Source: Oopsacas minuta (lineage: Eukaryota; Animalia; Porifera). From it: a DNA stretch of 64,000 nt. Where the stretch lies: positions 434,001 through 498,000 of the forward strand of contig JAKMXF010000144.1 in assembly GCA_024704765.1 (NCBI GenBank), read 5' to 3'. The notes beneath the pieces were generated by a model. That model was not told the DNA's origin. It ran no database searches and saw nothing but the letters and a program-made list of their open reading frames with translations. Below are positions 1 through 64,000 of the stretch, piece by piece; position 1 is the first letter of the stretch; every line of letters starts with the position of its first letter. Made by a program: the position numbers and the translations under genes.

Positions 1-2179
1 TCAGTTAGTTTAGGAAGAATACCAGCCTCAGGAGTCTTACGAATCATCTTGGGAGTGGTTTTGGGGCTGTTAATAGCCCTGACAATTGACTGATTAGAAC
101 TAGGAGATAATTTCACTGTATCAGGGGTAGTTATTTGTGAAGAGGAAAGGTCCAGTGATTTAGATTTACGTGGTAGACTAATTCTAGTAGGAGCAGGATA
201 GTTTTGGAGTGGAGACATAGTATGTCTCTTCTTTGCTGATTGTTGAAATTCTAATTCACCAGATTTGTTGCTAGGGGAGACTGATGTACCTTTTGGACTT
301 AACAACTGGTCAGGAGATTTGGAACCCAGTCTAGGAGAAGTTATTAGCAGAGAAGCCTTGGCTTGTTGGGCTAAGTTAGAAACATTATTTCTCTTGAATA
401 AAGTACGAGTTTCTCGAGCTGACAACTTACTAGGGAGCTTGGAATGTATAGAAGTTGGTGTGGATATACGTGAAGAGAGCTTCAAGTTATGAGATTCTTT
501 CATTTCAGATAGGACAGCACTCCTTAGTCCTCTCCTTAACATAGTCTCACTAGTCATTGACTTGACTGGTAGGGACTTTGTCTCTTTCAATGGAGTTATA
601 GTTTTTCCTACTTTTGGTGATTTTGGAGTGGAAAATTGGTTTTTGGATAGAGATTGTCTGGGAGAGAGTTTGGGTGAGTTCTGGAGTCTGTTTGGAGTGG
701 TGAATTTGGCTTTAGGAGATAATTTAGAGAATTGTGTTGCTACTGAGAGGGGGAGCTTATAGGGGGTAGATCTCCTGAGAACTGCTTTAGTAGCAGATCG
801 AGTTATAGGAGTACCACCTCGTTTAACTGGAGTACTAGGGGGCAGGTTACGACAGAATTCCTCTGGAGAGAGGGAGGGTCCAAACCTAACACTCTTACGA
901 CTAGATAGAGTGAGAGGAGACCTTGATCGGCGAGCAGATAGACCTGTAGAGTTCGGATGTTTGTAAGTAGACGGGTACTTCTTGGGTGTGCTAATAGGAG
1001 GAGAGGTCTTAAGAGACTCTCTGGGAGATTTCCTGAGATAGGATTTAGAAGGAGACTTCTGAGGTGTCTGCTGGGTACGTGTAGATCTCCTCAGACCAGA
1101 ATTATTTGGAGAATCCTAGATATACATAGAATTATTATACATAGACCGTGAACGAAATTCACACTATGACGTCATTGTTAACTCACCATTTTGTGGTCAG
1201 AAAATCTGGGAGATATCCTAACGAAAGTAATAGGAGCACTTTTACGCTTCAACTTGACAGGAGATGATATTGTCTCCTTAGGGAAGTCTGACAAACGTCT
1301 CTTCTCTGTGGATGGCTCTACCGATACATTCATTGTAGTACTCATGTCACGAGCAATCAAGCTAGGCTGTGAAGTATTTACTTCCATACTAGCATAGCTG
1401 TTATCAGTAGCATCGTGTGTGGCGCTTCTGCTATCTGATGCTGATAATGGAGTAGTGGATCTCTTGGTATTAGCTGGAGTAGAAGATTGTGTGGGAGACG
1501 AGTACGTGACATATTTTCTAGGTGATGGAGGGATGTTACTACCCCCTGGAGATGAGTGCGGACTGATTTGTTTTCTGGGAGAACTACGAATTGAAAGTCT
1601 GTCAACTTTAGGAGATTTGGCGGGACTTAGTGGATAAATTGTCTCTAGGTCAGCTGACTTTTCAAGATCCTCTAAAACTTCATCAATTTGAGACAGATTG
1701 GATGACGTAATAGCATCAGATAGTTTAGCCTTAGGATAACCAGGCTTGTATTCTACTCTGAAGTTCTTCCCTGCTACATGTATGACATCTAAATTCTCTA
1801 AGGGGTGTAGTGTTTTGATAGTTAGAGTAGTATTGTTCAGAAGACAGGGATTGCCAGAACTGAAGTTTATAACAAATATGTTCCCCAAAGAATCAACTAT
1901 AAGCGAGCAATGTTTTGGTTCAGCAAAGAACATTCTCAAGTCTGAGTCTACGTCACTACCCATAGCTATCTGGTCGTAAGGAGTGATCTGGTTGCCTAGC
2001 ATGTCTATATCTGACAAATCAGGGGGAGGGTCCTTCTGTGCATGAAATATTGGATAGTAGTGAGTGTCTGGTTTGTTCACAAGCACCAGTATTGCTGCTG
2101 CATCAGAATCCGGCAGCTGACATGGTGACGCAGATCGCGATAAAGTGGTGGAGAAGAGAGGAGGGGTTGCAGGTTGCAT
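1..2179 (-). CDS. MKI67: Ki-67/RepoMan-like protein (FHA domain + PP1-binding motif + long basic S/T/P-rich disordered region); 2 exons visible, 3' partial
   Basis: Exon 1 is 2179-1187 with an FHA-like segment (KHCSLIVDSLGNIFVINFSSGNPCLLN...VIHVAGKNFRVEY). A 71-nt GTGAGT..TAG phase-0 intron spans 1186-1116. Exon 2 is open from 1115 to the window edge and contains RKSVRFGPSLSPEEFCRNLPPSTPVKRGGTP (899-808), matching the Ki-67/CDCA2 PP1-binding domain; many SP/TP sites. Confidence 0.8.
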
Positions 2180-2401
2180 TGTGAATAAATAACAAGTGAT
2201 ATGTCTAATAGAATATGAATTAACAGTCACTACTACTAAGGACTCATGAAAATTACGACGTAATCTGGTATGTGCTTGAATATATTGGATAAAACATAAA
2301 AACAGCTGATATTACACATAAATAAGTGAGAATATTGACAGATATAATAACTTATGAGTACTGTTTGAAGTGGAAGTGTGAAGAAAAGTGAGATAGAGTG
2401 T

Positions 2402-3360
2402 TTACACGAAGGATCCTAATCTCTAAAAAGAAGTATCGTATTCCCCTGAATAAGCTCATGGGCACTTATTCTTTTCTTGGGCATTTTTTCGTCCAAATAT
2501 TCTGTCAATTTTGGAAAATACAAAATATTTGGGAAGCTAATTATTCTAATTAGTAAAATGGTCAAATGTGACGTAAATTCAAAGAAATATTCTGGATAGT
2601 GATAAAATTTAATTCACAGGTTTTGGAGCTTTTTTGAGCTCTGGCGCTTATTCAGGGAAATACGATATAAGAATTCAAATGTAAATGTTTCAAATTATGA
2701 AATAACTCACTTTTCCTCTTGGGGGATAATTTGAATCAATTCTAGAATCATAATTATGCTCGTAGGATATCTTCTCTCGCTTTTGGTTGCCACCATCTGA
2801 ACTGACACCAGGCACTATAGGGGGAAGCTAATATTATTGTGTAAAAACGAATGGCAAACTTAATATATTTCATAAGCTGATGAGCAAGTATTTATTTAAG
2901 ATTTATACATACCGATCCCTTGTGCTGGTTGCTGGGCTACACACATAGGTCTCTCAGGTCTAACCTCGCTAAAATTCGGATAATCTTGTCTCTGTGTGGA
3001 ATCCTTTGTGTATCTAGTTACAAGCTGTAATTATGGAATTTATAAAAAACTTCATTTTTGTTTACATGCGTACTTTGGTGGTGGTATTTTATCAGAGGTG
3101 TCGGGGGAGATAAGTGAAACATTTTGAGCTTTAAACTGTTGCCTGTAGTCTACTTTTTTCTGGTCCCCAACAAGAGAACAGATTGGTTGGTTAAGAAATC
3201 GAACATTTTGACAAAGAAACCCAAACTTTGATGGTTTTGAGTCTAGACTGATTTCTTTGGAATCAGATTTTATACTGCTACAGATTTTATCTCCTCTAGT
3301 GCTACTGTGTGTGGAATTATGCGAGGAGGAAAGTGATCTGGTAATAGAGTTGTCATCCAT
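2402..3360 (-). CDS. CIMIP6: C2orf73/CIMIP6-like ciliary microtubule inner protein (4 exons)
   Basis: Phase-compatible GT-AG exons 3360-3074, 3013-2913, 2814-2711 and 2422-2402 give ...NVRFLNQPIC...PPKYTKDSTQRQDY...QGIVPG...EKISYEHNYDSRIDSNYPPRGKRLGSFV*. This is colinear with remembered C2orf73 motifs (STQRSDF, GIVP, ISFIHQYDAR, GKRHGAFV). Confidence 0.7.
2436..2665. mobile_element. MITE, Tc1/mariner-pogo type, in intron 3 of the C2orf73-like gene
   Basis: Inverted termini TCGTATTCCCCTGAATAAGC / GCTTATTCAGGGAAATACGA flanked by TA on both sides; no coding capacity. Confidence 0.65.
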
Positions 3361-3494
3361 TAGTCAGTGACGAAATACTATAATTTACAAATACAAATAG
3401 CAAGTAAGCGATTTGTAAGCATTAGTTTATGAAATAAATCTGTGCCTGTAAAATAAAGAAGAATAGAAAAATAAAAAGTAGAACAAAAGAATTA

Positions 3495-6400
3495 TTACAT
3501 AACACTGCATATCCCGCTCTTGGCGGGATCTCCTATATCAGATATAGGAGGAGCAGTTCCAGGGGGCTTGTCTTTAGATAGTCTTACTCTTGCCGAAGTT
3601 ATTTTACCGTTTTGTCTAAGTAATCTCTCTAAAGATTCATTAGCTGTCTGTAGTTCGGATTTGAGGTAGGATATCTCATTGCTTTGCTCTAAATTATTCG
3701 ATTTTTCTCTCTGTATTTCAGACTGTAGATTAATTATTTCATGTTGATGCATTATTTTCATTTGGTTAAGATATTGCTGGCTTTCTGCCTGGAACTTTTG
3801 GACATTGTTCTCGCCTTCAGTCTTCATCTCATCCACTTTATTAATCGAATCAAAGAGATCGTGCTCCAGCTGTTGGATATGTTTTTCAAGTTCGTATACA
3901 CTCTCTACTTTTTGACGTTCTAAAATTTTCAATTTATCTTCCAATTGAATATATTTCTGTTGATAACTCAAATTTTCTTCTTTCAACTTTTTCGCCTCAG
4001 TCAAAGATCTCCTGCGGTTTTTCACAGGACGAGACACGAAATCTTTTCTAGTAGCAGATTCAGAATCTTCAGATAATGCAGAGGTTACAGTTATAGGCGG
4101 CATTACGTTACTAGAACAATTATCTGGAGATAAAATTGTTTTCTTCTCTTCTAGAAGGGCTAAATTGTGTATAGTATGTTTATCAGTTGAGCTCTTAACA
4201 ATCCCGATCAGCTGTTCTCTACTCTGTGCTACTTGTTTACGACTTTGTATAAATCCATCTGTAGACTCATTGAAATTATCATAAGGAGTTAATCTCATAG
4301 CAGGGTCATCCTCTTGAGGCTGGTAGCTCTTCTTTCTACTCATTGCATTTATCATACGAATAGATTGAAAGTTTATATTCCCATTTTCCGAGTCGCCAAG
4401 AGTTGGTGCGGATCCTTTGGTATCCTCACCGTGTGGAGCCTGTGGCATATCGTTAAGGGAACACTTAATAGGAGACCGCTGAATAATATTAGGGTGCCAT
4501 GGCTGACTGGGAACAGACATTTCTTTTCTGATCCATTGAGCCATAGTGCTGTCAGCTGAGAGGAGCAAGTCATTTCTGACAATTGTTCTCTCCTGAATGG
4601 GAGGTGGGTCAAGTGATGGGGTTACCCTCTTCAGTTCAACAGTACGAGTACCTGTACTTGGTCTGTTCTGATTTCTAATTATACGTTTAATGTTTTGGTT
4701 ATGAAGTTCCTCTTGAGGAATCAGCTGTTTTCCACCTGACGATAATGTAGCAGCTGATTCTACCAAAATAACCACGTTACTCCCGAAACAAGCAATCTGT
4801 TTAATATCGATCTCAGAAGAACTCAACTCTTGTCCTTCTGAGAAGAAAGGAATATTTGTAAGAGAATTTACAATTCTTGTATCCATAGACATCACAGAAT
4901 TCTGAGCAGGCTTTTTGCGACTTTTCTCAGGTTCAGTCTCTGCATACAGCTGTTTAAGACAATTCTTCAATAAATCTAAATATACTAGCTTAGTGTTAGG
5001 ACCTTGTGATAGGTCTAAAATACTCAAATAAGATTCTCCAGATTGAGATAGTTTCCTAACTCCTTTGATTAAGTCACGAGACTGTATTGCAAGGGCCACA
5101 GGGGCATCTGGGCTTGGAGCTAGATGTGGGGGTGTAGATTCGTTCCTCCTCTCCCCTCCCATCTCCAAATATTTCTCAAGAGGCAGTTTAAACAGCTGAC
5201 GAGACCCTACTACTTGTAATGTATGCTCTTCACAAGCTATTACAGTCATTAGCTCACAACAGGACACAATACTACCACAACTAACTGCTATACACGATAC
5301 ATCCTTGTTCTCATTCTCAGTTCCTTTAGATTTAACTATACCACGTTGTCCCTCCTTCTTCCTCCCGAATGCCAACACCTTCCCGTTGTCAACCAGCACA
5401 ACGGAATGTGTCGCACCTAGTGACACATCCAACACCATGTGCTTAGTCATAACTTTAACAGGTGTTGGTATCAAACTCCTCTCAACTTGCATTTTTTGAT
5501 CCTTCGTGAATAGTCTCATTGTCATTAACATAGTCGGTTTCTTATTGAGTCCTAGTTTATTGTTTCTATTACTCCCACAGGCGTATAGAGTATGAGAATT
5601 CGTCAGGAACATTGTACCGTCTAGACCACATACAACCTGTTTAATTGTCTCTTTCACATTATCTACTGATACTACTACCACTTCTTTAGGTACAAATTGA
5701 TTAGTTTCAGTTCCAGTTCCCAAGCGACCATCCTTCCCCACCCCCCAGCCATACACCTCTCCCTCTGACGTCACTCCCATAGCATGTAGTTCTCCACAAG
5801 ACAGCTGTACGATTTGACAGGTGATTAACCCCTCAATAATACTAGGAACACAAATATCAGTCTCAGTCTTCTTCCCGAGACAGTATTGATCACATGCACC
5901 ACAAGATAGAGGTATCCCCGTGTCATTAAGAAATAATGTAAAATCTTTCCCGCATTGTATGTTTATGATACTAGCCTCCTTATGTAATATCAAACGCTCT
6001 GGTTGCATGAATGACCCAGGATGTCCGTGACCCAGTTGTCCACGTGTACCAGAACCCCACATAAATACCTGCTTATCAGATGTTATCAGTCCTATGTGAC
6101 TGAATCCAACAGACACCTGATCTACCTTAATTCCATCAGGTAGTGTTATTGGATCTGTAGACAGCTTAGAAGCACTGAACTTGTATAAATAAGTATTGAC
6201 GTTACCCTTATTAGCTTCTATCTGCATTTTTTCCTGCAGAGAGTCCAGTAGCTGGGGGAGATGTTCTTGTGCTATCTGGGTGCTGGAGGGTCGTGACTCT
6301 GGATCGTATCTTAACATTTCTAAGACCAACTGTTTGAGGCCATCGCTATAATCTCCTTTTATTGGTACAAAAGTACAATCAACAATCTTCATAATAAGAG

Positions 6401-7628
6401 CTGGTAGATTAGTTCCATCAAATGGTTTCTTTAGTTCTGCCATTTCATGGAGGATACATCCTAACGCCCATATATCACTCTTAGCATTATAAGGTTTCCC
6501 TTCACATATTTCTGGGGAAATGTAGTGAGGACTGCCGAGGGCTGTTTGAGCATGTTGTTCTGATGAATCTAACACTTTTGAAATTCCAAAGTCGCCGAGT
6601 TTAACTGTCTCTTCTAAAGTTAGGAACACATTAGCAGTTTTGAGATCACGGTGTAGAATTTTCCTAGAATGTATATATCTGACAGCTAGTGACATCTGAT
6701 GAAACATGTACAGTATCTGGTACTCAGGGATTGGTGTTTCTCTCTTTTGTATGTATTGAGCAAGAGTACCACCATCTGCATACTCCATCTCTATCATGAG
6801 ACTACCATCATCTAAATAGAAACTATCATAGTATGTGATTATATTGGGATGTTCTAGCATACTTAAAATGCTAACTTCAGAGCGAACAAGATCTTTCTCT
6901 TTCTCTAGTAAACCAATCATTGAGATCTCTTTTAGAACAACAAACATGTTATCTTCCTTCCTCCGATAGAGCACCGCAGCACCGAATGTCCCTCGGCCAA
7001 CAGTGCGTATTTTTTCAAACATCTCCAAACTGGGTACAGCTAGTCCCTGCCAATCCTTCAACTTATCGCTATCGAAGTAAAAGAAACTTATCGGCATAAC
7101 ATAGTCGTCTCCGTTTATACATAAGTTCAGTTCTTGTCCGTAGAAACTGCTTGAGGAGTAGACTTCAACTTTTAGAACTTTTTCCAGCAATTCCAATAAC
7201 TGAATACCTTCTAAACATTCAGCTACGGGGGACCCGAGGATATCTAGTCGCTTCTTTTCATTTTTAGAGTCCATATGGTCACTGACGAGATGCAAGAAGA
7301 AAGATTTGATTTCTCCTGATTTTACGGATTCCAGGGTCAGCTCCTTTTGTGTACAAAGATTGATTACACCCTTTCTACCCTGGCAGATAAGTGCGATATT
7401 CGCTGCTCTCTTGCCATTAAGAGCCTGGGTAACCATTCCTAAGATCATGTCGAGACTGGATTCATATTTATAAAGTACAGGTACTACTACATTAGGGTGT
7501 GTCATCTCGGTAAGATTCTGACAACACCTGACTCTGTTAGAAATCAGGACAAGGAGAGGAGATGATTCATTACCTAGGACTTTGTTTAGTTGGTCTTCAT
7601 GTGATATTGAAAATATAGGATGGTCCAT
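3495..7628 (-). CDS. NIMA-related Ser/Thr kinase, NEK8/NEK9-like (N-terminal extra domain, kinase, RCC1 repeats, coiled coil, C-terminal CaaX); single exon
   Basis: 1377-aa ORF with GRGTFG, VVLKEI, HRDLKTANVFL, DFGISK and GSPHYISPE; RCC1 repeats (WGSGTRGQLGHG, WGVGKDGRLGTG); ends KSGICSVM*. Confidence 0.9.
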   Translation of the reverse strand: MDHPIFSISHEDQLNKVLGNESSPLLVLISNRVRCCQNLTEMTHPNVVVPVLYKYESSLDMILGMVTQALNGKRAANIALICQGRKGVINLCTQKELTLESVKSGEIKSFFLHLVSDHMDSKNEKKRLDILGSPVAECLEGIQLLELLEKVLKVEVYSSSSFYGQELNLCINGDDYVMPISFFYFDSDKLKDWQGLAVPSLEMFEKIRTVGRGTFGAAVLYRRKEDNMFVVLKEISMIGLLEKEKDLVRSEVSILSMLEHPNIITYYDSFYLDDGSLMIEMEYADGGTLAQYIQKRETPIPEYQILYMFHQMSLAVRYIHSRKILHRDLKTANVFLTLEETVKLGDFGISKVLDSSEQHAQTALGSPHYISPEICEGKPYNAKSDIWALGCILHEMAELKKPFDGTNLPALIMKIVDCTFVPIKGDYSDGLKQLVLEMLRYDPESRPSSTQIAQEHLPQLLDSLQEKMQIEANKGNVNTYLYKFSASKLSTDPITLPDGIKVDQVSVGFSHIGLITSDKQVFMWGSGTRGQLGHGHPGSFMQPERLILHKEASIINIQCGKDFTLFLNDTGIPLSCGACDQYCLGKKTETDICVPSIIEGLITCQIVQLSCGELHAMGVTSEGEVYGWGVGKDGRLGTGTETNQFVPKEVVVVSVDNVKETIKQVVCGLDGTMFLTNSHTLYACGSNRNNKLGLNKKPTMLMTMRLFTKDQKMQVERSLIPTPVKVMTKHMVLDVSLGATHSVVLVDNGKVLAFGRKKEGQRGIVKSKGTENENKDVSCIAVSCGSIVSCCELMTVIACEEHTLQVVGSRQLFKLPLEKYLEMGGERRNESTPPHLAPSPDAPVALAIQSRDLIKGVRKLSQSGESYLSILDLSQGPNTKLVYLDLLKNCLKQLYAETEPEKSRKKPAQNSVMSMDTRIVNSLTNIPFFSEGQELSSSEIDIKQIACFGSNVVILVESAATLSSGGKQLIPQEELHNQNIKRIIRNQNRPSTGTRTVELKRVTPSLDPPPIQERTIVRNDLLLSADSTMAQWIRKEMSVPSQPWHPNIIQRSPIKCSLNDMPQAPHGEDTKGSAPTLGDSENGNINFQSIRMINAMSRKKSYQPQEDDPAMRLTPYDNFNESTDGFIQSRKQVAQSREQLIGIVKSSTDKHTIHNLALLEEKKTILSPDNCSSNVMPPITVTSALSEDSESATRKDFVSRPVKNRRRSLTEAKKLKEENLSYQQKYIQLEDKLKILERQKVESVYELEKHIQQLEHDLFDSINKVDEMKTEGENNVQKFQAESQQYLNQMKIMHQHEIINLQSEIQREKSNNLEQSNEISYLKSELQTANESLERLLRQNGKITSARVRLSKDKPPGTAPPISDIGDPAKSGICSVM

Positions 7629-7705
7629 CTTAAATTCCTAATTAGTCGAATAAATTTTACATAATATAAGTTAAATAAAAATTATCGAAAATTATCGACG
7701 AAGTA

Positions 7706-7986
7706 TTGAAAGTCGAGTGCGGATGCGGATTAAACAGAGTACTGATGCTCATTGGATTGAGTGAGCATACCTATGTGAGGAAAGTAAAATTACTAAGCAC
7801 ATGGGAAACAATTGAGCAGGGGTTAAACAGAGCAAATAGGTCAAAATTATCAATAGTTATCGAGAAAGTTGTATTTTGCTCTGCTTACCTCAGCTCAATT
7901 GTATTGCGTGTGCTCAATAATTTTTCATTCCTATATAGGTAGGAATGCTCACTCAACCTAATGAGCATCCGCACTCGACTTTTTAA
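7706..7986. mobile_element. MITE with ~45-bp imperfect TIRs in the NEK/MRPL49 divergent intergenic region
   Basis: Left TTGAAAGTCGAGTGCGGATG..CTCATTGGATTGAGTGAGCATAC mirrors right GAATGCTCACTCAACCTAATGAGCATCCGCACTCGACTTTTTAA; TA on both flanks. Confidence 0.7.
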
Positions 7987-8037
7987 TATCTCGAAAATTA
8001 TCGATAATTATGATTATTTATTTTTTCAGTTAGCCAT

Positions 8038-8496
8038 ATGTTATCTCATTCTTTGCGTAAGAACTTCATACTGACTGGTATTCTTAGGGTTTTTCTAACT
8101 AGACTGAACACTTCAGAGCCTGGGCATGTACCTTCCCAGCTTGATTATACTATAAACACAATCGATAATGACAGCCTTCCTCCCTTTACGCCCAAAACTC
8201 CATCCGGGTGGCAGCCTCCTAACCCATGTGGCCCAATTGTTAAGAACCTTCCTTTCCATATTTTTCGTTCCAGAACGAATAATCTACCAGTTTATTCGCG
8301 ATTTCGCGCGAAGGGCCCTAAAGTAAATACAGTTATTCGTAGAATAGCAGGAGATAAATCAGCGCTCGTTGCAGTCCTCGTCAGAGTATTAGGCAGTGAT
8401 CGAATAACAGAAGTAGACATCAGGGAAGGGAAGATTAATCTCAGAGGTAACAGAGTGGAGGAGATAATGAAAGTATTATATAGGATGGGATTTTGA
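8038..8496 (+). CDS. MRPL49: Mitochondrial ribosomal protein L49 (Img2 domain)
   Basis: LPFHIFRSRTNNLPVY...TVIRRIAGD...INLRGNRVEEIMKVLYRMGF* is the typical Img2/L49 signature. Confidence 0.9.
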   Translation: MLSHSLRKNFILTGILRVFLTRLNTSEPGHVPSQLDYTINTIDNDSLPPFTPKTPSGWQPPNPCGPIVKNLPFHIFRSRTNNLPVYSRFRAKGPKVNTVIRRIAGDKSALVAVLVRVLGSDRITEVDIREGKINLRGNRVEEIMKVLYRMGF

Positions 8497-8561
8497 GTTC
8501 TCTTACACGATTAATAATTACATTTTCCTTATTATAATGAATAATTCCAAATTTATATTTA

Positions 8562-8703
8562 CAGATAACTCCCATTATATCTAAGCTCAAGGGACCGTGA
8601 CAAGTACTTCCATATAAGGAGGAGTTCGTTATAACCGATGAAAATTATCTTACTTACAATTTCATAACGATATATCCGTGTTCAATGTGACAGGAGTTGA
8701 CAG
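8562..8703. mobile_element. Tigger/pogo-like MITE (CAGTCAACTCC TIR family)
   Basis: TA-CAGATAACTCCC...GGAGTTGACAG-TA; internal AGCTCAAGGGACC shared with copies near 39050 and 40610. Confidence 0.65.
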
Positions 8704-8735
8704 TATTTCTTAATATTAGCTAGATAGCGTATATA

Positions 8736-9920
8736 ATGGCGATGAAGGATTTGCTTGCTCACATAGAGAGACGTATCCCTCCAGATAAGCCAGAGAAGAA
8801 GATTGTCCATCCTAGTAAAGATGAAATATTCAAACTACCCTGTTACCCCCTGAGAGATAACATATTATCACCCAACATCCCTGAAGACAGTAAGGCTCAA
8901 TTCTCTGTTATGTCTTATAATATTTTAGCTGATTGTTATGCATATAACGCTGGTTATTGGTACTGCGACTCACTAGATACAGTAGTGAGACACGAGAGTT
9001 TAATGAAAGAGCTCTCTATACTAGGTTACGCTACTGTTCTATGTTTCCAAGAAGTTACACATAAATATTTCAGCTACCTCCTACAACCGGCTCTTACGAG
9101 TCTAGGCTATGAAGGTATCTACCAGCAGAAAGACAAGAGACATAAGAGTTCTCCTAAATCTGAAGATGGCCTAGCTATATTCTATAACAAACATAAATGT
9201 ACATTAATTTCTACACAACCTATTATACTAAATCAGTTAATGATAGAAGCATGGAAGGGAGTAGTTGGTAATGTCCGCATGGAAGATTCGTGTTACAGAG
9301 ATACTGTAGGACTGTTGACAGCGTTTTCTATTGATGGTCAGGTTGTGAGTATTGGGAATGTACATCTACATTTTGATTGGATGCGACCAGATATACAATC
9401 TCTACAAGGTTGCATGTGTTTAGGCAAATTAGTCGAATTCGCGAATTTTCACGATTCATCTGGTTATGTGTATTGTGGTGATTTCAATTCCCAGACCTTT
9501 ACAGAACTCTATACTCTGTTAACATGTGGTTATATATCAGCTGATAGTAAGCAAGCATTTCTACACCCAAGTCTATCTGTTTCTGTAAAGAAGACAGAGT
9601 TTACGAAATCTAAACCACATATGATTCCATATTTCCAAATATTTGAGAAATGTTACACAATCCCTCAAACTGTTAAGAGTGCATATTTAACAATCCAAGG
9701 GTCTGAACCTCTATACACTAATTATACAGGGGATTTCCATGGCTGTTTAGATTATATATTTTACAGTGAGGGTCTTATACCTATGAGTATACTAGCTCTA
9801 CCTGATGAGAAAGATATGAGATCTGAAGTTGCGCTGCCGAATAGTGTGATGTCATCTGATCACCTGTCACTCAAGGCTGAATTTAACATTGTGACAACAA
9901 ATAAAGACAACAAAATTTAG
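8736..9920 (+). CDS. EEP-family (CCR4/PDE12/nocturnin-like) RNA phosphodiesterase/deadenylase; single exon
   Basis: VMSYNILAD, LCFQEV, CGDFNS, YTNYTGDFHGCLDYIFY and SDHLSLKAEF catalytic motifs; no LRR. Confidence 0.88.
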   Translation: MAMKDLLAHIERRIPPDKPEKKIVHPSKDEIFKLPCYPLRDNILSPNIPEDSKAQFSVMSYNILADCYAYNAGYWYCDSLDTVVRHESLMKELSILGYATVLCFQEVTHKYFSYLLQPALTSLGYEGIYQQKDKRHKSSPKSEDGLAIFYNKHKCTLISTQPIILNQLMIEAWKGVVGNVRMEDSCYRDTVGLLTAFSIDGQVVSIGNVHLHFDWMRPDIQSLQGCMCLGKLVEFANFHDSSGYVYCGDFNSQTFTELYTLLTCGYISADSKQAFLHPSLSVSVKKTEFTKSKPHMIPYFQIFEKCYTIPQTVKSAYLTIQGSEPLYTNYTGDFHGCLDYIFYSEGLIPMSILALPDEKDMRSEVALPNSVMSSDHLSLKAEFNIVTTNKDNKI

Positions 9921-10784
9921 TAAACAAATAAATATGTGTTGTCCTATGTATTCTCTGTTATACGGGATTCTAGATATATTATTTTTCGAAACACAACAAA
10001 TGTTACGAATATTATTTATGCCTGAAACCATGTGTGAAACTTGTGAATATAAAATGTGATAATTTTCATTGTTCTATCTCCTACTATATGTTATCCTAAT
10101 CGAGCCATATTTAAAGGTGAAGATTGATTATTATTATTATTATTATTATAAGACCAAACTGTTGCACTCAAAACAACAGATCGAATTTGCATACACAAAT
10201 GTATAATTGTATTTTTGAAAGTTGATGTGTGGAAATAATATTAACTTACAATTGTTTTCAGTCTTAATATCATTTAGGTATTTCCCAATAATTATATGTT
10301 TACAAAAGTTATTGTTTCCTGACTTACTTTGCAATCACGAAGAGCCTTGTTGAGTTAAAATTTTAGCCATAAACATCCAAATGAACTATACATAAATCAA
10401 AAACATAATTATTCAATTTTGTGAGTCTGTATGTTCGTACAAAATTCACTTACAAATCAATACAATAATCCCCAAATCCCTAATTATATACGGCAAAAAA
10501 GCAACTCAATGATTTTTAAGATACAGTTGATAGTATATTTTGTAGTAAAACACATTTATTGCAGGAATTTGTAGATGAAAATACTGCCATGATTCAACCA
10601 CATACACCTGTATATTTATGTCTCAAAAGGTTGTCCTAGTAGCCTTGATTTCTCTCTAATGATTATTCAAATATATCAAGAATCAACTGATTTAATAGCA
10701 CACTTTATACGCTTATTAAACTCACTGTATGCAATTATAAGTATAAATAGCCCAAGATTGATCGGAGAGTTATACAACTAAAAA

Positions 10785-12722
10785 ATGAGTGAAAACATTG
10801 GAGATGTTATAAGCAAGGTCCAGACCCCTGAAGATGTTCTGTTTAAATGTTCTTCTTGTTCAGAAACAAAGAAAGATATGAAATTATTTCCCTGTTTCCA
10901 TTCGCTTTGTGAGCAATGTTACGTAATTGAAGATAACGAGCACATGGTTGTTCAATGCAAATTATGTCCTGAAAAATACTTCTCCGATGAGATCGATCCA
11001 ACGCATTTGTCTGACAACTTTTTTGCGAATGAGTACAATATGATGTTAGAAATCTTAGAAAAGTCGCGATCCGGAATTCTTTGTGAGGATTGCTGTCTTC
11101 CGAAGCCGAAAGAAGCGGAAGCTTTCTGCTTCGATTGTAACCGTTTCATGTGTCGTGCTGACATGAAGGCCCATTTAACAGTGACGCAATCGTATTGTGA
11201 CGTAGGCTTCGTGCATTTAGGTATAGACCTGCCAGATCTGAAGCTGAAGGATCCCATACAGTTAATGCATTACGTGAAGGATAGGATTATTAAGTGCTCG
11301 ACACACACCTATAGATCTGAGTACTACTGCCTTGAAGATGAGTTATGGGTTTGCAACCTCTGTAGAGCTGGGCATCATAACTCACATACATTATTTTCTG
11401 ATAAAGAAATCACTGAGAGATGGATGGATGACTTATTGAAGACCCAGGAAAAGTTCCATTATTTCGCTAACGAGAATAGCGTTAACAAGGATGAGATACG
11501 AGCTATTATGACTGAACAGAAGGAAAAGGAAAATGAGGTAGTTAGCCATATTGAAGGAGTATTCAATGAATTGATTAAAAAGATAGAAGAAAAGAAAATT
11601 AACACAATAAATGAAGCGAGGAAGAAATACGAAATGCAGTATGATGTTTTAAACGCTAAACTAGTCGCTATAGAAAGCAGCATGGAACGCATACAAACAG
11701 CTAAACAGTTCATTGATTTTTCAGTACAATTAACTGACAAACATTTCCTGAAAGAGGCCTCATTTATTCTTAGAAGTTATGGTGATGCTCTTCATTGTCA
11801 GAATCTGGAGAAGGACTACATGCCAGATGTGACAATGCGGCTACGTAAATCAATCGATGAGTATGTTGAGGACTTCTGTGTGTTGAAGGAGAATGATGCC
11901 TTGTCCGCTCCCGAAGTTTGCTTTGGCAATTTTGGGCCTGGAGTTGATCAGTTCAAAATGATCTCTGACGTTACGGTTGACAAACAGGGCCGTATCCATG
12001 TTGTAGACTCCCAAGCTTATTCCGTTAAGATCTTCACTCCCGATGGGAAGTTCTTGTCACAGGTTGGTAAACGTGGTGAGGATCAGGGCCAATTCATGCG
12101 ACCATGGGGCATATGTACTAAAGATGACTACATATACGTGTCAGACTATATCCGGCATAATGTACAGATGTTTGACATAGAGGGAAAATTCATCAAGGCA
12201 GTAGGCAAATCTGGAGTAGGAAAGAACCACTTCAAAGAGCCAAGAGGCATGGAAGCGGAGGATGAAGTGTATATCTGTGATAAACTCAACAATCGCATTC
12301 AGGTATACTCACTTAATTTAGAATTCTTGTATACACTGGGACTTGGAGTTAAGCTGAATCAACCGAGAGATATCGCAATGAGTAATCACAGTTTAGTTGT
12401 GCTATGTAGTGGAAGTCCTTGTATAAATGTTATCTTAAAAACTGACGAATTCCAATATACTTTTGGGGAGAAAGGTCCTGGACTACCGCTTAGTGACCCG
12501 TGGTTCATAGCAGCTGATGAGAATTCGTGTATTGTCACTGATACCAAAAGCAATGCTATTCTTCGCTACTCAATAAATGGAGATTTGAATTTTCATTTCA
12601 ACCGTCATGGTGATTATTCAGGTTCTATATGTCAGCCTAATGGGATATACCTTGATGCTAGAGGTATGCTGGTTATTGGGGAGAGTGGGAACTGTAGGAT
12701 CCAAGTTTTGAAACCGGTCTAA
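10785..12722 (+). CDS. TRIM-NHL protein (RING, two B-boxes, coiled coil, NHL repeats), TRIM2/3/71-like; single exon
   Basis: CSSC..PCFHSLCEQC..CKLC RING; CEDC..AFCFDC..C..H and CSTH..YYCLED..VCNLC..HH B-boxes; repeated G.G.GQF..P.GI NHL motifs. Confidence 0.9.
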   Translation: MSENIGDVISKVQTPEDVLFKCSSCSETKKDMKLFPCFHSLCEQCYVIEDNEHMVVQCKLCPEKYFSDEIDPTHLSDNFFANEYNMMLEILEKSRSGILCEDCCLPKPKEAEAFCFDCNRFMCRADMKAHLTVTQSYCDVGFVHLGIDLPDLKLKDPIQLMHYVKDRIIKCSTHTYRSEYYCLEDELWVCNLCRAGHHNSHTLFSDKEITERWMDDLLKTQEKFHYFANENSVNKDEIRAIMTEQKEKENEVVSHIEGVFNELIKKIEEKKINTINEARKKYEMQYDVLNAKLVAIESSMERIQTAKQFIDFSVQLTDKHFLKEASFILRSYGDALHCQNLEKDYMPDVTMRLRKSIDEYVEDFCVLKENDALSAPEVCFGNFGPGVDQFKMISDVTVDKQGRIHVVDSQAYSVKIFTPDGKFLSQVGKRGEDQGQFMRPWGICTKDDYIYVSDYIRHNVQMFDIEGKFIKAVGKSGVGKNHFKEPRGMEAEDEVYICDKLNNRIQVYSLNLEFLYTLGLGVKLNQPRDIAMSNHSLVVLCSGSPCINVILKTDEFQYTFGEKGPGLPLSDPWFIAADENSCIVTDTKSNAILRYSINGDLNFHFNRHGDYSGSICQPNGIYLDARGMLVIGESGNCRIQVLKPV

Positions 12723-13062
12723 TTCCTAAATTTAGCAAAGACTCCGATATTCGGACTGTAAAAAAGATAGTTTGTACCAAGCCTTGTCTACTAATATATG
12801 TCATAAATTTGTGTTTGGCTATTACTTAATTGATTGTAAATATACAGAAATAGTTTGCGGATGTTGTTAATTGTTTGTTTATCTTTTCGAGTAATTATTT
12901 TCTAACTACAATTCCTAATCTTTTAATATTCAGAACATTTACGGTTCCCGCGGTTTATCTATCTATTTTACCACAACACATAATCAACAATTTTACTTCA
13001 ACTTCTCCTGGCTTGTATCATAGCTACAATTCTCTACTAGTAGGATTTCCATTTTGTCCAAT

Positions 13063-14520
13063 ATGCAAATGCTGTTGTATTTAACGTTCCTATTCTTCAT
13101 TACAAACAAAATAAATGCTCAGATAAGTACAAAGTCCTACTTTTACGGGCCTGGTCTCAGACCACAGTTTGACTTACCTGTTAGATATTTCTTCATCCAA
13201 GCAGTATCAGAAAATGGAGCTCTAATAAATTCATTTAAGGAAGATAACCCTTTTTCAATTAAATTTCATTCTGGAGATAATTCTAGAACATTCTACGCAA
13301 ATAAAATACTCAATCTGAAGAATGGAACATTCCTAGTTATGTTTCGCTTCTTCAAGAGTTATGAATTCTTGTATTTACAAGTATATTTAGGAAACGAAGA
13401 GTTGGTACAATCCCCTTACGTTCTAAATGCTCCTATCAAGAGTCCTGACTGTAATTGTCCTATTCCTATCTCTCAATGGAAATCAGACTTAACGTGTCCA
13501 AATTATTCCTTCAATGATACGACTCTGGATTATTTCCCCGAAATACAACTTGAAGGTTTAGATAAACGAGTATTTGACAAGTTTCCTCATGCTAGTCTAG
13601 TCCATTATACAATTAAAGATAATAAAATATATCGTAAGACATTAGGTAGATATACAGACTTTAAAATGTTCAGCGACGAATTATTGTTGTATCTTTCCAG
13701 AAAGCTAATTCTCCCTGATATGGAGTTCTTCATGAATTTAGGGGACTGGCCTCAAGAGAGAGACAAGTCTAACCCCCTCCCCATCATATCATGGTGTGGG
13801 AATAAAGGATTTTATGACGTCATACTACCTACGTATGAATTAACCCGTGCTACGCTCCAGGGCCTACACAGACAAGAATTAGATGTATTAATGACATACG
13901 GACATGTAGGACCCCAGTGGAAGGATAAAAAGAAACAGGCTTTATTCCGGGGTCGTGATTCTAGACAGGAGAGACTTGACCTTGTGGAATACCGTAGAAA
14001 TGATACAAATAGATATGACATAGGTTTGACTCACTTTTTCTTCTTCAAACATGATGAGAATAAATTCGGTCCTATCCTATCTAGAATAGGTTTTTTCGAT
14101 TTTTTCACATACCGCTATCAGTTATGCTTAGACGGTACAGTTGCTGCTTATAGACTCCCTTATCTGTTGTCCGGTACCTCTCTTGTATTCAAACAGGACT
14201 CTTACTACTATGAACATTTCTACAGATTTATTCATCCCTGGATACATTACGTACCGTTCACTAAGGATTTTAATGAGCTTGATAGACTGCTAGATTGGGC
14301 TGAAGCTAATGAGAATAAGGTAGATAGAATAATACAATCATCTCGTAGGATAGCTGAGGATCATCTATTCCCAGATAAGGTATTGTGTTATGTAACTATG
14401 TTGTTTGAAGAATATGCTAGTAGGTTGAGTGGGAAGATTATAGTTCATCCTGATATGGAGCTTGTACAACAGTCCACAGATGTGTGTACGATTTGTAAAG
14501 CGCCTCGAGATGAGTTTTAA
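13063..14520 (+). CDS. POGLUT2: KDELC/protein O-glucosyltransferase 2/3-like (filamin-type Ig domain + GT90/CAP10 domain)
   Basis: Signal-like N-terminus; GPGL..LPVRYFFIQAV; LPDMEFFMNLGDWP; FRGRDSRQERL; DGTVAAYRLPYLL; C-terminal RDEF ER-retention-like motif. POGLUT2 vs POGLUT3 cannot be resolved. Confidence 0.9.
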   Translation: MQMLLYLTFLFFITNKINAQISTKSYFYGPGLRPQFDLPVRYFFIQAVSENGALINSFKEDNPFSIKFHSGDNSRTFYANKILNLKNGTFLVMFRFFKSYEFLYLQVYLGNEELVQSPYVLNAPIKSPDCNCPIPISQWKSDLTCPNYSFNDTTLDYFPEIQLEGLDKRVFDKFPHASLVHYTIKDNKIYRKTLGRYTDFKMFSDELLLYLSRKLILPDMEFFMNLGDWPQERDKSNPLPIISWCGNKGFYDVILPTYELTRATLQGLHRQELDVLMTYGHVGPQWKDKKKQALFRGRDSRQERLDLVEYRRNDTNRYDIGLTHFFFFKHDENKFGPILSRIGFFDFFTYRYQLCLDGTVAAYRLPYLLSGTSLVFKQDSYYYEHFYRFIHPWIHYVPFTKDFNELDRLLDWAEANENKVDRIIQSSRRIAEDHLFPDKVLCYVTMLFEEYASRLSGKIIVHPDMELVQQSTDVCTICKAPRDEF

Positions 14521-14636
14521 TGATTAGTTATTTGAGTGTATTTACTAGTTATTGTATATGATTTTATTTTGTTACAGAGACTTTAGAAATTGAATTATTA
14601 TCGAATGTTTTAAACACTAGCTATAACTCTACCCAT

Positions 14637-16436
14637 ATGGAAGCAGAACCTATCAACGAGGTTATAGTTGAGAATGTAGAAAAGATGGTAGAGGGAGCTA
14701 GCGAGATACCTAAAGATCCTATAATAGATATTACAGAACCTATACCAGCTGACCCTGTAGATCCTATACCAGCTGACCCTGTAGATCCTATACCAGCTGG
14801 TCCTGTAGATCCTATACCAGTCGATACTACAGATATTATATCAACTGACCCTGTAGATCCTATACCAGTCGATACTACAGATATTATATCAACTGACCCT
14901 GTAGATCCTATACCAGCTGGTCCTGTAGATCCTATACCAGTCGATACTACAGATATTATATCAACTGACCCTGTAGATCCTATACCAGCTGACCCTGTAG
15001 ATCCTATACCAGCCGATACTACAGATATTATATCAACTGACCCTGTATATCCTATACCAGCCGATACTACAGATATTATATCAACTGACCCTGTAGATCC
15101 TATACCAGCTGACCCTGTAGATCCTATACCAGCCGATACTACAGATATTATATCAACTGACCCTGTAGATCCTATACCAGCTGACCCTGTAGATCCTATA
15201 CCAGCCGATACTACAGATATTATATCAACTGACCCTGTAGATCCTATACTAGCCGATACTACAGATATAATATCAAATGACCCTGTAGATCCTATACCAG
15301 CTGACCCTGTAGATCCTATACCAGCCGATACTACAGATATAATATCAACTGACCCTGTAGATCCTATACCAGCTGACCCTGTAGATCCTATACCAGCCGA
15401 TACTACAGATATTATATCAACTGACCCTGTAGATCCTATACCAGCTGACCCTGTAGATCCTATACCAGTTGGTCCTGTAGATCCTATACCAGCTGATACT
15501 ACAGATATAATATCAACTGACCCTGTAAATCCTATACCAGCTGACCCTGTAGATCCTATATCAGCTGTTCCTGTAGATTCTATACCAGCTGGTCCTGTAG
15601 ATCCTATACCAGCCGATACTACAGATATTATATCAGCTGATACTTCAGATTCTAAACCTGCGGATAGTAAAGATCCTATACCAACTAATACTACAGACCA
15701 CACGCGAGCTGGTGTTGAAGAATCTATCTCAGTTGACACTACAGAACCAACAGATCCAAAACAACAAGGGGAATCCATCAAGCATGAAGGAGAGATAGCT
15801 GAAGAATACAAAGCTCCCTCTTCCTCCAATACAGCTATAAATATACCTAAGAAAAAGACTGCTATCAATGCAATTCCTGTAATACAGGTATCTACTACAG
15901 AACCTAATACAAACACCTCATCTCCTGAACTTAAGAGTCCCTCACCTACCAGATCTAGTTTGTCTCGCAAAGAAAGTCGCAGCAAAAGTCAAAAGCGAGT
16001 ATCCTTCATAAGCACCACGGATACTCGAGACAAGAAAATATCCACATCTAGCTGTCCTATTTGGCCGCGATCAGCTGATTTCACAGTTGCTCTAGGAGAT
16101 AAAGCTGTTGATAGATATGTAAATGAGAAGTGGACACTCAGTGAGTCATGGCTACACTGTGTTGACTACCTTGGTGAGGAGCCTGTAGATTCTAAGCGAC
16201 ACCTCTTTAGAGTAAAGTTCTCACAACCTACCAGACGGAGACCTATCCCAGCTCATACAGCCTGTGTCTACTTCACACTTGTGATAGGAGAAACAGCTGA
16301 TGAGCAAGTAGATGTATGGTGGGTAATGGAGGGACAGAGGATGCCACATAAACCGGAAGAAGGTCTCTTCAGAGAGCAGTGGCTCAAGGATATTCTAGCC
16401 GCGAAGAGTATTATATGTTTTGAAACTCTCTTCTAG
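14637..16436 (+). CDS. AKAP14: AKAP14 (AKAP28 domain)-like protein with long N-terminal Asp/Pro/Ile/Thr tandem repeats
   Basis: C-terminal ~125 aa (WPRSADFT...WLHCVDY...FRVKFSQPTRRRPIP...ACVYF...HKP...FREQWLKDIL) resemble AKAP14; KRVSF (RVxF-like) precedes the domain. Confidence 0.7.
   Translation: MEAEPINEVIVENVEKMVEGASEIPKDPIIDITEPIPADPVDPIPADPVDPIPAGPVDPIPVDTTDIISTDPVDPIPVDTTDIISTDPVDPIPAGPVDPIPVDTTDIISTDPVDPIPADPVDPIPADTTDIISTDPVYPIPADTTDIISTDPVDPIPADPVDPIPADTTDIISTDPVDPIPADPVDPIPADTTDIISTDPVDPILADTTDIISNDPVDPIPADPVDPIPADTTDIISTDPVDPIPADPVDPIPADTTDIISTDPVDPIPADPVDPIPVGPVDPIPADTTDIISTDPVNPIPADPVDPISAVPVDSIPAGPVDPIPADTTDIISADTSDSKPADSKDPIPTNTTDHTRAGVEESISVDTTEPTDPKQQGESIKHEGEIAEEYKAPSSSNTAINIPKKKTAINAIPVIQVSTTEPNTNTSSPELKSPSPTRSSLSRKESRSKSQKRVSFISTTDTRDKKISTSSCPIWPRSADFTVALGDKAVDRYVNEKWTLSESWLHCVDYLGEEPVDSKRHLFRVKFSQPTRRRPIPAHTACVYFTLVIGETADEQVDVWWVMEGQRMPHKPEEGLFREQWLKDILAAKSIICFETLF
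14736..15640 (+). repeat. Coding minisatellite: interspersed 24-nt (PADPVDPI) and 48-nt (PADTTDIISTDPVDPI) units forming 72-nt higher-order repeats
   Basis: CCAGCTGACCCTGTAGATCCTATA and CCAGCCGATACTACAGATATTATATCAACTGACCCTGTAGATCCTATA recur near-identically over ~900 bp. Confidence 0.95.
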
Positions 16437-18811
16437 TAATAGCAACCGCAACCCTTATCCTTACGCGTATTCACATATCTGTATTTATTTCAACAATCAA
16501 TACTAAGGAAATTAACATCCATGGTATATTAAGGTATTATATGGTAATTATTTGTGACCTTATTAGTGTGTATTTTTGATAAAAATTTCCATTAGAAACG
16601 GGAGTATAGTCTTCTCCATATATGGCAACACAAGACGTTCTCCCCCAGCTGTATCAACAGCTGAACATTTGTACAGGAACAGATGATTACCTCAGATCTA
16701 GAAGGATAGCAGAACAGATTATGAAGGCAGATCCTACTCAATGGGATGCTTTTTATACAAAGTTAGTTTGTTTCGTGCATGAGTCAAATTTTGAGGCTGT
16801 AATTAGAAATATAGCCTCTCATAATTTCGGGGATAAATCGAAAGAACTCGCGTTTATTCACGCCTACACTCTCTACCGGCTGAATAGACATCAAGATGCA
16901 CTTAACACTCTCTCCAAGAATGAGAACGGTATCAGAGAACTTGAATTGAGAGCTCAGATCTTGTATAAAATGGAAAGATACGAGGATTCAGTTACTGTTT
17001 ATCAACATAAACTCTCTCAACTAGAGGACATAGACTCTGACAGATTAGTTAACCAGTTAGCAGCCCTATCCCTTTGTCCTACTCCCCAGGAATGTAGCAT
17101 TACCCCTGATATCCTAGACACATACGAACAGCTCTACAACTACTCCAGTGTACTGATAGCTGTAGGCGATGCTCCACAGGCTCTTGATTATCTTGAGAAA
17201 GCTGAATCAACAGCTGTCAATGAAATGACACAAGACCCTGATTATTCACAGGAAGAACTTGAGGATGAGATGAGTGTTATTCGTGTACAGAAAGCATTCG
17301 CTTCACAGTTAGTCGGTCAAACTAAAGAAGCAAGCAAAATATATACACAACTTATAAAGAAAAGGATTAGTGATCATTCTGTAAGCGCTATTGCTTCTAA
17401 TAACGTTATTAGTATCAACAAAGATAAAGATATATTCGACTCTAGGAAGAGAATGAAAGCATGTACTAGTGAAGCAGCTCTTAAGAAAATGACGTCACAA
17501 CAACGTAGCATAGTACACTTCAATAAATGTTTGTTAGCGATTAATACTAATCAGTTGGAACAAGCTAGGAGCTATCTACAGCATTTGAGGAAGATCGAGA
17601 AGAATGGTAACGAACTGGTACCCCTGTTAGAGCTGTCTATACAGCGGAGGAACGAGGGACTAGGAGACTCTAAAGGGTCCCTACTTGATCTACTGTCTCG
17701 TCATAAGGACTCTCCCTCTATAGCTCTTACACTAGCACAAATTGCATTGAATACTCACCAATTAGAATTGTGCTGTGAGATCATCTGCTCTACCACCCCT
17801 ATCTGCTACAAGCCTAGCTTCGTGTCATTTGTAGTGACTGCATATTTGAGATTAGGGGAGTTTGATAAAATTGATGAAGTGTTAACTACCGCGATAAACT
17901 ACTGGTTATCACGTAAAGACACAGAATCAAAATCTATTGAGCATTTAAAGAAATTTGTATGTCACTCAGCTAATTTTAAATTACAAAGGAATTGTTACCG
18001 TGAGGCAGGCGAAATTCTGGAGAAGTTTGAAGAATATTTTCAAGATGATCGCGTTTATTCACAACTCCTAATCAGCTCTTTCGCGGCTATTGATATTACG
18101 AAAGCCGAGAAAGTTCTGTCTTCACTAGATCAGAAGGAAATCAAAAAAGTTAATGTAGACGAACTTGAAAAAGTCCAAAACCTCAGACAAGTAATTTCTA
18201 AAAAGACACCACTTCTTGACAAGATAAGTAAGAAGGATGATAAACCGGATAGATCGATTAAATCCAAGCGTAAAAGTAAAAAGAAGAAAGGTAAACTCCC
18301 CAAGAATTACAATCCTGATAAACCTCCTGACCCAGAACGTTGGTTACCTATGAGAGAACGTTCTTATAATAAGAAATTAAGGAAGAAAGGCGGTCGTAAA
18401 GTATACGCTAGATCTCCTCACCAATCAACACAGAGTGATAAGCCTGAGCCTAAACCTATGTCAGCTAATCAGAAGAAGAAACAGCAGCAGAAGAGTAAGA
18501 AGAAAGGTAAGAGATGGTAACGACGTCATCATTAGTGTAATAGTAGTGTATTGCTAAGCTGATTAGCTGGTGGAGCCTTGAGTCAGATATGTTCATATTT
18601 CTGTAGTGGAAAGAGGTATAGTAATTACGTAAAATAATAAATGTAAATGCATGTGTGTGTATTCTATACATTAGTATAGTATTTTCCCAAATATGCAGGC
18701 ACAATATATGCGTACTAACCTCTTGTAAGCATCGTGATTCTTGTAGTGGCTATTGTAAGAGCTAGTCTCTGGGTTCAAGTGGTCCTTAAGTTCACTCCCC
18801 TGAGAGGGAGG
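16433..18811 (-). other. Candidate 3' exons of an unidentified minus-strand gene flanking SRP72
   Basis: Exon 18811-18720 (PPSQGSELKDHLNPETSSYNSHYKNHDAYK, GTTAGT donor, phase 2) joins in frame to 16478-16433 (R-YVNTRKDKGCGCYY*). Upstream exons could not be assembled. Confidence 0.3.
16622..18520 (+). CDS. SRP72: Signal recognition particle subunit SRP72; single exon
   Basis: N-terminal TPRs (AYTLYRLNR, ELRAQILYKMERY); RNA-binding motif KKGKLPKNYNPDKPPDPERWLPMRERSY; Lys-rich tail. Confidence 0.95.
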   Translation: MATQDVLPQLYQQLNICTGTDDYLRSRRIAEQIMKADPTQWDAFYTKLVCFVHESNFEAVIRNIASHNFGDKSKELAFIHAYTLYRLNRHQDALNTLSKNENGIRELELRAQILYKMERYEDSVTVYQHKLSQLEDIDSDRLVNQLAALSLCPTPQECSITPDILDTYEQLYNYSSVLIAVGDAPQALDYLEKAESTAVNEMTQDPDYSQEELEDEMSVIRVQKAFASQLVGQTKEASKIYTQLIKKRISDHSVSAIASNNVISINKDKDIFDSRKRMKACTSEAALKKMTSQQRSIVHFNKCLLAINTNQLEQARSYLQHLRKIEKNGNELVPLLELSIQRRNEGLGDSKGSLLDLLSRHKDSPSIALTLAQIALNTHQLELCCEIICSTTPICYKPSFVSFVVTAYLRLGEFDKIDEVLTTAINYWLSRKDTESKSIEHLKKFVCHSANFKLQRNCYREAGEILEKFEEYFQDDRVYSQLLISSFAAIDITKAEKVLSSLDQKEIKKVNVDELEKVQNLRQVISKKTPLLDKISKKDDKPDRSIKSKRKSKKKKGKLPKNYNPDKPPDPERWLPMRERSYNKKLRKKGGRKVYARSPHQSTQSDKPEPKPMSANQKKKQQQKSKKKGKRW

Positions 18812-19357
18812 CTAGATATAGATACACCCTGATAATGTGTCTGGTCAATCTATTCGATAATTCCATTTCATAACTATGAGGATCTTAGTAATGTCAGATC
18901 AGGTGACATGTCTAGATAAAGATAGTTAATCAATGAATATGACTAATTATCATAGCGCTTGCATATTAATAGAGTATCTTATGGACAAACTGATTTATTC
19001 GCTGAATTATCATTGTATAACTTATTGAATAGCTTTCGTCTCTCGCATCTTTTCACGAATAAGTGTAAGTTAATTGCTTTGTCTTTCCTAATTCTCAAGA
19101 TTGAACTTTCCTAAGTTTCCTGACATTAAGTCCCTACCCTTCCTAATGTATGCACATAAAACTTCTCATTATAGCCAGTTTATGACGATATCTCATTGTA
19201 GAATTGGGGAATAAGAACTCTATTAGCCGCAGGAAGCCCTAGTCCTTGTCTGGGTCTCTTCACAGATGTAATGCCATTATTGTCAGCAAATGCTGTTTGA
19301 TAATTAGTACATTCATAGATATAGATTTGAATAATTCGAATAAATTTGTTAGAAATT

Positions 19358-21100
19358 ATGGCCAGTAACTTTGATGAAATACGATTTGGGTTTGAAGAAG
19401 GGGAGAGAGTACTTCCTGAACAAGATTCTGATCCTGACAATAATACATTATCTCCTAGAATGGAGGGGAGAGATGGTGAGTACTACTCTGTATTGAATGT
19501 AGCCAGAGAAGCTAACGAGTACGAATTAAAACAGGCATTCAATCAAATGGTTTTACGATACCATCCAGATAGATACACTGATCCTGTAGAGAAGCAAACA
19601 GCACAGGAACTATTCCATAAAGTACGTGAGGCTTATGGCGTATTGCGAGATCCTGCCAAGCGTGCGGTATACGATACCCACGGTAGAAAGGGCCTGGAAT
19701 TGAATTGGACGGTCGCTATTCGAGATCCTAAACTGCATGAACATGAAGTATTTATGCGAATGCGTGAGGAAATTAATGAAATACAGAGTTACTCTCCATC
19801 TGGTGTATTTTCTGCTACACTAGACTTGAGTAAAATTGAACGAATACAATCAACTAATGGAATAGATTTAACTCGTGCAGGGCAGTACATACAAACAAAG
19901 AATATTTCTATTCAGGAGAACATTTCAACTCCTCTCGGACCAATGACAAGACTCAATTTGGGAGGGGCAGTCTCTCTTGACGAAAAAGGTGGAACGGGAC
20001 AATTCACCCTTGGAGTAGCTCATACATCCTCTAACGGCCTCTTCACTCGATTGTCTGGATCCATTGGAAACTGGCCCTCACTTCGTATTCAGCTTAGAAA
20101 ACAGCTGTTTGATAGAGTTAATATGAATCTGATTGGGATGGTTAGATTCGCAGGGCCTTACTTTGAATGTATCGGCGTTCCAACATTTACAACACGATTT
20201 GGTGATAAGACACACGGCAGTTTACAGCTACATATTGGTAGATCAGGTTTTAAAATCATCCCGGTAATATCACGGCAGATAACGACTAACCTTATCGTAT
20301 CAGCTAAGTTGGATACAGACCCTGTCAACCATTCAGTGAGATTGGAATGCAGTTATGTTCCTATTAAACAGTATGTAATTACAGTAGGAGTGAAGTTTGC
20401 ACTCAAATCACACAAGTTAAAATACTCACTACAAAGATCGTTTTCAGAGCACAGTTCGTTATGTGTTTCTTTCTCGTTTGAATATCCAGGTGGCGTGTCG
20501 TTAAAGTTCTCCCTAACACGATATGACCACACATTTATTCTACCAATACGATTCTCTGATAGTATCACTATACAGAAGGGATTATACGCTCACCTCTTGC
20601 CACTGGCTCTGTACGGGTTTTCTTATGCTTTATTTTACAGTCCATTTTTCAATTGGACTCGTAAGAAACTGAATGAAGATGAGCTACGCGTTAAAGAACA
20701 GCAATATAAGAAAGAGACAAGTCGACAAGCTGAAGTAAATCTTATGACAGAAGCATATGATAGATCTCATGCTTATGAGTCTGAGAGAGAGGGCCTGATT
20801 ATCAGAGAGGCATGGTTTGGGTTGCTAAGAAGCAGGAGTGGTATGGCAGAACAGCTGATTAGTGAAGGTCTCCCATGTGTCTTGGATGTAACAATTCCAC
20901 TACAATGTCTGGTGAAAGATTCTAAACTAGAATTAACAGATACTAGTAAAGTACATCTAGCTGGATTCTATGACGTGTACAAGGGAGAGAAGAAGGATTT
21001 GAATGTAAAGTATTACTTCAGAGGTGAATTGCATGAAGTCACTGTTGATGACTGTCATCCTCTGTCTATACCCAAACGTTCTCACCAACTACGTCCTTAG
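19358..21100 (+). CDS. DNAJC11: DnaJ homolog subfamily C member 11; single exon
   Basis: J domain with HPD (YYSVLNV...RYHPDR); C-terminal DUF3395 (LDVTIPLQCLVKDSKL...GFYD...L.VKYYFRGELHEV). Confidence 0.93.
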   Translation: MASNFDEIRFGFEEGERVLPEQDSDPDNNTLSPRMEGRDGEYYSVLNVAREANEYELKQAFNQMVLRYHPDRYTDPVEKQTAQELFHKVREAYGVLRDPAKRAVYDTHGRKGLELNWTVAIRDPKLHEHEVFMRMREEINEIQSYSPSGVFSATLDLSKIERIQSTNGIDLTRAGQYIQTKNISIQENISTPLGPMTRLNLGGAVSLDEKGGTGQFTLGVAHTSSNGLFTRLSGSIGNWPSLRIQLRKQLFDRVNMNLIGMVRFAGPYFECIGVPTFTTRFGDKTHGSLQLHIGRSGFKIIPVISRQITTNLIVSAKLDTDPVNHSVRLECSYVPIKQYVITVGVKFALKSHKLKYSLQRSFSEHSSLCVSFSFEYPGGVSLKFSLTRYDHTFILPIRFSDSITIQKGLYAHLLPLALYGFSYALFYSPFFNWTRKKLNEDELRVKEQQYKKETSRQAEVNLMTEAYDRSHAYESEREGLIIREAWFGLLRSRSGMAEQLISEGLPCVLDVTIPLQCLVKDSKLELTDTSKVHLAGFYDVYKGEKKDLNVKYYFRGELHEVTVDDCHPLSIPKRSHQLRP

Positions 21101-22391
21101 CTTGAATGAGATATTACTTAAATCAATTATCTCATTATCCGCTGGTATAGGTCAATGCTAGTAATGATATTATACTTGAACACTTTTTATTGTGTTTATT
21201 GGCAATGTATCACCGAACTATTGGGGGATGGAACTTTATTATCAAATTTATACAAGCTTATTTTACGGACATTTGTCGCTGAGTTTTCTATTAGGAATAC
21301 GAGAAATAAGAATAAGATATCTTCTTGCTCTGCTTTGACTATTGCACAACAAACCGATCTTCTATGCTCGAATCTAGAACATCCATACCAGTGTATATTA
21401 CTGATTTGAACGACAGCGACTGTCTGTATTACTAATATCACTACAAATGTTTAGCTAGAAAATACTAACTGTCATGCTCCTAGAAATCTATTTTTATCAC
21501 TTTAAAGTAACTCTTCTATGATTATTCTATTCAAGGGTCGTTAGGGTTAACTCTTCGTAGACTGTGTTATACTGAGAAAATATGTAAATGTAATTTTTAT
21601 TGAATATTATGTATTCATCTAATTTACAACTCTTATCCGTACCTCTTCTAGTCTGAGGTTGTATGTAATATATTTTTAAAGATTTTGGTACCATCTCTTA
21701 TCGTGGTAATTAATTATCACATGTTTGTGGGACTTTGAGCATTGTTACTATTGCTATGTTATAATATGCCATAACATGCTAACATCATCTCTTTACCGAT
21801 TACCACTGAAGTTTTACTTTCGTAATGAAAAGGAACACTAAAATTTTACCACTTCGCTTTAACTAATTCCCGCACCAAAAACGAGATTTTAGCACCTTTT
21901 GACGTCATAAAATCACACTTTTCCCGGCAGTATTCGGTTAATATCATCCTCGATAAAAATACTTCCTTCGCTAAACGAAGGAATCTAGTTCTCAGTTTTA
22001 ATAACGATTTCTTTTAACTTACAGCATTTTATACACATTTTTGAGTCATATGATTCCTATTTCTACTGTCCTCGAACCTAAAAAGGAATTTATCTTAATT
22101 AATACCCCTCTGTTTAAAACAGATGTCTTTACAAGCTCCACACAAATCTCAAAAGAATATTAACATTTTCATTAACTTCGGTTATTTATAAGATTTACAT
22201 ATACAGTACTGCATATTTCCATAGTAGATAAGGTTATTTCATTGCAGTATTCGTACTGTACATTTTGAACGTTATATAAATACTAATAAGTGTAACAGAT
22301 TTGTTCATACCATTCTATCTGTATAGTAATAATACTATTAATCTCTGCTGCTTGATATTACGAAGAAATAGAGAGAAGACAGTTGATTAAC

Positions 22392-25300
22392 ATGAATAAT
22401 ATGATGATGGATCCTATGTATATTCAACCTCAACAAGATTCTCTGAGATTTCTACACAATATTACACAAAATTTAATTTCTCAAGTCACATATGCCAAAT
22501 CTTGTAGGCAATTGATACATTGGTGTAGCACTCTTACTGTCTATCAGCCTCATTTTGAGACTGCACTTCTGTCTTGTCTTTCTGTAAGTATTCGCGTTCC
22601 ACAATTCTATTTACTGCAATATTTCATATGGTTTAGGCCTAATTTTATGGATACTGTATTGACTGGTAAGAGTAGAATATTGACAATAGCGGGCAAATAT
22701 AGATTGATTTGTATGTTGCGAAAATCACTATTTGCATTCACAGATATTTACATTAATGTCAACTAGAGATGTACTTACAAATTCAATCTCTATCCTCAAA
22801 TTGTTATTCGATTTGTTTCTTGTTCTCAATCAGCTGATTGTTGTATCAAGTTACATACCATTCGTGCCAGTTAATCCAGTCATACTCTGAATTCATAAAT
22901 AGCACTTCTGTATTTTCTAAAAATATTACTTCCCCGAATTGTCAATTCTACAAAATACACTGTGTTCCTAATCATATTTTTCCACATGGTTGTTCCTTGA
23001 TTTATCAGAATTTGCTTAGTTTTGAATTCTTCAAATTACAATTTATTGTATTACCGTTATATCCGTGTAGGCAGCTGCTACATGTGCTACTAAACCCGGA
23101 TTTGATATAGATCTTGGTAAGTTAATTCATTAATTCAATAAATAATGAGTAATGAAACTCACTTTACTGAATCTCACCATTTGTGATTCGTTTTAATGTT
23201 CTTCCCATTACATTCATGATTTGCATTATTTGCTGCACAAACTTTATTTACGTAACCTAGATATTGAAAGGTGACACTACCCAATCCATAAGGTTCAGAG
23301 AATCAAAATCTTGTCCTATTGCCCTGAACGTATATCTCTTGAACGATTATACATATCTATATAATAGCCAGAATATATATTTATTTGTGCAATTTCGAAC
23401 GGTTTCATAGTATTTGATAAAATCTGTACTATCAAAGCATCTATCAGCCCCCTGCCTCCCAAACATATCCTGCAAAGATTCTAAAATTCCCAAAGAATTC
23501 ATTGATTTTTCCCTCCCGCCTTAGAACTATACGTATACGTTAATTTGGTGATACAGGGATACGTAGTGATAGTATGAAGAGTTACATATTGTAACTGCTG
23601 AAGAATTGGTTCATTATCTTATCATCCTATTGTCTAAAATGATTGATTAGCTTTTCTGCTTTCAAAATACTTTTGAAACGCTAAACTGTGCTAATACTGA
23701 GTAGTCAGTAATTTGTCATTATCTGTTCGACTGATAAGTCACGGAAATTATATTCAGTCTTCCTAAGCTGTTTAAAGCCGTTATCGCGTCATTAGAACAA
23801 TAGTACTCTTTCTTTAGGTAATGTTGCTCCATTTTGCAGAAATTATCTGCTGAATCATTGTAAGAAAGATCGAATTTGACAATAGAATGTCACATAAACG
23901 ATAATATTTCTAATTATGTCTATAATTCTTAGAATTTAGTGGAAATGAATAAATCCTTATTTGTCGTTTAAGGTATCATTTTCTATTCTTACAATTTTTT
24001 CTCTGTTATTTAGCAGTTCAGTTATTCCAGAGTTGTTGCAACTTTAAAACTCAAGCATCCCCTCAATTCAATGGTAAGGATTCATTCAATTTTGTTTCTC
24101 TTTTCTATTTAGTTTGAATTTTTAAGTTACCAATTCATACAAAATTGTAGTTTTTTCGCTAATTGAGCTGGCCTGGATTTTTTGGGTTCTACAATTTTCA
24201 ACGTATTCGTAATTCACTTTTCGTTTAAAATATTCTATTCAACACAACTGTTTATCATTTCAATTCTGGTTAGAGCGATTAAAAACACTGTGGGATGATA
24301 TGAATGAGCAAGTGGCTATGAAGAGGAGTGGGAATCAGGAGCAAGCTCAGAGAATAGCTCAACAGATTCAGATACAAGCTGCTCAACAAGCTATGCCATC
24401 AGGTGAAAACATTCCGCATGTAAATCAGCATATGAATCAACAACACTACCAACCTTCAAGGTATGTGCATGTAGGGGATTAATACAGGATATTACCTAAA
24501 CTGACTTTTAATTCAATTTAATTTTCGTGGATCGAATTTAATGACTGAGATAATTCTTTTCAAAATCAATGGTGTGTGTCTATTTCACATATATTAATCG
24601 AAAATTAATACAGTTATGCATTGGAGATTCTTTGGAATTTTCTGTATCGCCGCTATTATAAAAGTTCGTTAATTTTGTAAAGATATATATATATCATTGA
24701 TTGAGTCATTATTCTAATTATAATTGATGGAGAGAACCCTGAACTCTGAACTTCTCATCCTAGTGTTAATGAATTGCATTTCTCTCTAACTACTGATCTC
24801 ATTTGTGAAAACTTCTTATACACACTATAACTCATCTTGCTTACGATATGAGTATAAGCTAATTTGACACTTAATTCATTTTAATTTACTTTCCTTCCTG
24901 CTAATATATGGTTATAACATTCTTTAGAGAAATTCCTGAATACCCTTCTCTTGGATCTTCAGAAACTACAGTATCCGTGGTTACTACAATATACTCCAGT
25001 ATGACGTCACACTCTGTCTCTCCTTCACATCACGCCCCAACTACGGTATCAATCCCATCCTCCTCTCAGCCCTCTATAACCACCAGTTCTCCTACGGCTA
25101 TCCCCACCCCCGCTGTGACTCAACCTACCAACACAAAGACCCCTGTACAAACACAACCTAACACTACTCCAGTCGCTACTGTACAAACAGCTGCTATTTT
25201 CGCGGCTGCTCACGCAACGGCTACGGCTACAGCTACTGCTATCACAGCCTCGAAACTGCCCTCTGGTCCTCCAGGGTCCCCAAACTCTGATACAGCCTCT

Positions 25301-28300
25301 AACAAGCCCCCTCCTCAGAATCTCCCCAGACCACAAACAGCACCTGTACACATGGCACAACAGCTGGAGAGACGGATGTCAACTCCCGTCACACCTATGA
25401 ACCCTCTCATGGCTGCTCTTTCAGGTCCCGTACAATTTCCTGATTCACCCCATCAGCTGTCTCAGCATATGATGACTCCCCTCAATGACCCTATGACACA
25501 CGGACTCCCTCTTGACGGCCTTCCTCTTCACCCTCAACCTCCTCCTCCTTACAACCACATAACCACTCAGAGGGGCCTACAGCTACCTCCCACCTATCAG
25601 GATGTTACCACCCTGTTACCAGCTGTTAGTCCCATGCAGACTGCTTACGCCACGCCAAACAAAATACCTCAGGTATAGTAATACAGAATTAAGCTGTATT
25701 ACATAATAATATTACTGTTTGTTAATAGGGTGTAATGACTATGATGGGACCTGAGTACAATCAATACGTAGATCAGTTCTCAGCTTCTTATCCTCCACAA
25801 CAAGTAAATACTAATATACGTTATCACATATTCACATATATTTTTATGTTTAATCTCTCGTTAGGTCTCATTTAACAAAGGTCTGCCCCCGGAATTAGGA
25901 TCTCCTTATGAGTACCCTCCGATGATGGCTCGTCCTAATTCTCTCTATCTCCCTCCCTCATCTTATGACAGTATAGCAGGAAATCCTAAGGTATACTATA
26001 TCAATATATTAGTTAGCTTTTGATATAAAATTATATCTCTATTTAGTCTCTCACTGAAACCAGATCTTATATGACACCAGGGATGGGATTTGATGTAATG
26101 GTACCTGGACCAGGGATGCATTCTCCATACATCAATAGTTTCCCACAGCAAGGCAGAATGGGATACATGCAAATGCCTGCTACAGCATCTCGTTAGTTAA
26201 TTTATAATTTCAAGAATATTTGTTCATGTGATTACACAATCCTTTGTCAATTTCCTCTAATTCTTCACACATGTGATGCCATAGTTCACTAAAAGTGTAG
26301 AAATTCTGAGTAATACTCTTCTAAGAATAATTACCATATGTATCATGTAATTCTTGCCATTATTAGATGAAGAAATGTTAATTTCTATTATAATCATATT
26401 TACAAAGAATTTCTGAGGTGCTTTATTTGTATTTTATTACATAGCAACAAAGTTAACACAACCAATGCAATTCCCTCAACACATAGCCCCTGCACCTAAC
26501 CATTCTATGATGACGCCTAATTATATGATGAATCCTAAAGTATATCCTCAATCTGCACCCCCAGGGTTTCATATACCCCCAGATTTCCCACAGTTGAATA
26601 AGGAATATCTTGAGATTAACAAACATGGAGGTAGTTACGATTACAAAATGTGTAGAATTGTTTGTTTGTATCTTTGTTTGTAGATCAAGTTATACGACTG
26701 ACAGCTCCCATTGTTGATGGTGTCCTCCTAGCTCCATTCCAATTACAACATAATAATAATTCTATCTCACACAAGTTTATCATGAAAGAGAACGTATTTC
26801 CTACTTTGATTAGCAGGTATGACTTATAATATTATACGTACAGTCAACTACCGTAATATCCAATTTTAACGATCCGTGATAATTCTTTCTACATAACATC
26901 TGTATTAATGTTAGGTTAGACATTTTCTGTACAATTACAGACTTCGATATTTATGGGTTATCAATATATCCGTGTTCGATTTAACTGGAGTTGGCTGTAT
27001 ACTTCTCTAAATAGTATAAATTGTGAATATAATTATATCCTAGAAATTCAATACGAATATATTAAAGTTTTTACAAAATTATGTTAGTTTACAGATTTGC
27101 ATCTTCCTTATCTGTCAATCTCTTCCTACTACGACTCTGCGATTCTTTCCTGAAAGGACCATTCTTCGTATTATCATAGTCAAGGACAAATTGCGGAATA
27201 TTTAGCTGAGTTGTTCCTAAGTGTTGACTTAGCTCTTTTAGAGAATTAATCATCCAAACGCGTTCTTTGATGTCGTATGCAATAAAATAGAGGAATTTAT
27301 AAGCTTGAACTTTAAACCAAAAATACGGATGTACAATATACAAAGCATGGAGATTCTGTTTGTATTTCTCTTCACAGAGATTGTATAAACTCTCAAAGAA
27401 ATTTTGTGAAAAGTAATTATTCTCCTCGCTAACCGTATGAAAGTACACGAGTATGTATGACTGGCTTACCAAACTGTCCATATACTTAACAAAGTATAAT
27501 TTAGCCTTACTAACATCAAGCTTACTACCAGGAATACTCTTGCTAGCATAGCCTAGTACCATTCGTTTTTCACTGAACCCCAGCTTGAATATTGGATCGT
27601 ATTGTGCTACGCTTGATAGAGATTCTGTCTTTGCATGTCTGAGATAGATCAGATAGCGTTTCTTGTTGTCTTCTGCCTCAGGACGTGCGTGTAGAGCTTG
27701 TTGACGAACTTCATCGTTATCTTCATGCATTGTAGCGAAGTTATGCTTACTATCGCCATTCTCTCCATTCTGTATCTGTACACGTTCAGGTTTCTTATCC
27801 GTTTTACTAGTCTCTTTTATATACCATTCAATATCTTCTTGCGTAATTTGTTCTGAATGTAAGAGCTCCAGGGGATCCCCCATCACGCGTATTTCTCTCC
27901 CCTCGTATATGATCTCACCCTTCTCATTACCGATATTCTTCTGCACTTTGTAACAAGCTAATTGTAGTTCTGTCTGTGTGCGAGGGAAGTAAGCCTTCAT
28001 TAATGTGTTGTAGATTACTTCATCTTCTGGTCGTATGTTGAATACAATCTTCTGGAATGAGTTAGGATATCTCTCTAGATATCTTCTCACTGTACGCAAT
28101 GCTATGTGTGTCCCTTGTTCAGGAGGATATCCCCTCTCAACTGAATGAATACTTGGTATAGCTAGTATCTCTAGATTCCTAGCGTGAGATTCTATGAGTA
28201 TACGATGGTAGCATGAGAATAAGGCTGTCTCTGCAGCAGTTTCAAACTTCACAGTGAATTTAGGTTCGATGCAGTGTAGTACGAATCTACATGGAAGTCT

Positions 28301-31300
28301 GTATGCTTCTGTTACTCGTAATTCTGAAGTTTTCATCTCAGGACCGTCCTGCTCTAACTCAATACACAGATCTGCTCCTGCCTTCTTGAAAATGCGCCGA
28401 GTAACATCTGACTGAGAATTTAAATTCTCCAAATTCGGACATACAATAGCTGAGCACTCAAATTCCTCCACAGGTCCTGACCACAACACGACAGTATTGT
28501 TAATCTCTTTATTGATAATAAACGGAGATTCTTCCCAGTTCCTTTGTGCGTTTAAATCTATACTAGTCTGCTCCTTCCCCTCTCCCAGCATCATTTCCCC
28601 CCAAGATAATAGGTCACCTGCCTTATACATTGAGCTCTTCTGAGGCTCTCTAGAAATAAGATTTTTTTTAGTCGCCATTTTAAACAAATTCCAATCAAAA
28701 ATATAATTATATAAATTTAGTTTTAACCTTTACGTAGTGCCTATAAGTTTCCACTCTCAGCATGTGATTCAGTTGTCTCCACTAGATATCTCGTTTCGCT
28801 GATATGGTATTAACTAAGCTAATACAGCTATTACAGAGATAATTGCCTGGCCTTGGTCTAAAGTGGAAACTTTACACACTTTAATATTCAATTGCTATAA
28901 TCTATTTATCTATTCACATAAGACACCTTCAGGGTTCTCGTCAGGATTATGTAATAGGGGGTGCACCGTAGACTGTGCACAATACGCGTTAAAATACACC
29001 CTTAAGGAATAAAGAAGATGATTGCCCGTTTTTTGGGTGAATATATAACATTGTGTATACACGATAGAGGGGTACAGAATGTCTATTTAGGCACGATAGG
29101 GGGGGTGCGCCCCCCAAAAAGGCTTAACGAGTACACTGGACACCTTACTGCACAATTCACTTAACTAATAACGTTAATATAGGTCAGAAAATGCTATAAT
29201 CGTCACTCCTGTCATAAGATTTCGAATTATAATCAACCTGTCATAGGCGCCGAACCCGGCGGGCAATTGGTTGTAGCCTCATAGAGCAAATACTAAATAT
29301 ATGTGTGAGCCCTCTGAGATCCTTCAAGTTGTTAGGAAGTTCGGCGCGCCTGCAACCTGTTGTATTAGCGACCCAATAGAGAAGGATTTTTTCCCTACGG
29401 ACGTTGGTGTATATATTAATATTTTATTTGTAATTACACAGCACATATATTGAAATATAATTCAATATTCTTATTATATCTAATAGAGTTGACTTAGATG
29501 TACAGCTACGATGTTACCAATCCAGCGAAACACATCTCAGCTCATCATGGCCTAAAGATCAAGAGATACATGTCCTTATTAACAACTACAGGATAATTAT
29601 TAACGAGGTTATTATTTATACTAACTGAAGCATTTATACCATATCTCTACCAGAATATGAGTAATCGTATGATTTCGTTATCCATTTTATAGTTTCTCAT
29701 ATCATTATATGAATGACGATCTTCACTTCTTTAGGTTTAAATTCCGAGGCTAGGGGTCCCAACCATGTTCTCCTGTGGACCCCTATGCCAATTTTAACAC
29801 AATTTGTGGATACAACATATAATACCCTCCTTATATAGAAATATTTCTGTAGAGTGAGAGTAAGATGCAGAAACCTCTACTTCTTAAGAAATACTGTGTG
29901 TCTGGTTTAAATATGTTACAGCTTAACGTTAGAGCATGCTGTTGTAGTCACCTATTTGAACTTCAGTTAGTTCACAGGCCTTCTATCACAAGCGTAAAGA
30001 ATAAAATATCCAAAGAGAGGTTTATTGACAGCGAACTGAGTCTTAATAAAAGTATTATTCTATCTTTATAGTGTGTGTTGTCAGTTTTTACTCTGCTCTT
30101 CCATTTATAGTTATCGAGTTCATGTCTCCACGACAATCAGAGGAAGACCTCCACACAATATCTGCTTCCACTTCTCTGAAATGTCCTATAACTCAGAGAG
30201 TTATAGAGATACCTATAAGAGGAGTGATGTGTAGACACATACAGGTAGGTTGTAGTTTTCACTGGTTCTGTAGGGGGTGGGACTACCATTCAGTCAAAGG
30301 ATACAGCCCTCGAATTTGCTTAGGGTAGGAAATTTTGCTTCGTCACCCTAAACGAACATCTGATTTTGTCATATAATACCGCATAAATATGTATAATTTA
30401 ATTCAATACTCTATAGTGCTTTGACTTGGTATCTTTCTTACATATGAATCATGAGAGAGAAACTTGGAAATGTCCAATATGCGGGTATGTATAATCTAAT
30501 AATATTTATGTATTTATCTAATGTTAATCGCATTAATGTTTGTAGAGAGTTAGCTGTTGCTGTTGATGCTAATTTTGTAGAAGTAGATGGTTTTATTTCT
30601 AAGATAATACAAGAAACACAAAAAATGAGGTAGAATATATATTTTATTATTTCGAGAGGGAAGATATTAGTTTATATAGATATTCTTATAGAACTGATAG
30701 CAGTGAGGAATTAACTGAGATACTAATAGACGATAAAGGAAATTGGAGTTTCACGAATAGTATAAAGCAAGAGAAACGTATGTAACATTATTACATTAAC
30801 GCATTCGCAACGGGGTTGATGATTTTATTTCAGTATTGTAATAATCTCAAAAGTAATTTTTTTAATAAATTTTTCTGTGATGCCTTTTGTGAATCAGTAT
30901 TTTTGTATAGCTTCACTTTTCGTTCCCGTTGCAAACGTGTTAATATTTATTTTTTTAAATGTGTTTATCTATAGCCAGCCCTAATAAGAGATGTAAACAA
31001 GAACCAGACACGCCATCCCCTGAATCCCCAAAGAAATTCGTGAAGAGGAGAAAGCTATCAAGCTCTAAGAAGAAGATGGAGAGAGTAGAAACTATAAATA
31101 CTTATAACAGTCAGCAACAATCAGCTCCTAATATGATGATGCCTAATAGAAATGATATGCCAAATCTACCAGCAGCCTTATTGAAAGATTATCCCATTAA
31201 GGTATATGGCACAGGTAACGACTTGAAATTATTACTTATATTATAACTTCCCCCAGAATCTCGATAACTCCCCTCACATGATGTCAAGGACACCTCTATC

Positions 31301-31763
31301 AGGGCCTAGCTCTGTGGATAGCAGGGGAGATAAGGCTGTTAACTCTCCTCTGATGATGCAGCTGAAAACAAGTCCGTTATCTCTCCCTGATTCTCAATTG
31401 GATCTACAACCTTCGGTATGTTTCATTTTATATATTTTCAGCATTTAATGTACAGTCAACTCCAGTTATATCAAACACGAATATATCGCAATACCAGCTT
31501 ATATCGCAGTCTGAACTTGTACAATTATGGTACCAAACTGTCAAAGTACCATAAATTACATCAGCTATATTGAAGTAATTATCATGGTGCCATGAGCTAT
31601 GAGCTTCGATATAATGGGAGTTGACTGTACGGTATGTGTTATGATTAAATTTACACCAATACTTATTCCCTTATAGATACACTTAGACCCAGGATTTAGT
31701 ACGAATCTACTAGAAGTTCTACAAAATAGCGAGCCTACTCCAACAGATGATCTCCCCTATTAA
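22392..31763 (+). CDS. ZMIZ1: Zinc finger MIZ domain-containing protein (Zimp10/ZMIZ1-like); multi-exon
   Basis: N-terminus LIHWC..YQPHFETALLSCL; AAAHATATATATA tract (~25200); FPTLISR|VDLDVQLRCY (26816/29487); KPLLLKKYC...ACCCSHLFELQLVHRPS (29853-30050); SP-RING SLKCPITQRVI...CRHIQ|CFDL...WKCPIC (30110-30490); last exon 31677-31763. Exons between 22600 and 24300 are unresolved. Confidence 0.9.
26841..26997. mobile_element. Tigger/pogo-like MITE in ZMIZ1 intron
   Basis: TA-CAGTCAACTACC...GGAGTTGGCTG-TA. Confidence 0.65.
27089..28678 (-). CDS. GDAP2: Ganglioside-induced differentiation-associated protein 2 (macro + CRAL-TRIO); single exon, nested in ZMIZ1 intron
   Basis: SPF..NKEIN..VVLWSG; RLPCRFVLHCIEPKFTVKFETAAETALFSCY; RGYPPEQGTHIALRTVRRYLE; BCH/CRAL-TRIO C-terminus (KYKQNLHALYIVHPYFWFK). 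Confidence 0.95.
   Translation of the reverse strand: MATKKNLISREPQKSSMYKAGDLLSWGEMMLGEGKEQTSIDLNAQRNWEESPFIINKEINNTVVLWSGPVEEFECSAIVCPNLENLNSQSDVTRRIFKKAGADLCIELEQDGPEMKTSELRVTEAYRLPCRFVLHCIEPKFTVKFETAAETALFSCYHRILIESHARNLEILAIPSIHSVERGYPPEQGTHIALRTVRRYLERYPNSFQKIVFNIRPEDEVIYNTLMKAYFPRTQTELQLACYKVQKNIGNEKGEIIYEGREIRVMGDPLELLHSEQITQEDIEWYIKETSKTDKKPERVQIQNGENGDSKHNFATMHEDNDEVRQQALHARPEAEDNKKRYLIYLRHAKTESLSSVAQYDPIFKLGFSEKRMVLGYASKSIPGSKLDVSKAKLYFVKYMDSLVSQSYILVYFHTVSEENNYFSQNFFESLYNLCEEKYKQNLHALYIVHPYFWFKVQAYKFLYFIAYDIKERVWMINSLKELSQHLGTTQLNIPQFVLDYDNTKNGPFRKESQSRSRKRLTDKEDANL
28930..29138. mobile_element. hAT-type MITE
   Basis: TIRs CAGGGTTCTCGT / ACGAGTACACTG with perfect 8-bp TSD GACACCTT (28922-28929, 29139-29146). 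Confidence 0.8.
29242..29352. mobile_element. hAT-type MITE (second family)
   Basis: TIRs CATAGGCGCCGAAC / GTTCGGCGCGCCTG with perfect 8-bp TSD CAACCTGT (29234-29241, 29353-29360). Confidence 0.8.
31453..31627. mobile_element. Tigger/pogo-like MITE in last ZMIZ1 intron
   Basis: TA-CAGTCAACTCCAGTTATATC...GATATAATGGGAGTTGACTG-TA. Confidence 0.8.
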
Positions 31764-32483
31764 TTCCACTATTAAAACTCAATGGATCACTTGATCAGCT
31801 TCTAACTATTTAAGATCTCACACTTTCATCAAAATATCTCTGCTCTGGCATTCTATTAGAACTGAATGTCTAGGAGTGACGATCTATATACCTCCATATT
31901 TTTAATTAATCTTAACTAATTTTTATCAATTCTTTTATGTCCTGTTGTAATTAAATTCTTGTGATTGAGAATTTTTACTAGCACTGCGGAATTTTCGAGA
32001 CAATGTAGGATTGATTTAATTAACAGCTGATAATCATTGTTGTTATTTGTTATTTGTTAAATATTCTCCACAGCCATTTATGTGGTTTGGTGAATGTTTT
32101 ATTGTTATATCTCACTTTGTTAGGTTTAATCTCAATAGATTGTTAGAATTGTAATTGCAGTAAATTAATTACTACATACATGCTTTATATTATCACATAT
32201 TCTATGGGAGATTACATCTCTCCATATGCTCCCTTCTCTACGTGAAATAAAAGGCTTTCTTTTAGCAAAAAATGCAAAATTTGAATTATACGCATGCATT
32301 TGTGTGATACCAATTGAATGACCATTGTAGGGTCCTGAATATGTGTATTATTTGTTCCTCCTATCCGGAACTTCGTATTAACGAGGTTCCTGTATGTATA
32401 TTAATAATTTCGCCTTTTGAATCTTTACTCTATTCCAATTCATAATTTTCGTATACAGCTGGCTAATTCATTAGTATATAAAA

Positions 32484-35400
32484 ATGAATCAAAGAGTCCA
32501 TACAGAATCTTCCATCCCACAAATAGTCTCAAACTTAAGAATGTTCTTAAACTTCGATCAGTCAGATGCGCAATCCATTATGGCTCGACTGTATCAGGGT
32601 ACAACTCAAAACCACCGCTACGCAACTCCAAAAATGGTTGAAGACAAAATTACCGTAAATAAGGTTCTTAATTCTGAGAAGTTAGGGAAAGACTTTGAAG
32701 CATACTACGATCTATTAGAGAATCAGGGTAATCCCGACCTACTAACTGCTGTGCTTTTACTAAGGAAATTACTATCTACAAGCAAAGGCGTGAGGCAATA
32801 CCTAGAAGCTAGGACAGAAATATTCATACAGAGGGTAACCAAGAGTTCTCCGAGGTAACAATTTATTGTCCTACTATCACACACATATTTATATACTTGT
32901 TTCTAGATATATTAGCTCAAAATCTATTACCAATCCAGCTAAACCTAAAATGGATCATTCAATAGCACTAACTCAAGAAGAATTATACTCCAGATCAACT
33001 TCTTTACCCCATACACCTGGCTTGAATGCACGTTCACAACCTCAACGTCATGTACCTGTAGAGATTAAGTCCCCACGTGAAACCTCGGATCAGAGGAGAG
33101 AACCTCGGGGTAAGATAGAACCCAGAAAAGGAACACCTGAAATTTTGGAACACAAGAGAGAGATACGGGGTCACTTTGATCATAGGAGAGAGAGGAACGA
33201 TAACTTAGAACCAAGGAAAGATACAAGAGATTACTTGGAACCCAGGGAACATGATATATTGGAACCAAGGACACGCGATAACTTGGAACAAGGGAGAGAG
33301 AGAAGCGATATATTTGATCAGAGGCGAGAACCACGTGATAGCCCAAATCAAAGAAGAGAACCACGCGAGGTATTAGAGCCTCCTAAACAATCAAAATCAC
33401 CTAAAAAACACTCTCCTGATATGATTACACGTTCATATCTGACAAGAAACTATGTCAACCCGAGTGCAGATACTTTACTGAAGAATCCTCCTCCTCCCAT
33501 GCGAGAGGTAGATTATAACTTCATTGTAATTATAGCTATAATTTATAAATTGGAGTTCGCCTATTAGCAATTCGTATTTTGAATTTTCCTTGGTATGCAT
33601 AAACTTGCTATTAGAGGAATCATTTACAATACAGATGGACTCTAAGTCTCTGAAAACTTGCCAAAAGGCGAACACCACTGCATATTTATGTGTTATTAAA
33701 TTCATGTTTCTAGGTAGATCTATTCTCACAAGAACGGCTGATAGTAGAAGAGATAATTTCCCTACTTATAGGTGTACAGGGTTGGTACATACTGTATGAC
33801 CCTGATACTAAACAGCTGGGATATTATCAAGGAGGAGAATACATTAATCCATCTCTGAGGAGTTTGATTCGTAAGATAGAACCTCTGTTCTGTTTCTATT
33901 CTACTGTTACTAAATTCATAGAGATGTACTCTACATATGAACACGGATTAGTTAGTCAATCTCTCTGCTCAGTGATGAGTACTTTATTGAAGGAGCATTT
34001 TACTGTAGCTGCCCAGCTGGAGACTCAGTTAAGGTCTGGGAACTTGTCTATACAACAGCTATGGTTCTTCCTGCAACCGTGTTTTAAAACACTGAGTCTC
34101 CTTTACGAGGTGATTAAAACATATTTCATAGAATATACAGTCAACTTCCGGTTATATCGAATACCTGTCGAAGTCTGAAATTGTACAAATATGGATATAA
34201 CGGAAGTTGATTGTATTTCCTACTGGACATGTTCATGCGTTACTGGTATTTAGATATGTGAAGATATCGAGAAATCTAAAATGGATGGAGCTACTATACT
34301 CAGTATGCTATATAACAAGATGTCCACGTTTATTGGAGACCCCAAAGCCAAGCAGTGGTGCTTAGCTCTTGCAACACATACCTCTGTTCCTTACTTTGAG
34401 ATTCTAGAGAACTGGATTTATCGGGGCATAATCCTAGACCCTAAACAGGAATTCATGGTAGAAGAATCTAAGACTACTCCTAACCCTGCTTTACACTCTC
34501 ATCCTTATTATGACCTCACTACCCACTACTGGGATAGGACATATACATGGAAGCGTGAGAAGACACCTTGTTTCTTGGAGAACTTACCAGACAAGATTCT
34601 AAAAACTGGTTAGGCCTCTGGAAAACAATATTTCTTGTATAAGACTTCAGCGAAACCTCCACACAAATGGGCCTGTTAAGTAAAAATATATAAAGCGAAT
34701 TCTTACTCCTATATAAATGAACCTCCATAAACGGGTAGCATTTTCGGTGCCCTTGGCACATCACCCAGTTAGTGGCAGTTACACTCACTGTACATTCAAA
34801 ATTTTTTGTAGCCTATTCCAGTTCTTCAATAGATTGAGTTTATCTTTTTGTAATTTGTAGGAAAGTATTTGAACGTATTTCGTGAGAGTGAGAAGAAACT
34901 AAACAATCCTAACCGCATCAACATAAGATACTCAGAGAATCCTCGTGACTACATAGAGCCAATAGATCTAGCGTTTAAGTTTGCTAGTGAACAACTGCTT
35001 TGGGAGTTGTCACGTGACCATGATCTTATGGGTCGATTAAATGCGCTACGTCGCTACTTCCTTATGAACCAAGGAGATTTCTTCTTACATTTTATGTCTA
35101 TAGCAAGAACAGAATTGTTTGGTACTGCAGAAGATATTCAGTTACAACGGCTACAAGGTCTATTGGAGGTGTCTATAACGAATAGTAACGCTAGATTCGA
35201 CAAATATGCAGATTACTTGAAGGTTAAATTAGAAACCTCTGATGTGGTGGATATGCTAGCACTTGTTATAAGGATTGATAAACAGATACCTGATAAGAGA
35301 ATTAAATCTGATGCATTTGAGTTTCTACCTAAACCTGGAGAGGTAGGCTATTAGTTTACTTTTAAGAGATTTTTGATTTTTGTTGTAAAACTTGTAATTT

Positions 35401-36665
35401 GGGGAATTTTATATACTTTTAACGGGTAATGATGCAGTATACCAGCTGTTCTCAAACTGGGGTATATGGCCCCTTGGTGGTCCACGGACGACAGAAGGGG
35501 GGGGGGGGGCCATAGGATCTCAAAGTTTACATTGCAGTCTACGGGAGGGTTCCACAGAATGTGTTAAAATTGTCGGTATAGGGATCCAAATTTGTTACAG
35601 ACCACTGGAATACACGGCGTTTCCTTAGTATATCTATTAACTAGAGTCTCCTCAATCTAGTATCAATCTGAGACAAATCTATCTGGTCTTGAAGCATTCG
35701 ATCTTGAGTTTGAAGTAAAATGGCCTGTCTCTCTTGTAATAAGTGCTAAAGTAATGACATACTATCAGCTGTTATTCAGACAGCTGTTCTACTTCAAACA
35801 CGTAGAAACATCGCTCAACGAAGCTTGGATTAGACAGAAAAACATGAAACAGTATCAGCTAATAGGACAGGTCCCTGCTTACACTAAGGCTCTCGTATTG
35901 AGACAGCAAATGATTAGCTATGTACAGAACTTCCAATTCTACATGATGTACGAGGTTATACAATTGAATTGGAAACATTTTCAGCAAAAATACGATAGAG
36001 CTTCTACTGTTGATGACGTCATGCAGGCGCATATGGATTTTCTAGAAAAGTCAGTTACAATTAATTATTTTTATTTAGATTGGAAATATTGTTTACTTTA
36101 TATTCATAAAACACATTACACATTACACATAACACACTCGAAAATTCAAGAATTTGGTTTTTAAAACACGTGATTACCCCAGGCCCTGTATATTGCTGTT
36201 AGAGAGCTAGAATATGTTTGTACGAAATTAGATACTGGTGATTATTTTCAAAACTACCTACTCCTATTTTCTTCCTTTAGATGTGTAAATGATTTCCTAA
36301 TGCATCATCACGACATAATCCGTACAGTCTGGAAGATACTAGCACTTTGTGTACAGTTCACGAACTACTTGAACTTATTAGCTGCAGACTTTAACCAGAA
36401 ATTTCAAACTTATCTAAAATCTAATGACATTAGAAATACATACAAAGAGGCAGCGGCTAAAAATGTGCTTAGAAAAATGGTTGAAGGAGATTTTGATCAA
36501 GTTATACGAGGGCAACAGAAACAATTCACTGGAATGTTGGACCAATTTATAGACAGAGTGTCTAGATTGACTCATGAGACAGATCCTGATCACAAAACCA
36601 ATAGCTTAATTGTTAGACTCAAGTTTTACACACGGATTAGTAGTACGATTTTTTCTATAAAATAA
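32484..36665 (+). CDS. TUBGCP2: Gamma-tubulin complex component 2; at least 8 exons
   Basis: GLVSQSLCSVMSTLLKE; SVPYFEILENWIYRG; KILKT|GKYLNVFRE; LRRYFLMNQGDFFLHFM; GLEAFDLEFEVKWPVSLVIS; YQLLFRQLFYFKHVE; LRQQMISYVQNFQFYMMYEVI. Some exon borders are approximate. Confidence 0.92.
34138..34213. mobile_element. Short Tigger/pogo-like MITE in TUBGCP2 intron
   Basis: TA-CAGTCAACTTCCGGTTATATC...GATATAACGGAAGTTGATTG-TA. Confidence 0.75.
35443..35607. mobile_element. Degenerate hAT-like MITE in TUBGCP2 intron
   Basis: CAGCTGTTCTCAAACTGGGG...GTTACAGACCACTG termini with a GC-rich interior; no clean TSD. Confidence 0.45.
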
Positions 36666-36830
36666 CATAATTCTTAAACAGAGATCTCATTTGGTTCTCA
36701 GTGTTTTAATTATTGAATCAAAGAATTGAACATAACATATACTATACTATGCGCAAGGAACATGTATACCCTTGTGTATTTCTTAAATATACGCCTGTCA
36801 TAATTCCTTTTATTAAAAGTTAGAAATAAA

Positions 36831-38783
36831 ATGGCTTCTAATGCCTCAGATTTTGAGGAGCCCCCCCCTGAAAATGTAACGAGTACAGAACAAATGGAAA
36901 TAGGTTCACATCAAGAAAGTGAGAAACAAGATCCTACCAACAATATTACTCAAATGGAATGTGACTCCTCGAGTGAGATAGACCCTAAAAAAGGACAAGA
37001 ATATAAAGACAAAGGAAACACGGCCTTCAAAGAACAACGGTACGACGATGCAATGGAATTATACACACAATCTCTCCGCTATGATCCTAATAGCGCTATT
37101 ACACTGAGTAACAGGAGTGCAGTACATCTACAATTCAAGGATTATGCTAAAGCATTTGAGGATGCAAATCAAGCTATCAGGATTGATGAAAAATTCGTGA
37201 AGTCCTATTTCAGGCTTGGGAAGTGTCATGTAGCTACTGGTAACTTGGGTCATGCTAAAGTTATGTTTGAAAAAGCATTAGAGTTTGAGCCAAACAATCA
37301 AACTACTCTGAACGAAATTAAAAACCTTAATACTTTACTCGATTTTCAAACTAGATACGAGAAATCATTTGCAAATTCTCATTTCAGAGAATCTATATAT
37401 TACATCGGAAAGGTTAGACAAGTAAATATTCTTATTTATTTTACAATTAATATATGTACCTATTTTAGATGCTAGCCCAAGGTGTTGATAGTGCTTTTAT
37501 CTATTCAAAACTAGCAGAAGCTCATTGTCTTAACGGTAAGCTGGACGAAGCAAGTGGTATTTGTAACGACTCTCTGAGGAGATTCACTAACAATTCAGAT
37601 CTCATATATGTAAAAGCACTGATTGAATATTATAGAGACAATCTAGATAGAGCTAAAACGCTATTTTCTATGGTTCTGAGATCTGATCCAGACCATGCCA
37701 AATCTTTTCAAACTTTTAAGAAATTAAAGAAAATACACAAAATCAAAGAGGAAGGCAATGCAGCTGTAAAGGAGAAAGACTACAAGGCAGCTCAGCTGTG
37801 TTACGATGAAGCTCTTACTATAGATCCGTTTAACCGTATTTGTAATGCTAAGTTATTATGTAACAGAGCACTGTGTAAAGAGAAACAGGGACACATTATG
37901 GAGGCTATTGATGACTGTACTGCAGCTATAGAGTAAGCTAATTAATGTTAGCATAATACAGCGAACGTATCTCAAAAGTATTATACAATGGGTTCACGTT
38001 AATATTATTATTATTATTACAGGTAACTCCCGTTATGTCAAAGTCTGAAATTGTACTAATATGGTCCCAAACCGTAAACTAAGATAACTTTCATCACACG
38101 CTTTTATCTAAGTAATTATCCTGGTCCCTTGACCTCTGGTATAACAGGAGTTGACTGTAGTAAGAAATCTAAGGATAAGACGTGTAAATTACAGCTTTCA
38201 ATAAGATCTGTACCCTGCATATTAAAATTGTTTCCAATCTAGTTCAGATGATAATTACACTCGTGCGTTCCAACGCAGAGCTAAACTCTACCAGGATTCT
38301 AATCAACATGACAATGCAGTAGTAGACTACGAGACAATTATGAGGATGGATCCTTCTCAGAGTAATAAAGCTAACTTAACTGAAGCAAAGAGACTGCAAA
38401 AAATAGCAAAACGGAAGGATTATTACAAAATATTGGGTGTTAATCGTAACGCTACTGATGACGAGATCAAGAAGGCTTACCGTAAGCAAGCTGTACTCCA
38501 TCACCCAGATAAACATGCTAGTGATACAGAGGCTAGAAGAATCGCAGAGGAACAGCTGTTCAAGGAAGTAGGCGAGGCATACTCTGTCCTATCCGATCCT
38601 AAGAAACGAGTGAGATACGATAGAGGTGATGATCTGGAGGATATCGCAGCGGACATAGATCCTACTCAAATATTCCAGAATATATTCAGCATGGGGGGAG
38701 GAGCTCCTGGAGGGTTCACATTCTCATTTGGGGGTGGGGGTGGAGGTGGAGGGGGTAAACATGGATTTCAGAGTTTCTTTTGA
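36831..38783 (+). CDS. DNAJC7: DnaJ homolog subfamily C member 7 (TPR co-chaperone); exons 36831-37412, 37469-37932, 38243-38783
   Basis: Tandem TPRs ([26 protein letters not shown]); [11 protein letters not shown]...HHPDKH J domain; Gly/Phe-rich tail. Confidence 0.95.
38020..38157. mobile_element. Tigger/pogo-like MITE in DNAJC7 intron 2
   Basis: TA-CAGGTAACTCCCGTTAT...ATAACAGGAGTTGACTG-TA. Confidence 0.75.
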
Positions 38784-39247
38784 GTAATTTATATCTCATT
38801 AACAATGCTATTATTATACAAAGATGTGTGGAGACCAGATAGATTATTCTGGTTAGTTTAAATGGTTGTCTTATAGCAATTAGTCGTGTATTATGAATAG
38901 TTCATTATATCAATTATTTAGAAATATACAAATTTTACAGTGGTGTTATAAACAGTTCGTTAATCTTCATTGTTTATAAACTGATTGGGACATTTCAATA
39001 AGAACTGTATCCAATTACATATATGTATATATACCGTCAAATCCAATATCGAAGCTCAAGGGACCGTGATTAGTTATATCCGTGATAAGCTAGTTATTTA
39101 TATCCATGTTCGAAGTCACGTGAGTTGTCGGTATACTTTCCAAGAGGCTAAGAGTAATTATCTATAATAATTTTAATACAATTAGATAGAGAATAATAGC
39201 ACTAGTATTGACTATACATTAGCAAAACACTCTGTCTCTTGTACAAT

Positions 39248-42200
39248 ATGTGTGCGGACACCTCTTTAGACCATGCCAAGGACATGGGTCCCTTCACTCC
39301 CACATTGATAAAGTCCCTGAGTGATAAACTCTATGATAAGAGAAAGACATCTGCTCTAGAAATCGAAAAAGTCGTACGGGACCTTGTTAATATGAATGAA
39401 ATGAAACAAGTATCGAAAATAGTTAATATTCTACAACAGGAATTGGTTGAATCTTCAAATCCTAACTCAAGGAAGGGTGGTCTTATTGGAATGGCAGCTT
39501 CTGCTATAGCGTTAGGGAAGGAAAATTTAGGGATTTATCTACCTGAACTAGTACCACCAGTTTTGGCTTGTTTTAATGACCAAGATACAAGAGTAAGGTA
39601 TTATGCTTGTGAAGCTCTCTACAATATTACAAAGGTAATTTGACACATAGTTATACATGCATAACATATGTATGTATATGTAGATACATACACCACCATA
39701 CGTGTTTTATTCAGCTGCTGTTATTAATCTGAATGAAAGGATTGCGGCTGATTATTCTTAGAATTATCAGGCATGATGCTTAACTTGTAGATTGTACGAC
39801 TAACGTTGCAATTTCTTTGTTTAAGCTTTTCTAAAGTCTCCAATCATTAAGTTAACACATTTTGGCTTAGAGAGTTGAGATATTTTAAATTATTATATCT
39901 GAATAATATACACAGTTAAGCCACAAGTGATAATTACAATAATCTCTGTTTCTAACAAAGTTGTATTATATTTTATTGAATCGCCTCTACAACTAATTAC
40001 AGTGGAACCTCGTTGATGCGAACACGGTTAATAAGAACTCCGTTTAAATCGAACACATTTTGACCGTCCGTTAGTGTTGTATTAACTAGGTTAACTCATT
40101 AGTACTTTAACGAATAATGTTTGCTAGGTAGCAAGGGCTTCAGTCCTGATATTCTTCTGTCCAATATTCGAGCGTCTCTGTCAATTAGCAGCTGACCCTG
40201 ATCTTACTGTAAGGAATGGAGCTGACCTTCTAGACAGATTAGTTAAAGATATTGTCACAGACAGTGCACACTTTGATCTGCTTACATTTATTCCTATTCT
40301 CAGAGAGAAACTCTACACCAAAGATCCACACGCTAGACAGTTCCTGGTATCTTGGATGAAGATGTTACTATCTGTACCAGAAATAGAGTTAGTTGATCAT
40401 CTTCCTGAATTGTTAGACGGTTTGTTCGTAATTCTAGATGGTGAAAATCCTGAGATAAGAATCAGTTGTGAGGAAGTATTGTATGAGCTACTAAGAGAGG
40501 TATACTAAGAGAAATATTATTACGATATAACACAGCTTATGTTTAAGCCGTAATTGTACAAATAAGGTCCCAAACCATCAAAGTACACAAATTTCTTCGG
40601 TTATAAGTGGTAGCTCAAGGGACCATGGTAGTCCCTTGAGCTACGATATAGTAGGAGTTTTGACAATACATTCAATACATAAGTATATTGTCAACTACAT
40701 AATTCTTGTAGGTAAGAGCTCGTACTAAAATATGTAAAACAGGCTCCACAACATTCCAGCCTGTATGCTACAAACAAATGGTTAATGTGTTAGTAGCTCA
40801 CTCACAGAGTGAAGATAAACAGGTCTGTTTCATAGCACTACACTGGTTGAAAGAATTCCTAGAACTAGCTAGTAGAGAGCTCCTCTCACTGACTAGTAAC
40901 ATGTTATTAGCTTTTCTACCCTGTGTATCACTCGATAATCATAAAGAAGTTAAAGCAGAGGCCCAGGCAGCTAACAACCTGCTGATGGGTCTAATCTTAG
41001 AAACAGATGACAATAAGGAAGCTAAACCTCTTGAATTTATGTTGAATGAATGTATTAAACCTGGATGGATACAGTCTATGAGAGAGAGTCTGGATTCATC
41101 TCTATCTAGGTAAGTTTTAACTTAAAAGGTAGCCATCTATGTACCACGGAGTATGGATAATAATGTATGTCTTGTAATTAGTTAGGAACAGCGCACAGGC
41201 AATAATTTGAATGCAAATTCTGATACAGTGGATGTCGGTTATGAGAACACACTTAGGAGTAGCAATACAAGTTCTTTTAACCGGCATAAAATTACAGGAA
41301 TATATGAGAACCGTTTTCCAGTGGATGGTGCTCATATCAACCATGTTCTTATAACCGGTATCTGCATAAATCTGAATTAAAAAAATTGCTTAAACTTTAG
41401 GAGTACAGGAGTGCAGGTAATGCCTTTTATCAATTCAGCACTCACAAGTGAATTAGACACACAAGCTGATACAACTCCCAAATCCAAAAGTCTACCTGTA
41501 ATGTTAATCAATCATCAGCATCAAGACACGAGTACCCCCGAATCACCACAAAGCTTAGATCTTACCCCTCTTGTTAACGTGCTAGCTAGCTTCATATTGT
41601 ATAGAAAGAATGAGACCCAAATAGCATCGTTACACTGGATACAATGGCTTATAGCTCAAACTCCACATAAACTGTATCATGAAATACATACATTATTTCC
41701 TGTGTTGTTAGAAGCGTTATCTGATGTTAATGATAAAGTTATCAAGCTAGCTTTAGAAGTAATAGCTGAGCTGTCAAAAAGCGCAGCTGGGCTGCAGATT
41801 GAACGTATCACATTTGAACAGGGTCGTAGCATAATCCCAAAGACAGTTCCCCGTTGTTCAGATGATTCACTGACTGCTGCATTTTCTCTTTTCACTGCTG
41901 AGACAATTTCATTTTTTAAACAAAATCAAGCGATTCTCTACAACAAAGGAGCGTTTATTATTCGCGAAATTTCACTCCTAGTTTCACCAGTCAGTTTCTA
42001 CAGATCTCTCGCATCTATTCTACTTCAAGATGAAGAATTATTCTTTATAAGTACAATGGTAGATGCACTATCTCTTATACTTCTGACGTCATCTGAACTA
42101 TTTCCATTGAGAGCTGAGCTCAGAAACAAAGAAATGGACTCTTCTAATAAATTGTTCATATTACTCTATCGCTGCTGGTCTCATAATCCTGTAGCTGCTC

Positions 42201-42658
42201 TTGCTCTATGCTTCCTTACAGAGCATTATCCTCTTGCTAAGAAGCTAGTACATCATATGGGAGAGTTAGAGATAACTGCCACTCTTCTCTCTCAAATTGA
42301 CAAGTTAGTTCAGATGCTGGAATCACCAGTATTTGCTTATTTACGTATTCAACTGTTAGAACCTTGGAAATTTACAGATCTTGTGGAGAGTTTGTACGGA
42401 ATATTAATGATACTCCCACAAACAACGGCATTTTCCACCCTAGAATCCCGATTAAACTGTATCCCACCACACATACACAGCTACATAATGCTATCAGGAC
42501 AATCTCAACAGCAGTTACTGCCTAAGTGGCAACTTCCACATAAAAAATCGAAAACTCCAGAATTATCTGAATCTTATGATGAGTTATTTGACTATTTTAA
42601 ATCTATTCAGGGTAAGTTCAAGCTAGCTACAGAGACGAAAGGTCGTATGAGACATTAG
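39248..42658 (+). CDS. VAC14: Protein VAC14 homolog; exons 39248-39634, 40128-40499, 40712-41109, 41401-42658
   Basis: SLSDKLYDKRKTSALEIEK; NSRKGGLIGMAA; DTRVRYYACEALYNITK|VAR; LYRCWSHNPVA; IDKLVQMLESPVFAYLRIQLLEP; LMILPQTTAF. Splice phases are compatible. Confidence 0.96.
41226..41366. mobile_element. Tc1/mariner-like MITE in VAC14 intron 3
   Basis: TA-CAGTGGATGTCGGTTATGAGAAC...GTTCTTATAACCGGTATCTGCA-TA imperfect inverted termini. Confidence 0.55.
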
Positions 42659-43005
42659 GTTTGATCAGTCAATTAGGAGTAACATATCTACGAACTTACA
42701 CAATCCTTAAGCTCAATTTGTTGTATGTGTATATCCGTATATGTCTTGTAAATATATTGAGAGCACTATATCTTATGAATCCAAAGCTGTTAAAGATAGT
42801 TAGTACACCTCAATACTCTTCATTGTAGGACCAGCTGATCACGGGAGGGGGTGATATATAGTCCCAGAGCCCAGCTGGGAAACCACTCTGCATAGCTTAG
42901 ATTAACAGCGGTTCCAACCTGGATTCCACAGGAAAATAATGTCATATTTGCATATTTGAGATCCCATATAGGATAATTTAATGTAGGTAACACTTACTAA
43001 CATTT

Positions 43006-45192
43006 ATGGACTGTGATTCTTATCAAAGTATACAAAACAATATCTCTAAACCTCTTCCAATACGTTCTATACTAACAGACCACACAAATACTAATCTACT
43101 GGATAACACACGAAAACGAAGACATAATAACATAACAGATAAACCTGTCAAAACGGTATCACCAAATAACAAACGTTCCAAACAAGACACGCCTCCCGTC
43201 TCTCCTGTGAGGAATACCTACTCGAGTATTTTCTCACTCATCTTGAATCCTTTCAGCATATTCTATCGCTGGAATCCTGTCAAGCATAATACACACAATC
43301 AGCTCACTAATAACCCCCAAGTAACACCAGTGTCTAAGCCCGTATACAAACCACAGCAGCCCATGCAGGGTGCTCCCGACCCTCTAATGGGTCATAATCC
43401 AACTAGTACAGATGGCCCTACGATAAAACCATGGGCGTATTTAAGCGTTAAAAGGGACCGTGATGACCTGAGCTCTATCCTCTCTACATCTCAGAGAGAT
43501 TCCGTTTCTAAGAACATTTTTCAAACGCAAACACAATCTTGTAAAACTATCTTCAAGGACGATTTATTCGCTCGCAGACAGAATCAGAGTTATTTACAAC
43601 TTTTAGCTTCAAAATCAATACCAACAGATAATCTCCTTTCTACTCCCAGATCATACCGTCCTACATCAAACTCATCATTTGTCATAGACTCAATACAACT
43701 AGAAACTACTGACATTCCTTCTTCAACACGACTGAGTAGTTCTCTTCACGAACCTCCTCAACACTCAAAGCCAATCCCCGTCTCCTCTTACAAGAGTCAT
43801 AAATCTGAACCTACCTCCACATTTATACCTCCCACCGGTAGATACACGAACCAGTATAGACATCCAAAATACGACAAGACATTAGCTATGAAGGTGAGCT
43901 CATTCATTTTAATGTTATACTATTCTCTATAGCATTCTCAACTATTCTCTATAGCATTCTCAAGCTATATCTTCTCTCCTTCCATCTGTACCAGCAGGAG
44001 CTATACGTATTCCCAGAGCACCACCTCGCTCTAAACCTAGTCCTCATAATGACACAGATGACATACACATAGTATCTGTAGATAAGCCTGTATCTACTCC
44101 ATGCATACTAGCTACATCTACTGATAGCTTGTCTGATATAGTTATGCTTCAAAGACAGTTTGAATTGAAACGTATCAAGAAGGAGTTTGAAGAAGAGGAA
44201 TTGAATGCTTACAATCGTAAAATGTTTTTGTCAGATCTGGAGCGTAAACAATCAGCTGCTCACATACACAAACCTGTTAAGACACGAGATAAGACCAGTA
44301 TTGAAGAATTGAATAAGAAAATGGATAAGCTGGTAAATACGCTAGAGACTGACGTAAGATTATTATTTATTGAGTAACTCTACAAAATACTTAAATTGTT
44401 ATCCGAATAGATAGAAGATTCCCGTATGCCTGGTGCCCCGTACAAGCCGGTAGACCTAGGAGATGAGATGGAGTTAAGAGTTACAAGAGCACTCGTGAAT
44501 ACTCCAATAGAGGAGGAGCTATCGTCAGGGTTCAGACTTCACATAAAGAGGAAAGACATGTCCACTCTACAAACATCTCATTGGCTTAATGACGAAATTA
44601 TTAACTTCTACTGCAGTATGATAGCTGATAGGAGTCAACAGAAAAAAGGCAAGTATTGCGTAATATTTTCAATTAGAAATTTGTATATACAAATACACTT
44701 ATCCATGTAGATAAGCCTTTACCTACAGTCTATGCATTCAATACATTCTTCTATACCCAGCTTAAAGACAGAGGATATGACAGTATAAAGAGATGGACTA
44801 GAAGAATTGATATATTCACATTAGACATGATAATAATACCAATACATCTAGGGATGCATTGGTGTATGGCTATTATTAATTTCCGAAGAAAAACAGTTGT
44901 GTATTACGATAGCTTTCTAGGATCTAATGTGAGATGTTTGAATCTGCTATTTGAGTATTTACACAAGGAAAGATTAGATAAGAAAGGCGAGACATTTGAT
45001 TCTACGAATTGGGAACTTACCCATGAGAAAGAAATTCCAGAACAGAAAAATTCCAGTGATTGCGGAGTGTTCGCTTGCCAATTCGCGGAATTTATGACAC
45101 GTGAAGCGGTTATAAATTTTACTCAGGATGATATGTCGTGTTTAAGAAGACAAATGGTAGCAGAAATACTGAATAAGAAACTTTACCATTGA
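43006..45192 (+). CDS. SENP1: Sentrin/SUMO-specific protease (SENP1/2, Ulp1-like); multi-exon
   Basis: Disordered N-terminus; DMSTLQTSHWLNDEIINFY; FNTFFY; PIHLGMHW (His); YYDS (Asp); PEQKNSSDCGVF (Cys). Confidence 0.88.
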
Positions 45193-45416
45193 GAGTATAA
45201 ATCTGCCTCTGAGATAGAGAACAGAGCATCTCTCTTACTTTTATATTAAGACAGAATTACTAGTGTTGTGAGTACATAATATCTAGTGAGTATCTGTTGG
45301 TACCTTGAATAGATCCTTATTAATTAAATGGGGAAAGTATACTGACATTAATTGGGGCCATTTCAAATATTTACGAATTTGTGAGATTATTCTACGGTTA
45401 ATTAGCTAATTTCCTG

Positions 45417-48400
45417 ATGGCTTACAGATCTCCTGCTTCTAAAAGGTAGATAATTATTTTGTAATTTGGGCGTTTAACGGTTAATTTATATTCCTTAGAA
45501 AACCAGCTAAAGAACTTGTTCCTAAAGGCGAGAGATGGTAAGTTATATATTACTAGAAATAATTACCCAGTGTCATGTAGATTATATTTATGGGTTAAAT
45601 TCATGAACCGTATTTCAATTCGCCACCTGGTTAATAATTATCAAATTTCTATTTACCAAACAAATATACTAACTCAGGGACCCACTACCTGTTGAACTAA
45701 TTAAACCAGAAGTGTATGCTCCAGGACGATTCGTATTCAAACAACCTTGGTACTGTAATGCTCAGCATACAGACGATTACCTCAGTCCTGGTAAGACCTT
45801 TACAATGACAGTACAACGTCTAACACACTGTTGTCACGTGGAAGAAGCTCTCAGAATTACACAGGATAATACTAAGGTGAAATCGCCGTCTATTTTCTTG
45901 GGAGCTTCTAAGAATTTGAGACAGAATGTGATGCCAGTGATGTCTGGATATGAAACTTGTTTCTACTTCGCTGAGGGAGAACCTCAACCTATGCCCTTAT
46001 TCGAGGCTGATAATCAATGGTGCTTCTTTGATGTAGAGGTAAAGTTATTTTAAAAGTTTACTGATAGGAATTTGAATTCATTTTGGCCAGGGGCTTGGGG
46101 CAACAAACAGAGCTTTTGCCCTCACGATACCTTTTTCTATTTTTTCAAAATTCCTGAATTTGTGTAAGAAATAAAGATATTAATTCACAATACTAACAGA
46201 ACAGAAAAGTGTTGGTTAATATAATAGTGCAAAGATGAGTACGTACATTTATTAATACAATAAAATAATGAATTAATCTTGATGCTAAAATGCTAAGAAA
46301 TCTAAAAATACGCACTAGTTGAAGTACATAGGTTATGAAAGGGATTTTGGTAGAAGATAACAAGAATCAGCTAATTGTAGTGTCTATAGAGCAGTAATAG
46401 AGATTATTGCTCATTGCTTACTGCTGGAGTAGCTTCATTTGCTACTGCGGTTTCTACCACCTTGGTATCACCAGATACCATTTCTTCATGTTCCTTTGGT
46501 GGCGGGGGATAGTCCGCCATATCACCATTCTCAGGAATGAGCTCGTTCTGTGAGGGGGCCGCTGGTAGATCGTCTCCTTCAGTCTGTTTGGCTGCTTCCT
46601 GGAATTCATTGTCTAGAAACTTATCCGTTACATCCTTCTGTAGCAGAGCCTCTTGTGTACCAGGCTCAGGTATCTCTACTGGATTATTCTCAACTACAAT
46701 CTCATTAGTGTCTGCTTTCTCCGCTACATCTCCATTAGTACCTGATTCTACTCTTTCCCTTCTGAATGATTCCCTAGCTTTGACGTAACCGGGGTAGCTC
46801 GAGTCCTCTGTCTCGTCGTTATTCACAGACTGACGCTTTCTACGCTGAGACATACGGACACGTACATCAGGGTCAATAGGATCAAACTTCCTCTCAGAGA
46901 AATCCTTCTGAGATTGTCTAAAGGTACGACCACTGTAACGGAAACGAGAGCCTATTCTTACGAAAGAGAACCTCGGCTGTCTGGTAGGAACCCTATTGAA
47001 GAAGTAATGATGCTCAGCAGCTAACCTCCATATATCCTTCACATAAGTACGTTCTGATATAATGAACTTCAATACAGTTATAGGTTCTCTCTTCTTTGAT
47101 TTAGTGACCTGTTTCTGCTTGGGTGTAGGTTCTTCATTGATTGTAGGCTGCTCGGGAGCAGGACTAATCTCTTCTGTTACTGCTGGGTCTTCTACATGAG
47201 CAGGGCTTTGTTTAGTCTCATCTGTAGTGACGTCAGCATTCTCTGTGGCTACAGGACTAGCAGCTTCTACTGGGGGGTCTTCTAGAGCTTCCTCAACTGA
47301 CAGTTTAGTTTGTTCTGGGTCCTCATTGGTAGCAGGGGCCTCGATAACATCCTTATCTACATTAGTAGCTCCTTCCTCCTTAGTAGGAGGAACTGCCCCC
47401 TCTTCCTTCTCCACCACATCCTTGGTCTCTGTTTCCAGAACACCTTTCGCACGGATGATAAATTTACGTCTCTTAGCCTCTAGTTTAGTGACTATATCCC
47501 ATGGCAGATCGTATAACTTAGCAAACTCATCATCTAGTATAGTTATACCGTGAGGATGTACTCCTATCTGTACAGGTCTCTGTCCCTTGCCAACCTGTAG
47601 ATATCCTACATTCAAATGCATACCATACATCTCCTGCTGCTTCACCATACTCAGAATCTCATTCTCACATTGACCAGGTGTTCTTCCAGCTGTTGCCTTG
47701 TGTTCCGCTACAATATCATCCTCACAGTCCGGGGATTGGAAGTTAAACAGGAAATAATCTTTGGTGTAGCCAGGTATATTTGTGCCCTCCTCATAATCAC
47801 CTAGCTCAGACTGTATGTATAGAGCAGTGATAATATTTAAATCCTTCTCACTCAGTGTATAGTGCTTAGCTCTGATGTCATCAATTACTTGGTGCACAAA
47901 ATATAGACGTGTCTCTTCGCTGTAGACTTGAGTAGGGTCCATGTGGTAGTATTTGACGCCGAAATGTATGTTATCACGTAGGACAGGGGTCAGCTGTTTG
48001 CGTATACTCTTGTCACTGTTCAACCAGAATACCTTCCCCCTCTGGTCATGTACGAACAGAGAAAAGTAATCTACCTCCTCTATGTGAAGATGTTTACAAC
48101 ATTGATCGAATAATGCTTGTATTTTTGATTTCCGTGGTATTTCAAATTCCTCCTTTGTTCCGTGGTAGAAATACACTGTATACTTCTCCGTCATATCTAA
48201 TTTGTTATAATACGAGTGTTGAAATAAGGTCGGTTCGTCAGTAATCCTCAAAATATTATGCTTATGGGTGTTAGAAAAATCCAATTATTTGTCGTGATCA
48301 GAATATATTTTGTTATTTTATGTAGAAAACGCGAATTTTACTTACTCAGTTTGTATGTAGGAAAACACTATATTCCACACCTGTGGTTCGTTATAAAGAG

Positions 48401-49579
48401 ATGTATAACTCAGTTATAATTTACTAATTTCCTGAGGAATACTTTCTTAGATTATATTTTCCGGGTTAAGCAAATAATATACAAATCTATATTTCTCCAC
48501 AAATTTACCGTATTTATAATATTGCAGTAGACAGCTCAACACATACAATACACCACAAACTTTGACGATCTTTTGAAATAATAATTGGTCGCTCAATTGC
48601 ATTATATCATTCATTATCATAACCGATATTAACAGATAATGATGTGATACTATTCTCTGTCGCTAATTAGACAAAACTGGCTTTCAATGGAATGTTGTAA
48701 CAACCAATTACCAACTAAAGTATAATGTTTATGTAAGAGATAATTCGATTGAACTCAAAGATTGAAATCTTATACGAGACTGATACTAAACCCACACACA
48801 ATAGCGAGCCTAAAATGGACAAGATAACAAAACAATTATAATAATTATCATAATCTCAGGTAACAAAAGACAACAGAGAAGAACTATTGTCAGCATGTAC
48901 TCCAGAAGAGAAGGAGATAATGAGATTGCCCACTTTACAATCTCCTTACATACTCAACTATAGTACACAAGGAGAGATGAGATTCTCTGGGTCTGTGAGG
49001 AGTGTTTTGGAGAGCTATGTGATATCTAGAGGGATACTTACTGGTATTCTATTCAAATGTGGTGGAACCTTGCTTTATTCAGATGAGGTGAGTAGTTAGT
49101 AAATCCTTGGGGTTTCTTCAGGAGCCACCAACTTGGTTCATTTATATGCTGAATGCTCTATTTTATGCTAGGTTGCGCATCTAGTAGTAGTATGCTGTAG
49201 AGAGGATCCTATAGTGGAATTCCTACCTGACCTTCCTTCTAATTCCCCTTTCACTCCTAACCATCTGCTATTCTCTGATCACGAAGCTTCTGGGTCACAC
49301 GCCACCATTCAAATAAATTACCTCAAGAAAACAGGAAAGGAAGGTATATGGGACCATACACTGCTAGCTTTCTACCTACCAGAGGGCCAGGGGATAGTAT
49401 TGGAATCAGGACAGTATCAATGCGGTATCACTGTACACTCAAGTTGTTCTGTTAGGCCAATGGAGTGTCCAGAAGCTTCTAACGATCCCTTCAAATCCAT
49501 TTCAAAATCCCGAAATCTCGGAAAAGTGATAAAGATAATAACAGATGAAGCAGATCGTAAAAAACTCAAGAAATGGTAA
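45417..49579 (+). CDS. Uncharacterised 354-aa protein; 5 exons (45417-45445, 45499-45537, 45678-46038, 48860-49087, 49172-49579)
   Basis: All junctions are GT-AG and phase-compatible (2,2,0,0); the total of 1065 nt has no internal stop. Motifs LTHCCHVEEALRI, QWCFF, GEMRFSGSVRSVLESY, GGTLLYSDE|VAHLVVVC, WDHTLLAFY. Confidence 0.7.
46404..48194 (-). CDS. Band 4.1/EPB41-like FERM protein with FERM-adjacent domain; single-exon CDS, nested
   Basis: CCKHLHIEEVDYFSL; HFGVKYY; ALYIQSELGDYE; EMYGMHL; IGVHPHGI; WDIVTKLEAKRRKFII; IWRLAAEHHYFF; GSRFRYSGRT. The start may extend to an upstream exon. Confidence 0.88.
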   Translation of the reverse strand: MTEKYTVYFYHGTKEEFEIPRKSKIQALFDQCCKHLHIEEVDYFSLFVHDQRGKVFWLNSDKSIRKQLTPVLRDNIHFGVKYYHMDPTQVYSEETRLYFVHQVIDDIRAKHYTLSEKDLNIITALYIQSELGDYEEGTNIPGYTKDYFLFNFQSPDCEDDIVAEHKATAGRTPGQCENEILSMVKQQEMYGMHLNVGYLQVGKGQRPVQIGVHPHGITILDDEFAKLYDLPWDIVTKLEAKRRKFIIRAKGVLETETKDVVEKEEGAVPPTKEEGATNVDKDVIEAPATNEDPEQTKLSVEEALEDPPVEAASPVATENADVTTDETKQSPAHVEDPAVTEEISPAPEQPTINEEPTPKQKQVTKSKKREPITVLKFIISERTYVKDIWRLAAEHHYFFNRVPTRQPRFSFVRIGSRFRYSGRTFRQSQKDFSERKFDPIDPDVRVRMSQRRKRQSVNNDETEDSSYPGYVKARESFRRERVESGTNGDVAEKADTNEIVVENNPVEIPEPGTQEALLQKDVTDKFLDNEFQEAAKQTEGDDLPAAPSQNELIPENGDMADYPPPPKEHEEMVSGDTKVVETAVANEATPAVSNEQ

Positions 49580-49784
49580 CCCGTTCTCTTACAATTAATC
49601 ATATATTATCCAAAGACAGCAGTAATAATCACCTATTTATTTCCAAAAACATTAATATTTATATATTTTTATTTACTAGCAATGTAGCATTATACTTTCG
49701 TATTCTGAATTATTATTATTTACATAACAAAATAAACACAGTAATCTTGGTTGTTTTCTCTTTTAGATAGTCTATTCTTACCAG

Positions 49785-52700
49785 TTACTTCCCCTCGACG
49801 TATACTTTTATCTGTTTTTCTATTTTTGAGAGTTTCTCTATCAATGCTGTGCCTAGAGCCTCGTCAACTTCAAATTCAACATTTTTATCCTAAAAACAAA
49901 GATTTTAGATTTCCTGTTTAGATAGAAATCAAATTTTGGCGGAAATTCCAGGGCTAAAATATCAAAATATTTCTGAGAATATTACTTACAGTTTTCGCAT
50001 CAGGTTTCCCCAATTTAAGCTGTAGAATTCCAATTGGGTCTGTCATCTGTTCTACTGACTTAGAACGACTTTTCACATCAACTCTCCAGCTGACAGACTT
50101 TAGCTTAGTTCCCCAATGACTATTTGAAATAACTACTTCATGTATCTACAGATGAATTAATTTCCTTAATAAATATTAGGTAATATATGTGAATAAATAA
50201 ATGGCTGTAAAGAGTCCACCAATTAGCCCAGATCTACTCGCCGCATCCCTCGACATTCTTTTCCAAGATTTGATAGATCAAGAATCTAAATCAGTGTATT
50301 TTGAGTTACACAGAGCAATCAAGCTAGGCTACTACACAGCACTGTATCCCCCTACTGATCCTATTCTTAAACAAACAGCTCAATCTGTAACCACTACACC
50401 GGTAGTGGATATATTCGGACAAGGTCAAAGTGCAAAGAAAGTAGTAGATTGTATCTGTCCGCAGTGTAAACGAACATTAGCTGCTACGAGGCTTGCACCA
50501 CATCTAGAAAAATGTATGGGGATGGGAAGGAATAGCAGTCGCATAGCTAGTCGACGGATACAGGCCTCGGGGAGACAAGCTGCTATATTAGGCGATCAAG
50601 AACCTGAAAATGAGTATGAATCAGATGAATACGTACCCAATGATTCAAAAAAGCAGAAGTTTAATTCAAATCTTAAGAATAATAGAAAAATACAAAAAGA
50701 GAAAAAATAATATATTTATGATTGTAAATCTCTAGAAATTATATATATTAATATATTTATATTTTACCTCGGGGAAAGGGAATTATCATTTTTGCTATAT
50801 TTTATCTATTATTTCATGCAACTGACAGATATGTACTCTACCTTAGAAACACGGACTAGTGGTAAATCTATCCCCAGCTCATTAGGAAAACAAGTCACAG
50901 TAGTTGGCCGTGTCTCACAGCTTGGTGGTAGCAATTTGAAACTGGTAACGCATGATGACAAGACTATTACAGTAAAGTTCTCAAGCAGTAGCTCACTACC
51001 AACACAGGATAGCATCGTGGAGGTTATAGGCACTGTATTACCCGATCAAACGATACAAAGTACTGCTTATCTTATCTTTGAAGAAGACTTTGACTTAACA
51101 ATGTATGATGAAGCAATGAAACTAGTAGATAAACTGCCAATATTCAAATGAACATCATCACTTACTTTGGATCTGTTTGCCTTCCAAAAGTCTTCAATAG
51201 ATTTAGCCTCATTCTCTGTCATGGAGTTCTAGAAATTACAAAAAAGTTAATTCTATCATTTCTGTATTTATTTGCAAATAAAATCAGTAAACTCTCATTT
51301 TAACGAAGTGCTCGGGACCCCGGTTTCATTTAATTATAAGCGGAGTAAAATCGATTACTTTCTAGCTGTAGGGGGTAAGAATCACTTCGTTATAACTGGA
51401 GTTTCGTTATATCCGACTTGGTTATAACGAGAGAGTTTACTGTATTTTCAGAAAATTATTCACCAAAATAGATTGCAGATTAATAGTGAAAATAATTACT
51501 AAATCTGGGATGATTGTAGTATGAATGGGGATGACAATACCGACAACTTAGCTACTCTCCCTCAAATAACCGGTCAGACAATAACCACTACACTAACTTC
51601 ACGATATACGTCACAAAAAATCTACACTCGTATCGGCGATATCCTCATCGCACTCAATCCTTTTGAGGATTTAGACTTATACTCTGACGAGGCCATTAGT
51701 GAATATTCAACACACCCGGAGATCTATTCACTTCCCCCTCATATTTATTCCATATCACAGGATTCATTCAATTGTTTAAAGGATAAAGGTCATAATCAGT
51801 GTTGTGTGATAAGCGGAGAGAGTGGATCTGGTAAAACCGAGACAGCTAAATTACTGATGACATTTCTAAGTCATTCTTGTGAAACTCTAGTACAACATCT
51901 ACCAGAGCAATGTCATAATATGAATCCATTGATTGAAGCGTTTGGTAACGCGAAAACTGTTATGAATGCTAATTCCAGTAGATTCGGGAAATACGTGGAG
52001 TTACAGTTTACTTCAGTAGGAGAGCTAGTTGGAGCTAATATAACTGAATACCTGCTAGAGAAGAGTCGTGTCATATCACACGCTGAAGGAGAACAGAATT
52101 TTCATATTTTCTATTATCTATACGCTGGACTCACGCCTGAATACTTGAGTAAACTTAAGCTAGACATCTCAAGTAATCACCGGTATTTAGCTTCTAACAG
52201 TGTAGACACCGTGATACTCAATGACGTCACTAACCAGAAGATGTGGAGAGATAAGTTCCAGGAAATTGTGCACTGTTTTTCTACACTCGGTTTCTCCCGC
52301 GAATTATTGTTTCAAATGCTATCCATACTTATAACCATACTATACATTGGGGACATAGAGTTCGAAATGGATGAGGAAGATTACGCTGTTATAGCTAATC
52401 CGTCCTTACTGATAAAAGTAGCAGGAATCCTGGGAGTAACCACACGCAAACTAGAATATGTATTGACTACAATTGTTAATACGATAAAAGGAGGAGAGAT
52501 TATTTGTAAGAAATGTTCAGTAGATAAAGCATCAGCTCTGAGAGATGCAACGGCTAAGGCAATATATAGTCGGTTGTTTTCATGGATAATAGCTCAGATA
52601 AACGCGTCTCTAGGCAAGGACCATTGGTCAGGGAGAGTTATAAGTGTGCTGGATATATTCGGGTTCGAGAACTTTAAATCTAACTATTTTGAACAGTTAT

Positions 52701-55700
52701 GTATCGACACAGCCAACGAACAACTGCAATTCTATTTCAATCAGCATATATTCGCGTGGGAGGTTGATGAATACAAATCTGAGAATATTCCTCTTGAAAA
52801 TATAGAATTTGTAAACAATAAACACATATGTGATATGCTATTGAAACGACCAGGTGGGATATTCTCATTGCTAGATGAAGAGAGTGTATTTCCGAAGGCG
52901 AATGATCAAACATTTTTAGATAAAATAAAGACTCATTGCAAGGATAGTGAAGGAATTTTGAAATTCTCACGAGCGAATAATCTCAGCTTCAAGATTAGAC
53001 ATTTTGCGGGGGATGTCGAGTACTCTTGTCAGGATATTCTAGAGAAAAACCGCGATACTCTAAGTGACAACATAGTACAACTACTGGAGACCTGTGAACA
53101 TTATCTAATCCGCGAGTTATTCACCAAAAGCTCTCTCACTCGCATCGGCAATCTTCAAATAAAGAGCAAATATCTAAACTGCCCTAAGCGTTCACACAGT
53201 ATGAAGAAGACATGGGGTAGAGCTACTAATCGTACACATAGTATACGACAACCAATCAAGAAGAAAACGTCTAAAGTAAGTGGTAGTGGTAGCTTGATTA
53301 TCAGTGGTCCACCCCCTACAGTAGGACTAATGTTCAGGAACTCTCTGTGTGACCTAATGGAGAAAATGCTATCATGTACTCCTCATTTTATACGATGTAT
53401 TAAACCTAATCAAAGGAACTTTCCAGGAGAAGTTGATAAGGATTTTATTGAGAGACAGCTAAGAAGCACTGGTGTACTGGAAACAGTTAGAATAAGACAA
53501 TCTGGCTACTCATTCAGACCTGAATTTGCTACATTTCTAAGGAGCTACGGACAGCTGGTATTTCAATTCACTGCAAATCCTCAAGCAAATAAGGAGAACT
53601 GTAGTACTGTACTGAGGAAGCTGGGGATAGAAGATTGGATGATGGGAGAAACTAAAGTATTTCTAAAGTACTACCATTCAGCACAGCTTGATAAACTGAA
53701 TGAGAATCAACTTACGAGTATAGTAACTGTTCAGAAAATAGCTAGAAGTTATCTAGCTAGACATACCATCAAGAGGATGAAGATCAATGCTAATTGTGAA
53801 GAGACGATAATTGGGGAATTGTGTCAACAAATTGAGCGAGAGGGAGAGCAGGTAATGACAGAGCTCAATAGAGTTTGTTCTAAAGATAGTCAAGCCTTTA
53901 TCTCATTAACTTTTAGGAGTATATCTTCATTAAATATCCCAGATGTGTCTCCATGTACAACGCCAGCAGATTCTCCAGAATTGGTCTCACCCCCTCTCGA
54001 GTGTCTTATCTCCTTCCCTCCTGCTCCTTCTATTTCAGATTTATTCCATCAACTACCAGAACTCGCGGAATCTAACACGTTAGTTTCTAGCACTAGTTTT
54101 GATATTCGTACTGTCCGAGAAGCAGATGAGGAAAGATTCTCAGAATACTTTGAAGCAGAGAATCTTCCACCTAAACTACGATCTTGCAACTCATTTGGCC
54201 TTCCGTTCACTCCGGTTATTAACAAGAAAAGATTAAGCAGATACTCAGTTACACGCTCCAGCAGTAAAAATAGTTTTGATGAAGATATTCAAATAACAGA
54301 CAAGAGAAGTTTATCGGAATCTGACAGTTTTGTATCAAAACAAATAAAATCAGATAACAAAAATACAAGAATACATACCCAACCTACCCCATGTCCTTAC
54401 ACAAGGGAAAACGGAGAGATTCGTAACTGGCTCCGTATTCTATGCAGTGTAGAGCCTGTTAATAAAGTTAGCGAGTTCTTAATCTCACAACCTTCAATTA
54501 TTATTAATGGCAACAAAAACATGTTTGATCCCACAACTCTAAGCTTAGGTACTATATTAAACCCTAGGAAGAAAGGAAATGGCTATTTCGGTAAAGGCAT
54601 AGAGATATTCAGAGATATGTCTGGTGACGTGTATTGTAAGAGACTGAGTAAGAATCCTATTACATTGCTTAACTTTGAAAAGAAGAATTTCTATAGCAAA
54701 AAGTTATCCGCGTTGAATGGTGTTCTCCCCTTAAACGAATTAGTCAAATTAATCGATTTTAAGAAGTGTTGTGAGTTTGCGAATGAGGCTAGCGGATCAG
54801 GTGTTGTTGTCTTCACACCTGTCGAGACAATATGGGGACTCAAGCTCAAATTCCAATTGCACAAAAATGAAACCATGATACCTAATATTGAGATTCACTT
54901 CCTAGAGGCAATTGATTATTATAAAAAGCATTATCTGAAGCGGCCAATTGAAAGTATAGGCTCATTTACAACTGATGGTAGTATAGGCAGTGATGGAGAG
55001 AGTCAAGCGATTGAAGAAACAAATACGAGAGAAGGGGCGAGCATTTGGGTTGATATTTACCGTACACATAACAAGAAACATAATAGATCAGTACGACGCA
55101 GAAATGTATTAGAAAGCAGTGTATTTATGTCAGAGAATACAGATACTGATATATCTCACATAGAAATAGAAAAGTATATACCTCCTGAAAAGAATACCAG
55201 TATTAAATCTAAAACTCCCGTATTCAGAAGGAAAAATAAAGCTTCTAAACGAGCAGCTATCAACACACAGAGTCAAGATATAGATCAGCTACTAAGTCAC
55301 ACAGATAGCATCCTAATTGATAGTTCTACTCCTCGTCCTAAAAGCACAGAACTTGACTTAGCAGTACTTAATATCCCAGAAATAAAAATATCTAATGAAG
55401 AGGACAAGATAACATCGAAAGAGACAAGACGCCGTCCAACTGATTTACCCAGTGGGAAGATAACATATACTAGCGTAAGGAGGAGAAACCGTGAAGCAGA
55501 GAGGAATAGAATTCATGAAGGTAATTTCTCACCTGTATCCCCCTCCAGAGATGAGAACCGTCCACTACATCTACTAGCTCAGCCTAATGTACAGCAACAC
55601 TACTCCCAGTTCCATGAAGGTAACGTAACAGCTGCTCAGTTACAAAATGCTAAGATAATACAATTACATGAAGCATTCCTTCAGCAAGCTAACGAGCTTA

Positions 55701-56477
55701 CAAAGATGAAAGGAGTGATATTTTCATCAGGAATACCTAAACAGAGAATCGAACAGTCACCTCCAAACTTAGGAATGTTGACAAGGAAAAAATGGCATAA
55801 ACCAATGACAGAGAATGTAGTAGAGAAGAGACCTATTCTCTCAAGAGCAACAAAACGTGTAAATAAATTGAAATAATGTATAAATTTCTTAATTTTTTGT
55901 GTACAAATTGTATGTAATAATAATTTGTTGAATGAGCTAATATTAAACTTTTGTATAAAGTCAGTCACTGAATAGTGTTTCTTATGAAATTAGGTAACAA
56001 GAACTAAGCAGTAATTACCACCTGGCGCTATAATTGCAATTTTATTTAACAGCCACAAATGAGTGGGTAGCCAAATGGAAATGTGGTTCAAAGCTTTTGG
56101 TTGTTGCAGTGTTGATTACTTTTAGCTGAGTAGGTTGTAATATTGTATAATACATGTAGAATTAGGTATTTGACCTGTCTCTTATTCTTCTGTGAAGTGA
56201 GGTAAGCAGTCAATTGAGTAAAATCCATATCCACACTGACTAGTGCTTGTAATACACCTGTGTATCTCTTCTTGAATGCTTCATAATCTACCAACACACG
56301 CATGCTGTAGGTTATTTGACCAAAATTATCAAACATAAAGTTTAAAGAATAAAACTAACTGGTAGATCCTAGCTGGTTGGCATATTCCTCCATTTCTTGA
56401 GTCTCCTCATTATCATCGTACAATACTTTACTCAGTTCTGTCAGATATACTGCCAGCACATCTCCCTTCTCTGCCAT
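49785..56477 (-). CDS. COMMD1: COMM domain-containing protein 1; 5 exons (56477-56360, 56287-56175, 51228-51166, 50145-49990, 49889-49785), 184 aa
   Basis: The spliced 555-nt frame reads MAEKGDVL...TGVLQALVSVDMDFTQLTAYLTSQ..|..IEDFWKANRSK|IHEVVISNSHWGTKLKSVSWRVDVKSRSK...PIGILQLKLG..|DKNVEFEVDE...KLSKIEKQI. This is colinear with COMMD1 (SADMDFNQLEAFLTAQ, KFWK, LSWRVDGKSQSR). All junctions are GT-AG. Confidence 0.9.
50201..50710 (+). CDS. ATXN7L3: Ataxin-7-like 3 / SAGA DUB subunit SGF11; nested in COMMD1 intron 3
   Basis: FELHRAIKLG; DIFGQ; CICPQCKRTLAATRLAPHLEKCMGMGRNSSRIASRRI zinc finger. Confidence 0.93.
   Translation: MAVKSPPISPDLLAASLDILFQDLIDQESKSVYFELHRAIKLGYYTALYPPTDPILKQTAQSVTTTPVVDIFGQGQSAKKVVDCICPQCKRTLAATRLAPHLEKCMGMGRNSSRIASRRIQASGRQAAILGDQEPENEYESDEYVPNDSKKQKFNSNLKNNRKIQKEKK
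50831..51151 (+). CDS. RPA3: Replication protein A 14-kDa subunit; nested in COMMD1 intron 3
   Basis: OB-fold pattern GKQVTVVGRV...IVEVIGTV...FDLTMYDEAMKL; an alternative ATG lies at 50816. Confidence 0.85.
   Translation: MYSTLETRTSGKSIPSSLGKQVTVVGRVSQLGGSNLKLVTHDDKTITVKFSSSSSLPTQDSIVEVIGTVLPDQTIQSTAYLIFEEDFDLTMYDEAMKLVDKLPIFK
51285..51442. mobile_element. Tigger/pogo-like MITE immediately upstream of the myosin ATG
   Basis: CAGTAAACTCTCATTTTAACGAA...GTTATAACGAGAGAGTTTACTG-TA inverted termini. Confidence 0.7.
51521..55876 (+). CDS. Unconventional myosin (class III-like head without kinase, one IQ) with MH2-like tail domain; single exon, nested in COMMD1 intron 2
   Basis: GESGSGKT P-loop, NANSSRFGK switch I, DIFGFE switch II, PHFIRCIKPN; IQ-like VQKIARSYLAR; MH2-like segment at ~54425-54920. 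Confidence 0.92.
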   Translation: MNGDDNTDNLATLPQITGQTITTTLTSRYTSQKIYTRIGDILIALNPFEDLDLYSDEAISEYSTHPEIYSLPPHIYSISQDSFNCLKDKGHNQCCVISGESGSGKTETAKLLMTFLSHSCETLVQHLPEQCHNMNPLIEAFGNAKTVMNANSSRFGKYVELQFTSVGELVGANITEYLLEKSRVISHAEGEQNFHIFYYLYAGLTPEYLSKLKLDISSNHRYLASNSVDTVILNDVTNQKMWRDKFQEIVHCFSTLGFSRELLFQMLSILITILYIGDIEFEMDEEDYAVIANPSLLIKVAGILGVTTRKLEYVLTTIVNTIKGGEIICKKCSVDKASALRDATAKAIYSRLFSWIIAQINASLGKDHWSGRVISVLDIFGFENFKSNYFEQLCIDTANEQLQFYFNQHIFAWEVDEYKSENIPLENIEFVNNKHICDMLLKRPGGIFSLLDEESVFPKANDQTFLDKIKTHCKDSEGILKFSRANNLSFKIRHFAGDVEYSCQDILEKNRDTLSDNIVQLLETCEHYLIRELFTKSSLTRIGNLQIKSKYLNCPKRSHSMKKTWGRATNRTHSIRQPIKKKTSKVSGSGSLIISGPPPTVGLMFRNSLCDLMEKMLSCTPHFIRCIKPNQRNFPGEVDKDFIERQLRSTGVLETVRIRQSGYSFRPEFATFLRSYGQLVFQFTANPQANKENCSTVLRKLGIEDWMMGETKVFLKYYHSAQLDKLNENQLTSIVTVQKIARSYLARHTIKRMKINANCEETIIGELCQQIEREGEQVMTELNRVCSKDSQAFISLTFRSISSLNIPDVSPCTTPADSPELVSPPLECLISFPPAPSISDLFHQLPELAESNTLVSSTSFDIRTVREADEERFSEYFEAENLPPKLRSCNSFGLPFTPVINKKRLSRYSVTRSSSKNSFDEDIQITDKRSLSESDSFVSKQIKSDNKNTRIHTQPTPCPYTRENGEIRNWLRILCSVEPVNKVSEFLISQPSIIINGNKNMFDPTTLSLGTILNPRKKGNGYFGKGIEIFRDMSGDVYCKRLSKNPITLLNFEKKNFYSKKLSALNGVLPLNELVKLIDFKKCCEFANEASGSGVVVFTPVETIWGLKLKFQLHKNETMIPNIEIHFLEAIDYYKKHYLKRPIESIGSFTTDGSIGSDGESQAIEETNTREGASIWVDIYRTHNKKHNRSVRRRNVLESSVFMSENTDTDISHIEIEKYIPPEKNTSIKSKTPVFRRKNKASKRAAINTQSQDIDQLLSHTDSILIDSSTPRPKSTELDLAVLNIPEIKISNEEDKITSKETRRRPTDLPSGKITYTSVRRRNREAERNRIHEGNFSPVSPSRDENRPLHLLAQPNVQQHYSQFHEGNVTAAQLQNAKIIQLHEAFLQQANELTKMKGVIFSSGIPKQRIEQSPPNLGMLTRKKWHKPMTENVVEKRPILSRATKRVNKLK

Positions 56478-56665
56478 ATTTTACTATATCTAATGTTGGA
56501 ATTATTACAATTTAGGTTTCACCTGAATGAACTGCTGTGAACTTTGGCCGAAGTCGGAAAAAATTTCTAAATTTCTATGACAGAAGTGCAAGTTCTTACA
56601 TAAATCTAGGAGGTGAGAACTATTAGTTATATTTATTTATAGCTATTCTCTTTTATTTATTAATA

Positions 56666-56829
56666 AGGGGATTAGCGCGAACGCAGATCCCCACTTTCAA
56701 AAATAACGCCCCCGAGTTTCCCCATTTTGGGGAAATCGCAAGCTTCAGCTATAAGCGGAGTGCAATGCTCAAGCCTCTTCTTGGGAGTAAAGCCTCGTTG
56801 ATCACTTTATCTCCTGGGCCAGGTAAGTT
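56666..56829 (-). ncRNA. RNU1: U1 spliceosomal snRNA
   Basis: Reverse complement reads AACTTACCTGG...GATCAACGAG (U1-70K loop)...ATTGCACTCC (U1A loop)...GCGATTTCCCCAAAATGGGGAAACTCG...ATTTTTG (Sm site)...GGGGATCTGCGTTCGCGCTAATCCCC (SL4); about 164 nt. Confidence 0.96.
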
Positions 56830-57165
56830 AACTCACAACAGAAAATTTAGGATTTATATCTGTTCATTGTAAAACGATTAAGGGTCTATATTAATTCCAA
56901 CTAATTTGTAACTACACTATGGATTTTATGCTGGAAAAGGAATGTTTTACGAGCAAATTGTATTATAAATTAACATAAGTAATCGAGAGAAACTGGATAG
57001 CTCTTTCCCACCAGCCCAAATGATTTTCAATGGATTTCTTACATCTTTCTACCCTAAAATATCCCAAAATATAGCAAATAATACAGGGAACCGGGAGGGT
57101 TGGAATAACTTGGAAAGTTTGCAAGCAGCAAGAATATGATTACAAACTAACAGACTAATGAGATA

Positions 57166-57594
57166 TTAATATCCAGCAATCATAGCATATAATGTAAAAT
57201 AAAGATAAATAAAAAACACACAGAGATGATAACCTAGCTTGATAAACGTATCTCTAGTCGCAGTATACAGATTACCCCTATTTCTAATCTCAGTGGGGTC
57301 ATACATACCCATAGCATCTTTGGGTAATTTAACAAATCTGTATATTAGAAAACCAGAAAACGGAGCTGCAAATATGATAAACAATACGTAATGCCATGAT
57401 AGAAGTAGAAATATAGAGATAACACAATGTGATACTATCTCTGGGATAACGAATCTATTCAATCTTTGACAACATGCCTTACTGTTAAGATAATCACACT
57501 CTAGGTCAGATAACATTATCACAAAGTATACTGTAAGGAATAGGAGACATGTTGTTATCACGAGACATAGCAGGAATATTATGGGGTCTGGCAT
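57166..57594 (-). CDS. CNIH4: Cornichon family cargo receptor (CNIH4-like); single exon
   Basis: VYFVIMLSDLECDYLNSKACCQRLN..VIPE; YDPTEI.NRG; FIKLGYHL..FFIYLY. Confidence 0.92.
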   Translation of the reverse strand: MPDPIIFLLCLVITTCLLFLTVYFVIMLSDLECDYLNSKACCQRLNRFVIPEIVSHCVISIFLLLSWHYVLFIIFAAPFSGFLIYRFVKLPKDAMGMYDPTEIRNRGNLYTATRDTFIKLGYHLCVFFIYLYFTLYAMIAGY

Positions 57595-58155
57595 GTGTAA
57601 GTGCTAATCTTAGTAACCGATACAATATCAATAAGAATAAATATAATAGCATTTGAAAATGATCATTCAATTGAACATGTAAACACATTGTTTCTTTGTA
57701 AACATATATAGACAGCGTTAAATACGTGATGTAGGAATAGCGTAGTGTATTCAGTTAATTATGGACAGATGGCAGATTTCTATTCATTATTACGGTTAGT
57801 TAATTTTTCCGAAACAAAGAGATCCATACTTCACACATGGTAATCTGCGTGATTATGATTATCTTATTAGACAAAGGATTTATTTGCATCAATAGCCAGT
57901 AAAACAGTCTGGACCCTTGTACAATTATAAACCCCAAGAGGGTAAAATGTTTGTTCAGAATACATAGATTTCACGTAAACATGATGGTAATGTAAAATAT
58001 AAATAATTCAATGAAAAGTTTAATAATGAATTGTGAGAACGAAAAGAATCTAATTTCTCTAATTATAAATACAAGAGAAGTAATCAAATAATTCCTTAAA
58101 CAGAATAATGAAAATCAAATTATTTATGAATTGAATAAAATAAAATAAAATAAAA

Positions 58156-59013
58156 TTAGCTATGCCTTTGCAATTCGGTCAGGTCTTGATGGTTGTTAAG
58201 TACTGGCTTAATCTCTACCCCATTGGTATGTGCTTTCTGGATAATCACCGGTTTCTTCTTGACTGCGATATAAGTATCGTAGAAGAATATCGCGAATAGT
58301 ATAAAATAACTCGTGTACATGCCTATGGTTACGAAAATTAAGATGCTAGAAACGCCGCACGGTTTGAGCTCATCCTGGTTCATTACCATTACCCCACCCA
58401 TGTACAATCCAAATACCATTTGTACAATCTGTAGTGAAGTTATGATTACGTTAATTTGACGAGGAATATTAACTTGTCTTGCCTTCAATCCATAGTACAT
58501 GTACATGATAGCGTGTACGAAATAATTCACAGCAGAGAATAATATGGAAACTACAGCTCTTTGTGAATAGCTAAACCAGCAGTATATCAATACTGTAGCA
58601 TGATGATACCAATGCAGGAATATAAGAGGTCCCTTACGGAATATTATGAAGTACGTATCAACTAGCTCGGGGACCTTGGATAAGATGAAAAGGAATAACC
58701 AGAGACCCGTTTGATTTCGAATATATATCTCGTCACAAGCAGCGGATTTGATACCATCATTCCATATTTTGGGTACAAGATAGCAGATATTATAGTAAGC
58801 CCCTACCGTACTATATATTGCTAATAGGAAACTCCAAACCGAAAGAGAGAACCTTAAATCAATTCGTTTGTGTGTATTCATGTAACGTTGAAGTAGTAGA
58901 ATAGAAATTATATAGAAAATAGACGCGTAGATAGAAAAACGAAAATTTTTTCGCATCCAAGGGAAGGCATTTTCAACATCAAATTGATCCTCAATTGACC
59001 GTAAGAACTCCAT
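58156..59013 (-). CDS. ELOVL6: Very-long-chain fatty acid elongase (ELOVL3/6-like); single exon
   Basis: FILSKVPELVDTYFIIFRKGPLIFLHWYHHATVL; NYFVHAIMYMYY; ITSLQIVQMVFG; MYTSYFILFAIFF. Confidence 0.9.
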   Translation of the reverse strand: MEFLRSIEDQFDVENAFPWMRKNFRFSIYASIFYIISILLLQRYMNTHKRIDLRFSLSVWSFLLAIYSTVGAYYNICYLVPKIWNDGIKSAACDEIYIRNQTGLWLFLFILSKVPELVDTYFIIFRKGPLIFLHWYHHATVLIYCWFSYSQRAVVSILFSAVNYFVHAIMYMYYGLKARQVNIPRQINVIITSLQIVQMVFGLYMGGVMVMNQDELKPCGVSSILIFVTIGMYTSYFILFAIFFYDTYIAVKKKPVIIQKAHTNGVEIKPVLNNHQDLTELQRHS

Positions 59014-59446
59014 TAAGACGCTAGTTTCAAGAATACAATTAAACAAATAACTAGACAATATATACAACTAATTGACTAGCAGTACATCAGTAGTTAACTC
59101 TATCAAATTGCAGTGTATCCATAATTAAAACTAAACTAACGTCCATCTTAAGAAGGTATATTATATCAGCCTATTACATTTCATTGGGCAGGTAGCACAC
59201 ACTATGTGTGGGCTATGTGTAGTTAGATTAGACACAGTAAGGAATGTATGAATTCACATTCTGCATAGATAATGAACTTTTCACGAGGTTAAACCTTGTC
59301 CCAAAGAAGCATCATTCGATTTTGTCCTACAGCATAACTGTATATAAGTTGTATCACCATAATAGGTATACCAGATAAACAGATAGAATAGATATACTCA
59401 ACAGTAACTGCATATGAGTGTAAGTGATCAGGTTGCTGGTTGTCAT

Positions 59447-62400
59447 TTATTTTAGCTTGGTAGTTAAAAGAGGAGGTAAGCTCGGGGGCATTTCATGACC
59501 TCTCCATAAATATTGTAATCTGTTACCTCTTATAGTACTTCTTTCTTGCTCAAGCCAGTATAGCATCTGTACTGTGTCACGTGACATCTTGTAGGAATAG
59601 TCTATTCCTTTGTATGTAACTGCATCTCCAAATTTTTTCCGTAATCTCTCTAACAATGGTTGTATTTTGTTAGCCGAATTCTTAAGTCGTTTGTGTAGCT
59701 TCTCTCGTTGTTTACATTCGTCAAGTTGTGCAGTAGCAGGGCCTGCGAAATACCGCAGAGGATCGGATGCGCTATGCTCAAATACCTCTAACTCTCTGAG
59801 AATACTTTCTCGTTTTAAAATTTCGTTAGCCACTTCTAACCACAATTCCAGAGCTGTCATAGTTCTAGACACAGAGGTCTGAGTACCGTATTTAATAGCC
59901 ATTTCTGATTGAGATATTCCTGGTGTCTCTAACATACTCCAAATCTCGAATAGTTTCTCCTGTATGACCGTGTTATTCTGACTGATATTAGTCTTTCTAT
60001 GTATAATCTCTACAATATTATTCTGCATTAACTCTAAGTAATTGGTATTTCTTTGTACAATACAGTCAACTCTCATTATATCGAACTCCGCTTATATCGA
60101 GTAATATTCGCCATACCTTGAGCTACGATATGACTGAAGTTGACTGGATTCGTCTAAGATTAATTGGAAATATTTACTTAGAAAAGTGAAGCTACTATAC
60201 AATCTTACCGATTGGGTCAATTCCATCTGATTCAGTATCATCAGTCACATTCCAATACCCTGGGGTAAACTTTCTTGTCTCTCTCTCCCGTTCCTGAGGA
60301 GGCTCTACCTCTCTCTCACTATCCTCTCCATCATCAGCACTCTCTTCTGATTCATACACATGGAAAATAGCTCCAATAAAATCTACATCTCTCTGAGAAC
60401 TCCACATAAGGTAATCATCAGCTGTGAAGTGAGATTCCCACCATCTCCTCCAGGAGTTATACATACGCTTACCGCCATCATCTTTGCTGTCAGATTGTCT
60501 CTGATAATTTCTCCTCATTTCCTTATGTCCCTGATAGCTATTAGAATAAAGCCAAGCCTCTCTTCCTACAGAAAAAAAAAAAAAATAAAACGCTAAATCA
60601 CCAAATTATTATTTCTTACCTTCTTCCCCCCAAGGATGAGATGCAGCTCTCACAAGCTCTGAATTTATTATCCTATTCTTCTTAGGCAGATGAAGCATAG
60701 AATTAGCCTTATATCCCTCTGCTAATGCCAGCTCAGAGGCTGATGGAGCTGATAGTATGTCAGGATATGATTCTATGTCTGAGTGTTGTGTTGATATCAT
60801 CTGTTGGAGCTCTCCATACACCTAAAGTAATATCAGTAAATTACACAGTGTGCTCCATGGTTAGATCCTTGTAATTATGAGTACATACGCGTGAATCAGT
60901 TGTTCGTGGACAACTAAGGGGCCAATGGAGCCCAGGCCTGGCGCGAATAAATCAAAACATATAATAGTGTAATTGATATAATATTGTTTGTTGACATTAT
61001 CCATACACAGATAGCAGATAAGAAATACAGGTAAACTACAATACACTATAATGCACCAACAGATGAATCTCCCCCTGTAAATCTTGTCATCAGCTGTTGT
61101 CCTATGAACTTCCCAGCCATAGTCTTAATTTGTTGTCCTCCGTCTTTACGACAGTAGAAGTACCCTACTACATTAGCCCCGTTCAAACATATACCAACTA
61201 TACATAATAATAACCATTGTAGTTTGAGAGAAAGCAGAGCTGAGAGGAGGAAAAATGCCCATAAGATAGGACACCCGAATAGGCCTATCCAGAATAATTG
61301 ACTCTCAAAACTGATTGGTTGCCAATCTTTCTTCGCTTCAAACATCCAATGGCTCTCTCCCTCCTCGTCTACGTAATTCCACCAACGGAGTCCGACCAAC
61401 AAGCGACCTGTAACATTCTTGACAGTCCAGAAATCGAGTGACAGACATAACACCACAAGAAGGAACTTTACTACAAAGCTACTGCTCAGCATATTACACA
61501 CTATGTATATGATCAGTGCAGACAGACGGAAGAATAGATGGAAGAATGAAGCTATTGGATGCTTCTTGTTAGGGACGATAAACCCAGAATCCATTATAAT
61601 ATCAATGTAGATTTTAGTAGAGAATATTACTGAATAGTATATTGAATAATCTTAAGGTTATGGGTGAATTATACAATCTAGTAATACACCAGATAGCTTA
61701 TAATTATGGAATAAGTAAAATGCATTTATAAGAGTACTGATCAGTGTGCAACTAGGCTCATGAATCGGGGGAGACAAAGATGACGTCATTCCTACCCTCC
61801 CTATGCGTACTATGTTTATATGTCCATAATCGATTGAATAAACTGGAATTTACGATTATCACCTTTTTGGATTTTCGAAAAATCACATACTCTAATCGTC
61901 TACTGTTCCACCCAATATACGCTAGATATATAGTTATTATGCAAATTTAATCAAACAAACTCACTTCCTTTAGCTCAGCTCCTACATACAGCTTTTGATC
62001 CATCTCATCTGCTATGTCCTGAGGGATCTCGCCAGTGAGAGGATTAAACACAGGCTCAAATTGCTTGAGTAGGACAGTAGAAAGAGGTTCTCTATCGCTT
62101 ATCCTCAAGCTTGTAACCTCAAGGATCGGCTTACCAGGTAGCTCAATGAGAATAGTTCCAGGTTGTTCAAGAGTACATTCTTTATTGATAGGATCAGTTC
62201 CTAGTGTAGGATTTGACCATTCTATCTGTGTTGTTTTAGTTTTTGTTTGTGATTTAACATCCATGTCTCCTGGTGGTGGGGGAGACAATCTTGACAGAGA
62301 TGGAGTATAGGTAGAACAATATCTGTTAGTATTCTCGTATTTGGGAGGGAATAGTAACATCTGTGGAGCAGAATCCTGTAGATAACTATCAATAAGAGCT

Positions 62401-62738
62401 ACTGTATGCTCGTCTTTCTTCAATTGATCATCCTTACTGTGAGTATCTGAAATAAATCAAATATATTTTATAAGTAGAATGTATTGTCAGATTATTGACT
62501 ATTACTTCTTAGAGAACTCACCTTCAACATCTTCAAAATTAATCTTAGACCGTTTCCCCGTAGAAATAAAACCACATAACAGTGGAGGTAGTTCCTCCTC
62601 CTCTCTTACACTATCTCCCTCTACCTCAGGATCAATCTGTCCCTGTAGATGGAGAGCTCTTAAGGAGGTGTAATTCAAGAGGTTATTGTGTACACCTCCT
62701 GATATTAAGTCAACATCACTTTTAGATACAGGGTTCAG

Positions 62739-62837
<99 letters not shown>

Positions 62838-64000
62838 GTCGTCATTATCATCATCATCATCCTCATCATCATCCTCATCATCATCCTCATCATCATCCTC
62901 AGTATTCCTAAAAATAAATATTCAATTCTAGCTAGCGATTAAAATAGAAGTATTTATACTTTTCTATTTGTGTCTTGGGTATGGGGTAGGTTTGTGCTTT
63001 GTGAATTGGCATAATTGTATCAAGATTGTGTATAGATGATAATTGTTGAGGATTGAATTTAGGTACAATTACGTCAGAGAGGAGAGATCCAAATTGTAAC
63101 TTTGGCTTGGCACCTATTTCTAAATCATTTTTAGATATCCAGGTGGAGTCAGACGTTTCATAAATTAGCGTAGAAAATGAGTGTCTTTCTGAGGAAAACC
63201 TCTCAAGAATACTCTGTCTGTCTGCACGCGTCTAGAATAAGAAAAATATACTTATATGTGAATAAATAATAAATATTAAGTCGTATGTACCACATTGAAG
63301 TTATCCTTAAGAAGTTTGGGTTTTGCCTGTGGTTTAGGCTCTATCTTTTTGGCAGGCTGTAGAGTTATACCAGTTAGTTCTTTCAGATCGTATCCACTCC
63401 CATAGTTGGATCTAGTATTTATAGAATCGTTATTTTTGTCTCGCATAGATTTAACCTTTTCAATTAATTCAAATCTGAGTCTCTGAATAGAAATAGCTTC
63501 AGAGATATTCCATACCAGCTGTGCTCTCAATCTGCTCATGTTAGCTGCTATACTGAATAGTTGAGAGTCTGTATTTGCATCCTATAACCCAAAAAAATAA
63601 AAATATAAATACAGTGAACCAAGAGCACTGTACTTATTATATGAAATTACCTCTTCACTTCTATGCAGAGCACTAACAGCATGGGATATAGTATTCATGA
63701 ACAGACCCTGTGATCTCTTAACTATCTCCACAGCAACTAATCGCTTAACTTCCTGGTTCTCACGAGGAGACAGGAAAGGATCATTTATCTGCATTTTGAA
63801 ATCACTCCATTTCACAGCTAGTTCTCCTAAAATTATATTCGCAAAATTTTTCTGTTCCTCTACTGCTACTTCTGTCACTTCCTTGATAGGTTGTAGTCTT
63901 GCTAGTAGCAGTGTATATATCTCCTCTAGCGACGTAGGAGATACAGGGATAGCACGATCAGCTGGTATGTCACGTGGATGTACTACCTTCTCCACTGATG
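59447..64000 (-). CDS. CCDC87: Coiled-coil domain-containing protein 87-like (MAP65/ASE1-like C-terminus); multi-exon, 5' partial
   Basis: Verified exons 62907-62522, 62446-61965, 60821-60620, 60565-60209 and 60033-59447, plus further exons at 62960-64000. Motifs FNPLTGEI..EMDQKLYVGAELKE|VYGEL, WRRWW..FTADDYL, IQEKLFEIWSMLETP..MAIKYG, FEHSASDPLRYF, GDAVTYKGIDYSYKMSRDTVQMLYWLEQERS. Confidence 0.82.
60063..60146. mobile_element. Short Tigger/pogo-like MITE in last CCDC87 intron
   Basis: TA-CAGTCAACTCTCATTATATC...GATATGACTGAAGTTGACTG. Confidence 0.65.
61046..61594 (-). CDS. TVP23: Golgi apparatus membrane protein TVP23 (FAM18); single exon, nested on the same strand in a CCDC87 intron
   Basis: HPIASFFHLFFR; LSLDFWTVKNVTGRLLVGLRWWNYVDEEGESHWMFE; ESQLFWIGL; NGANVVGYFYC. 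Confidence 0.95.
   Translation of the reverse strand: MDSGFIVPNKKHPIASFFHLFFRLSALIIYIVCNMLSSSFVVKFLLVVLCLSLDFWTVKNVTGRLLVGLRWWNYVDEEGESHWMFEAKKDWQPISFESQLFWIGLFGCPILWAFFLLSALLSLKLQWLLLCIVGICLNGANVVGYFYCRKDGGQQIKTMAGKFIGQQLMTRFTGGDSSVGAL
62739..62900 (-). repeat. (GAT)n microsatellite encoding a 54-residue acidic tract including 35 consecutive Asp in a CCDC87 exon
   Basis: 33 perfect ATC units (62739-62837), then GTC GTC ATT and (ATC)n interrupted by CTC; in frame within exon 62907-62522. Confidence 0.9.

Follow-up and report, generated by a model that had tools for sequence, protein, structure and literature searches.

A five-exon COMMD1 gene with three opposite-strand genes nested in two of its introns in the sponge Oopsacas minuta

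Nested genes are frequent in sponge genomes, where counts cover Aphrocallistes vastus, Amphimedon queenslandica and Sycon ciliatum, with 2432 cases reported for A. vastus (PMC10282587). The locus described here resembles these published cases in most respects, since the guests are complete and mostly single-exon genes lying in the introns of an unrelated host within a compact genome, the layout is kept between related sponges, and the host is of the kind often missed or split by automatic annotation. However, it differs from them in its proportions (i.e., the COMMD1 host coding sequence, 555 nt, amounts to about one tenth of the ~5.2 kb of nested coding sequence) and in that two guests closely flank a 63-nt host exon. 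A second comparison (PMC5989421) is offered by mouse Commd1 (Murr1), whose first intron contains the imprinted Zrsr1 (U2af1-rs1). The mouse and sponge cases share the host family, an opposite-strand intronic coding gene and host transcription that crosses the guest, whereas the mouse arrangement has an independent rodent origin, concerns intron 1, involves one guest and includes an imprinting-regulated promoter; no link between the two is implied. The combination of COMMD1 with the myosin-MH2/RPA3/ATXN7L3 set was not found in the literature, in searches that did not query the gene names together, and neither the genome paper of Oopsacas minuta nor its supplements mention COMMD, RPA3 or ATXN7L3.

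Within the window (the whole 64,000-nucleotide stretch of contig JAKMXF010000144.1 that was analysed), splicing of the five predicted minus-strand exons yields an in-frame COMMD1, and we reproduced the coordinates, phases and product given in the preliminary description (Table 1). The ends of RNA contigs put the exon 2 acceptor at 56287, thus giving a coding sequence of 555 nt and a protein of 184 aa. An alternative acceptor at 56304 (ctacag) was rejected, as it breaks the reading frame when joined to the exon 1 donor (GTTAGT) and the contig ends of the RNA-like run X4 show 56287 instead.

Table 1. Coordinates (in the window) of the COMMD1 exons and introns, the nested genes and the repeat.
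Feature	Position	Strand	Details
COMMD1 exon 1	56360..56477	-	ATG at 56477; 118 nt; phase 1 end; donor GTTAGT; homologous exons in L001 and L006
COMMD1 intron 1	56288..56359	-	72 nt, phase 1; RNA contig junction 56360>56287
COMMD1 exon 2	56175..56287	-	113 nt; COMMD1_N domain; weak donor CAG/GTCAAA; 92% aa identity to L001
COMMD1 intron 2	51229..56174	-	4946 nt, phase 0; hosts myosin; X4 contig skips exactly 4946 nt
COMMD1 exon 3	51166..51228	-	63 nt (21 codons); in phase 0 on either side; both flanking junctions on one X4 contig
COMMD1 intron 3	50146..51165	-	1020 nt, phase 0; hosts RPA3 and ATXN7L3; X4 loose end 51166 leads to 50145..50116
COMMD1 exon 4	49990..50145	-	156 nt; COMM domain core
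COMMD1 intron 4	49890..49989	-	100 nt, phase 0; GTAAGT...TAG; predicted from sequence
COMMD1 exon 5	49785..49889	-	34 codons + TAA; 74% aa identity to L006 exon; kept in L001
Nested gene 1: myosin, intronless, with MH2-like tail	51521..55876	+	1451 aa; Myosin_head 1e-192, MH2 1e-4
Nested gene 2: RPA3	50831..51151	+	106 aa from conserved ATG 50831; Rep_fac-A_3 4.6e-16; upstream ATG 50816
Nested gene 3: ATXN7L3 / Sgf11	50201..50710	+	169 aa; Sgf11 1.5e-14
Dispersed repeat in intron 2, upstream of myosin ATG	51285..51434		X1/X2 depth 2-3x flanks; many different loose ends

The identity of the host was addressed by database searches made exon by exon, the whole protein being compared by alignment only. 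Indeed, exon 2 alone matches the COMMD1-specific N-terminal helical domain (Pfam COMMD1_N, PF17221; 28.4 bits, E 2.2e-6, cut-off 23.4) and exon 4 alone matches the COMM domain (Pfam COMM_domain, PF07258; 35.4 bits, E 1.2e-8, cut-off 22.4). Against PDB, exon 4 finds human COMMD1 best (3e-7), the next paralogue being COMMD9 (6.6e-4). In addition, residues 1-180 of the spliced protein align at E 8e-40 with a protein that bears the name COMMD1-like, as expected from the identity first proposed, and the top full-length matches share 34-39% of their residues. Taken together, the PDB results for exon 4 and the full-length alignment place the predicted protein nearer to COMMD1 than to the nine other COMMD paralogues. 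Like human and other vertebrate-type COMMD1 (PDB 8F2R, 8F2U, 8P0W; ~185-190 aa, from three coding exons), it combines an N-terminal helical domain with a C-terminal COMM domain; exon 4 and the best-matching vertebrate-type fragments share ~45-50% identity, and a 105-residue partial alignment to the vertebrate-type protein P0021 gives 44% identity. Judged by its sequence, the locus is an ordinary functional COMMD1, a Commander complex subunit by sequence membership.

The junctions are supported by Logan contigs from a single sample, which are unstranded and for which the run type was guessed. The assembled contigs of X4 carry the joints 56360>56287, 56175>51228 and 51166>50145, so that both of the long-intron junctions predicted beforehand are present, and no splice joints occur in the DNA-like runs X1 and X2. 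The contig with the intron 2 joint (51228>56175) has a depth of 1783; the skipped interval has the ends CT..AC, i.e., GT..AG on the minus strand, and the shorter side of the joint is just 21 letters. The intron 2 donor, which had been pointed out as atypical, is weak, yet used. The acceptor of intron 3 is placed from loose-end sequence only, namely a loose end of 137 letters at 51166; its 30-letter consensus is identical to 50116-50145, where exon 4 starts. The loose ends at 56287 and 56356 lead to the intron 1 junction, the 56287 end corresponding to 56360-56372. The read comparison covered 6000 letters, which lie outside exons 4 and 5 and intron 4. Over this range, the depth in X4 is uneven and RNA-like (390 to 3408), as against a flat ~80-130 in X1 and X2 except at the repeat, of which no second copy exists within the window. 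By gene, these unstranded contigs reach at most 3408 for RPA3, ~2500 for the COMMD1 exons, ~500 for the myosin and ~390 for ATXN7L3, with ~198 in the spacer 51300-51499. Note that the myosin depth (~420-640 along the length of the ORF) could come partly from unspliced host RNA.

The three guest ORFs lie wholly inside host introns whose donors and acceptors are seen in use in the X4 contigs. They are complete, with full-length Pfam matches, and display 68-85% amino acid identity to their counterparts in the related assembly L001; the ATXN7L3 ORF has homologues named ATXN7L3 or SAGA-associated factor 11. ORFs and Pfam agree with the earlier placement of an intronless 1451-aa myosin in the ~4.9-kb intron 2 and of both ATXN7L3 and RPA3 in the ~1-kb intron 3. 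The reported gaps are exact: 14 nt separate the RPA3 stop (51151) from exon 3 (51166), and 55 nt separate exon 4 (50145) from the ATXN7L3 ATG (50201). On the 3′ side of RPA3, the first AATAAA stands at 51277, past exon 3. Behind the ATXN7L3 stop, neither AATAAA nor ATTAAA is present, and acceptor-like sites precede the nested ATGs, for example ttttcag at about 51445-51451. It would be a reasonable inference from this spacing that guest UTRs and promoters overlap COMMD1 exons.

The same COMMD1 layout, with guests in the same introns, was found in two related assemblies (L001 and L006), which retain every one of the five exons together with phases and splice sites, including a homologous 63-nt exon 3. 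As an example, L001 displays the same five exons separated by GT..AG introns of 121, 4998, 1091 and 120 nt; its introns 2 and 3 likewise contain the myosin, RPA3 and Sgf11, and Cornichon, ELO and FERM are neighbours there as in the window. L006 shows the same arrangement, with ATXN7L3 75% and the myosin 57% identical, and its intron 4 (~2.2 kb) contains an NHL-repeat gene. COMMD1 of the window and of L001 share 77% of their amino acids (dN/dS 0.15, dS ~0.8), and the nested genes show pN of 0.09-0.20 with saturated synonymous sites. The kept layout, the low dN/dS of the host and synonymous sites near or beyond saturation together indicate that the arrangement is old and selected, with an age known in relative terms only. 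Farther away, no COMMD1, RPA3 or ATXN7L3 was found within 10 kb of the Corticium candelabrum myosin-MH2 locus, nor any partner gene within 10 kb of a more distant ATXN7L3 locus (L007). No contigs are on record for the sequences encoding P0061, P0059, P0033, P0118 (Geodia barretti ATXN7L3) and P0245 (Dysidea avara myosin), and a homologue search with the full-length COMMD1 P0061 returned 4 matches, with no named sponge COMMD1 among them.

Our preferred reading, to which we give a probability of roughly 0.9, is that of a functional, cis-spliced five-exon COMMD1 whose pre-existing phase-0 introns 2 and 3 took in opposite-strand genes. In an ancestor of this sponge clade, each of the two old introns would have acquired its guests, intron 2 gaining the myosin with its MH2-like tail and intron 3 gaining ATXN7L3/Sgf11 and, behind it on the plus strand, RPA3, possibly by retroposition or small rearrangement. 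The spliceosome would excise the 4.9-kb and 1.0-kb introns, guests included, and the guests would most likely be transcribed independently from the opposite strand. The 3′ end of RPA3 would most likely cross COMMD1 exon 3 in antisense orientation, and the promoter region of ATXN7L3 would most likely abut exon 4. Concerning the route of entry, the myosin forms a single ORF here, whereas its Corticium candelabrum orthologue (myosin-MH2) is split into at least 18 exon pieces spread across 30 kb. However, the non-nested neighbours Cornichon, ELO and FERM are also single prokaryote-style ORF calls in L001 and L006, so that general intron loss accounts for the intronless myosin as well as a retrogene origin does. 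Since synonymous sites are saturated between the relatives, a poly(A) remnant or target-site duplications are not expected to survive.

It is possible, although unlikely, that the tight interleaving is itself functional or that COMMD1 is a recurrent landing site for genes. Under the former, transcriptional interference or sense-antisense RNA could couple the four genes; in three diverged species, exon 3 and the RPA3 stop are 14, 11 and 32 nt apart, which would make the 3′ end of RPA3 obligately antisense to a COMMD1 coding exon. The idea of a landing site rests on the three guests here, on the further (NHL-repeat) gene that L006 carries in intron 4 and on the independent case of Zrsr1 in mouse.

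The preliminary description suggested that the two gene-bearing introns may be lineage-specific and possibly created by the insertions, in which case the inserted genes would have split a continuous COMMD1 exon and recruited splice sites. Vertebrate-type COMMD1 does possess one uninterrupted exon over this region, as the preliminary description states for exon 2 of the human gene and as seen in the three-exon gene of L005 and the ORF fragments P0012/P0014. It lacks introns 2 and 3, its first intron lies ~12 codons further downstream, and its last intron falls nearly at the place of sponge intron 4. All three nested species have, moreover, a weak intron 2 donor (GTCAAA, GTCTAT and GTTCGA). Nevertheless, two further animal lineages known from metagenome assemblies, L002, which bears the label sponge metagenome, and L003/L004, have gene-free, GT..AG introns 2 and 3 in phase 0 at identical codons, of 71 and 54 nt in L002 and of 57 and 80 nt in L003. 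The shared sites lie after ...KKRQ (intron 2) and after ...FWKxxKTK (intron 3), and L003 also has intron 1 at the matching position and phase. In ~10 further genomic ORF fragments, exon 4 starts at the same place, after an in-frame CAG, and P0060 has the intron 2 acceptor at the matching position. The short versions of intron 2 have non-consensus donors too (GTGCAC and GTGAAC), so the weakness belongs to the intron itself rather than to an insertion. As empty introns stand at the same codons and in the same phase in other animals, the genes entered existing introns, and an origin of introns 2 and 3 by insertion becomes very improbable; this part of the preliminary description does not hold.

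An equally improbable reading would have the mature mRNA trans-spliced from two or three separate transcripts (exons 1-2, exon 3 and exons 4-5). Leader sequences are predicted on 4% of long reads in the glass sponge A. vastus (PMC10282587), and contigs as such do not distinguish cis from trans. However, the pieces follow one another in order on a single strand, within 6.7 kb, and have canonical GT..AG ends, the relatives with introns of 54-80 nt at the same sites must use cis-splicing, and no sign of separate promoters appears before exon 3 or exon 4. Least credible of all is that the pieces are relic exons of a dead gene broken by insertions and without functional protein, for although COMMD1 is not called by gene callers and no full-length model exceeds 51% identity among 1.84 billion representative proteins, high-depth (~1800-2500) spliced contigs connect the exons in frame and the related assemblies keep every exon, phase and splice site at the dN/dS given above.

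Altogether, the layout is real and conserved, and it is an ordinary case of the nesting already published as common in sponges; it changes nothing known about nested genes or about COMMD1. A full-length COMMD1 model seems to be absent from the public protein sets for this clade, seemingly because other genes lie between its exons, and hosts hidden in this way should be looked for before gene loss is claimed for a compact sponge genome. In addition, the order of nesting is unusually clear, running from old introns of 54-80 nt in other lineages to introns of 1.0 and 4.9 kb with whole genes, and L006 has since added one more gene, in intron 4. The main value of the locus thus lies in annotation and in a clean evolutionary example.

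The split COMMD1 gene is confirmed and its gene model is right: the spliced frame comprises 555 nt (184 codons plus TAA) in five short minus-strand exons (table below), and the 184-aa length given in the preliminary description was reproduced exactly with an exon 2 acceptor at 56287. Another acceptor for this exon, at 56304, was rejected since it breaks the frame and the RNA data place the acceptor at 56287. Intron 1 is in phase 1 and introns 2, 3 and 4 are in phase 0, and all four have GT..AG ends, with the donors GTTAGT, GTCAAA (weak), GTAAGT and GTAAGT in order.

COMMD1 exons and the genes nested in its introns (window positions)
Feature	Position	Strand	Length	Location and Pfam match
COMMD1 exon 1	56477-56360	-	118 nt	
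COMMD1 exon 2	56287-56175	-	113 nt	
Myosin	51521-55876	+	1451 aa	intron 2 (56174-51229, 4946 nt); Myosin_head 1e-192, weak MH2
COMMD1 exon 3	51228-51166	-	63 nt	
RPA3	50831-51151	+	106 aa from conserved ATG	intron 3; Rep_fac-A_3 4.6e-16
ATXN7L3/Sgf11	50201-50710	+	169 aa	intron 3 (51165-50146, 1020 nt); Sgf11 1.5e-14
COMMD1 exon 4	50145-49990	-	156 nt	
COMMD1 exon 5	49889-49785	-	105 nt	

The identity of the host gene was supported by protein comparison, as residues 1-180 of the spliced product align with a COMMD1-like protein of Elysia marginata (34% identity, E 8e-40), and further full-length COMMD1 proteins also align with it. By itself, exon 2 is recognised above the Pfam threshold as the COMMD1-specific N-terminal domain (PF17221, 2.2e-6), and so is exon 4 as the COMM domain (PF07258, 1.2e-8); among solved structures, human COMMD1 is nearest to exon 4 (3e-7), followed by the paralogue COMMD9 (6.6e-4). 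When exon 4 was searched against 1.84 billion representative proteins, no full-length COMMD1 above 51% identity was found, and a 61-aa exon-sized ORF matched at 74%, which lies on L001, a contig of a related assembly. The COMMD1 of relatives occurs in this protein set as exon-sized ORF fragments only, and public protein sets seem to lack a model of this gene for the clade.

Four runs from one sample cover the locus, and their contigs, which are assembled and unstranded and whose run type (RNA or DNA) was guessed, were compared over 50500-56499. Runs X1 and X2 are DNA-like, with flat depth (78-130) except at a repeat at ~51300-51500, and contain no splice joints over 50500-56499. Depth in the RNA-like run X4 is very uneven (390 on ATXN7L3, up to 3408 on RPA3, ~500 on the myosin and ~2500 on COMMD1 exons 1-2). 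One X4 contig (depth 1783) links 51228 to 56175 and skips 4946 nt with CT..AC ends, i.e., minus-strand GT..AG, the shorter side of the joint being 21 letters; it continues for 137 letters past 51166, where a 30-letter consensus exactly matches 50116-50145, with which exon 4 begins. Both junctions around the nested genes (56175>51228 and 51166>50145) are therefore present in X4, and 56360>56287 is given by two further loose ends of this run, so that three of the four COMMD1 junctions, those of the introns that reach into the compared region (1, 2 and 3), occur in RNA-like contigs. In addition, run X5 (labelled as a different organism, B) provided low-depth contigs 95-99% like the myosin over 51686-55865, with a 6-nt deletion at 53279; it probably comes from a diverged population or from a sister species.

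As claimed beforehand, introns 2 and 3 hold three complete genes, each a single ORF with a Pfam match (table), and the proposed spacings proved exact (14 nt from the RPA3 stop to exon 3 and 55 nt from exon 4 to the ATXN7L3 ATG). The former distance is 14, 11 and 32 nt in three species (the window, L001 and L006, the last two from related assemblies). The first AATAAA past the RPA3 stop is located at 51277, beyond exon 3, which suggests that the RPA3 3′ end most likely runs antisense across this exon. Neither AATAAA nor ATTAAA was found in the 400 nt scanned downstream of the ATXN7L3 stop, and RPA3 begins ~120 nt downstream of this stop on the same strand; the two genes may share a common transcript, or an unusual 3′ signal may be in use. 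In X4, RPA3 has about five to nine times the depth of ATXN7L3, which argues for an RPA3 start of its own. A dispersed repeat (51285-51434) separates COMMD1 exon 3 from the myosin ATG; on it, the DNA-like runs reach 2-3 times the flank depth with many different flanking sequences; no second copy was found within the window.

The nearest named orthologues of the nested genes are distant (Geodia barretti ATXN7L3, 54% identity; Corticium and Dysidea myosins, 42%). In the precomputed Pfam list, ATXN7L3 of this clade carries solely the Sgf11 zinc-finger family (PF08209), and most other animal homologues additionally carry PF27759 (ATXN7L3B-like N-terminal region). The combination of Myosin_head and MH2 is not peculiar to this genome, as precomputed Pfam matches give both for ‘myosin-III-like’ proteins of Corticium candelabrum, Dysidea avara, hemichordates, echinoderms, Lingula, Owenia and a chiton.

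The same layout was found in the relatives. L001, an ENA assembly contig of 1.16 Mb, has the same five COMMD1 exons, with introns of 121, 4998, 1091 and 120 nt. Intron 2 contains the myosin-MH2 gene and intron 3 contains RPA3 and Sgf11, and the flanks match those in the window, with Cornichon and ELO at one end and a FERM gene at the other. L006 is more diverged (ATXN7L3 75% and myosin 57% identical) and retains this layout; its intron 4 is enlarged from ~100 nt to ~2.2 kb (7364-9548) and hosts an opposite-strand NHL-repeat/six-bladed beta-propeller gene (ORFs 7553-8290 and 8229-8804; NHL 3.9e-12). This fourth guest is absent from COMMD1 of the window and L001, and its nearest counterpart in the window is a distant paralogue (27% identical) at 12168-12686. 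Microsynteny is collinear in three related assemblies (ELO, Cornichon, COMMD1 with its guests, a conserved gene at ~48850-49580, FERM and Peptidase_C48), including window positions 57166-57594 and beyond. When the window is compared with L001, COMMD1 shows 77% identity and a dN/dS of 0.15 (dS ~0.8), and the nested genes show 68-85% identity, their synonymous sites being saturated; this pattern indicates purifying selection on the host and all guests, and an old arrangement.

The preliminary description had suggested that introns 2 and 3 were possibly lineage-specific and created by the insertions. The uninterrupted exon that it described for this region was indeed seen in L005 (an NCBI chromosome with a three-exon vertebrate-type COMMD1) and in vertebrate-type fragments, which have only an intron near intron 4 in common with the window. 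However, an origin by insertion is refuted by contigs whose COMMD1 (~40-55% identical) lacks the guests: L002 (from a record labelled sponge metagenome) and L003/L004 have GT..AG phase-0 introns at exactly the same codons, after ...KKRQ (intron 2) and ...FWKxxKTK (intron 3), and these are gene-free and short (71 and 54 nt in L002; 57 and 80 nt in L003). The phase-1 intron 1 is common to L003 and the window, and L002 is devoid of it. In about ten more genomic ORF fragments, exon 4 opens at the residue where it does in the window and is preceded by an in-frame CAG, as expected of a phase-0 acceptor; one of the fragments (P0060) starts likewise at the intron 2 position. The intron 2 donor, noted earlier as atypical, is weak, but it is not an insertion scar, since the short versions also have weak donors (GTGCAC and GTGAAC). 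The simplest history starts with introns 2 and 3 as old, short introns, which then captured whole genes in the common ancestor of the window, L001 and L006.

Whatever the route, the guests must have entered on two separate occasions, since exon 3 sits between RPA3 and the myosin. In the homoscleromorph sponge Corticium candelabrum, the orthologous myosin-MH2 gene is divided into at least 18 exon pieces that extend over 30 kb (L008, 10001-40083) among unrelated neighbours, and COMMD1, RPA3 and ATXN7L3 are all absent up to a distance of 10 kb; the partner genes are likewise missing at a distant ATXN7L3 locus (L007). The intronless guests are compatible with retroposition of processed mRNAs, but a general loss of introns, as in a compact genome, accounts for them as well, because non-nested neighbours also appear as single ORFs.

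Nested genes have been published as common in sponges: the glass sponge Aphrocallistes vastus has 2432 of them (12.4% of its genes), Amphimedon has 3358 and Sycon 5032. Many of these genes are conserved, and they are frequently overlooked by annotation programs (PMC10282587). In Drosophila, ~6% of genes are intronic (PMC3786989). Mouse COMMD1 also hosts a gene, the imprinted Zrsr1, on the opposite strand of intron 1 (PMC5989421), an event independent of the sponge nesting in introns 2 and 3. Altogether, the COMMD1 locus is a fresh and tidy example of well-known gene nesting. Its practical value is a warning for annotation and gene-loss claims, and it provides a clear example of gene capture enlarging old small introns.

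What the first reader, a model, noticed from the sequence alone, without database searches (positions are those of the whole stretch)
54425..54920. Myosin motor fused to a Smad MH2-like domain
The tail segment W-LRILCSVE...EFLISQPSIIING...LSLGTILNPR...FGKGIEI...GDVYCKRLSKNPI...IEIHFLEAIDY follows the MH2 pattern (WCSIAYYE..ASQPSLTVDG..CLGLLSN..IGRGVRL..GEVFAECLSDSAI..IELHL). There is no MH1 or SSxS tail, and the motor motifs are intact, so this would be an actin-based carrier for MH2-binding cargo. Myosin-MH2 architectures probably exist in some invertebrate annotations but are functionally unstudied. Speculation: MH2-only proteins (Drosophila Expansion/Rebuf) control chitin synthase output, so a link to chitin or skeleton deposition, or to TGF-beta receptor transport, is testable.
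Basis: partly seen in the sequence, partly recalled or inferred. Interest (0 to 1): 0.7.

Follow-up and report, generated by a model that had tools for sequence, protein, structure and literature searches.

The report
Glass-sponge myosin with MH2 tail
This intronless gene of the glass sponge Oopsacas minuta really does encode an actin motor (myosin) whose tail carries a Smad-type MH2 protein-binding domain, but this architecture was already described in 2014 and 2017 and is widespread in sponges, cnidarians, echinoderms, annelids and molluscs, so this is a new member of a known but functionally unstudied family.

Summary
Window 51521-55876 (+) is one uninterrupted 1451-codon ORF of Oopsacas minuta (Hexactinellida). 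It has a myosin motor (Pfam E 1e-192) with intact ATPase motifs, one IQ motif and an MH2 domain at aa 962-1146.

On the single sequence MH2 is only borderline in Pfam (23-27 bits, cut-off 25). Stronger tests prove it:
- All nine glass-sponge orthologues hit MH2.
- A 22-sequence profile hits Expansion N-alpha-MH2 (4r9p) at 6e-37 and Smads at about 1e-25 to 1e-21.
- A confident AlphaFold model (pLDDT 85) matches 4r9p and every Smad MH2 (Z 16-18).

The architecture is not new. Sebe-Pedros 2014 reported MH2 myosins in Salpingoeca and Oscarella. Kollmar 2017 defined class-80 and lophotrochozoan orphans. I also found them in all four sponge classes, two cnidarians, ambulacrarians, an annelid and molluscs, usually named 'myosin-III-like'.

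The domain is not Smad-like in function: there is no MH1, no SSxS, and the L3 loop has 8 residues against about 15 in Smads. It also lacks Expansion's N-alpha helix. The most likely role is a cargo- or partner-binding module on a short-lever actin motor. The partner is unknown, and the chitin-synthase link is only a hypothesis.

This scan has a withheld follow-up report on an overlapping stretch; I did not see it.

The parts
51521..55876 (+). Complete intronless ORF, 1451 aa plus stop: the MH2-tailed myosin of Oopsacas minuta (protein P0009, already in NCBI/UniRef/nr)
   Evidence: The same start and end are found in eight orthologues. Contigs of an RNA-containing run tile it without internal joints.
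51539..53668 (+). Myosin motor domain, aa 7-716
   Evidence: Pfam Myosin_head E 1.1e-192, profile positions 1-679 of 679
51815..51838 (+). P-loop GESGSGKT (aa 99-106)
   Evidence: invariant in the nine orthologues
51965..51991 (+). Switch I NANSSRFGK (aa 149-157)
52652..52669 (+). Switch II DIFGFE (aa 378-383)
53729..53761 (+). Single IQ-like light-chain-binding motif VQKIARSYLAR (aa 737-747). A conserved, proline-free segment follows to about aa 800.
   Evidence: Regex match; weak Pfam IQ hit at the same place (protein 3); aligned with the IQ of all other MH2 myosins
54137..54238 (+). Glass-sponge-specific conserved linker motif FSEYF..NLPxKLR..PFTPVINKKRLS (aa 873-906) inside an S/T- and P-rich linker (aa 801-961)
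   Evidence: Invariant columns; not alignable to non-hexactinellid relatives
54404..54958 (+). MH2 domain (aa 962-1146): beta-sandwich plus helices.
54854..54877 (+). L3-loop equivalent QLHKNETM (aa 1112-1119), 8 residues, between the last two strands. The usual TPCW is replaced by IPNI.
   Evidence: Secondary structure of the model; loop lengths by group
55040..55069 (+). Post-MH2 conserved Trp motif SIWVDIYRTH (aa 1174-1183). It aligns with the R-K-W-A-K motif of bilaterian MH2 myosins.
   Evidence: Invariant W1176, V1177, I1179, Y1180, R1181, T1182; alignment. The correspondence to the bilaterian motif rests on the MAFFT alignment only.
55784..55801 (+). C-terminal basic Trp motif RKKWHK (aa 1422-1427), 30 residues from the C-terminus. 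It is a family signature shared with Sycon, ambulacrarian and lophotrochozoan MH2 myosins.
   Evidence: one match per tail against 0.03-0.17 expected in shuffles
51229..56174 (-). Intron of the antisense host gene (COMMD1-like) that contains the whole myosin gene
   Evidence: Contig joint 51228->56175 in run X4 with ends CT..AC, which is GT..AG on the minus strand; COMMD1_N hit on the flanking minus-strand gene

Best explanation
The gene encodes a member of the MH2-tailed myosin family. Sebe-Pedros 2014 call these myosin III-like with a C-terminal MH2. They are the non-bilaterian counterpart of Kollmar's class-80 and the lophotrochozoan orphans.

Shown here: the ATPase motifs of the motor are intact, there is a single IQ motif, and there is a complete MH2 beta-sandwich. 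The tail layout is shared with relatives from all four sponge classes and from ambulacrarians, an annelid and molluscs: IQ, helical segment, linker, MH2, Trp motif, linker, C-terminal basic Trp motif. The two cnidarian relatives share the motor and the MH2 but not the C-terminal motif.

Inferred: the protein is an actin-based motor with a short lever arm. Its MH2 domain acts as a docking module that ties a protein partner or cargo to the motor, or that places the motor at a site. Three things are missing: the 6-residue Smad insertion in the L3 loop, a C-terminal SSxS, and an MH1 domain. It therefore most likely does not act as a receptor-phosphorylated, trimerising Smad. It more likely binds its partner constitutively, as MH2 and IRF-type domains do through surface patches or beta-strand addition. 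The long basic, S/T-rich extensions and the conserved C-terminal RKKWHK motif are probably further binding or regulatory sites. The partner is unknown.
For: - One ORF with motor and MH2; catalytic motifs and IQ motif.
- Eight orthologues at 57-72% identity with the same architecture, and conserved gene order Sgf11-RPA3-myosin-cornichon-ELO in the locus of the most distant one.
- MH2 by profile and by structure.
- The same architecture in Corticium, Dysidea, Sycon, Hydractinia, Rhopilema, hemichordates, echinoderms, Owenia, Liolophura and Patella.
- The glass-sponge tail profile finds the MH2 of each of the 13 other MH2 myosins listed (E 5e-20 to 4e-8).
- In the motor tree, glass-sponge plus other MH2 myosins form one side of a branch (support 76).
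- In the MH2 domain tree, the glass-sponge clade pairs with the Corticium myosin MH2 (80) inside a 96-supported set of myosin MH2s.
- The C-terminal basic Trp motif is shared.
- L3 region: 8 residues here, median 9 in other myosin MH2s, 15 in Smads.
- Prior descriptions of the architecture: PMC3942036 and PMC5583752.
- Contigs of an RNA-containing run cover the whole ORF with no joints.
Against: - No experiment on any MH2 myosin was found, so the docking role is inference from what MH2 domains do in Smads and Expansion.
- The motor tree is weak at the decisive node (support 76). A grouping of the glass-sponge motors with kinase-bearing class III is not rejected (AU p 0.19), and the glass-sponge motor sits on a very long branch (1.35).
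- The AlphaFold alignment contained Smad and Expansion-like domains, so the model is not independent of the homology inference.
- Whether the protein dimerises was not tested.
- Transcription is only suggested. The run's type is not on record, and contigs cannot show the strand or level of an RNA.
Confidence: 0.8

Rival explanations
1. Chitin-synthase helper. The MH2 tail works like the N-alpha-MH2 of Drosophila Expansion/Rebuf. It would bring or hold the partner that lets the single Oopsacas chitin synthase export chitin, for instance during spicule scaffold formation, with the motor supplying actin-based delivery.
For: - Expansion (4r9p) is the best solved-structure match by sequence profile (5.7e-37, against 4e-25 or weaker for Smads) and by fold.
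- The short L3 loop is shared with the Exp/Reb-layout proteins.
- The N-alpha-MH2 of Exp/Reb is required for chitin translocation by the synthase Kkv (PMC9894549).
- Animal chitin-synthase myosins lie in the same myosin III-like neighbourhood, and lophotrochozoan MH2 orphans group beside them (PMC3942036; PMC5583752).
- O. minuta has one chitin synthase, which its genome paper places in the biosilicification scheme (PMC10280926).
Against: - The glass-sponge domain lacks the N-alpha helix motif that defines the Exp/Reb domain (0 of 9 score).
- In the domain tree the Exp/Reb-layout proteins form a separate clade (93), while the glass-sponge domain sits with other myosin MH2s and the Smad clade. 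The higher similarity to Expansion therefore reflects slower change, not closer kinship.
- No physical or expression link to chitin synthase was tested here.
Confidence: 0.1
2. TGF-beta pathway component. The MH2 binds Smads, receptors or Smad cofactors, so that the motor carries TGF-beta signalling parts along actin.
For: The fold is that of Smad MH2. In the domain tree the Smad clade falls in the same well-supported set as the sponge and cnidarian myosin MH2s. O. minuta keeps the core TGF-beta pathway (PMC10280926).
Against: - There is no SSxS and no MH1.
- The L3 loop mediates receptor and phosphoserine contacts and trimer formation in Smads (PMC4388265). It has 8 residues here against about 15 in Smads and lacks the GWG-DY-R insertion.
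- The TPCW motif is replaced.
- The choanoflagellate Salpingoeca has an MH2 myosin although Smads are animal-specific (PMC3942036), so the architecture predates Smads.
Confidence: 0.07
3. Artefact or chance. Either the MH2-like stretch is a chance similarity, or the long ORF is a mis-assembled or read-through join of two genes.
For: On the single sequence the Pfam score straddles the cut-off (23.1-26.7 bits against 25) and covers only about 70% of the profile. The first AlphaFold run failed (pLDDT 32).
Against: - Nine species keep the same uninterrupted ORF.
- Independent runs reproduce the sequence without differences.
- Profile E-values reach 1e-37, and the second model is confident with Z 17.6 to a solved MH2.
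- The same fusion occurs in at least six other animal phyla or classes.
Confidence: 0.01

Closest known systems
MH2-tailed myosins: 'myosin III-like with C-terminal MH2' (Salpingoeca rosetta, Oscarella carmela; Sebe-Pedros et al. 2014, PMC3942036) and class-80 myosins plus lophotrochozoan orphans (Kollmar and Muhlhausen 2017, PMC5583752)
   Same: A motor without an N-terminal kinase, one IQ motif, an MH2 in the tail with a short L3 loop, and a basic Trp motif near the C-terminus. The nearest non-hexactinellid relative is the homoscleromorph sponge Corticium, in both the profile search (813 bits full length; tail E 5e-20) and the domain tree.
   Different: - The glass-sponge proteins are about 200-250 aa longer, with expanded linkers on both sides of the MH2 and about 305 aa after it.
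- The motor and the MH2 sit on very long branches (1.35 and 1.79).
- TPCW is replaced by IPNI/LPRI, and the L3 region is one to two residues shorter.
- The gene is intronless and nested antisense in a host intron.
- Class-80 as defined is restricted to Ambulacraria, so this is not class-80 in the strict sense.
Class III myosins (MYO3A/B, NINAC)
   Same: The motor domains are the next best matches after the MH2 myosins (about 42-44% identity, 700-735 bits). Public annotation calls the MH2 myosins 'myosin-IIIa/b-like'.
   Different: [quoted passage not shown] The tail has one IQ and an MH2, whereas the listed class III proteins carry the kinase and IQ families but never MH2 (precomputed Pfam). 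Class III forms its own side of the motor tree (support 89).
Expansion/Rebuf N-alpha-MH2 proteins of ecdysozoans (PDB 4r9p; PMC4388265, PMC9894549)
   Same: Best solved-structure match by sequence and fold. Short L3 loop. No MH1 and no SSxS.
   Different: - In Exp/Reb the domain is N-terminal, is preceded by the N-alpha helix, and is followed by a tail with the CM2 motif. Here it lies behind a motor.
- The N-alpha motif is absent here.
- Exp/Reb-layout proteins are a separate clade in the domain tree.
Smad transcription factors (R-Smads, Smad4)
   Same: The MH2 fold, Z 16-17 over about 165 residues. The sequence profile matches the whole domain.
   Different: There is no MH1, no linker PY or phosphorylation region typical of Smads, and no SSxS. 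The L3 region has 8 residues against 15. About 15-18% identity.

Membership tests
MH2-tailed myosins (myosin III-like MH2 group; class-80 and allied orphans) | Myosin motor domain and MH2 domain in one polypeptide | tested here: met
   Single ORF. Pfam Myosin_head E 1e-192 and MH2. The MH2 is proven by profile and fold.
MH2-tailed myosins (myosin III-like MH2 group; class-80 and allied orphans) | Motor groups with the other MH2 myosins in a motor-domain tree | tested here: inconclusive
   They are one side of a branch, but with SH-aLRT support of only 76. The alternative with class III is not rejected (AU p 0.19).
MH2-tailed myosins (myosin III-like MH2 group; class-80 and allied orphans) | MH2 domain groups with myosin MH2 domains | tested here: met
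   The glass-sponge clade (100) pairs with the Corticium myosin MH2 (80) within a 34-row set (96) of myosin MH2s plus the Smad clade.
MH2-tailed myosins (myosin III-like MH2 group; class-80 and allied orphans) | Shared tail layout: IQ, MH2 with short L3, C-terminal basic Trp motif | tested here: met
Class-80 myosins sensu Kollmar 2017 | Membership of the ambulacrarian clade | tested here: not met
   The ambulacrarian motors and MH2 domains form their own well-supported clades, which exclude the glass-sponge sequences. The class is defined as restricted to Ambulacraria.
Class III myosins | N-terminal protein kinase domain | tested here: not met
   No kinase hit in Pfam. The motor starts at aa 7, and the orthologues start at the same place.
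Smad proteins | N-terminal MH1 DNA-binding domain | tested here: not met
   No MH1 hit at E up to 10
Smad proteins | Long (17-residue) L3 loop and, in R-Smads, a C-terminal SSxS | tested here: not met
   The L3 region has 8 residues against a median of 15 in the Smads of the same alignment. The only SSxS-like string is in the linker at aa 856, and the C-terminus is KRVNKLK.
Expansion/Rebuf N-alpha-MH2 family | N-alpha helix directly preceding the MH2 | tested here: not met
   A profile of the 30 residues upstream of the conserved Trp in 23 Exp/Reb-layout proteins scores below 0 bits in all nine glass-sponge sequences. The stretch here is proline-rich (PTPCPYT).
Expansion/Rebuf N-alpha-MH2 family | Shortened L3 loop (11 against 17 residues in the crystal-structure paper) | tested here: met
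   PMC4388265
Expansion/Rebuf N-alpha-MH2 family | MH2 at the N-terminus followed by a tail with the CM2 localisation motif | tested here: not met
   The MH2 lies at aa 962-1146 behind a motor. The CM2 motif itself was not searched for.

The most novel reading that the evidence does not exclude
MH2-tailed myosins are the ancestral home of the MH2 domain, and both derived MH2 families budded from them. Smads would have gained the long L3 loop and an MH1. The ecdysozoan Expansion/Rebuf chitin-deposition factors would be the motor-less remnant of a protostome MH2 myosin. The second step is suggested by the Exp/Reb N-alpha helix motif recurring just upstream of the MH2 in four bilaterian myosin tails, of which the two I could name are molluscs. 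Animal chitin-synthase myosins sit in the same myosin neighbourhood. Together this would point to an old myosin, MH2 and chitin-synthase working unit, which the glass-sponge protein might still serve in chitin-templated silica skeleton formation.
Probability: 0.2. Interest if true: 0.65.

Novelty: new member of a known kind. Interest (0 to 1): 0.4.

Why it matters
The MH2 domain is best known as the signalling heart of Smads. Its presence on a myosin in choanoflagellates and sponges is the basis of the published idea that MH2 began as a myosin cargo domain (PMC3942036).

The glass-sponge orthologues complete the picture for sponges, because all four classes now have one. They also show that the short L3 loop, and not the Smad-type loop, is the common state outside Smads.

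For annotation, the MH2 in this clade is divergent enough that the precomputed Pfam calls missed it in five of the nine glass-sponge proteins, including this one. The family is widespread in marine invertebrates, absent from the usual model organisms and untouched experimentally. Any functional result, such as a binding partner or a localisation, would be new. The find itself is an expected member of a described family, not a new kind of protein.

Tried and rejected
1. The first AlphaFold run used nine closely related tails and failed (pLDDT 32). It worked only after the exhaustive profile search supplied a 95-sequence alignment.

2. The third word search, made with a padded MH2 alignment to reach Smads and Exp/Reb proteins, returned only five short fragments. 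The length window seems to follow the profile and not the padded first row. This is why I used the costly exhaustive search.

3. I first read the much higher profile score to Expansion than to Smads as closer kinship. The domain tree does not support that, and I dropped that reading.

4. The N-alpha helix seemed by eye to be shared by all bilaterian MH2 myosins. A profile test supports it for only 4 of 20, and the two I could name are molluscs.

5. The ESM Atlas look-up of the C-terminal 305 residues gave nothing usable.

6. No run on record as RNA holds the gene, so expression rests on one run of unknown type that shows a spliced joint.

7. The search of this scan's earlier notes for chitin synthase, Smad or MH2 in this genome found nothing.

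8. I considered and rejected a class III myosin that lost its kinase as the simplest label. The tail architecture is that of the MH2 myosins, and class III forms its own clade.

Full report
**What is there**

It is aa 969-1133 of a single uninterrupted ORF of 1451 codons at 51521-55876 on the + strand. The window belongs to contig JAKMXF010000144.1 of assembly GCA_024704765.1. That is the genome of the glass sponge Oopsacas minuta (PMC10280926). The protein is already in NCBI, UniRef and nr.

**Domains**

Pfam gives Myosin_head over aa 7-716 at E 1.1e-192. It gives MH2 (PF03166) over aa 970-1087 at 23.1 bits for the whole protein and 25.9-26.7 bits for the tail alone. The curated cut-off is 25, and only profile positions 3-126 of 174 are covered. 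Alone, this is a borderline hit.

The motor has an intact P-loop (GESGSGKT), switch I (NANSSRFGK) and switch II (DIFGFE). One IQ-like motif (VQKIARSYLAR, aa 737-747) follows the motor. There is no MH1 and no C-terminal SSxS.

**Relatives and proof of the MH2**

A word search restricted to the tail found eight full-length relatives of 1289-1513 aa at 44-65% tail identity. All come from ENA assemblies and none has a name. They align end to end with the window protein. The locus of the most distant one keeps the gene order Sgf11, RPA3, myosin, cornichon, ELO, and its gene is also intronless. I take them to be hexactinellid orthologues. This is an inference from similarity and synteny, because the sources give no organism.

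All nine tails hit Pfam MH2, with a best E of 9.3e-11. A profile of the nine tails hits the N-alpha-MH2 domain of Drosophila Expansion (PDB 4r9p) at 7.9e-7, and Mad and Smad1/2/3 MH2 structures at 3e-4 to 3e-3.

With 13 MH2 domains of other myosins added (alignment A3), the profile hits 4r9p at 5.7e-37 over the whole domain. It hits Smad4 at 3.9e-25, Smad1 at 6e-24, Smad2/3 at about 4e-22 to 3e-21, and Smad7 at 5e-11.

**Structure**

A first AlphaFold2 run on the nine-sequence alignment was useless (pLDDT 32). A 95-sequence alignment was then built from the exhaustive profile search. With it the model of aa 962-1146 reached mean pLDDT 85.4 and pTM 0.82.

- Foldseek against the PDB ranks 4r9p first (E 1.3e-12, TM 0.76). 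All Smad MH2 structures follow (TM 0.65-0.73), then the IRF association domains.
- The second aligner gives Z 17.6 for 4r9p, 16-16.8 for Smads, 12-15 for IRFs and about 10 for FHA domains.

One caveat: the alignment used for the model contained Smad and Expansion-like domains, so the model is not independent of the homology.

**It is a known architecture**

Sebe-Pedros et al. [quoted passage not shown] They proposed that MH2 first arose on myosins and was later joined to MH1 to make Smads (PMC3942036). [quoted passage not shown] They noted lophotrochozoan orphans of the same architecture that group beside the chitin-synthase myosins of class-36 (PMC5583752).

My profile searches found the architecture, usually named 'myosin-IIIa/b-like' by RefSeq, in:
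- sponges: Corticium (Homoscleromorpha), Dysidea (Demospongiae) and Sycon (Calcarea);
- cnidarians: Hydractinia and Rhopilema;
- hemichordates: Ptychodera and Glandiceps;
- echinoderms: eight species;
- the annelid Owenia;
- the molluscs Liolophura and Patella.

With the glass sponges, all four sponge classes have it. I found no functional study.

**Placement**

The motor tree had 35 rows and was made with a quick IQ-TREE search. The rows were the nine glass-sponge motors, 13 other MH2 myosins, 12 class III myosins and one distant outgroup. No class-36, class XVI or choanoflagellate sequences were at hand.

- The nine glass-sponge motors form one clade (100) on a very long branch (1.35).
- Kinase-bearing class III is one side of a branch (89).
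- Glass-sponge plus other MH2 myosins are one side of a branch with support of only 76.
- Holding the glass-sponge motors with class III is not rejected (AU p 0.19).

The tail gives clearer evidence. The glass-sponge tail profile finds the MH2 of each of the 13 other MH2 myosins (E 5e-20 for Corticium down to 4e-8 for Dysidea). The order of tail elements is shared. A basic Trp motif, [KR]xxW[AH][KR], lies 8-33 residues from the C-terminus in glass sponges (RKKWHK), Sycon, ambulacrarians and lophotrochozoans, and at -67 in Corticium. It was not found in the two cnidarians or in Dysidea. Shuffled tails give 0.03-0.17 matches each.

The glass-sponge tails are about 200-250 aa longer than the others. 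They have expanded S/T- and P-rich linkers, a clade-specific motif (FSEYF..NLPxKLR..PFTPVINKKRLS), and about 305 residues after the MH2.

**What kind of MH2**

The exhaustive profile search found 1250 proteins at E up to 0.001. The best 149 are 16 myosins, 75 proteins with an N-terminal MH2 and a long tail, 42 short proteins, 7 with the domain in the middle, and 9 with it at the C-terminus. Names confirm that the C-terminal class are Smads and that the N-terminal class are 'MH2 domain-containing proteins' of nematodes and mites, which is the Expansion/Rebuf layout.

In a tree of 132 domains:
- the glass-sponge MH2s (100) pair with Corticium (80);
- they lie in a 34-row set (96) with the other sponge, cnidarian and ambulacrarian myosin MH2s, and the Smad clade (98) is in the same set;
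- the Exp/Reb-layout proteins form a separate clade (93).

So the higher similarity to Expansion reflects the long Smad branch, not closer kinship. The tree is effectively unrooted and was made with a quick search, so the nesting of Smads among myosin MH2s agrees with the 2014 hypothesis but does not prove it.

Two diagnostic features were measured.

- L3 loop. In Smads this loop contacts receptors and phosphoserines and is needed for trimers. It has 17 residues in Smads and 11 in Expansion (PMC4388265). In my alignment the corresponding region has 8 residues in all nine glass-sponge proteins, a median of 9 in other myosin MH2s, 9 in Exp/Reb-layout proteins and 15 in Smads. Smads carry a GWG-DY-R insertion. 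The glass sponges also replace the near-universal TPCW by IPNI or LPRI.
- N-alpha helix. This helix defines the Expansion domain and blocks trimerisation. It has a recognisable sequence motif upstream of the conserved Trp in Exp/Reb-layout proteins. A profile of that motif scores 8 bits or more in 0 of 9 glass-sponge sequences, 0 of 8 other sponge or cnidarian sequences, 0 of 5 Smads, 4 of 20 bilaterian myosin MH2 tails (two named: the molluscs Patella and Liolophura) and 1 of 1160 shuffles.

The Oopsacas domain is thus neither Smad-type nor Expansion-type. It is a plain MH2 with a short L3 loop.

**How it most likely works**

Shown: an intact motor, one IQ motif, a complete MH2 and a conserved tail.

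Inferred: it is an actin-based motor with a short lever arm whose MH2 docks a protein partner. It would do so without the phosphorylation-driven trimer switch of R-Smads, because the SSxS and the long L3 loop are missing. The basic extensions and the C-terminal RKKWHK motif are likely further binding or regulatory sites. I give this general reading 0.8.

Two specific partner hypotheses remain open. The first is chitin synthase, about 0.1. It rests on the Expansion similarity, the requirement of the Exp/Reb MH2 for chitin translocation (PMC9894549), the neighbourhood of chitin-synthase myosins, and the single chitin synthase that the Oopsacas paper places in its biosilicification scheme. The missing N-alpha motif and the domain tree count against it. 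The second is TGF-beta pathway parts, about 0.07. The pathway core is present in Oopsacas, but the L3 loop and the missing SSxS count against it.

**Gene context and expression**

Four runs of one sample hold the gene. None is on record as RNA. Run X4 shows a contig joint 51228->56175 whose ends read GT..AG on the minus strand. It also has uneven depth, whereas X1-X3 are flat. X4 therefore contains RNA, and the whole myosin gene lies inside a 4946-nt intron of the antisense COMMD1-like gene. This agrees with the first-stage note s1-293495.

X4 contigs tile 51542-56005 with no internal joints. That fits an unspliced transcript, but contigs cannot show strand or level.

**Verdict**

The architecture is already published, so this is a new member (the hexactinellid orthologue) of a known but functionally unstudied family. 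Interest is moderate.

Limits of this report:
- The motor phylogeny lacks labelled class-36, class XVI and choanoflagellate references.
- Oligomerisation was not tested.
- There is no strand-specific RNA.

Noticed in passing
window 51229-56174 (minus strand intron); flanking exons end at about 51228 and start at about 56175: The whole myosin gene is nested antisense inside a 4946-nt GT..AG intron of a COMMD1-like gene. A spliced contig joint in run X4 shows this. The downstream COMMD1 exon (about 51067-51228, minus) overlaps the 3' end of the RPA3-like gene (50792-51151, plus).
   Followed up: partly
window 51285-51442: A MITE-like element of about 155 bp with terminal inverted repeats CAGTAAACTCTC ... 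GAGAGTTTACTG lies about 80 bp upstream of the myosin ATG. Contigs of all four runs break here, with several different continuations, and depth is about three times higher in two DNA-like runs. It is therefore multi-copy in the genome, though there is only one copy in this window.
   Followed up: partly
Relatives P0135, P0138 (Patella), P0140, P0034 (Liolophura), about 30 residues upstream of their MH2: Four bilaterian MH2 myosins carry a motif such as FYQSILDQIMDKWDEIEPDV-W. The two I could name are molluscs. The motif resembles the N-alpha helix motif of ecdysozoan Expansion/Rebuf proteins (LYKDHIQEVLDKWTQIDDEI-W). They score 9-14 bits with an Exp/Reb-only profile, against 1 of 1160 shuffles at 8 bits or more. 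This hints that Exp/Reb descend from a protostome MH2 myosin tail. I found no paper that notes this.
   Followed up: partly
MH2 domain tree (132 domains from the session's protein hits): The Smad clade falls inside a well-supported set of sponge, cnidarian and ambulacrarian myosin MH2 domains. The long Smad L3 loop appears as a 6-residue insertion relative to all other MH2 groups. This agrees with the 2014 proposal that the Smad MH2 came from a myosin tail. The tree was a quick search and is effectively unrooted.
   Followed up: partly
window 50201-50710, 50792-51151, 57166-57594; locus L002: The gene order Sgf11, RPA3, MH2 myosin, cornichon, ELO elongase is kept between Oopsacas and the most distant of the presumed hexactinellid relatives (P0008 locus). 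All of these genes are short and tightly packed.
   Followed up: no
Proteins P0214 (Sycon ciliatum, 2164 aa, named 'protein split ends-like') and P0017 (Bulinus truncatus, 2076 aa, MyTH4 + IQ + motor): These two public gene models look like mis-named or fused predictions. P0214 has only a partial motor match and an MH2 at aa 1724-1891. P0017 was the top non-hexactinellid hit although it carries a MyTH4 domain.
   Followed up: no
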